NCBI GenBank assembly: GCA_001717005.1
Contig: MAGS01000019.1
Span: 14,978 to 38,977, forward strand
Source: Candidatus Methanomethylicus mesodigestus
GTDB lineage: Archaea > Thermoproteota > Methanomethylicia > Methanomethylicales > Methanomethylicaceae
Reading direction: 5' to 3'
Length of the DNA stretch: 24,000 bases
The notes under the pieces are model-generated. The model saw only the letters and a list, made by a program, of their open reading frames with translations, searched no databases and was not told the DNA's origin. Every line of letters starts with the position of its first letter. Positions within the stretch are counted from its first letter, which is position 1. Made by a program: the position numbers and the translations under genes. Below are positions 1-24,000 of the stretch, piece by piece.

Positions 1-2
1 CC

Positions 3-146
3 CTCGTGATGATCTTCGTGGGTCTGCTGATAGTCCGGCTTGACCTGGCGGCGGTCGGTTTCTTCTTCTTCATGCTCCTTCCGTTCACCAGCAATGCGCT
101 GGCAAATTCTTACTACTATACCTACCAAGGGAGGGCAAACAAATGA
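3..146 (+). CDS. C-terminal fragment of a small membrane subunit, MnhG/MrpG-like (5' end lies outside the window)
   Basis: Frame is open from the window edge to TGA 144-146. Translation is LVMIFVGLLIVRLDLAAVGFFFFMLLPFTSNALANSYYYTYQGRANK: hydrophobic, with a tail resembling the conserved MnhG C-terminus. The stop overlaps the next ATG (ATGA). Confidence 0.4.
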   Translation, partial: LVMIFVGLLIVRLDLAAVGFFFFMLLPFTSNALANSYYYTYQGRANK

Positions 147-397
147 TCGACGCATTCATGGTCATAGCATATGTGATGGTTATAGGCATAGCAATCGGCG
201 CCGTCGCCGCATTGCTCCAGAAGGACCTTCTGAGGGCCGCCTTCCTGAGCGGCGCCGAAAGCATCGCACTGGCTTTCCTCTTCCAGGCGCTACTGGCGCC
301 GGACCTCGGCCTCACTCAGGCCATCGTTGCAACGGTGCTCATGCCCGGCATAATCATCATTGGGATATTCAAGACGCGGAGGCATGAGGAAGAATGA
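143..397 (+). CDS. DUF4040 / MnhB N-terminal-like membrane subunit (MbhD/EhbD position)
   Basis: 84 aa with about 3 TM helices. Motif KDLLRAAFLSG...LLAPDLGLTQAIV matches the APDvALTq signature of DUF4040/MrpB-N. ATGA overlaps at both ends. Confidence 0.62.
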   Translation: MIDAFMVIAYVMVIGIAIGAVAALLQKDLLRAAFLSGAESIALAFLFQALLAPDLGLTQAIVATVLMPGIIIIGIFKTRRHEEE

Positions 398-768
398 TCG
401 AACTCAATCTGCAGTTCCTTAGCTTCATGGCTGCAGCGGTGCTTGTGGTTATCGGGCTGGGAGGCATGCTGTTCCTTGATAACCTGATAAAAAAGATAAT
501 CGCATTTACGCTGCTCTCCGACGGCGTCAACCTCGCTCTGGTAACCCTTGGTTACGTGGAGGGCGGGATAGTTTCGATACTCGAGCCAGGAACTTCCGGC
601 GCGGCATTCCCAACCAACGCCGTGTTGATCTTCGGGCCCGGCATTGTCCTGACCAACATCGTCATCGGAGTCAGCACGACCGCAGTGCTCGTTGCGGTGA
701 CGATGGTCCTTTACCAGAGGTATGGCACGCTTAAGGCGTCCAAGGTACTCAAGGGTGAGCGCAAATGA
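394..768 (+). CDS. MnhC/MrpC / NuoK-like membrane subunit
   Basis: 124 aa with 3 TM helices. The N-terminus (MIELNLQFLSFMAAAVLVVIGLGGMLF..NLIKKIIAFTLLSDGVNL) fits the NuoK/MnhC pattern. ATGA overlaps with both neighbours. Confidence 0.72.
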   Translation: MIELNLQFLSFMAAAVLVVIGLGGMLFLDNLIKKIIAFTLLSDGVNLALVTLGYVEGGIVSILEPGTSGAAFPTNAVLIFGPGIVLTNIVIGVSTTAVLVAVTMVLYQRYGTLKASKVLKGERK

Positions 769-2276
769 ACGAGTCCATATCAAACCTCTGGTCAATACCT
801 CTCTTCATAATCATCCCCATATTGGCTGCTATTCTGCTCAACGTCCTTTACAGTCGGAAGCGCGCGATAAGCGTGACCGCCGTCGTCTCCTCGCTGGCTC
901 TCATCGTTGTAAGTGTCTTGTCCCCATTCGGATTCCACTGGTTCACAGGGCAGCCTGCCGTCCTGCCTACCGGCGGATACACCTACAGGGCAGACCTGCT
1001 TGGCTGGAACCTCGCGTTAGAATATTACTATGGTCCCCTTCAGCAGATAGCCATCTTCCTCGCATCTGTGCTCCTGCTGTTCGTAGTCCTGATCGCGATA
1101 AACTCGCTCAAGAAGAACACCGGGACGTACATCTCGCTGCTATTCCTCACCTTCATGTCTGCTGCAATAGTCATAATGGTGAACGACTTCTATCACCTTT
1201 GGATCGGTGTAGAGATCGGTAGCCTGATAGTTGCAGGCGTGGTTCTGGCAACCGGAGAAGCCGTCAGCCAGAAGGCTGCGCTGAAGTATACCTTCTTCTC
1301 AGCCTTGAGCGGCGCCGGGCTGGCCATTGCCCTCGCCCTGATCTTGGGCGTCACCGGGTATGCAAACATCTCCGACGCGATAATCGCTATGCCGCTCAAC
1401 GACGCCTCGCTGGCAAGCGTCCTGTATGTCGCATTCGGCTTCACCGTCCTCTCTTGGATATACGCAGGCGGGCTCGCGCCGATTCATCCGCTGAAGGCTG
1501 ATGTATACGGCTCTGCATTCCCGCACGCAACCATCCTCCTGCAGACGCAGTCAAAGCTCATGCTAGTGGCGATCGGTCTCGTCATTCTCAGGCTCTTCGG
1601 CACTCTCCCGTTTGCGAAGGAGGTCATGCTCTCCGTGAGCGTCCTCACTATGATGATCGGCGTAGTCATGGCGATGCTACAGACTGACTTCAGATGGACG
1701 CTGGCCTACTTGATAGTGAGCCACAGCGGGCTGGTGACCTTGGGGATCTCTCTTGGGACAGTTCAGGGCATAATCGGCGGACTCTTCCAGGCCGTCAATG
1801 ACGTGGTCTACATGAGCGTCCTGCTGCTGGCATGCGAGGGGATCTACTACTTCGGTCGCGGGACTTCCATAAAGACCGTCAGCGGCATAGCTAAGCGTGC
1901 GCCATGGCTTGCTGTGGCTGCAATAATTGGCGCGTTCGCCGCATCAGGGGTGCCGCCATTCAACGGCTTCCAGAGCGAGATCATACTGATACAGGCGTCG
2001 CTCAACTATGGCATGCCTGAGCTGGCAATCGTGGTGTTGATGGTCAGCGTCACGACCTTCATTGCACTCTTCAAGGGCATCTACAACATATTCTTGAGGC
2101 CGGACGACGCTCCACAGGCGGGCGAGAAGCAGGGCATGCCTGTCCCGAGGATGCTTTACGTTTGCCTTGCCGCCCTGATCTTTATCACGATACTCTTCGG
2201 AGTATATCCGCAGCTAGCAATCAACTTCCTGAATGAGGCAGCACTTAAGGTGGTGTATATCCCGTGGGTTCCATAG
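765..2276 (+). CDS. MrpD/NuoL-M-N-like antiporter-type large membrane subunit
   Basis: 503 aa and polytopic (about 14 predicted TM helices). Size and position after the NuoK-like gene fit this family, as does the region WIYAGGLAPIHPLKADVYGSAFPHATILLQTQSKLMLVAIGLVILRL, which resembles the W.P.A..aP.P.SA...K.G.Y core. It is divergent from canonical NuoN. Confidence 0.8.
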   Translation: MNESISNLWSIPLFIIIPILAAILLNVLYSRKRAISVTAVVSSLALIVVSVLSPFGFHWFTGQPAVLPTGGYTYRADLLGWNLALEYYYGPLQQIAIFLASVLLLFVVLIAINSLKKNTGTYISLLFLTFMSAAIVIMVNDFYHLWIGVEIGSLIVAGVVLATGEAVSQKAALKYTFFSALSGAGLAIALALILGVTGYANISDAIIAMPLNDASLASVLYVAFGFTVLSWIYAGGLAPIHPLKADVYGSAFPHATILLQTQSKLMLVAIGLVILRLFGTLPFAKEVMLSVSVLTMMIGVVMAMLQTDFRWTLAYLIVSHSGLVTLGISLGTVQGIIGGLFQAVNDVVYMSVLLLACEGIYYFGRGTSIKTVSGIAKRAPWLAVAAIIGAFAASGVPPFNGFQSEIILIQASLNYGMPELAIVVLMVSVTTFIALFKGIYNIFLRPDDAPQAGEKQGMPVPRMLYVCLAALIFITILFGVYPQLAINFLNEAALKVVYIPWVP

Positions 2277-2587
2277 ACAGCTTGTATGATAAAGTGAAGC
2301 GGTTCGTAATCGAATTTACGTCAGGCAAGGGCACGTCAAGTGCCATGACCGGGTACATGACTGGCGAGCTACAGACCGTTGCATTTATCATGATCTTGGC
2401 GTCGTTCTTCAGGATCTTCTCTGTGCCTCTCGGGATTGTCTTGCTGGCAGCCGTGGTCGGCGCGCTCTTCTTCTTCGGCCCTATGATAAAAGCCATGGAG
2501 AGGGAGAACAGCAGCGGTCTGAACAGGGTCCTCTTCTGGGTCATGATTTACTTTGCCGTGATAATAGCCGTTACTCTTTGGGGCTGA
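2264..2587 (+). CDS. Small integral membrane protein of unknown function (hydrogenase cluster member)
   Basis: 107-aa ORF if the GTG at 2264 is used (13-nt overlap with the upstream gene). An in-frame ATG at 2345 would give about 80 aa. The C-terminal two thirds are hydrophobic helices. No motif was recognised and the start is uncertain. Confidence 0.5.
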   Translation: MGSIDSLYDKVKRFVIEFTSGKGTSSAMTGYMTGELQTVAFIMILASFFRIFSVPLGIVLLAAVVGALFFFGPMIKAMERENSSGLNRVLFWVMIYFAVIIAVTLWG

Positions 2588-2593
2588 TATAGC

Positions 2594-3469
2594 ATGGAAA
2601 GCAAAGCACTTAAAGGATCAAGGGGAATAATCGCCGTCATCGCATTGATGATCATATTCGTAGGGGTCTCCACCTCGCTTCTGCAACTCAACGGGAACGT
2701 GGCACGAGGCATAAGCCCCGAATACAACGCGCTAGCCCCATATGAGGCGCCCAACAACCTGGCGAGTTGGGTCTACGACTACCGCGGCTTCGACACGCTC
2801 ATTGAGACGGGCGTGATATACGTAGGCGCACTTGTCTCCGTCCTTGCCATAGGCAGGGGGATCGTACGCACAAAGGGCGTCGCAGAAGAAGCGCCGGTGG
2901 CACAGTCTAGCATGGATTTCCACGTATCCTCCCTTAACGTCATACTCAAGTACTTCGGCATCCCGGTGATCATCCTCATCGTCGCATACTCGCTGCTCGT
3001 GCTTACTGGCGCCGCGACCTCTGGAGGCGGAGGATTCCAGTGCGGAGTTATCTTCTCGTCCGCATTCCTTCTAGGGATGATATTCTATGGGAAGAAGAAC
3101 CCGCTCAATCTCAGCAAGAAGTTTCTCATAGGGATCGGCGGCTTTGGCTGGGCGCTGTATGCGCTGCTAGGGCTTCCGGGATACCTGGTTACGGGATACT
3201 GGCAGTACAATGTGGGCGCTGACCTCTGGTCATCCGGCCTGATCTCGGGCGTCAGCGGCATGTCTGCGGTCGTCCCGGACATCATGCGCCAGATATTCGG
3301 CGACCCGTTCAGGATTCTCCTTGTTCTGTCCGACGGCACCTACGCCTCTACGGCGGGCATAGTGCCGCTGATCAATATCGGCGAGGCATTCAACGTGATC
3401 GGCGCCATCGGTTTGATCTTCTTGGTGTTTGCTTACGGCTATACTGACGAGGAGGGCAAATCCAAATGA
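2594..3469 (+). CDS. MnhB/MrpB-like membrane subunit
   Basis: 291 aa. Contains YDYRGFDTLIETGVI (the MnhB RG.DTlgE motif) and TSGGGGFQCGVI (the MnhB PGGGF.gG motif), with multiple TM helices. Confidence 0.72.
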   Translation: MESKALKGSRGIIAVIALMIIFVGVSTSLLQLNGNVARGISPEYNALAPYEAPNNLASWVYDYRGFDTLIETGVIYVGALVSVLAIGRGIVRTKGVAEEAPVAQSSMDFHVSSLNVILKYFGIPVIILIVAYSLLVLTGAATSGGGGFQCGVIFSSAFLLGMIFYGKKNPLNLSKKFLIGIGGFGWALYALLGLPGYLVTGYWQYNVGADLWSSGLISGVSGMSAVVPDIMRQIFGDPFRILLVLSDGTYASTAGIVPLINIGEAFNVIGAIGLIFLVFAYGYTDEEGKSK

Positions 3470-3756
3470 TCGAGTTACAGCTCTTCCCTGCTCTCGCCGG
3501 CGAGGTCACCCCCATAGTGGTCGCATTCGTGTTGGGCATCCTCTTCGGCACACAGTTGCAGGGCAAGATATCCAAGCGCATGATTGGCCTGATCATAGGT
3601 CTAAGCATAATCGCTGCGGTCCTCTTCGAGGCGCCCATATTCACATGGAGCCTCTTGGCAGGCTTCATAAGCGAGCACATCAGCATCTCCGTGGCATTCG
3701 TGGCCGCCACAATCGGAATGTTCGTCGGAAAGGCGTTCAGGGGAGGGCGTGAATGA
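3466..3756 (+). CDS. Small integral membrane protein of unknown function
   Basis: 96 aa with about 3 TM helices. ATGA overlap with the upstream gene, and the stop lies 1 nt before the next ATG. No motif was recognised. Confidence 0.5.
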   Translation: MIELQLFPALAGEVTPIVVAFVLGILFGTQLQGKISKRMIGLIIGLSIIAAVLFEAPIFTWSLLAGFISEHISISVAFVAATIGMFVGKAFRGGRE

Positions 3757-3757
3757 G

Positions 3758-4198
3758 ATGTACTTGACGACAAGTGCCTGCACCAAGTGCGCAAAATGCT
3801 GGGAGGTCTGCCCAACTGATTGCATAAAGCATCCTGATGGCATACCATTCAGCTGCACGACTTGCGGCATCTGCGCTTCTGTCTGCCCCACGACAGCGAT
3901 AAGGAAGAACCGCTTCGGCGGCTACTACGTCGACAGGTCAAGGTGCACGCGCTGCGGGATGTGCGTAAAGCACTGCCCGTTCACATTTGCGAAGATCGTG
4001 AATGACAGGGTAAGAGGCATCTGCATCAGGTGCGGCAAATGCGTGGATGTCTGCCCAGTCAATGCGCGCATCGACATACTCAAGTCCGTCAAGCAGCCCA
4101 TCGACTATGCCGTGCTGCTCGAGGTTGCAACCCCTGAGCGACTCAAGGCGATCATCGAGGGCAAGCCGATAGAGATCAAAGCGGAGGCAACAAAATGA
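3758..4198 (+). CDS. Polyferredoxin with 4 predicted [4Fe-4S] motifs
   Basis: Four CxxCxxCxxxCP motifs: CTKCAKCWEVCP, CTTCGICASVCP, CTRCGMCVKHCP, CIRCGKCVDVCP. ATG 3758 is preferred over GTG 3749 because GGGGAGGG lies about 11 nt upstream. Confidence 0.85.
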   Translation: MYLTTSACTKCAKCWEVCPTDCIKHPDGIPFSCTTCGICASVCPTTAIRKNRFGGYYVDRSRCTRCGMCVKHCPFTFAKIVNDRVRGICIRCGKCVDVCPVNARIDILKSVKQPIDYAVLLEVATPERLKAIIEGKPIEIKAEATK

Positions 4199-5340
4199 CA
4201 GCGACTCAACCCGCAGCAACTGTCGCTCCTGCATCTGCGCCAGCTCCAGCGCCAGCAGCGGCACCGACGCCAGCACCGGCCCCTGCGCCAATCACCAAAG
4301 TTTCAAAGCGCAAGATCTACAGGGACATGTCAAAATGCATGCTCTGCGGAAGGTGCCGGAACATCTGCCCGACAAGCGCGATCAAGCTAGCCACAGATGA
4401 GAAGGGCGTTTGCACCAACTGCAACCTCTGCGCCGAGGTCTGCCCTGTAAAGGCAATCGACTCCTTCGAGGGCAAGATAAAGCCGGAGGAGATCGGGCTG
4501 CACTACACCAAGATGCAGTCCTACAATGACCGCAAGATCAAGATCAACTGCGTGAACTGCATGGAGTGCTACGAGCAATGCCCGGCTAACGCGATATACT
4601 ATGAGGAGGGCAAGCTGCTCATAAAGAAGGGCGACGCCGGGGCATCCATAATCAACTGCTCGCTCTGCTCCCTCTGCGCGAGGGCGTGCCCGACGAATGC
4701 GCTGAAGTTCGAGCTCAACCGGATAAAGCTCATACCTGACTTCTGTGTCCTGTGCGGGGAGTGCGTGAGGGTCTGCCCGACGCAGACCATGCGCCTCAAG
4801 GACCGATACCCTGAGGGCGCATGCGTCATGTGCGGAAGGTGCGTGAAGTCTTGCCCGGTAGGCGCGCTCTCCATCAAGCCTGTCTCTTGGAACGGGTCGA
4901 TCGAAGATGGCTGCATAAGGTGCGGGACCTGCAGCAAGGCCTGCCCCACATCTGCAATCACGTTCGATCCCACGACCATGGACAAGCCCGAGGTGGACCT
5001 CTCGAAGTGCATACTCTGCGAGATATGCGCGGCTGACTGCCCTGTCGACGCCATCAAGATCAAGTGCAATTTGCCTGAGAGGAAGCTGGAGAAGCACTCC
5101 ATAAAGATCAACCAGAGCCTCTGCGTGGGCTGCGGCCTATGCGTCGATGCCTGCAAGATCACCCTGAAGGGCGACCCTGCCATGTCCCTGAAGGACGGTC
5201 TGGCACAGGTCAATGAAATGAAGTGCATCGGGTGCGGCGCATGCGCCACCACCTGCCCTGCTGAGTGCATTAGGGTGGTCAAGATCTATGACAAGAAACG
5301 AGTGGCCGGACAGGCCAGCGATGTGGTGATACTGCCATGA
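4195..5340 (+). CDS. Polyferredoxin with 10 predicted [4Fe-4S] motifs and an N-terminal Ala/Pro-rich linker
   Basis: 381 aa. I counted ten CxxCxxCxxxC(P/K) motifs by eye. The first about 34 aa are low complexity (TATQPAATVAPASAPAPAPAAAPTPAPAPAP). ATGA overlap with the upstream polyferredoxin gene. Confidence 0.9.
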   Translation: MTATQPAATVAPASAPAPAPAAAPTPAPAPAPITKVSKRKIYRDMSKCMLCGRCRNICPTSAIKLATDEKGVCTNCNLCAEVCPVKAIDSFEGKIKPEEIGLHYTKMQSYNDRKIKINCVNCMECYEQCPANAIYYEEGKLLIKKGDAGASIINCSLCSLCARACPTNALKFELNRIKLIPDFCVLCGECVRVCPTQTMRLKDRYPEGACVMCGRCVKSCPVGALSIKPVSWNGSIEDGCIRCGTCSKACPTSAITFDPTTMDKPEVDLSKCILCEICAADCPVDAIKIKCNLPERKLEKHSIKINQSLCVGCGLCVDACKITLKGDPAMSLKDGLAQVNEMKCIGCGACATTCPAECIRVVKIYDKKRVAGQASDVVILP

Positions 5341-5831
5341 TTACCTTCCTGAGACTGATGTTGACCGGCGCGTACACGAACGCCCTGAGGATACTCGCAA
5401 AGGACGACCGCGCCACTAGCATGTCCATAAGGAACAGCATCCTTACCCTGAGCGTACAGCCAACGCCGACCGTGCTCGATGAGATGTGCATAGGCTGCGG
5501 CGGCTGCTACAACGTCTGCCCCACGAAGGCAATCGAGATGGTCAAGCTTGAAACCCCTGTGGAGGTGGTGGAGGGATACATGAAGGAGCAGGTCCCAAGG
5601 ATAGACCTGCTGAAGTGCATCTACTGCCTCAACTGCCACGACACCTGCCCGATCTACTCGATATTCGGCGAGGCAGCCCCGATCCACGCAAGGGACGTAG
5701 GGATGCCCCGCATGACCCTGCAGGAGGTCCTCAAGAAGCCCGTGAAGGCCCCTCCAGAGACGATAGCCGAGCTGAGCAAGCTGATACCCTCATCAACAAT
5801 CTCTATCATAACAGGAGGCAAGAAAGAGTGA
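5337..5831 (+). CDS. 2x[4Fe-4S] ferredoxin subunit, NuoI/HycF/EchF-like
   Basis: 164 aa. Two motifs, [12 protein letters not shown] and [12 protein letters not shown], are separated by a long spacer as in NuoI-type subunits. It sits directly upstream of the small subunit (GTGA overlap). Confidence 0.72.
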
Positions 5832-6277
5832 CGCTGAAGTCAACTTCCAGGAAGAAAGCCATACACGTTATGCTCTGCTACACCGGCGGGTGCAACGGCT
5901 GCGACATAGAAGTGGTCAATGCGCTCCTGTCGCCCCGATACGACCTCGAGCAGTATGGCGTCATGCTGACCTGGAACCCGAGGGAAGCCGACGTCCTGAT
6001 AGTCTCGGGCGTGGTCTCATGGCAGATGCTCGAGCCGCTCAAGAAGATTTACTCGCTCATACCCGAACCGAAGGCCGTCGTCGCCGTTGGCGCATGCGCG
6101 TGCAACGGCAACGTCTACAAGAACCTGGTCGGGGACATCAAGGTAAACGAGGATGTGTATGCCCCGGTCGAAAGCGTGATACCTGTCGACGTGAAGGTGC
6201 CAGGCTGCGCACCTCGCCCGGAGGAGATAATCCAAGGCGCAGTAAAGGGTCTGCCAAAGCTTATGGGGGCTCCATAA
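5828..6277 (+). CDS. Group-4 [NiFe]-hydrogenase small subunit (NuoB-like)
   Basis: Contains [13 protein letters not shown] (hydrogenase-type CxxC), AVGACACNG and [12 protein letters not shown] place the start at GTG 5828 (GGAGG at about 5814, GTGA overlap) rather than the track's ATG 5615, whose extra 71 aa lie inside the upstream ferredoxin gene. Confidence 0.9.
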
Positions 6278-6278
6278 A

Positions 6279-7460
6279 ATGACAGAAGCAAACAATGAAA
6301 AAATGATCGAAAAAGAGCTCTCTTTCGGGCCGGTCCATCCGGCGCTGATTGAACCTTACCGGATAAGGCTCTTCGTTAACGACGAGATTGTTGAGGACTG
6401 CGAGATAAACATAAACATGGCCTACCGTGGCATGGAGAAGCTCTTCGATGGTCTCCCTGTCGAGAAGGCGCTGCTGATCGCTGAGCGCGTCTGCGGCATC
6501 TGCTCGCACGTGCACGCTTGGAACGCAGTGAGGGTCATAGAATGCGGACTGGGGATAGAGGTGCCGCCTAGGGCCGACTACATACGCGTGCTCGTTCAGG
6601 AATTCCAGCGCATAACGAGCCACCTGATATTCTTCGGGCATGCATTCGAGGTGGTGGGGCACGAGACCCTCGCCATGCGCGCACTCCTGCTCAGGGAGCA
6701 GTTCATGGACCTTATGCAGTATGTTGGAGGCAACCGTGTCATGCCGTCCGTCCCTATCATCGGCGGCATAAGGCCGAGGGCGGATCTGACCGACAGCCTG
6801 AAGAAGACCATACTGGAGCGCTGCGATGCATTCGAGGCGAAGTATGCCCAGTACGTGCAGAGGATACTCGACGACCCTCTGGTCATCTCAAGGGTAAACG
6901 GCATAGGCCTGCTCACGAAAGAGGATGCGATAAAGTACCACGCGACCGGCCCTACCGGGCGCGCATCAGGATGGAGGTATGACCTCAGGACCGAAATGAA
7001 GGAATACAAGCCCTTCGACTTCAATGTCATAGTTCTCGATGGATGCGACACTAAGGATAGGGTCGTCGACCGCGCACTTGAGGTGCTTGAGAGTCTGAAG
7101 ATTATCCATCAGGTCGTAAAGAACCTGCCTGATGGCCCGGTTGTGAACCGGAATTGGGTCGCGAAGGAGATGCCCTTCACTACAGCCTACCTCGAAACCT
7201 ACCGCGGGGAGGTCATGCACACATACGGCCTGGATCACCAGGGTCTAGTGCGGAACTATCAGATACGCACGCCAACGATAACCAACCTAGCCGCGATGGA
7301 GCATGCCTGCGTGGGCGACCACGTGACCGAGGCAATACTCACGATTGCGAGCTGCGATCCATGCCTGACCTGCTGCACAAGGACGGAGGTCGTGGATTCC
7401 GGAAAGCGCCGAACCATGACTGATTATGAGATCGTAAGAAAGTATGGGTGGAGGAAATGA
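6279..7460 (+). CDS. Group-4 [NiFe]-hydrogenase large subunit (NuoD-like), all four Ni-ligand Cys present
   Basis: 393 aa. N-terminal RVCGICSHVH (Cys72/Cys75, nt 6492-6503) and C-terminal DPCLTCCTR (Cys362/Cys365, nt 7362-7373). 25 residues follow the conserved Arg. Confidence 0.92.
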   Translation: MTEANNEKMIEKELSFGPVHPALIEPYRIRLFVNDEIVEDCEININMAYRGMEKLFDGLPVEKALLIAERVCGICSHVHAWNAVRVIECGLGIEVPPRADYIRVLVQEFQRITSHLIFFGHAFEVVGHETLAMRALLLREQFMDLMQYVGGNRVMPSVPIIGGIRPRADLTDSLKKTILERCDAFEAKYAQYVQRILDDPLVISRVNGIGLLTKEDAIKYHATGPTGRASGWRYDLRTEMKEYKPFDFNVIVLDGCDTKDRVVDRALEVLESLKIIHQVVKNLPDGPVVNRNWVAKEMPFTTAYLETYRGEVMHTYGLDHQGLVRNYQIRTPTITNLAAMEHACVGDHVTEAILTIASCDPCLTCCTRTEVVDSGKRRTMTDYEIVRKYGWRK

Positions 7461-8512
7461 CAATGGACGCAACCATCCTCTTCTTGGCCCAGCTGATCGT
7501 CTCTTCCGTCATAGCGCTCGCGATCGCAACGCTCTACTCGCTGGTGCTTCCGGGAATCGAGCGGAAGATCCAGGCAAGGATACAGCAGCGCGTCGGTCCT
7601 CCGATACTCATGCCCGGCTTCTGGTCAGTGATCAAGTTCATGTACAAGGCGAGGACTGAGCCGATCGCTCAGATGCCCCGGTTCTACAAGTTCCTGATCG
7701 GCTTCGGTGTCGGGGTCGTCTCCCTGCTCTTCCTCTTCAATACGCCTTACTGGTGGTTCATGCTCGGGTGGGGCAGCATCTTGGGGATTGCCGGGATGCT
7801 GAAACTCGAGGAGGTCATTTATGTCTTCATGGGATCGCAGTCCCAGTCCATCATGTCGACCTCAATGCCCGTCCCGGACACCGTCAGGGGGTCCAAGTGG
7901 CCGAACATCCGCAGGGAGTTCAACGAGCAGCACAGCGCCGAGAGATCCCTCAAGATGATGCTGATAGGGTCCCTCCCGCTCTATCTGGCGCTCCTCGTCC
8001 CGTTCATAGTGGCGCAGAGCGTGAACATCGGCTCCGTCGTCGTGACCCAGAACCCTGCCTACTCCCCGTTCAACTCTTGGCTATCCTTCTCGCTGCCAAC
8101 CAGCCCCATACTCTTCACCGTCCCCGGCTTCATTGCAGCCATCGTATACTTCTTGGGATTCGTCGTGATGCTCAACGAGAAGCCCTTCACCATACTCAAG
8201 GCAAAGATCGACATGATCGAGGGAGGCGTTCTGGAGTACGCCGCCAACCTCAGGGCAGGATATTACCTGATGCGCAACCTGCTCATGTTCGCGCTGTCCA
8301 GCATATTCGTTACCCTCTTCCTTGGGATACCCTTCGACCCATTCATGCCCGCCATGTTCCTGATGAATATGGTCTTGAGCCTGATGCTGCCCATCGCCCT
8401 CTCTGTGCTCGTCGCGTTCTCGCCGATATTCACATTCAGGCAGATCTATCCGACCGCGATAGGGCTCTCTGCCCTTGGAGTGCTTGCAATGATACTTGCG
8501 CTCAGCATATGA
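7457..8512 (+). CDS. NuoH/HycD/EchB-like membrane subunit
   Basis: Contains LPGIERKIQARIQQRVGPP...FWSVIKFMYKA, the typical NuoH-family N-terminal signature, and is polytopic. I place the start at ATG 7457 (GGTGGAGG upstream, ATGA overlap); the track starts at GTG 7448. It has a hydrophilic insert, GSQSQSIMSTSMPVPDTVRGSKWPNIRREFNEQHSAERS. Confidence 0.85.
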   Translation: MTMDATILFLAQLIVSSVIALAIATLYSLVLPGIERKIQARIQQRVGPPILMPGFWSVIKFMYKARTEPIAQMPRFYKFLIGFGVGVVSLLFLFNTPYWWFMLGWGSILGIAGMLKLEEVIYVFMGSQSQSIMSTSMPVPDTVRGSKWPNIRREFNEQHSAERSLKMMLIGSLPLYLALLVPFIVAQSVNIGSVVVTQNPAYSPFNSWLSFSLPTSPILFTVPGFIAAIVYFLGFVVMLNEKPFTILKAKIDMIEGGVLEYAANLRAGYYLMRNLLMFALSSIFVTLFLGIPFDPFMPAMFLMNMVLSLMLPIALSVLVAFSPIFTFRQIYPTAIGLSALGVLAMILALSI

Positions 8513-8528
8513 TTGGTGGTTTGACAAT

Positions 8529-8792
8529 ATGCCAAGAATCGCAATAAGACCAAAAGCCGTGATTAACTTGGGAGGGTGGGTATGCGAACGCAAGCTGACC
8601 ATCCCCTACCGCGATTACGTTATAGGCAACCCGTTCGATGAGCCGGTGAAGATATCCTCGCCGATCTATACTATGGATGACATCAAAGCCATCGAAGACT
8701 TGGGGCTTATCGTTGAGCCGGTAGCCGCAACTGATCGGCTCGTGGACAAGCTGAACAAGGTGAAGGCATTAATCGAGACCAACTTGGCATGA
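8529..8792 (+). CDS. Small soluble protein of unknown function at the hydrogenase/ATP synthase junction
   Basis: 87 aa from ATG 8529 (GGTGG lies 9 nt upstream; the track's TTG 8496 overlaps the previous gene). Hydrophilic with no Cys motif. No family recognised. Confidence 0.5.
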   Translation: MPRIAIRPKAVINLGGWVCERKLTIPYRDYVIGNPFDEPVKISSPIYTMDDIKAIEDLGLIVEPVAATDRLVDKLNKVKALIETNLA

Positions 8793-8823
8793 TGCTCTTT
8801 TGAGCGGCTACGGGGGATTCCAG

Positions 8824-9123
8824 ATGCGGATCATCTTTGTCGGAAGCACCTTGCTTGCGGATGGCTACAGGATGGCTGGCGTGGAGCCCGTACCGGTAGC
8901 TACGCCCGACGAGATGCTGAGCGAGATCCAGCCCCTGTTGAGGCGCGAGGACGCCGGAATCATTCTTCTGGATTACGATTTCTCATCAAAGATCAAGGGC
9001 GATCTCGATAAACTACGGTCAAAGCGCGCGATGCCAATCCTCGTTGAAGTCCCGGGGAGGCATCTGTCCGCCGAGGTCGACCTAAAATCCACATTAAGCA
9101 AGATAATGGGTGTGAAGATGTGA
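8824..9123 (+). CDS. atpF: A-type (V-type) ATP synthase subunit F
   Basis: 99 aa. MRIIFVGSTLLADGYRMAGVEPV...DAGIILLDYDF...MPILVEVPG matches the AtpF pattern. ATG 8824 is preceded by GGGGGA. Confidence 0.8.
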   Translation: MRIIFVGSTLLADGYRMAGVEPVPVATPDEMLSEIQPLLRREDAGIILLDYDFSSKIKGDLDKLRSKRAMPILVEVPGRHLSAEVDLKSTLSKIMGVKM

Positions 9124-9725
9124 GCTCAATCAATGCATCCCAGTCTGATGGCCTCAAGCGTCTGATCGATGCGCTCTTCGAGGAGTCAAGGACTAAGGCA
9201 GAATCGGCGATCTATGACGCGGAGAGCAGGTCGCGTTCTATCCTGTCCGAGTCCGAGAAGTACTCGCTGAAGAAGGCCGAGGAGACGCTCAGTTCCTATG
9301 CTTCGATGGCAACGATTGAGTCTAGGAAGGAAGTCTCCAAGGCGGAGATCGAGGCTCGGATGTCGATGCTGCGCATGAAGAGCGACTACGTGGAGCGCGT
9401 CTTCGACGCTGCGAAGGTCCATCTTCTAGAATACACCGGATCCAAGGAGTACCTCTCGCGGCTTGCGAAGAGCATCCCCGCAGCAAGTGAGCGGATCGAT
9501 GCTGGCGAACTCCTCCTCAGCCAGCGTGACATCGACGCACTGGGAGCCAAGCTCAAGCGGATTGCCGGCAAGGGTGTGGCAGTCAGCCCCGCGAACATCG
9601 GGATAGGCGGCTTCATACTCGTCTCGAAAGACGGCAAGCTGTCGATCGACCGGACATTGGACGGCATGCTCTCCTCACAGAAGGAGAAGCTGCGCGGAAA
9701 AATTGCAGATGCACTGTTCAGGTGA
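9120..9725 (+). CDS. atpE: A-type ATP synthase subunit E (peripheral stalk)
   Basis: 201 aa. Charged coiled-coil N-terminal half and globular C-terminal half ending ...[12 protein letters not shown]. Position just before atpA. GTG start in a GTGA overlap. Confidence 0.75.
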
Positions 9726-11494
9726 TTCAGATGGCCATACAAGGAAAAATCGACAAGATTAGCGGCCCAGTAGTCCAGGCCGAGGGCGTATCGGGCCTGG
9801 AGATGCACGAGCTCACGATGGTTGGAGATGCCGAGCTCATAGGTGAGGTGGTGAGGATTGAGGGGACCTCTGCCACGATCCAGGTCTATGAGGAGACTGG
9901 CGGCCTCAAGCCCGGTGAAAAGGTGGTCGGGTCGGGCATGCCCCTGTCCGTCGAACTCGGTCCGGGTCTGCTGCAGAGCATCTACGACGGCATACAGCGA
10001 CCGCTGGACGTCATCAAGAATCTTACTGGCGACTTCATCGCTAGGGGCGTTAAGACGCCTGCCCTCTCGCGTACAGCGAAGTGGCATTTCGTTCCAACCG
10101 CGAAGGTTGGCGACAGCGTCATCGGCGGGGCGGTCTTGGGAACCGTACAGGAAACGCCTCTCTTCCAGCACCGGATACTTGTGCCGCCGAACGTAAGCGG
10201 AACCATCGCTGAGATCGCCGAAGAAGGCGATTACGTGATAGAACAAGTAATCTGCAGGCTGCGGGGGAAAGAGAAGGGCGTCACCGAACTGAAGCTTTAC
10301 CACAGGTGGCCGGTGAGGGAGCCGCGCCCTTACATCGAGAGGCTCGAGCCATCCGACCCGCTCATCACAGGCCAGAGGATCATCGATACCTTCTTCCCTG
10401 TCGCAAAGGGCGGCGCGGTCGCAATACCCGGCGGCTTCGGCACCGGAAAGACCATCACGTCGCACCAGCTTGCTGCATGGTCTGACGCAGAGATAATCGT
10501 CTACATAGGCTGCGGCGAGCGCGGTAACGAGATGACTGAGGTGCTTCTGACCTTCCCGGAGTGGAAGGACCCTAAGAGCGGAAGGCCGCTGATGGAGCGG
10601 ACCGTCCTGATCGCAAACACCTCAAACATGCCTGTCTCCGCGAGGGAGGCGAGCATCTACACCGGCGTGACTATCGCCGAGTACTTCCGCGATATGGGAT
10701 ACAACGTGGCGATCATGGCCGACTCCACTAGCCGTTGGGCCGAGGCCCTCAGGGAGCTCTCGGGGCGGCTCGAGGAGATGCCCGCCGAGGAGGGCTATCC
10801 ATCGTACCTCTCGTCAAGGCTTGGCGAGTTCTACGAGCGGGCGGGAAGGGTCAAGGCCCTCAATGAACAGCTGGGCTCAGTCACTCTCATCGGTGCAGTC
10901 TCCCCCCCTGGTGGCGACTTCTCGGAGCCGGTAACAGTGCACACCAAGCGGTTCGTCAGGACCTTCTGGGCCCTTGACAGCGCCCTCGCGAGCATGAGGC
11001 ACTACCCTGCCATCAACTGGCTCACCAGCTACTCTGAGTATACCGATTATGTCGAGAACTGGTGGAACGCCTTGACTAACGGGCTGTGGCGCCAGAGCAC
11101 GATCAAGGCAATGGACGTCCTGAAGAGGGAGGACGACCTCAAGGAGGTGATCAGGCTGGTGGGATCCGAGTCGCTGCCTGAGAACGAGAAGCTCGTGATG
11201 GAGGTCGCCAGGATGCTCAGGGAGGGCTTCCTGCAGCAGAATGCTTACGACCCTATAGACACCTACTCCTCGCCTGAGAAGCAGTTCAAGCTGCTCACGG
11301 CGATACTCTCGTTCTACGAAAATTCCACTAAGGCCGTATCTAAGGGCGTGCCCGTCTCGCGGATCATGGCGCTGCCCTCGCTCGCGGACATCTTCAAGCT
11401 CAGGATGTCCGTCCCGGGTGACAAGATCGACCTCATTGACAAGACTATCAACAAAATTAACTCCGACCTCAGCTCATTGGAGGGTAAATCCTGA
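9722..11494 (+). CDS. atpA: A-type ATP synthase catalytic subunit A
   Basis: 590 aa. P-loop PGGFGTGKT, plus [35 protein letters not shown] and [11 protein letters not shown]. Normal length, so no intein. The start is GTG 9722 or ATG 9731. Confidence 0.97.
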
Positions 11495-12873
11495 TGACCG
11501 ACTCAATAGAATACCGTGGAGTGCACAAAATCAGCGGCCCCCTCATATTCGTGGAGGGCATCACGGGCGTTGGATTCAACGAGCTGGCCGAGATCAGGGG
11601 CGATGACGGCGAGACCCGGCGCGGGAGGGTCCTCGAGATATCCTCCGGCGTCGCTGCCGTCGAGGTATTCGAGGGCACAACAGGCCTCTCGACCACATCG
11701 ACATCCGTGAAGTTCCTTGGCAGGCCGCTCACCATACCCCTCTCGACCGAGATGCTCGGGCGCGTCTTCAACGGCCTGGGCGAACCGGCAGACGGCGGCC
11801 CGGTGCCATTCACAGAGGACTACAGGGACGTCAACGGGCTGCCCATGAATCCGTACTCACGGGACTACCCGACGCAGTTCATACAGACCGGCGTCTCGGC
11901 GATAGACGGCATGGACACACTCGTCAGGGGGCAGAAGCTGCCAATATTCTCCGGCTCAGGTCTTCCGCACAACCTGCTCGCCACGCAGATCGCAAGGCAG
12001 GCTACGATCAGGGGCGAGAAGGAGGGCTTCGCTGTGGTATTCGCCGCGATGGGGATCAAGCACGACGAAGCCGCCTTCTTCAAGAGGAGCTTTGAGGAGT
12101 CGGGCGCGCTGAAGAACTCCGCCATATTCCTCAACCTGGCAGACGACCCCGCAGTCGAGCGTCTGGTAACGCCGAGGAGCGCACTCACGCTCGCGGAGTA
12201 CCTTGCGTTCGAGCAGGACATGCACGTCCTGGTTGTCATAACCGACATGACAAACTACGCGGAGGCGTTGAGGGAGATCAGCGCGGCAAGGGAGGAGGTG
12301 CCCAGCAGGAAGGGCTACCCCGGATACATGTACAGCGACTTCGCATCCATATACGAGCGCGCGGGGAGGATCAAGGGCAGGAAGGGGAGCATAACGCAGA
12401 TGCCCGTCCTCACGATGCCCAACGACGATATCACCCACCCCATCCCTGACCTCACCGGATACATCACCGAGGGCCAGATCGTGGTCGACAGGGACCTCCA
12501 CAGGCGGGGCATATACCCTCCGGTCAACATCCTGCCGAGCCTCTCCAGGCTCATGAAGGACGGCATCGGCAAGGGCAAGACAAGGGAAGACCACGGCCAG
12601 GTGACGAGCCAGCTCTACTCGGCCTACTCCAAGGCGCAGGAGCTCCGGTCGCTCAGCGCCATCATAGGCGAGGAGGGCATGACCGACAAGGACCGGGACT
12701 ACCTCAAGTTCGGGGAGGCATACGAGCAGCGCTTCCTCAGGCAGAAGTTCGACGAGAACCGGACCCTCGAGACGACCCTTGATCTGGCGTGGCAGATGCT
12801 CTCTGTTCTGCCCGAGTCCGAGTTGTCAAGGATATCTGACAAATACGTGAAGGCATACTACAAGAGATCATGA
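11494..12873 (+). CDS. atpB: A-type ATP synthase subunit B
   Basis: 459 aa. Contains [53 protein letters not shown] and [21 protein letters not shown]. The ATG shares 1 nt with the atpA stop. Confidence 0.97.
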
Positions 12874-12893
12874 TGGTTGCGGAGTGAATCCCC

Positions 12894-13523
12894 TTGTCTA
12901 CGAAAGCCGCCCCCTCGAAGATGAACCTCATACGCTTCAGGAGGACCCTCTCCTTCCTCAGGCGGGCGCATGACCTGCTGGAGGAGAAGCGGGACATCCT
13001 GCTGCTGGAGGTCAGCAGGCGCCTCGGGGAGGCGACAAAGGTCAGGGGGGAGCTCAACGCCGTACTGAAGAGCGCCTACGCATCGCAAGATGCCGCGGCC
13101 ACCGCGGTGGGGACCGACGAGCTGAAAAAGATATCCGAGTCTCCAATCGCGACTTTTCAGGTCAACGCCTCAAACAAGAAGATAATGGGCGTGACAACCT
13201 TAGCGCTTGAACTGACGGATCTTAAGCGGTCCCTCACATACAGCATATCTCGACCGACCGTCCTCATAGACGACGCCGCCGAGAAGTTCCTCGAAGCGAT
13301 ACCCGTGATCGTCAGAGTAGCCGAGCTCGAGAGCACCCTCATCAATCTGGTCGAGGAGGTCAAGAGGACGCAGAGGCGCATAAACGCGCTCGAGCAGTTT
13401 CTGATACCCCGGTACGAAGAGACTGTCCTGCTGATAGCGGGCATCCTCGAGGAGAGGGACAGGGAGGAGTTCGTCAGGGTCAAGAAGGTAAAATCCTTGA
13501 TAGAGAAACGAGCACAAAGGTGA
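12894..13523 (+). CDS. atpD: A-type ATP synthase subunit D (central stalk)
   Basis: 209 aa. The N-terminus PSKMNLIRFRRTLSFLRRAHDLLEEKRDILL fits the AtpD PTR..L..lk..l..a..g..LLk.Kr pattern. TTG start with GGAGTG 8 nt upstream; alternative ATG at 12921. Confidence 0.85.
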   Translation: MSTKAAPSKMNLIRFRRTLSFLRRAHDLLEEKRDILLLEVSRRLGEATKVRGELNAVLKSAYASQDAAATAVGTDELKKISESPIATFQVNASNKKIMGVTTLALELTDLKRSLTYSISRPTVLIDDAAEKFLEAIPVIVRVAELESTLINLVEEVKRTQRRINALEQFLIPRYEETVLLIAGILEERDREEFVRVKKVKSLIEKRAQR

Positions 13524-13528
13524 CCTAG

Positions 13529-14061
<533 letters not shown>

Positions 14062-14077
14062 CCCTGGGTGCGATCTG

Positions 14078-16039
14078 ATGCTACGCCCGGTAGGAATGTC
14101 GCACGCTTCCGTCATTTTTCTAAAGTCTGACGTTGAGGAAGCGATGAGCACTCTTAATTCCTACGGGGCGTTCCATCTCTCCCTAAAGGAGATCGAGGGG
14201 CAGAACCCCTCACAACTGATCGAGAGGGCACAGGACCTCGGCAACAGGGTGAAGGATCTCTTAGGCAGGGCAGCATCGATACTCGGGGACTCCCCTTCAG
14301 ATGCAGGGCGCGGCGCTCCAGTCGTCTCTCAGGAGTGGGGTGCACTCTTCGACCAGATCGACTCGGAGCTTGGCCCATATGAAAAGGAGGTCCGGTCCAT
14401 CGAATCGGTCGTCAGCCGCCAGCACCAATCGCAGTCGGCGCTCCAGGCATGGAAATCCATCTCCGCAGAGTTGGATGGGATATCCGGCCTAGACTCTCTC
14501 CCCGAGTTCAGGAGGCTGAAGCTCCTCTTCCTTGCTCCCAAGGGCGCCTTGGAGGCGAAGGTAGAACCTGAGCTCCCCAAGGAGGCGCTTCTGGTGCACC
14601 GGTTTGCGGCCGTGCCGGTCTTCCTTGTGGCGTGCAGGAGCGGGGACGAGGCGGAGGTGCTCCACGCCGCAGAGGAGTCCGAATTCAAGCAGCTCGACAG
14701 AATTGATGGCATGCCAAGCAGGCTAGGCGAGCTCGCGCAGTTCCTGTCCAAGTTCGAGTCCGATCTGCAGTCCGAGTCAGTGCGGAATGAGGCGTCGATA
14801 AAGTCGCTGCGCCGCATAAAGCCTAGGATAGACTATTTCTCAACCGTACTCTCAGACGCAAACGCCGTCCTTGACATCAAGAACAGGTCTGCGATCGAGA
14901 AGAACTGGGCTATGATCGAGGGGTTCGTGCCGACCAAGAAGGTCGAGCCGCTCAACAGGGCGCTCTCGGAGAGCCTCGGCGGGCGGTTCATACCATTCAT
15001 CAAGGTCGAGAGGGACGCGCCGCAGACGCCGGTGACCTATCACTACCCCAAATTCCTCAGGATCTTCGACTCGATAACAAACCTATACGGGACGCCATCC
15101 TACAACGAGATAAACCCGACGCCCATACTCGCGGTGACCTTCCCGCTCTTCTTCGGCCTCATGTTTGGGGACCTGGGGCACGGGCTAGCCCTGGCCGCCA
15201 TCGGCGCATTCATGTACAAGAGAGTGAAGTCGATGAGGGGCATCGGGCACGTCCTCATGATCGCGGGGCTTGCGGGCGCGCTCGTAGGCGGTCTATTGTA
15301 TGGCGAGGTCTTCGGAAAGGCGATCTCCAACTATCTGCCCTACCATGCGCCCCTCCACATCCCGGAGGGCGAGGCCGAGTTTCTGTCGTACCTGATGCAG
15401 ATCATCAAGCTGACCCTCTTCATAGGCATAGGCCAGATCTCTCTGGGGCTGGGCCTATCCATAGCGAACAACTTCATCCAGCGTAAGTGGGCCGAGGCGT
15501 TCCTCGTGAGGGTCCCCAAGCTTCTGTTCTACTTCGCCCTCATGTATGTCGTCTTCACAACCCGCCTGGAGATCATGACGTGGTTCGACGGGCCTATCTA
15601 CCTCATTCTGGCGCCCGTCCTCTTCCTGCTGCTCGCCTCGCCGATTTACGCCATGGTCAAGCATGGGAGGCGCGAGGGGCTGGGCCATCTGGGCGAGATG
15701 GGGTTCGACCTCTTCGAGACCGCAATCGCATTCACGTCAAATACCGTCTCTTATCTCCGAATCTTCGCAATGGTAATCGCACACATCGAGCTCATGGCAG
15801 TCTTCTACAGCCTCGCGGCGATGACTGCCGGCGCGCAGTTCGGCTTCCTCTTCTCGGGGCTTCTCATCGTGGCCGGCAACATCTTCGTCGTGCTGCTTGA
15901 GGGAATTTTGGCGCTTGCTCAGGACCTGAGGCTGCACTTCTACGAGTGGTTCAGCAAGTTCTACCAGGACAGCGGGGTCCGGTTCTCGCCGTTCAGGCTC
16001 GCGCTGGGCGTGCCGGTCTCAAAGAAGGCTGCCCAGTGA
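14078..16039 (+). CDS. atpI: A-type ATP synthase subunit I (a-subunit, stator/ion channel)
   Basis: 653 aa. MLRPVGMSHASVIF is the typical MLRPe.Ms N-terminus. Soluble N-terminal half of about 330 aa and polytopic C-terminal half with YLRIFAMVIAHIELM (the conserved Arg helix). Confidence 0.9.
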   Translation: MLRPVGMSHASVIFLKSDVEEAMSTLNSYGAFHLSLKEIEGQNPSQLIERAQDLGNRVKDLLGRAASILGDSPSDAGRGAPVVSQEWGALFDQIDSELGPYEKEVRSIESVVSRQHQSQSALQAWKSISAELDGISGLDSLPEFRRLKLLFLAPKGALEAKVEPELPKEALLVHRFAAVPVFLVACRSGDEAEVLHAAEESEFKQLDRIDGMPSRLGELAQFLSKFESDLQSESVRNEASIKSLRRIKPRIDYFSTVLSDANAVLDIKNRSAIEKNWAMIEGFVPTKKVEPLNRALSESLGGRFIPFIKVERDAPQTPVTYHYPKFLRIFDSITNLYGTPSYNEINPTPILAVTFPLFFGLMFGDLGHGLALAAIGAFMYKRVKSMRGIGHVLMIAGLAGALVGGLLYGEVFGKAISNYLPYHAPLHIPEGEAEFLSYLMQIIKLTLFIGIGQISLGLGLSIANNFIQRKWAEAFLVRVPKLLFYFALMYVVFTTRLEIMTWFDGPIYLILAPVLFLLLASPIYAMVKHGRREGLGHLGEMGFDLFETAIAFTSNTVSYLRIFAMVIAHIELMAVFYSLAAMTAGAQFGFLFSGLLIVAGNIFVVLLEGILALAQDLRLHFYEWFSKFYQDSGVRFSPFRLALGVPVSKKAAQ

Positions 16040-16063
16040 GCCACTAAGGGCTCATGTGCAGCT

Positions 16064-16078
16064 AAAAATTCCTAAAAA
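16064..16078 (-). terminator. Oligo-T terminator candidate for the minus-strand atpC unit
   Basis: Plus-strand AAAAATTCCTAAAAA gives two T5 runs on the minus strand, 11-25 nt after the atpC stop (16089-16091). No comparable T-run occurs on the plus strand after atpI. Confidence 0.4.
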
Positions 16079-16088
16079 TCTGACCAGA

Positions 16089-17036
16089 TCAAATCAGGTA
16101 GCTCTGGACCAGGCTCTTCTGGTCCACGCCGCGCTCGATGGCATTCGCAACCCTGATGAGGTTGCCGACCTCGTTGGACTTCAGCTCCAGGTATCCGAGG
16201 ATCGCGCCGATCTCCCCGTAACCTTTGTAGTAAGCCCTCTGCAGCTGTGCTGCTATCCTCTTCTCGTACTCCCTCTCGAGCTCCCTGGGCGTCTCTGCCT
16301 TGGGGACTCCTTTGCCCTCCAGATATGCGAATGCCTTGGCTTGGGTGCCTGCCTTGAGCGCCTCCACGAGTTCCGCCCTCCTGAGCGCCCCCTCTTTCAC
16401 CAGGAGCACCTCCTCAATGGCCTTGGGATCTATGCCGTTCTTCAGCCCCCTCAGAATCGTGACGACGTTGTAGAGGTCGACCTTGAGCCTCAGGTAACCC
16501 AGAAGCGGCTCCCCCTCCCCCTTCATCCCCTCAAGGAAAGTTGCCAGCTTAATGAGCCTGCACCTTACGAATACCGACTCGATAAGCGCAGGGACCGGAT
16601 GCTTCGCATACAGTTTCTCGGCGGCCTCCGCCTCCTCGCCGTACCCCATCCTCTTCAGCGCCTTGAGCGCATCCTGCTTGCCCTGCTTCTTCAGCGGAGT
16701 CTTCACCTGGGCCTCGCCTATTACCCCCAAGTGCCACTTCAGAAGCTCCACCGCCTCTCCCTCCTGCGCCTGCCTCTTGATCAGCGTGAAGAAGTCTGCC
16801 GCCTCCGGGGTGACCTTCGCGAACTCGTCAACCTCCTTGAAGAAGCCCTCCTTCAGGACCGCCTCATACTCCACGAGGTCCGCAGACGCATTGGCTAGGT
16901 CGGGGTAGTTTGGCTTGATCCGGTTGATCACGTCCTTCAGTTCCTTCTGCGAAGCCAGCTCCATAATCTGCTGCTCTGTCAGGAGCTTCCCCTTACGCCC
17001 CGACGCCTTGACGGCAGCATACGTGAAGTCCGGCAT
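16089..17036 (-). CDS. atpC: A-type ATP synthase subunit C (d-type rotor/stator coupling subunit)
   Basis: 315 aa from ATG 17036 (GGAGGAG upstream; the track's longer 337-aa form starts inside atpH). Helical protein whose C-terminus ELKSNEVGNLIRVANAIERG fits the conserved AtpC E..E..Nlr motif. Confidence 0.78.
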   Translation of the reverse strand: MPDFTYAAVKASGRKGKLLTEQQIMELASQKELKDVINRIKPNYPDLANASADLVEYEAVLKEGFFKEVDEFAKVTPEAADFFTLIKRQAQEGEAVELLKWHLGVIGEAQVKTPLKKQGKQDALKALKRMGYGEEAEAAEKLYAKHPVPALIESVFVRCRLIKLATFLEGMKGEGEPLLGYLRLKVDLYNVVTILRGLKNGIDPKAIEEVLLVKEGALRRAELVEALKAGTQAKAFAYLEGKGVPKAETPRELEREYEKRIAAQLQRAYYKGYGEIGAILGYLELKSNEVGNLIRVANAIERGVDQKSLVQSYLI

Positions 17037-17041
17037 TCTGC

Positions 17042-17374
17042 CTACTCCTCCTCGGTCGAGCCCATGCTGCTCGCAGTTGCCTTGACCACGTCGTCGACGC
17101 ACGAGTCGAAGTTCTTCTTCGCCTTCGCCTCTGCATCGGCAGCCCTGTCTCTGCCATCCTTCATTATCTTCGAGGCCTCCTCCTTCGCTTCCGCCACCTT
17201 CTTTGAGAGCATGGCCTCTCCCGCCGCCTTGGCCTTTGAGCTCAGGTCAGACTCTATCTTACGGCTCTCGGCCTCTGCAGCCTTGACCAGCTCCGCTGCC
17301 TTCTCCTTCCCTTCAGCCTCGATGCCATCCGCCGCAATCTCCGCCTCTTTCAAAGCCTTCAATACTTTGTCCAT
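17042..17374 (-). CDS. atpH: A-type ATP synthase subunit H (peripheral stalk coiled coil)
   Basis: 110 aa. Ala/Glu/Lys-rich coiled coil (MDKVLKALKEAEIAADGIEAEGKEKAAELVKAAEAESRKIE...). Size, composition and adjacency to atpC fit archaeal AtpH. Confidence 0.68.
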   Translation of the reverse strand: MDKVLKALKEAEIAADGIEAEGKEKAAELVKAAEAESRKIESDLSSKAKAAGEAMLSKKVAEAKEEASKIMKDGRDRAADAEAKAKKNFDSCVDDVVKATASSMGSTEEE

Positions 17375-17375
17375 G

Positions 17376-18152
17376 TCAATACCTTCTTGCTGAAACTATA
17401 TACCCCGTATGGCCTACCATCACCATATCGGGCCTCGTCTCATTATACTTTACCTTGTAAGTCCTCATTATGAGCTCAAGCGCCTTCACATTGACGAAGC
17501 CTGCCGCGTTCAGCGCCTCGACAGTCTTCTCGACTTGGTTGATCGTCGGGCTGAAGCTGACGACCCTGCCGCCCATCCTCAGTGCCCCCTTGACCTTATC
17601 GATGATCATCCACGGCGTCGCCATGTCAAGGACAACCGCATCGACCTCCGTCTCGTCGATCCCCGTGGTGATGTCCTTCAGCTTCATCTCCACATACGGT
17701 GTGAGCCTAAGCTTCTCGAGGTTCTTCCGCGCATTCGCCTGGAATTCCTCCCTCACCTCATATGTATAGACCCTGCCTGTCGGTGCGACATGGGTTGCCA
17801 GGTAGCTGGTAAGCGCCCCGCTGCCGGTCCCGCACTCGACCACCCTCGACCCTGGCTTGACATTTGCCAGCATGGTTATCAGCGCGGTGTCCTTCGGATA
17901 GATTACCTGCGTCCTCCTCATTATCCTCTCGAGGTGGTCCAGGTAGTCCGAGGGGATCACCCTGAGCGTTGACCCGAGGGTCGTCCTCACCTCCGTCCCG
18001 TAGGGCTTTCCAATCAGCCCTTCAAGGTCGACCAGGCCCCTGTGGGTGTGGAACTTCTTCCCCCCCTCTATCCTGACTAGCCAGCTCTTCTTCTCGTTGA
18101 CGTAGAGGATCGCCTCGTCGCCCTCCGCAATGAGCTTGGGGTCGCCGGACAT
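17376..18152 (-). CDS. trmI: tRNA (adenine-N1)-methyltransferase, TrmI/GCD14 family
   Basis: 258 aa. N-terminal beta-domain (ILYVNEKKSWLVRIEGGKKFHTHRGLVDLEGLIGKPYG), then RRTQVIYPKDTALI and the SAM motif VVECGTGSGALT, ending ..HTGYIVSARRY. This is typical of the family. Confidence 0.85.
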   Translation of the reverse strand: MSGDPKLIAEGDEAILYVNEKKSWLVRIEGGKKFHTHRGLVDLEGLIGKPYGTEVRTTLGSTLRVIPSDYLDHLERIMRRTQVIYPKDTALITMLANVKPGSRVVECGTGSGALTSYLATHVAPTGRVYTYEVREEFQANARKNLEKLRLTPYVEMKLKDITTGIDETEVDAVVLDMATPWMIIDKVKGALRMGGRVVSFSPTINQVEKTVEALNAAGFVNVKALELIMRTYKVKYNETRPDMVMVGHTGYIVSARRY

Positions 18153-18185
18153 AATGGTTTGCCGTATTCGATTTCGACGCTCTCA

Positions 18186-18193
18186 GATATTAA
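18186..18193 (-). promoter_or_regulatory. Candidate TATA box for the trmI-atpH-atpC unit
   Basis: Minus-strand TTTAATAT, with its 3' end 33 nt upstream of the trmI ATG (18152). This is consistent with a TATA at about -26 and a leader of about 10 nt. Confidence 0.4.
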
Positions 18194-18335
18194 ATGTATT
18201 GGTGGGCGTCCCTGACCCGCACGGGCGGCAGCTGCCGTCTGCACTGCCTTATGCGCCTCCCTGCCGCCCCGATTCCTCTCTGCCTGCGTCTAAATGAAAA
18301 TCGAAAATGCTTACCAAACGACTGCGGATAATATG

Positions 18336-18353
18336 TTTTTTATAGTATTATTG
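18336..18353 (+). promoter_or_regulatory. Candidate TATA-box region for acyP
   Basis: AT-rich TTTTTTATAGTATTATTG lies 43-60 nt upstream of ATG 18396. Confidence 0.35.
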
Positions 18354-18395
18354 TATTACATTCACACATTGGGGAAAATCGCCTTGTCGGCTCGG

Positions 18396-18659
18396 ATGAA
18401 GATACGCGTCTCTGGCACCGTGCAGGGGGTCGGGTTCAGGTACTTCGCCTTCAGAACTGCCCGCAGGCTCTCGCTTGGCGGCTACGTCAAGAACAAGTCC
18501 GACGGCAGCGTGGAAGTGGTCGCAGAGGGAGACAAGACAAAGCTGCTTAATCTGGTGGAGGAGCTGAGGATAGGCCCCCCCGGTTCATGCGTTGAGAACC
18601 TTGGCCTGGAATGGGAGGATCCCAAGAACGAATTCGACACCTTCAGGATCTTGAGGTGA
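18396..18659 (+). CDS. acyP: Acylphosphatase
   Basis: 87 aa from ATG 18396. MKIRVSGTVQGVGFRYFAFRTARRLSLGGYVKNKSDGSVEVVAEG carries the V.G.VQGVGFR acylphosphatase signature. The track's 34-aa N-terminal extension falls in an AT-rich promoter-like region. Confidence 0.85.
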   Translation: MKIRVSGTVQGVGFRYFAFRTARRLSLGGYVKNKSDGSVEVVAEGDKTKLLNLVEELRIGPPGSCVENLGLEWEDPKNEFDTFRILR

Positions 18660-18675
18660 TACCTTCTCTGCACTC

Positions 18676-18711
18676 TTTTTTCGTAATGGCATATGCGTTT
18701 TTACTATTTTT
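18676..18711 (+). terminator. Oligo-T terminator region after acyP
   Basis: Three T-runs (TTTTTT 18676-18681, TTTTT 18698-18702, TTTTT 18707-18711) lie within 55 nt of the stop codon. Confidence 0.5.
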
Positions 18712-18793
18712 AATAAAACTAGGCTCCTTCAATTTGTTAATTGTTCGATTCCATAACTTTAACTGTTAAGCTTAGCTTGCAGTATAACCTTCC

Positions 18794-18813
18794 TATATAA
18801 GAAAAACATATAT
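18794..18813 (+). promoter_or_regulatory. Candidate promoter (TATA boxes) for the second hydrogenase cluster
   Basis: TATATAA at 18794-18800 and CATATATG at 18806-18813 lie 25-44 nt upstream of ATG 18838. The second would give a near-leaderless transcript. Confidence 0.45.
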
Positions 18814-18837
18814 GGGGTCCCTTTTTACGCACTATTG

Positions 18838-19170
18838 ATGCTTATGCCCGCAGAATTACTGAGCAATCCTGTGGCAATCTTCCTCATCTCTTTAGTGGTT
18901 GCCAGCTTGGTATATCTGCTCGGTCGCTCGAAGAGCGTACCGCACCCCGACAAGGCCGCGCCGTATGCCTGCGGCGAGAGCGTGGCTGCGGAGCGCGAGC
19001 CGGTCAGCATACACATCTTCGAATTCGCAGCGGTATTCCTAGTCTTCGACGTGATCGCCATTATGTTGGTCTTTGCCTTCGATACCGCTTACCCCATACT
19101 CCCAGTCGCATACGTGGCGCTGGCCGCGGTCGCCCTCTACTCCCTCCCTGTATTCAGGAGGCGGCGCTGA
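18838..19170 (+). CDS. NuoA/ND3-like membrane subunit
   Basis: About 110 aa with 3 TM helices. DKAAPYACGE (compare K..PYE(C/S)G) and FAAVFLVFDVIAIML (compare FLIFDVE) align with the NuoA/FpoA pattern. I place the start at ATG 18838; the track starts at TTG 18835. Confidence 0.72.
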   Translation: MLMPAELLSNPVAIFLISLVVASLVYLLGRSKSVPHPDKAAPYACGESVAAEREPVSIHIFEFAAVFLVFDVIAIMLVFAFDTAYPILPVAYVALAAVALYSLPVFRRRR

Positions 19171-19643
19171 TGGGCCTCCGCAACTGGGCGCTAAGGAAGA
19201 GCCCTTGGATACTGCACTTCAACACGGGCTCCTGCAACGGCTGCGACATCGAGCTGGTCGCAACGCTCACCCCTCGATATGACATCGAGCGCTTCGGGAT
19301 GTACCTGCGCGGCAGCCCAAGGCACGCCGACATCCTGCTCGTGACCGGGCCCGTGACCAGGCAGGTCAGGGACCGCATCGTGAGGATATACAACCAGATG
19401 CCGTTCCCGAAGTCGGTCGTCGCGATCGGAAGCTGCTGCATGAGCGGCGGCGTATTCTCCAACTGCGGGAAGGGGCCCTGCTACAACGTGTATGCGGGGC
19501 TCGACCAGCTGATCCCTGTTAATGCATACATCCCCGGCTGCCCACCCAAGCCGGAGGCAATAATCGACGGGGTGGCAAAGCTTCTTGAGAGCATGAAGGC
19601 AACGAAGAGGAAGGAGGGCACACCCGATGAGCCGGCTCAGTGA
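19170..19643 (+). CDS. Group-4 [NiFe]-hydrogenase small subunit (NuoB-like)
   Basis: 157 aa. NTGSCNGCDIELV is the hydrogenase-type CxxC, not the CC of complex I NuoB. Also IGSCCMSGG and IPGCPPKPEAI. The ATG shares 1 nt with the upstream stop. Confidence 0.9.
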   Translation: MGLRNWALRKSPWILHFNTGSCNGCDIELVATLTPRYDIERFGMYLRGSPRHADILLVTGPVTRQVRDRIVRIYNQMPFPKSVVAIGSCCMSGGVFSNCGKGPCYNVYAGLDQLIPVNAYIPGCPPKPEAIIDGVAKLLESMKATKRKEGTPDEPAQ

Positions 19644-20094
19644 TGATGAAATACTCGCCATGCTCGCCCAGAGCAAGGCGATACTGGACCTCAAGGTCAC
19701 CTCGCCGAGGCGCATTCTGGCGGTCGCCATGCCAGAGTGCTATAGGCGCGCAGTGGAGGCGATCGTCGGGATCGGCATCAGCCACGTCGTCGCGCTCACC
19801 GCGATCGACACGGAATCGGGCTTCGAGCTGCAGCTCCAGCTTGGCAGGGGCACGATCGTATCCCTGAAGGTAATTCTCCCCGCCGAGAGCCCCGAGCTGG
19901 CGACGGTGGCGGACCTGCTGCCCGGCGCGTCGGTCCACGAGCGCGAGGTCCACGACATCATGGGCATCAGCTTCAAGAACAGCCCGGACCAGTCGAGGCT
20001 GATACTGCCGGACGACTGGCCCGCAGGCGTCTATCCGCTCAGGAAGAGCTTCACCCCAACGGTGCCAGTTCCTGCCAAGGAGGTCAAGCAATGA
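19627..20094 (+). CDS. NuoC/MbhK/EchD-like subunit
   Basis: 155 aa. Contains VHEREVHDIMGISFKN (ERE..D..Gi.F) and LILPDDWPAGVYPLRK. 17-nt overlap with the small subunit; alternative in-frame ATG at 19660. Confidence 0.85.
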   Translation: MSRLSDDEILAMLAQSKAILDLKVTSPRRILAVAMPECYRRAVEAIVGIGISHVVALTAIDTESGFELQLQLGRGTIVSLKVILPAESPELATVADLLPGASVHEREVHDIMGISFKNSPDQSRLILPDDWPAGVYPLRKSFTPTVPVPAKEVKQ

Positions 20095-21215
20095 GCTCCT
20101 ACGAGCGCCTCTTCGACATCCCGATCGGCCCCCAGCACCCCGCGCTGAAGGAGCCTGTCCTCCTGAACCTCAAGGTCGACGGGGAGCATGTCGTCGATGT
20201 GGGGGTCGACATCAGCTACAACCACCGCGGCATGGAGAAGGCGGCCGAATATAGGACTTACGTGCAGAACCTCTACCTGATAGAGCGCGTCTGCGGCATA
20301 TGCAACATCGCGCACACCCTGTCGTTCGGCACGGCGATCGAGGGCCTGCATGGAAAGCCCGCGCCCGAGCGGGCGAAGGTCCTCAGGGTCCTCGCGGAGG
20401 AGCTGGAGCGGATACAGAGCCATCTCCTATGGCTCGGCATCGCCGCCCACGAGATCGGCTTCGACACCCTCTTCATGTACGTCTGGCTAGACAGGGAGAT
20501 CTCGCTCGACATTATGGAGGCGTTCGCCGGCAACAGGATAACCTCCTCATACATATCGATCGGCGGCGTCAAGCGCGACATGACGCCAGAGATCGCCGGG
20601 AAGATGCTGAAGGGCATGGACAAGCTCGAGGGGCGGATGGCATACTACCGGAAGGCGATCTCGGAGGAGCGTACCGTGCTGAAGCGGACGCAGGGCGTGG
20701 GCCTGCTCGGCGCGGCAGACGTCGCCTCTCTCTCGGCAGTGGGCCCCTTTGCCAGGGCATCCGGCGTCGCAGTGGACGTCCGCGCGGACGACCCGTACGC
20801 CGCGCACGAGCTCGTCCCGATAAAGGTCGTGACGGGCGACGGCTGCGACGTCTTCACGAGGATTATGGTGAGGATAGACGAGGTCGTGGAGTCCATAAAC
20901 GCGATAAGGTTCTGCCTCGGCCACCTCCCGTCAGGGCCGATCCTGCAGCGCCTCCCCAGGCGGGTCCCGGCGGGAGACTTCCTCTCGAGGGTGGAGGCGC
21001 CCAGGGGCGAGCTGACCCACTTCGTCAGGTCCGACGGGAGCGACAAGCCGTACCGATACAAGATCAAGACGCCTACCTTCTCCAACATACCGTCGCTGGC
21101 TAAGATGCTCAAGTCCACCGGCAGGTATGTCGTGAACATAGCGGACGTGCCTGTGATACTCGCATCGATAGACCCGTGCTTCAGCTGCACTGCGAGGTTC
21201 GAGAGGATCGGATGA
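20091..21215 (+). CDS. Group-4 [NiFe]-hydrogenase large subunit (NuoD-like), all four Ni-ligand Cys present
   Basis: 374 aa. IGPQHPALKEP, YNHRGMEK, ERVCGICNIAH (Cys68/Cys71, nt 20292-20303) and DPCFSCTAR (Cys363/Cys366, nt 21177-21188). Only 5 residues follow the conserved Arg. Confidence 0.92.
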   Translation: MSSYERLFDIPIGPQHPALKEPVLLNLKVDGEHVVDVGVDISYNHRGMEKAAEYRTYVQNLYLIERVCGICNIAHTLSFGTAIEGLHGKPAPERAKVLRVLAEELERIQSHLLWLGIAAHEIGFDTLFMYVWLDREISLDIMEAFAGNRITSSYISIGGVKRDMTPEIAGKMLKGMDKLEGRMAYYRKAISEERTVLKRTQGVGLLGAADVASLSAVGPFARASGVAVDVRADDPYAAHELVPIKVVTGDGCDVFTRIMVRIDEVVESINAIRFCLGHLPSGPILQRLPRRVPAGDFLSRVEAPRGELTHFVRSDGSDKPYRYKIKTPTFSNIPSLAKMLKSTGRYVVNIADVPVILASIDPCFSCTARFERIG

Positions 21216-21230
21216 TATGGGGGCATCGCT

Positions 21231-22202
21231 ATGGATTGGGCTTTGGGTCTCGTCTCGCTTTTGGTCTTTCCGGGCTTCGCTCTGATGATAGCCCTCTCCT
21301 TCCTCTACGAATGGTATGACCGGAAGCTCTACGCCGGGATACAGATGAGGAGGGGGCCGCTCTACACCGGACCAATGGGGATCCTGCAGCCCTTCGCTGA
21401 CTTCATCAAGCTGATGTCCAAGGAGGACCTCACCCCAAGGCACGCCGACAGGAGGGTGTTCAACTCCGTCCCGGTGATCATGGTGGCCCTCATGCTGACT
21501 GCCCTTACGATGATCCCCGTCACCGGGGCATCGGGCCTGCTCTCATTCAGCGGCGACATAGTCTTCGCGATAGTCGCCATGACGTTCTTCTGCGTCCTCG
21601 TATTCCTTGCGGGATTCTCCTCGATGAGCAGGTACTCCATCATCGGGGCCGAGAGGGCTGTCCTGCAGCTCCTCGGGTTCGAGATCCCTCTGATGCTCTC
21701 TATGGTCGGGGCCTGCATATTCAGCGGGTCCGTCACGATCTCGGGCATAGTTGCCCAGCAGTCCGGTCTGTGGAACCTGATCGGCCCCCCGCTGCTCGGT
21801 TTCGCCATCTTCCTCATAGCGGCGCAGGCCGAGCTCGAGAGGGTCCCCTTCGACATGCCTGAGGCCGAGCAGGAGATCGTCGCCGGCTGGCTCACCGAGT
21901 ACTCCGGCAGGAAGCTCGCGCTCATACGGCTCGCCCGGAACCTCGAGCTCATCTTCATTGCAGGCCTCGCCGCGGCGCTCTACCTCGGCGGCCCGCTGGG
22001 GCCGTCTACCGACGCGCTCGCGCCCGTCCTCTTTCCTTTGTACTTCATCGCCAAGACCCTCTTCGTCATACTCCTCCTTGCCTTCATGAAGAGCATATTC
22101 GCGCGCGTCAGGATAGACCAGATGGTCTCATTCGCTTGGAGGTACCTGATCCCGCTCTCGCTGGTCCAGATCATGATCACCCTGATTTGGAGGGCGCTCT
22201 GA
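21231..22202 (+). CDS. NuoH/MbhM/EchB-like membrane subunit
   Basis: 323 aa. YEWYDRKLYAGIQMRRGPLYTGPMGILQPFADFIKLMSKED is the canonical NuoH N-terminal motif, and ERVPFDMPEAEQEIVAGWLTEYSG is the conserved loop. Confidence 0.9.
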   Translation: MDWALGLVSLLVFPGFALMIALSFLYEWYDRKLYAGIQMRRGPLYTGPMGILQPFADFIKLMSKEDLTPRHADRRVFNSVPVIMVALMLTALTMIPVTGASGLLSFSGDIVFAIVAMTFFCVLVFLAGFSSMSRYSIIGAERAVLQLLGFEIPLMLSMVGACIFSGSVTISGIVAQQSGLWNLIGPPLLGFAIFLIAAQAELERVPFDMPEAEQEIVAGWLTEYSGRKLALIRLARNLELIFIAGLAAALYLGGPLGPSTDALAPVLFPLYFIAKTLFVILLLAFMKSIFARVRIDQMVSFAWRYLIPLSLVQIMITLIWRAL

Positions 22203-22540
22203 TGTCGATCTATCGCGAGGCGTACCGCAGCCTCTTCGGCAAGAAGGCTACGCTGGGATACCCGTACCGCGACAGGGAGATGGTCCATCTGCCCGACGGA
22301 TTCAGGGGCAGGATGGCACTCAAGCGGGAGGCCTGCATCGGGTGCACGATCTGCGAGAAGGACTGCCCGAGCACCGCGATAACCATAATCGTCGACCAGA
22401 AGGGGAAGCGCCCTGTCTTTTACCTCGACAAGTGCATGTTCTGCGGGCAGTGCCAGGAGAGCTGCCCGACGAAGGCGATATCCTTCACGAAGGAGTTCGA
22501 GAACGCCGCCCTCAGCAGGGGCGTCATGGAGGTCCGCTGA
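22202..22540 (+). CDS. NuoI/MbhN-like 2x[4Fe-4S] subunit
   Basis: 112 aa from ATG 22202 (shares 1 nt with the nuoH-like stop). KKATLGYPY, FRGRMAL, CIGCTICEKDCP and CMFCGQCQESCP. The track's upstream extension overlaps the previous gene. Confidence 0.88.
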   Translation: MSIYREAYRSLFGKKATLGYPYRDREMVHLPDGFRGRMALKREACIGCTICEKDCPSTAITIIVDQKGKRPVFYLDKCMFCGQCQESCPTKAISFTKEFENAALSRGVMEVR

Positions 22541-22582
22541 CATGCGCGCCAACCTCTTCCCGCCATGCAGGAGGCTTCCGGC

Positions 22583-22828
22583 ATGACCGACGCCGTCAGC
22601 CTGACCGTAGCGGTGCTCATCGTCGCATTCGCGATCATGGCCGTTGAGATGCGCGACCTCGTCAGGATGGCCATTGCCTTCTCGATGATGAGCATAATGG
22701 TCGCCATCGCATTCTACGTGATGTGCTCGCCATATGTCTCCGCATTCCAGCTTGCGGTGAACGCGGGGGCGGTAACAGTGCTATTCCTTGCCCTGCTCCA
22801 TGTGATCAAGAAGAGGAGGCTCGATTGA
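22583..22828 (+). CDS. NuoJ N-terminal-like / MbhD-like membrane subunit
   Basis: 81 aa from ATG 22583 (GGAGG 8 nt upstream). MRDLVRMAIAFSMMSIMVAIAFYVMCSPYVSAFQLAVNAGAVTVLFLALL parallels the NuoJ pattern RN.vhsAl.l......a..f..l.a.f.a..Q.lVYaGAi.VLFLF. Confidence 0.6.
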   Translation: MTDAVSLTVAVLIVAFAIMAVEMRDLVRMAIAFSMMSIMVAIAFYVMCSPYVSAFQLAVNAGAVTVLFLALLHVIKKRRLD

Positions 22829-22829
22829 C

Positions 22830-23138
22830 ATGCGCAGGCTCGCCTTCAACATCGCAGTGATGGCTTCGCTGGCGCTGATAGCAGCCTTCTGCGCGTACGC
22901 GTTCCCATCAATCTTCTCGCTGGGCGGCCAATACTCCGGCGGCTCGTTCGAGTCGAGCCCGGGCTTCCTCTGGGACTACAGGGGCATCGATGTGATGGCG
23001 CAGGCCTTCATAGTCCTTGCCGCGACCGTCGCCATCTCCTCGATATTCAGGGAGCGCCAGAAACCCGGCTCCAGCGAGCGCAGCGTGGAGGAGGGCTCAC
23101 CCGAGGAGATCCCGCCGGGAGAGGAGGATGAACTCTGA
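22830..23138 (+). CDS. MnhB-like small membrane subunit (MbhE position) with acidic C-terminal tail
   Basis: 102 aa with two TM helices. WDYRGIDVMAQAFIVLAA is the MnhB RG.Dt..e motif. The C-terminus is SSERSVEEGSPEEIPPGEEDEL. Confidence 0.55.
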   Translation: MRRLAFNIAVMASLALIAAFCAYAFPSIFSLGGQYSGGSFESSPGFLWDYRGIDVMAQAFIVLAATVAISSIFRERQKPGSSERSVEEGSPEEIPPGEEDEL

Positions 23139-23440
23139 TGGCCGAGGCGTTCACCGCAGCCGCGCTCGCCCTCTTCCTGGTCGGGATGTACTGCATCATC
23201 CGGAAGAGGAACCTGATCAAGATCGTGGTAGGCATCGAGATAATGACCGCCGCGGTCAACCTCAACTTCATCTCCATGGCATGGAACGGCGAGGTCGCGG
23301 ACCCTCTGGCGGCCTCGATCGTGCTCATCAGCATCGCAATAGCCGCGGCCATCGCCGCATTTGCTCTCTCCCTAATAATCAAGGCGTTCAAGCACACCGG
23401 TAGCGTGGACTCCAGGAAGCTGCGGAGGCTCAGGTGGTAA
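23138..23440 (+). CDS. NuoK/MnhC-like membrane subunit
   Basis: 100 aa with 3 TM helices. LFLVGMYCIIRKRNLIKIVVGIEIMTAAVNLNFI is the NuoK/MrpC pattern, including the conserved membrane Glu. Confidence 0.8.
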   Translation: MAEAFTAAALALFLVGMYCIIRKRNLIKIVVGIEIMTAAVNLNFISMAWNGEVADPLAASIVLISIAIAAAIAAFALSLIIKAFKHTGSVDSRKLRRLRW

Positions 23441-23442
23441 CC

Positions 23443-24000
23443 ATGTCCCTCATTGAGCCGCTCCTCTATCCGCTCATCGGCGCTGTGGCGATAATAGCCA
23501 TCTCCTCCCTCGTAAGGGGGAAGGAGTTCCTGTACTGCCTCATAGCGGTGGCATCGCTCGTGGCATCCCTTGCAGGGCTGCTGCAGCTGTACCCCGCACT
23601 GCCCGCCTCCTTCACGCTCGACGGCTTCCTGCCACCCTACGGCGCGCAGCTATACCTCGACTCGTTCGGGGAATTCATGGCGCTGCTCTTCGTGGCGCTC
23701 GGCATATTCGCCGCCGCATACTCCTTCAAGTACATGGCCGATGAGGATGGCCTCGAGAAGTACTATGCGCTCATGCTCTTCATGGTTGCCGGCCTGATGG
23801 GCGTGGCCCTAGCCGGGGACCTCTTCACGCTCTTCGTCTTCTGGGAGCTCATGTGCATTGCATCGTATGCGCTGGTCTCCTTCAGGAACTACAGGTGGGA
23901 GCCAGTCGAGGCCGGCTTCAAGTACCTCGTCATGAGCACCATCGGATCGCTCGCGGCGCTCTACGGCATGTCATTCCTCTACGGCATCACTGGGACCCTC
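23443..24000 (+). CDS. MrpD/NuoN-like antiporter-type subunit, N-terminal 186 aa (3' end lies outside the window)
   Basis: ATG 23443, open to the window end and absent from the ORF track. My own translation is MSLIEPLLYPLIGAVAII...DLFTLFVFWELMCIASYALVSF...EAGFKYLVMSTIGSLAALYG, which matches the NuoL/M/N family core (f..WE.m...sy.Lv......eA..KY). Confidence 0.85.
   Translation, partial: MSLIEPLLYPLIGAVAIIAISSLVRGKEFLYCLIAVASLVASLAGLLQLYPALPASFTLDGFLPPYGAQLYLDSFGEFMALLFVALGIFAAAYSFKYMADEDGLEKYYALMLFMVAGLMGVALAGDLFTLFVFWELMCIASYALVSFRNYRWEPVEAGFKYLVMSTIGSLAALYGMSFLYGITGTL

Follow-up and report, generated by a model that had tools for sequence, protein, structure and literature searches.

Ehb-type hydrogenase genes adjoin A-type ATP synthase genes in Methanomethylicaceae and very likely share one long message with them

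In Euryarchaeota, the canonical gene order of the archaeal A1AO ATP synthase operon is atpHIKECFABD. The Mbh hydrogenase of Pyrococcus furiosus together with the A1AO ATP synthase is described as a "simple respiration", and Thermococcus onnurineus carries fdh-mfh-mnh clusters. Methanococcus maripaludis uses its Ehb anabolically, to reduce ferredoxin. In Methanosphaera stadtmanae, a methyl-reducing methanogen, Ehb is described as the site at which reduced ferredoxin is harvested as a sodium gradient (PMC7485788).

The window analyzed here is a stretch of DNA of 24,000 nucleotides from a Methanomethylicus-like archaeon (Methanomethylicia, formerly Verstraetearchaeota). Its annotated features are listed in Table 1; an Fpo/Hfo-like complex is encoded at 18835-24000 as well. 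Nineteen consecutive ORFs follow one another on the plus strand between position 3 and 13523, where atpD stops, and all but two small ones have Pfam support. The recount agreed with a sequence-only reading of the window that the widest gap in this array measures 31 nt and lies between ehbP and atpF, that eleven junctions are ATGA/GTGA (4-nt) or 1-nt overlaps (143, 394, 765, 3466, 4195, 5337, 5828, 7457, 9120, 9722, and 11494), and that the other gaps are 1 (3757, if the fer4a start is ATG 3758), 1 (6278), 6, 16, and 20 nt. One further junction overlaps by 13 nt (2264). The limits of 3-13523 given there for the unit had to be moved on both sides. The array starts with ehbA, approximately 1.2 kb upstream of the window, and region 13524-13692, one of three supposed AT-rich spacers, is a conserved ORF, so that the same-strand array goes on through atpK and atpI. 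Within the window it thus comprises 22 genes up to the atpI stop at 16039, with a maximum gap of 31 nt and a Shine-Dalgarno-like motif for every gene; the whole array amounts to 25 genes over approximately 17.3 kb. The two other supposed spacers, 18153-18383 and 18660-18834, are intergenic and both contain TATA-like boxes and T5-T6 runs.

Table 1. Features of the window, with positions counted from its first nucleotide
Feature	Position	Strand	Remarks
MnhG-like ehb gene, 3' end	3..146	+	PhaG_MnhG weak match; 160 aa in relatives (L001 gene 841-1323)
ehb membrane subunit, MbhD family	143..397	+	PF13244, E 9e-14
ehb membrane subunit, NuoK/MnhC-like	394..768	+	PF00420
EhbF-like MrpD/NuoN-type antiporter subunit	765..2276	+	PF00361; NF004920 EhbF best hit
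ehb small membrane protein, MJ1308 family	2264..2587	+	PF27305 match on identical protein
ehb membrane subunit with MnhB domain	2594..3469	+	PF04039
ehb small membrane protein, 96 aa, no family	3466..3756	+	kept in all relatives
ehb 4Fe-4S ferredoxin subunit	3749..4198	+	start may be ATG 3758
ehb polyferredoxin, ~10 Fer4 motifs	4195..5340	+	
ehb 2x[4Fe-4S] subunit	5337..5831	+	
[NiFe]-hydrogenase small subunit, NuoB-like, EhbM	5828..6277	+	PF01058
[NiFe]-hydrogenase large subunit EhbN	6279..7460	+	PF00374, PF00346; four Ni-Fe cysteines
NuoH-like membrane subunit EhbO	7457..8512	+	PF00146
EhbP, final hydrogenase-cluster gene	8529..8792	+	PF10622, 58.8 bits vs cut-off 27
ehbP-atpF gap, 31 nt	8793..8823	+	T4 run 8798-8801; Shine-Dalgarno-like GGGGGA 8812-8817
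atpF, A-type ATP synthase subunit F	8824..9123	+	PF01990
atpE, peripheral-stalk subunit E	9120..9725	+	PF01991
atpA, catalytic subunit A	9722..11494	+	gene callers: start ATG 9731
atpB	11494..12873	+	
atpD, central stalk	12894..13523	+	PF01813
conserved 52-aa coiled-coil ORF	13529..13687	+	TATAAA inside, 13655-13660
atpK, c subunit/proteolipid, N-terminal hydrophobic extension	13693..14061	+	PF00137 on residues 59-118
atpI, a subunit, end of plus-strand array	14078..16039	+	PF01496
atpC, subunit C/d, convergent with atpI	16089..17036	-	
atpH, peripheral-stalk subunit H	17042..17374	-	NF006256/TIGR02926 best hits, below cut-off
trmI, GCD14-type tRNA methyltransferase, heads minus-strand trmI-atpH-atpC operon	17376..18152	-	

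Judged by its sequence, the hydrogenase is of the Ehb type of group 4, and its cluster is complete with 17 genes from ehbA to ehbP. EhbN carries both Ni-Fe-binding CxxC motifs, L1 near the N-terminus and L2 at the C-terminus (RVCGICSHVH and DPCLTC), with C72, C75, C362, and C365 invariant in an alignment of 12 sequences. The accessory subunits specific to Ehb, EhbP and the MJ1308-type protein, are both encoded (Table 1). Beyond the family, the large subunit matches proteins annotated as "energy-converting hydrogenase B subunit N" with 46-54% identity, while its Ech- and NuoD-type relatives reach only about 32-37%. For the EhbF-like subunit, NF004920 was by far the best match (E 2.8e-113), scoring 379 bits against a curated NCBI equivalog cut-off of 578.

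The A-type ATP synthase set is likewise complete, with subunits A, B, C, D, E, F, H, I, and K encoded within 9.3 kb. Subunits F, E, A, B, D, K, I, and C were identified by Pfam, and H by best NCBIfam hits below the cut-off. By their position on the opposite strand, atpH and atpC are transcribed separately, and two minus-strand T5 runs (16064-16078) lie downstream of the atpC stop. The small coiled-coil ORF between atpD and atpK, flanked by gaps of 5 nt on both sides, has a counterpart in the corresponding position of 12 related loci, with lengths of 42-60 aa across loci, a nearly gap-free alignment across ten of the 12, and a pN/pS of 0.31-0.42. Presumably it is similar to the small gene that the ATPase operon of Sulfolobus carries between its D-like and c genes.

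A search of related genomes for the hydrogenase-atpF junction, as proposed with the sequence-only reading, found it kept in all informative family members examined. All eight informative species representatives that GTDB has for the family have ehbP next to atpF, as do additional metagenomic lineages, with EhbN identities of 72-98% and AtpF identities as low as 40% across the relatives that bear it. The gap between both genes measured -1, 4, 5, 8, 9, 16, 19, 22-39, and approximately 27 nt among relatives, one of them (L027) has a TAAATG overlap there, and the 22-39 nt gaps of the window's clade are the longest in the family. Among 23 contigs with an identical AtpF, all ten listed carried the junction. 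An assembly artefact was rejected as its source, as it recurs on contigs from different samples.

The origin of the junction can be traced through an outgroup (L103) without ehb, in which a spacer of 202 nt separates proS and MJ0043_C from the downstream atpF-E-A-B-D-smallORF-K-I, with the convergent atpC-atpH-trmI also present. The outgroup spacer is AT-rich (37% GC) and holds TTTAAA/TTAAAA boxes. In two family members (L019 and L020) the pair of proS and MJ0043_C lies directly upstream of ehbA, as does the MJ0043_C orthologue in a third (L024), with 51-53% identity among the orthologues. The ehb cluster thus occupies exactly the position of the outgroup's atp promoter spacer. Because the outgroup has the same flanking genes and the spacer but no ehb, this arrangement implies that the insertion of ehb took place between atpF and the promoter region of atp. 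In Ehb clusters from outside the family, ehbP is the last gene, and the genes after it are unrelated. No atp genes occurred within 10 kb of ehb in 13 non-family loci, which came from deeper Methanomethylicota, Methanofastidiosa, Thermococci MAGs, Altiarchaeota, Hadarchaeota, and one unclassified archaeal MAG.

Promoter and terminator signals were scanned along the array. TATA-like motifs were defined by a heuristic of nine hexamers, uncalibrated against promoters mapped in this lineage; region 3-13523 contained none on its sense strand, against 7.1±3.0 in synonymous-codon shuffles, only 3 of 1000 of which reached zero, and 11.8±4.0 in mononucleotide shuffles. Such boxes are present, by contrast, at the lineage's true operon starts. 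Sense-strand T5 runs were likewise depleted, with one in 16 kb against 4.9±2.2 expected, while real terminators within the window contain two or three T5-T6 runs each. At the ehbP-atpF junction itself no oligo-T terminator (T5 run) was present, and the single T4, which together with the gap's sequence and the missing TATA-like element agrees with the first description of this gap, is among just three runs of this length on 16 kb of sense strand. No significant RNA structure was detected at the junction (z = +0.44), and synonymous sites in the 3' half of ehbP showed no excess conservation (0.07-0.27 vs a baseline of 0.24).

Co-transcription of ehb and atpFEABD across the 31-nt gap is therefore well supported by sequence through spacing, conservation of the junction, the place of ehb where the outgroup has its atp promoter spacer, and the lack of TATA-like, terminator, and structure signals and of synonymous-site conservation. 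The coupling proposed in the sequence-only reading stands in this respect, although with the wrong limits on both sides. It had been confined to the A1 head; atpFEABD are indeed included, but coupling would reach the membrane subunits c and a as well, since the small ORF, atpK, and atpI continue the array past atpD. Translational coupling at ehbP/atpF itself is unlikely in this species because of the gap of 31 nt and atpF's own Shine-Dalgarno-like GGGGGA.

Alternatively, the insertion could have left the adjacency behind as a neutral relic, with a promoter within ehbO or ehbP driving atpFEABD and most ehb transcripts stopping at the junction. The ATP synthase is a housekeeping enzyme that usually has its own promoter, internal start sites within coding sequence are common in archaeal operons and are missed by simple motif scans, and a gap of 22-39 nt is kept in the window's clade. 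As these gaps are the longest in the family and the window's gap holds the T4 run, partial termination inside it is conceivable. Independent transcription is nevertheless considered unlikely. Besides the missing TATA-like hexamers, AT-rich codons near the 3' end of ehbP vary freely at synonymous sites among species, the promoter spacer of the outgroup type was lost, and five lineages have gaps of -1 to 9 nt, which leave no room for a terminator.

The reading that we regard as likely is that, in the common ancestor of Methanomethylicaceae, the 17-gene ehbA-ehbP cluster was placed between the promoter-bearing atp spacer and atpF, and that ehbA-P, atpF-E-A-B-D, and the small ORF have since been transcribed as a single polycistronic unit from a promoter upstream of ehbA, approximately 1.2 kb outside the window. 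The ehb and ATP synthase genes would very likely lie on one long message, with transcription most likely extending through atpK and atpI to 16039. Additional starts for atpK-atpI may arise from the TATA-like box within the small ORF. A single promoter probably does not drive the unit over its full length, given the TATA-like hexamer at 13655 and an intergenic TATA-like box before atpK in the outgroup.

It is quite possible, if short of probable, that the unit is composite, with one transcript from ehbA to the small ORF and atpK-atpI read mainly from an internal promoter at TATAAA 13655, which would provide more of the multi-copy c subunit. On 16 kb of sense strand this motif is the sole TATA-like hexamer; it precedes the atpK ATG by 38 nt, and every relative retains the TAT/AAT-AAA codons there, about equally far from atpK. 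In the outgroup the gap before atpK measures 58 nt and contains AAATATATATG, and the largest gap of the unit in L020 (36 nt) also precedes atpK; a gap of 59 nt called there in L019 vanishes if atpK starts at an upstream TTG. However, the motif coincides with conserved Tyr/Asn-Lys codons and could be due to constraint on the protein alone, only 5-nt gaps flank the small ORF in the window, and no terminator-like T run precedes atpK.

In Methanomethylicaceae, methanogenesis reduces methyl compounds with H2, as the cultured relative M. petrocarbonis does with methanol (PMC12244365). Reduced ferredoxin is supplied in such methyl-reducing organisms by the soluble Mvh/Hdr complex; in the proposed model, Ehb would oxidise it and evolve H2 while pumping Na+ or H+, and the ATP synthase would then spend the gradient made by Ehb. 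The Ehb pump probably builds the ion gradient, and one operon would thus deliver an ion pump together with its consumer. Since the Fpo/Hfo-like complex is encoded too, Ehb need not be the sole or principal site of coupling. This second candidate complex, and the anabolic Ehb of Methanococcus maripaludis, would also suit an Ehb that is co-transcribed yet spends the gradient on reducing ferredoxin with H2, as in hydrogenotrophic methanogens; the operon would then join a consumer of the gradient, not a pump, to the ATP synthase. Such a role is doubtful, as methyl-reducing methanogens get their reduced ferredoxin from Mvh/Hdr and require a site to oxidise it, for which Ehb was proposed in Methanosphaera and Methanofastidiosa (PMC7485788, PMC7302380). 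Gene content, spacing, conservation of the junction, the history of the insertion, and the lack of promoter and terminator signals are shown by the sequences compared; the transcript itself, the working direction of Ehb, and the ion used are inferred. A far-reaching version seems very improbable, in which the whole chemiosmotic ATP machinery comes from one message of approximately 17 kb and 25 cistrons, selected for a fixed ratio of Ehb to ATP synthase, perhaps with a physical hydrogenase-ATP synthase supercomplex and the small coiled-coil ORF as a possible lineage-specific subunit or adaptor.

Compared with known systems, the locus shares with the Ehb of Methanococcales and Methanobacteriales (ehbA-Q) an EhbN with four Ni-Fe cysteines, the NuoB-like subunit, the NuoH-like EhbO, EhbP (PF10622), an EhbF-like MrpD, MnhB/E/G-like subunits, and a polyferredoxin, with 46-51% identity to named EhbN. 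It differs in that ATP synthase genes adjoin the cluster after -1 to 39 nt, the EhbF match stays below the NCBI equivalog cut-off, and three ferredoxin-type subunits are present. All nine subunits of the A1AO operon are encoded, but the order F-E-A-B-D-smallORF-K-I, identical to that of outgroup L103, departs from the canonical one: atpH and atpC lie on the opposite strand behind trmI, a small ORF is added, and the operon's own upstream spacer was lost to the ehb insertion. In Methanospirillum MAGs (L071 and L095), the genes of Ech, another group-4 hydrogenase, and those of the A-type ATP synthase are at most a few kb apart; however, Ech and atp lie on opposite strands there and therefore cannot be co-transcribed. 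The logic resembles that of P. furiosus, where an Mrp-related hydrogenase oxidises ferredoxin, evolves H2, and builds up the ion gradient that an A-type ATP synthase uses, and the long clusters of Thermococcus also unite a hydrogenase with an ion-handling module. While hydrogenase and ATP synthase are encoded in separate operons in Pyrococcus and Thermococcus, they are contiguous here and apparently served by one promoter.

Genes in the window were assigned from an ORF listing together with Pfam and NCBIfam scans. The plus-strand array opens with the 3' part of an MnhG-like gene; 13 more genes of an Ehb-type group-4 [NiFe]-hydrogenase come after it, and then atpFEABD. The sequence-only reading had proposed that these 19 genes, which end with the atpD stop, form one transcription unit, and its account of their spacing is borne out. 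The 31 nt between ehbP and atpF (8793-8823) are the widest gap in the run, 11 junctions are ATGA/GTGA or 1-nt overlaps, and the remaining gaps measure 1, 1, 6, 16, and 20 nt; a single 13-nt overlap occurs besides. The ehbP-atpF junction is real and not an assembly artefact, as it was present in all 10 contigs listed, out of 23 that encode an identical AtpF and come from many samples.

Features of the window, from the hydrogenase genes to the second group-4 complex
Feature	Position	Strand	Remark
MnhG-like gene, 3' end	3-146	+	start of the array in the window
MbhD, NuoK-like, EhbF/MrpD-like, MJ1308-type, MnhB-like, 96-aa protein		+	ehb products before EhbN
Three ferredoxin-type proteins (one a polyferredoxin), NuoB-like small subunit		+	ehb products
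EhbN	6279-7460	+	large subunit
EhbO	7457-8512	+	NuoH-like
EhbP	8529-8792	+
atpF	8824-9123	+
atpE, atpA, atpB, atpD	after atpF, to 13523	+
52-aa ORF	13529-13687	+
atpK	13693-14061	+
atpI	14078-16039	+
atpC	16089-17036	-	convergent with atpI
atpH	17042-17374	-
trmI	17376-18152	-
Acylphosphatase gene	beyond trmI
Second group-4 complex	from 18835

The downstream limit of the array lies further on than had been assumed. Positions 13524-13692 had been taken for an AT-rich spacer, which is incorrect: they hold a 52-aa ORF with gaps of 5 nt on both sides and Shine-Dalgarno-like motifs. The same-strand array therefore extends to the atpI stop at 16039 and comprises 22 genes in the window. Judging from relatives, four more ehb genes lie upstream, with the ehbA start ~1.2 kb before position 1, so that the whole array amounts to 25 genes over about 17.3 kb.

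An ORF of 42-60 aa occupies the equivalent place in 12 of the 12 related loci examined, including the outgroup L103, which has an atp operon without ehb. Ten of the 12 align nearly gap-free and share an acidic/Lys-rich heptad-like pattern with an invariant Tyr and Lys, and pN/pS among close relatives is 0.31-0.42. The small ORF had no match in Pfam, NCBIfam, or PDB, and an AtpH-like identity was rejected as there is no profile similarity to AtpH. This conserved, unannotated coiled-coil ORF may encode an extra ATP synthase subunit, and it is presumably the positional analogue of a small gene in the Sulfolobus ATPase operon. The locus contributes a conserved, unannotated small gene to an archaeal ATP synthase operon.

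Two further observations concern the neighbouring atp genes. On the minus strand, trmI-atpH-atpC (16089-18152) form a tight operon with gaps of 1 and 5 nt, apart from the other ATP synthase genes and convergent with atpI in all relatives and the outgroup as well. The AtpK c subunit (122 aa) carries an N-terminal hydrophobic extension of ~55 aa ahead of its two-helix hairpin, with PF00137 covering residues 59-118, and the tblastn match to several relatives starts at residue 1.

Comparison loci were gathered through AtpF, EhbN, and AtpD homologues and by scanning one genome for each GTDB species. EhbN shares 89% identity with its counterpart in Ca. Methanomethylicus oleisabuli V3 and 78-80% with those of Methanosuratincola, including M. 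petrocarbonis, which assigns the window to a Methanomethylicus-like archaeon of the Methanomethylicia (Verstraetearchaeota, Thermoproteota). The junction was found in all informative members of the Methanomethylicaceae, that is, atpF comes next after ehbP in every member whose contig extends past ehbP. This count covers 8 informative GTDB species representatives and further metagenomic lineages, and EhbN identity among the members with the junction ranges from 72 to 98%, while AtpF identity goes down to 40%. The ehbP-atpF gaps in the family measure -1, 4, 5, 8, 9, 16, 19, 22, 25, 29, 30, 31, and 39 nt, with a TAAATG overlap accounting for the -1 of locus L027, and the gap of locus L104 is about 27 nt. 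The longest gaps belong to the clade of the window. The gap sequence is unconserved, and the T4 run of the window is missing from its nearest relatives.

Outside the family, Ehb clusters stop at ehbP. In two loci of deeper Methanomethylicota (L021 and L022), the gene after ehbP either encodes a ribosomal protein or lies on the opposite strand. A further 11 Ehb loci, found in Methanofastidiosa, Thermococci MAGs, Altiarchaeota, Hadarchaeota, and one unclassified archaeal MAG, lack any atp gene within 10 kb. Of the 80 group-4 hydrogenase loci listed, the only other hydrogenase-atp neighbourhood is that of two Methanospirillum MAGs (L071 and L095), where a few kb separate an Ech-type hydrogenase from an atp operon on the opposite strand.

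The outgroup also bears on the origin of the arrangement. L103 belongs to a Methanomethylicota archaeon with an AtpD 42% identical to that of the window. Its proS and MJ0043_C-domain genes (minus strand) are followed by a 202-nt spacer of 37% GC with TTTAAA/TTAAAA boxes, then by atpF-E-A-B-D-small ORF-K-I and convergent atpC-atpH-trmI. In the family loci L019 and L020, the proS and MJ0043_C pair adjoins ehbA upstream in divergent orientation, and in L024 (Ca. M. oleisabuli) an MJ0043_C orthologue occupies the position upstream of ehbA; the MJ0043_C orthologues are 51-53% identical. As both flanks are equal in outgroup and family and the 17-gene ehb block is the sole difference, the most parsimonious explanation is that the ancestor of the family acquired ehb by insertion between atpF and the atp promoter region. 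With this insertion atpF would have lost its promoter-bearing spacer. Judging from the outgroup layout, both the gene order F-E-A-B-D-x-K-I and a separate trmI-atpH-atpC operon were already in place before the event. In the loci examined, ehb has been kept at this former promoter-spacer place, ahead of what is apparently the ATP synthase operon of the family. The locus is a clear case of a housekeeping operon capturing a large respiratory module.

Genuine operon starts in this lineage carry clear TATA-like boxes 30-55 nt ahead of the start codon. Such boxes are found upstream of ehbA in L019 (GTTATAAATT), L020 (GATATATAAATT), and L024 (TTATTAATA), and in the window at 18794 before the Hfo-like operon (TATATAA) and at 18336 before the acylphosphatase gene (TTTTTTATA). 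A heuristic scan with nine TATA-like hexamers returned none on the sense strand of 3-13523, against 7.1±3.0 expected from synonymous-codon shuffles (zero in 0.3% of them) and 11.8±4.0 from mononucleotide shuffles. The sole sense-strand match in 1-16100 is TATAAA at 13655-13660, which lies within the small ORF, 38 nt ahead of atpK. T5 runs are likewise scarce, with one in 16 kb of sense strand (at 14115) against 4.9±2.2 expected, while the real terminator regions, 18676-18711 and the minus-strand 16064-16078, hold two or three runs of T5-T6. Such a shortage of TATA-like hexamers and T runs along the sense strand of the long operon resembles the outcome of selection against accidental starts and early termination. 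Only three T4 runs occur on the sense strand of 3-16039, one of them in the ehbP-atpF gap (8798-8801).

Synonymous-site conservation was examined as a possible sign of a promoter hidden within ehbP, and the 3' half of the gene shows no excess of it: 0.07-0.27 of its informative codons are identical across five species, compared to 0.24 for whole genes. Folding of the junction RNA (8760-8850) was no better than that of shuffles, and neither Rfam at gathering thresholds (window and L024) nor ARAGORN (window) returned a known RNA family or tRNA. Taken as sequence heuristics, these results speak against any conserved promoter or terminator between ehbP and atpF, although internal starts within coding sequence are possible. 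A bacterial sigma-70 and intrinsic-terminator scan was disregarded as inapplicable to an archaeon. The argument from a leaderless first gene versus internal genes with Shine-Dalgarno motifs was dropped, since an SD-like leader precedes ehbA in relatives too. The region before ehbA in L024 (2006-2544) is a 539-nt intergenic region with a GC-rich stretch at ~2200-2380 and no Rfam match.

Co-transcription of the hydrogenase and atp genes is thus likely by sequence and comparison, although the limits first given for the unit were wrong and should be set at ehbA and atpI. A single promoter upstream of ehbA would drive ehbA-P, atpFEABD, and the small ORF, with read-through onward into atpK-atpI. An internal promoter at 13655 may give the latter two a start of their own as well. 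The TAT/AAT-AAA codons (Tyr/Asn-Lys) at this site persist in every relative, about equally far from atpK, and in the outgroup L103 the intergenic stretch ahead of atpK carries AAATATATATG. An additional atpK start would be in keeping with an enzyme that requires many c subunits.

The Methanomethylicaceae make methane but do not belong to the Euryarchaeota, and relatives have recently been brought into culture. Under established models, Mvh/Hdr would make reduced ferredoxin, which Ehb would oxidise to H2 while exporting ions; the ATP synthase would spend the resulting gradient, so that one operon could supply pump and consumer together. Ion export through Mvh/Hdr, ferredoxin, and Ehb is the model for methyl-reducing methanogens without cytochromes (PMC7485788), a similar proposal for Ehb exists for Methanofastidiosa (PMC7302380), and H2-dependent reduction of methanol or monomethylamine is described for the isolate M. 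petrocarbonis (PMC12244365). Ehb may instead act in the reverse, anabolic direction, and the coupling ion may be Na+ or H+. The retained ehb-atp fusion suggests that Ehb is a pump and that its expression is linked one-to-one to ATP synthesis, and the prediction is that ehb and atp mRNA form one unit whose levels rise and fall together.

A second candidate ion pump is encoded in Methanomethylicaceae genomes besides Ehb. Positions 18835-24000 hold NuoA, B, C, D, H, and I-like genes, with hydrogenase-type CxxC motifs in NuoD and small membrane ORFs downstream, and match the Fpo/Hfo-like complex reported from Ca. Methanomethylicus (PMC7886697). Just 2.8 kb separate this complex from the ATP synthase genes in the species of the window (L004) and in L017; in L011 and L012 the acylphosphatase gene is followed by a small ORF and an AsnC-type regulator instead. 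The locus lets one ask directly and cheaply whether Ehb or the Fpo/Hfo-like complex is the one linked to ATP synthesis in newly cultured methanogens.

No mention of ehb-atp co-location or co-transcription in this lineage was found in the searchable literature, and an earlier description is possible. As the parts are known and their coupling is consistent with accepted bioenergetics, the arrangement is a useful refinement that would not greatly surprise a specialist. The hydrogenase shares with Ehb-type enzymes the Ni-Fe cysteines, EhbP, an MJ1308-type protein, and EhbN as the nearest named relative, although its EhbF match lies below the equivalog cut-off of NCBI. The A-type ATP synthase is represented by nine of nine subunits, in a gene order that differs from the canonical euryarchaeal one. 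What is unusual compared to these known systems is the architecture, a complete ion-pumping hydrogenase fused ahead of the atp genes and kept family-wide.

Follow-up and report, generated by a model that had tools for sequence, protein, structure and literature searches.

A probable Hfo-type energy-converting [NiFe] hydrogenase operon headed by a NuoA/ND3-like gene

Background

The closest described system is an Fpo-like [NiFe] hydrogenase of 11 subunits, assigned to HydDB subgroup 4g and published under the name "Hfo" (Loh et al. 2021, PMC7886697). In its sections on Hfo, that paper names an almost identical cluster for Ca. Methanomethylicus mesodigestum, argues for a "link to complex I" and presumes ferredoxin-to-H2 coupling; subgroup 4g as presented there was described from genomes alone, with no biochemically characterized enzyme. 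According to the legend of Fig. 7 in the same paper, Fpo and Nuo have lost the Ni ligands. Work on methanogens refers to the Hfo complex as the 'Fpo-like complex'.

The operon reported here lies at the end of the window, the whole stretch of 24,000 nucleotides of DNA that was analyzed. An earlier note, made from the letters alone, implied that the gene arrangement was novel. The architecture is real but already known, since it matches the subgroup 4g operon described in 2021 from the same genus, and the note's view of it as an intermediate between Mbh-type hydrogenases and complex I agrees with the interpretation that Loh et al. give in their Hfo sections. We consider it likely that the operon encodes an energy-converting [NiFe] hydrogenase of the Hfo type (subgroup 4g), one that would act as a reversible ferredoxin:H+ oxidoreductase, couple this reaction to ion translocation and work in the H2-evolving direction. 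The large subunit, HfoD, falls in one 90% cluster with a protein from Ca. Methanomethylicus sp., and its identity to the large subunit of Ca. M. mesodigestus is 76%; the operon is ascribed to another species of that genus.

Gene order and genomic context

Positions 18838-24000 of the window hold, on the plus strand, ten tightly packed genes, in the order NuoA/ND3-like, NuoB-, C-, D-, H- and I-like, J1 and J2, NuoK-like and the start of an antiporter-like gene. Subunit identities were assigned by Pfam, NCBIfam and PDB searches. The end of the operon was read from contig L001, whose 7472-base overlap with the window contains 3 differences. There, a 497-aa MbhH-like gene is followed by NuoL (678 aa) and NuoM (514 aa), both beyond the window end, giving a full operon of twelve genes; these two are the further NuoL/M-like genes for which the earlier note had pointed downstream. 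Its nuoA-N order, gene boundaries included, stood from A to K, but the genes after K are the one in the MbhH/NuoN position, then NuoL, then NuoM, and not L, M, N.

A TATA-like element read from the sequence, TATATAA (18794..18800, plus strand), lies about 40 nt 5' of the first start codon in an AT-rich spacer 3' of an acylphosphatase gene, and may serve the operon as an archaeal promoter. Within 10 kb of the operon neither NuoEFG nor FpoF genes were found, confirming that the E/F/G input module is missing, and four independent assemblies contained neither input-module nor hdr genes within that distance. The Mrp Na+ module is also absent from the cluster. The same window codes for an Ehb-type hydrogenase (EhbF model, 379 bits) and an A1Ao ATP synthase, which implies that the cell has both a [NiFe] maturation system and a user of the ion gradient. 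ATP synthase genes adjoin the operon in several Methanomethylicus assemblies.

The NuoA-like first gene

The first gene, hfoA (18838..19170, plus strand; 110 aa), scored 32.6 bits on PF00507 (Oxidored_q4), against a gathering cut-off of 23.3, and its only PDB matches were ND3/NuoA chains (best 8b9z_A, E = 5e-5). In these chains PFECG/PYECG aligns with the PYACG of HfoA, and FLIFDV with its FLVFDV. Three transmembrane helices are predicted, with a long TMH1-2 loop that bears the PYACGE motif, and the AlphaFold model places helices at residues 11-30, 56-81 and 87-101 (pLDDT 62). An assignment as MbhI was rejected, since the NCBIfam MbhI model gave 14.6 bits against a cut-off of 95. Judged by its sequence, the hfoA product is a member of the NuoA/ND3 family and not MbhI, as the earlier note had proposed. 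The accompanying remark that Mbh has no annotated NuoA-type gene holds for sequence similarity, none of which is detectable, but MbhI is the structural counterpart of NuoA in Mbh.

The catalytic arm

The hfoB gene (19170..19643, plus strand) encodes a 157-aa homolog of [NiFe]-hydrogenase small subunits and NuoB (PF01058, 110 bits). It has CxxC-type ligands for the proximal [4Fe-4S] cluster, GSCNGC (residues 19-24) ... GSCC ... PGCPP, and in the alignment GSCNGC pairs with TS-C--C of NdhK, CxxC replacing the tandem CC of complex I. The top PDB match was MbhJ (6cfw_J, 173.7 bits, 62%-level similarity), with complex I/NDH chains at no more than 128 bits; the hydrogenase-type motif claimed for this subunit is exact. 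The 155-aa product of hfoC (19627..20094, plus strand), a homolog of the NuoC/30-kDa subunit (PF00329, 79 bits), matched the NCBIfam NuoC and FpoC models, both below cut-off. Further downstream, hfoI (22202..22540, plus strand) encodes a NuoI-like 2x[4Fe-4S] ferredoxin subunit of 112 aa with two Fer4 motifs (TIGR01971 NuoI, 86.6 bits, below cut-off), which is likely the point of electron entry and exit.

The large subunit/NuoD homolog is encoded by hfoD (20091..21215, plus strand; 374 aa) and matched PF00346 (221 bits) and the N-terminal part of PF00374. It contains the L1 motif ERVCGICNIAH (residues 65-75) and the L2 motif DPCFSCTAR (361-369), past which the C-terminal tail is just 5 residues. 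Among PDB chains it scored 250.6 bits with HycE, 247.2 with MbhL, 215.3 with Nqo4 and 156 with MbsL. Both CxxC pairs reported earlier as Ni ligands are exact, and the four cysteines (C68, C71, C363 and C366) are invariant in 31 homologs down to 52% identity and present in all 80 related GTDB-genome loci with a complete C-terminus. This invariance argues for selection on a working [NiFe] site.

An ordinary complex I or Fpo, reducing quinone or methanophenazine and keeping the cysteines by chance, would account for the HfoD score on the NCBIfam NuoD model (324.9 bits, near the cut-off of 360) and for NuoL and NuoM genes that exceed their family cut-offs. However, the quinone-site His38 and Tyr87 of Nqo4 align with Lys20 and Gly69 of HfoD, the CC motif is missing from the small subunit, and the cysteines do not vary across phyla. 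In a rough neighbor-joining tree HfoD also fell outside the NuoD clade (100% bootstrap). We regard this explanation as extremely improbable; the missing quinone-site residues and CC motif and the invariant Ni cysteines effectively refute it.

The membrane arm

The NuoH/ND1 homolog is encoded by hfoH (21231..22202, plus strand; 323 aa; PF00146, 294 bits). It reached 256 bits on the NCBIfam NuoH model (cut-off 305), whereas the NuoH-like subunit from the window's Ehb cluster reached only 31 bits on that model.

NuoJ is split between two genes. The first, hfoJ1 (22583..22828, plus strand; 81 aa), corresponds to the N-terminal three helices and is MbhD-like (PF13244 MbhD, 33.1 bits against a cut-off of 27.2); on PF00499 (NuoJ) it scored 27.8 bits. 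An alternative start for hfoJ1 is present at 22565. The second, hfoJ2 (22830..23138, plus strand; 102 aa), corresponds to the C-terminal two helices (MbhE/MnhB-like) and contains the motif W-x-YRG-x-D-x3-Q and an acidic tail. Searched alone, HfoJ2 had no Pfam or PDB match and weak NCBIfam matches (E = 0.006). In bacterial relatives the J1 and J2 parts form one protein of about 165 aa with a C-terminal motif as in HfoJ2. Three of five such proteins scanned were over the NuoJ Pfam threshold (37.5-37.9 against 33.2 bits), and one covers positions 2-137 of the NuoJ model, which is 146 positions long. The MbhD-like half of the split proposed in the earlier note passed its Pfam cut-off; 'MnhB-like' for the other half found only the weak matches above, and the fused bacterial homologs back HfoJ2 as part of NuoJ better than those matches do.

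The 100-aa product of hfoK (23138..23440, plus strand) is a NuoK/ND4L/MrpC homolog (PF00420, 81.6 bits) whose TM2 Glu (E34) is kept in 49 of 69 family members. The first antiporter-like gene, hfoN (23443..24000, plus strand), occupies the NuoN/MbhH position and is cut by the window end (497 aa in L001). Its top PDB match was MbhH (6cfw_H, 284.8 bits), with NuoN chains at 105 bits or less. The gene after hfoN scored 495 on TIGR01974 NuoL (cut-off 407.5), the alignment reaching the end of the model, and the last gene of the operon scored 281 on TIGR01972 NuoM (cut-off 264). All three antiporter-like families have a Glu in TM5 and a Lys in TM12 that vary little or not at all, and the same holds for a TM7 Lys in the L and M families. 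At that TM7 position the N-position subunit has Thr here and Lys in 85 of 94 relatives; the position of the NuoM TM8 Lys is Ala in M here. These two substitutions count against the function proposed below.

Proposed function and energetics

The complex would have the subunit set of a 'headless' complex I, with a catalytic arm of the hydrogenase type (B, C, D and I) and a membrane arm of the complex I type (H, A, J and K together with three antiporter-like subunits, among them a NuoL that has a long C-terminal extension). Electrons from reduced ferredoxin would enter at the pair of [4Fe-4S] clusters in subunit I and travel by way of the proximal cluster of B to the [NiFe] site. This site, in D, would occupy the place of quinone binding in complex I and convert protons to H2. 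Loops of D, H and A may sense the reaction and set off translocation of ions, probably H+, through the membrane arm, and the gradient made would power the A1Ao ATP synthase whose genes lie alongside. The complex is expected to be able to run in both directions; evolving H2 in a methyl-reducing methanogen, it would re-oxidize ferredoxin from electron bifurcation and provide an energy-coupling site. The electron donor, direction, ion and coupling given here are those that we infer for the complex.

For two electrons passing from ferredoxin (about -500 mV) to H+/H2, the free energy change calculated from textbook potentials is roughly -17 kJ/mol with H2 at 1 bar and -39 kJ/mol with H2 at 10 Pa. 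This would cover 1-3 ions at 150 mV, not 4, and is at odds with a pump that uses four sites in the forward direction. By calculation, a membrane arm with four potential ion paths would be better matched to an endergonic reaction than to one that releases little energy, as in the same enzyme reversed, an H2-oxidizing, ion-gradient-driven ferredoxin reductase giving low-potential electrons for biosynthesis. The Hfo sections of Loh et al. (2021, PMC7886697) propose exactly this direction for the Bathy-6 enzyme of acetogenic Bathyarchaeia, subgroup 4g has been suggested to feed anabolism in Methanonatronarchaeum, and the same reversed role has been proposed for Eha/Ehb in methanogens. However, the window already has an Ehb-type hydrogenase, and Ehb does that job in other methanogens; the neighboring ATP synthase genes in several Methanomethylicus assemblies also speak suggestively against it. 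We consider the reversed direction rather unlikely for this operon.

A true 'Fpo-like' complex would avoid H2, passing electrons from reduced ferredoxin to HdrD (or HdrD-GlcD) for the reduction of CoM-S-S-CoB. This model was devised for Methanomassiliicoccales, is assumed for Methanomethylicia in several genome papers and is cited for Methanomethylicia MAGs, all with hdrD and glcD copies; the calculated span of about 360 mV from ferredoxin to heterodisulfide would pay for four ions. We nevertheless find it improbable, since the four Ni ligands and the CxxC small subunit, lost in Fpo and Nuo according to the legend cited above, are strictly conserved in the family, HfoD scored only 298 bits on the FpoD model (cut-off 600), and neither hdrD nor glcD is present within 10 kb of the operon.

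Very improbable, too, is a membrane-bound H2:heterodisulfide oxidoreductase in which H2 oxidized at the [NiFe] site would feed a loosely attached HdrD through subunit I while ions are pumped, and equally so its service as a functional replacement of Vho/HdrDE. With neither mvhADG nor hdrABC, some Methanomethylicia MAGs require a different path from H2 to heterodisulfide, for which the calculated span of about 270 mV covers about 3 ions, and related ideas exist for the HdrB-linked Ehd, Ehe and Ehg hydrogenases. But the Ehd, Ehe and Ehg clusters contain hdr genes and the cluster here contains none. The ferredoxin-dependent, H2-evolving hydrogenase remains our preferred interpretation.

Comparison with known systems

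Mbh of Pyrococcus furiosus (group 4d; PDB 6CFW) resembles the cluster in the type of its catalytic module and in its split NuoJ (MbhD+MbhE). MbhJ is the best chain for B (173.7 bits), MbhL ties for best with D (247) and MbhH is best for the first antiporter-like subunit (284.8); both systems presumably carry out ferredoxin-to-H2 chemistry. Mbh, however, has one antiporter-like subunit, an Mrp-type Na+/H+ module (MbhA-C, F) and MbhI, and its membrane genes come first, whereas the cluster here has three antiporter-like subunits with a long NuoL, catalytic genes first and a true ND3-family subunit.

With complex I (Nuo/Nqo) and archaeal Fpo/'Fpo-like' complexes the cluster shares eleven homologous core subunits in nearly the same order (A B C D H I J K ...), the C-terminal extension of NuoL and the conserved TMH1-2 loop of NuoA; a split fpoJ is also typical of archaea. 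It differs from them in keeping the [NiFe] ligands, in lacking the quinone-site residues and an NADH or F420 input module, in having CxxC and not CC in B, and in the N-like, L, M order after K.

NuoA-containing group 4 clusters also occur in bacteria (Omnitrophota, Elusimicrobiota, Planctomycetota, Aminicenantes and others), where MAG papers call them 'group 4g Mbh'. Their large subunits are 47-53% identical to HfoD with the same L1 and L2 motifs. As here, B-C-D-H-I is immediately preceded by a NuoA-like gene whose product carries (Y)ACGE in its loop. These bacterial clusters differ from the present operon in starting with the antiporter-like genes and J-K (order L N N J K A B C D H I), in having J as a single fused protein, and in an 'L' that is mostly about 480-500 aa with no long extension.

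The closest likeness is to Hfo of Bathy-6 Bathyarchaeia, Ca. Methanomethylicus mesodigestum and Pyrodictium delaneyi (subgroup 4g-6 and sister groups; Loh et al. 2021, PMC7886697). As far as Hfo is portrayed in the sections concerned, both have A, B, C, D, H, I, J, K and three antiporter-like subunits, keep the L1 and L2 motifs, lack NuoEFG/FpoFO and the Mrp Na+ module, and show no essential difference. To that account the present cluster adds the MbhH-like subunit after K, L and M genes that meet the NuoL and NuoM cut-offs, the split NuoJ, the very short tail of the large subunit and the Thr at the TM7 position of the N-position subunit.

Organization of the operon

Ten genes on the + strand, with starts and stops that overlap or almost abut, fill positions 18838-24000 of the window. 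They encode a NuoA/ND3-like protein (A, 18838-19170), NuoB-like and NuoC-like proteins (B, 19170-19643; C, 19627-20094), a NuoD-like large subunit (D, 20091-21215) that matches PF00346 and the N-terminal part of the [NiFe] large-subunit family PF00374, a NuoH-like protein (H, 21231-22202), a NuoI-like protein with 2x[4Fe-4S] (I, 22202-22540), an MbhD-like protein corresponding to the N-terminal part of NuoJ (J1, 22583-22828), a two-helix protein of 102 amino acids with no family match (J2, 22830-23138), a NuoK-like protein (K, 23138-23440) and an antiporter-like protein that is truncated at the window end (N', 23443-24000). An earlier note, made from the sequence alone, had listed this gene set as a [NiFe] hydrogenase module in complex I order; the genes were identified by profile search, and the motifs that it quoted are exact.

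An identical large-subunit protein was found on several metagenome contigs. The remainder of the operon was read from L001, a contig that extends downstream and is near-identical to the window, with 3 differences in 7472 overlapping bases. The full order is A B C D H I J1 J2 K N' L M, and the operon ends at a convergent AsnC-type regulator gene after M. The nuoA-N order claimed in the earlier note thus holds up to K, after which the order is N-like, L, M instead of L, M, N; the further NuoL- and NuoM-like genes that it suggested looking for downstream are present on L001. The twelve genes cover all eleven Fpo/Nuo families (A, B, C, D, H, I, J, K, L, M and N, with J split), and no other gene interrupts them between the flanking acylphosphatase and AsnC regulator genes. 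The same twelve-gene order was found in a contig whose large subunit is 86% identical, and the gene order also matches in a contig with a 74% identical large subunit, which stops inside the N-like gene. No NuoEFG or FpoF gene was found within 10 kb of the operon, and the cluster contains no MnhE/F/G-type genes of the Mrp Na+ module.

Long antisense ORFs (e.g., 19191-19730 and 20645-21226, - strand) were set aside, as the stretch is filled by + strand genes with strong family matches; antisense ORFs of this length are expected because the DNA is ~60% G+C. Rfam, tRNA and tandem-repeat scans over the window found nothing. The spacer at 18660-18837 is AT-rich (G+C about 0.5 compared with 0.6 elsewhere) and contains a TATATAA element at 18794-18800, ~40 nt 5' of the first start codon, which is a plausible candidate for an archaeal promoter of the operon.

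The catalytic subunits resemble those of hydrogenases

The large subunit D (374 amino acids) has the L1 motif C[GS][ILV]C[AGNS]xxH as CGICNIAH (residues 68-75), and the L2 motif [DE][PL]Cx[AGST]Cx[DE][RL] is represented by DPCFSCTAR (residues 361-369). Both cysteines and the final Arg of L2 are present and invariant, while the penultimate residue is Ala, not Asp or Glu, a deviation common to two close relatives, L008 and L010. The Ni-ligand cysteines C68, C71, C363 and C366 did not vary among 31 aligned homologues with identities as low as 52%, in agreement with the earlier note that both CxxC pairs are retained, and both L1 and L2 were found in every locus with a complete C-terminus among 80 related loci from species-representative GTDB genomes. 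Lys20 and Gly69 of D occupy the positions of the quinone-site residues His38 and Tyr87 in the alignment with Nqo4 of Thermus, and Glu21 of D is the counterpart of a conserved Glu of MbhL. Among PDB chains, D scored 250.6 bits with HycE, 247.2 with MbhL, 215.3 with Nqo4 and 156 with the Ni-free MbsL, and it fell below the equivalog cut-offs for both NuoD (324.9 vs 360) and FpoD (298 vs 600).

The small subunit B carries the hydrogenase-type CxxC pattern GSCNGC...GSCC...PGCPP, as the earlier note had read it. Where B has GSCNGC, the NDH and complex I chains have a tandem CC, joined across an alignment gap. The closest PDB chain is MbhJ (173.7 bits), compared with no more than 128 bits for any complex I chain. 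B is therefore predicted to be a small subunit of the hydrogenase type with a Cys-ligated proximal [4Fe-4S] cluster. By its predicted proteins, the operon does not encode a respiratory complex I or Fpo, which are marked by the lack of Ni ligands, a quinone-site His and Tyr, a tandem-Cys NuoB and an input module, none of which was found here.

The C-terminus of D differs among relatives. In Methanomethylicus the protein ends 5 residues past L2 (...DPCFSCTAR-FERIG; window 21186-21215), and nearly all 80 relatives have a tail of 25-55 residues in which the pattern W.W..L(R/K).Y(G/S)I.(W/Y)Y is conserved. For a peptide that is just cleaved off in maturation, such conservation would be unexpected.

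The first gene belongs to the NuoA/ND3 family

A scored 32.6 bits on PF00507, above the gathering score of 23.3, and all 11 close homologues carry the same domain. The word-based search with this 110 amino acid protein returned only those 11 close relatives, and remoter ones were reached via synteny in the GTDB loci. All 23 matches in a PDB search with E values up to 10 were ND3/NuoA chains; even at E = 10 no MbhI chain was among them, and the NCBIfam MbhI model gave 14.6 bits against a cut-off of 95. In the ND3 alignments, PYACG(E) of A lies opposite the loop motif P(F/Y)ECG, and FLVFDV opposite the FL(I/L)FD motif of TMH2, with the Glu of the ND3 'FDxE' replaced by Ile. An AlphaFold model, built from an alignment of 10 sequences only (pLDDT 62), shows the topology expected of the family, in which a 25-residue loop connects the first and second of three helices; when this low-confidence model was compared with the PDB by Foldseek, nothing matched significantly, and ND3 chains appeared at ranks 4, 6 and 7 with E > 6. 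We therefore relied on the sequence evidence, from which A is a recognizable member of the ND3 family.

The identification of the first gene as a NuoA homologue was thus borne out, while the accompanying statement that no NuoA-type gene is annotated for Mbh has to be modified. The structural literature equates MbhI with the N-terminal part of NuoA/Nqo7, although little of the sequence is conserved, and Mbh thus does have an equivalent of NuoA; what does stand is that, of the two, only the A protein of the window can be recognized as ND3 family from its sequence.

NuoJ and the antiporter-like subunits

Searched alone, J2 gave no Pfam or PDB match, and its identity was therefore taken from bacterial relatives, in which a single protein of ~165 amino acids comprises both J1 and J2 and has the same C-terminal motif, W-x-(Y/N)R-x-D-x3-Q. 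Three of the five fused forms scanned were above the NuoJ Pfam threshold, and one aligned to positions 2-137 of the 146-position model. By this comparison J1 and J2 are a split NuoJ, like MbhD plus MbhE of Mbh. The earlier note had described the split as MbhD-like plus MnhB-like; the fused forms back the split, and for the MnhB-like assignment of the second half there were weak NCBIfam matches (E = 0.006).

On L001, the complete N' has 497 amino acids and is closest in the PDB to MbhH (284.8 bits, vs 105 or less for NuoN chains). The next gene, L, encodes 678 amino acids and passes the NuoL cut-off (495 vs 407.5); its alignment extends to the last part of that model, so that the long C-terminal extension is included. 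The final gene, M, encodes 514 amino acids and passes the NuoM cut-off (281 vs 264). All three antiporter-like families have a TM5 Glu and a TM12 Lys that show little or no variation, and the same is true of the TM7 Lys in L and M. At two channel-lysine positions, assigned by sequence motif and not by structure, the operon departs from its relatives or models. N' has Thr217 (L001 7563-7565, just outside the window) at the TM7 position, where 85 of 94 relatives have Lys; Thr is found in Methanomethylicus and in the archaeal loci L005 and L006, and Ser in L008, so that Methanomethylicus and the three archaeal groups nearest to it share the replacement. At the position of the NuoM TM8 Lys, M has Ala276 (L001 11276-11278), and archaeal M subunits have Ala or Gly there.

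Related loci and phylogenetic placement

Among the 80 loci, complex I gene order and a long NuoL (~680-710 amino acids) occurred together only in archaea, with hosts among the Bathyarchaeia, Thermofilaceae, Nitrososphaeria, other Thermoproteota and one Heimdallarchaeon. A large bacterial set (within loci L014-L084), including Omnitrophota, Elusimicrobiota, Planctomycetota, Aminicenantes and Bacillota, has the order L N N J K A B C D H I, with a fused NuoJ and an 'L' that is mostly short. These bacterial clusters resemble Mbh in starting with the membrane genes, yet a NuoA-like gene with the (Y)ACGE loop motif lies upstream of B. In Chloroflexota, including the cultured Leptolinea tardivitalis and Longilinea arvoryzae, the order is (J) K L N B C D H I and NuoA was not detectable. 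Given the A-bearing bacterial and archaeal loci, a sequence-recognizable NuoA is widespread in Cys-retaining group 4 hydrogenases. In five loci (L012, L021, L028, L054 and L078) a second, very divergent ORF resembling NuoD or a large subunit adjoins the main cluster; four of these form a separate deep branch in the tree, and the one from Methanoregula pairs weakly with MbhL.

In a rough neighbor-joining tree of large subunits, for which the only references were NuoD, MbhL, HycE and the Ehb-type protein of the window, D fell in an archaeal clade of Cys-retaining sequences (93% bootstrap), outside the separate clade of E. coli and Thermus NuoD (100% bootstrap). The position of D relative to FpoD and MbxL rests on the published tree of Loh et al. 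2021 (PMC7886697), which places the D subunit of the congeneric M. mesodigestum as sister of 4g-6. D shares a 90% cluster with a Candidatus Methanomethylicus sp. protein and is 76% identical to D of Ca. M. mesodigestus.

Genomic neighborhood

The window contains three bioenergetic units in series: an Ehb-type cluster, A1Ao ATP synthase genes and the operon under study. The first (394-8512, + strand throughout) is the second group 4 [NiFe] hydrogenase cluster of the window and encodes a NuoK-like protein (394-768), an EhbF-like antiporter subunit (765-2276; 379 bits on the EhbF model), an MnhB-domain protein (2594-3469), three ferredoxins including a 381 amino acid polyferredoxin (3749-5831), a small subunit (5615-6277), a large subunit (6279-7460) with L1 as ERVCGICSHVH, L2 as DPCLTCCTR and a 25 amino acid tail, and a divergent NuoH-like subunit (7448-8512). 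This cluster served as an internal control: its large subunit scored 219 bits on the NuoD model vs 325 for D, and its NuoH-like subunit 31 bits on the NuoH model vs 256 for H.

Between the two hydrogenase clusters lie the A1Ao ATP synthase genes (8800-17374), with F, E, A, B, D, c and I on the + strand and C and an H-like gene on the - strand. The c subunit has its ion-binding Glu in LCEAVAIY, without Thr or Ser, which suggests H+ coupling. A tRNA methyltransferase gene and a stand-alone acylphosphatase gene (18384-18659, + strand, 91 amino acids) separate these genes from the operon. The acylphosphatase gene lies directly upstream of the operon and keeps this position in all Methanomethylicus-like contigs examined, including L087, in which the ATP synthase neighborhood is gone. 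An acylphosphatase domain is part of HypF, a [NiFe] maturation protein, and the stand-alone gene might conceivably have a link to such maturation.

Putative mechanism and energetics

The subunit set, the conserved metal-ligand motifs and the lack of other input or output modules are established from the sequence, and the most likely mode of action is deduced from the structures of Mbh and complex I, to which the subunits are homologous. Reduced ferredoxin would deliver electrons to subunit I, from which they would pass via the proximal cluster of B to the [NiFe] site in D, where protons would be reduced to H2; loops of D, H and A would relay this event to the membrane arm and drive ion translocation, which the conserved Glu and Lys residues of the antiporter-like subunits support. 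We infer, weakly, that the ion is probably H+, because the Mrp Na+ module is absent and the neighboring c subunit has Glu-Ala. Na+-binding c subunits have Glu-Thr/Ser at this site. By our calculation from textbook potentials, the transfer of an electron pair from ferredoxin at ~-500 mV to protons yields only about -17 kJ/mol at 1 bar H2 and -39 kJ/mol at 10 Pa, which covers 1-3 ions at 150 mV and falls short of the four that complex I translocates. The substitutions Thr217 in N' and Ala276 in M may be connected with this low yield.

The enzyme could instead run in reverse, as Loh et al. 2021 (PMC7886697) propose for acetogenic Bathyarchaeia. This direction would suit the large membrane arm, but it would duplicate what the Ehb enzyme, with its genes 10 kb upstream, presumably does. 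Alternatively the enzyme could operate together with HdrD; methanogen genome papers name the cluster the 'Fpo-like complex' of Methanomethylicia and discuss HdrD or HdrD-GlcD as partners. Such a partnership suits the energetics, but HdrD has no genomic linkage to the operon. A bolder reading, which we consider rather unlikely as a whole, is that the 'Fpo-like' complex of Methanomethylicia, treated in the methanogen literature as a ferredoxin:HdrD oxidoreductase that is blind to hydrogen, is a working hydrogenase with a full complex I membrane arm and also the main coupling site of these methanogens. It would act either in the cycling of H2 within the cell or, together with HdrD, as a pump driven by H2 and heterodisulfide, with its pumping stoichiometry lowered by the lineage-specific loss of channel lysines (Thr in TM7 of N'; Ala or Gly in TM8 of M). 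If this were true, models of energy conservation in Thermoproteota methanogens would need revision, and the enzyme would be a natural test of how many of the four ion paths of complex I a low driving force can run.

Comparison with known systems

Loh et al. 2021 (PMC7886697), in their account of Bathy-6 Bathyarchaeia, describe the 'Fpo-like 11-subunit hydrogenase', Hfo, whose D subunit belongs to HydDB subgroup 4g and retains L1 and L2, and which lacks FpoFO/NuoEFG and the Mbh Na+ module. The same account reports an 'almost identical' cluster in Ca. Methanomethylicus mesodigestum and Pyrodictium delaneyi, and gives subgroup 4g as one in which no enzyme has been characterized. With eleven Fpo/Nuo-type subunits, and with neither FpoFO/NuoEFG nor the Mbh Na+ module, the operon of the window is, as judged from its genes, an Hfo by that definition. 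The earlier note was right to see an intermediate between Mbh and complex I, and independently reproduced the published interpretation; the novelty that it implied did not survive, since the architecture is that of the described subgroup 4g operon and was argued in 2021 for the same genus. The window adds another example and a few details.

Mbh (group 4d) has MbhI at the NuoA position, an Mrp-type module (MbhA-C, F) and one antiporter-like subunit, whereas the operon of the window has the ND3-family A, no MnhE/F/G-type genes and three antiporter-like genes. From these sequence comparisons the enzyme looks like a mosaic, in which B and N' are clearly Mbh-like and A, H, J, L and M are complex I-like. 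The structure and activity of an Hfo-type enzyme would bear on how redox chemistry is coupled to pumping, on stoichiometry and on energy conservation in the methyl-reducing Thermoproteota methanogens. Hfo-type enzymes are the nearest living stand-in for the evolutionary step at which a proton-reducing hydrogenase had gained the whole complex I membrane arm (NuoA, NuoH, NuoJ and NuoK, plus three antiporter-like subunits, one of them the NuoL that has the long extension) and its [NiFe] site had yet to give way to a quinone pocket.
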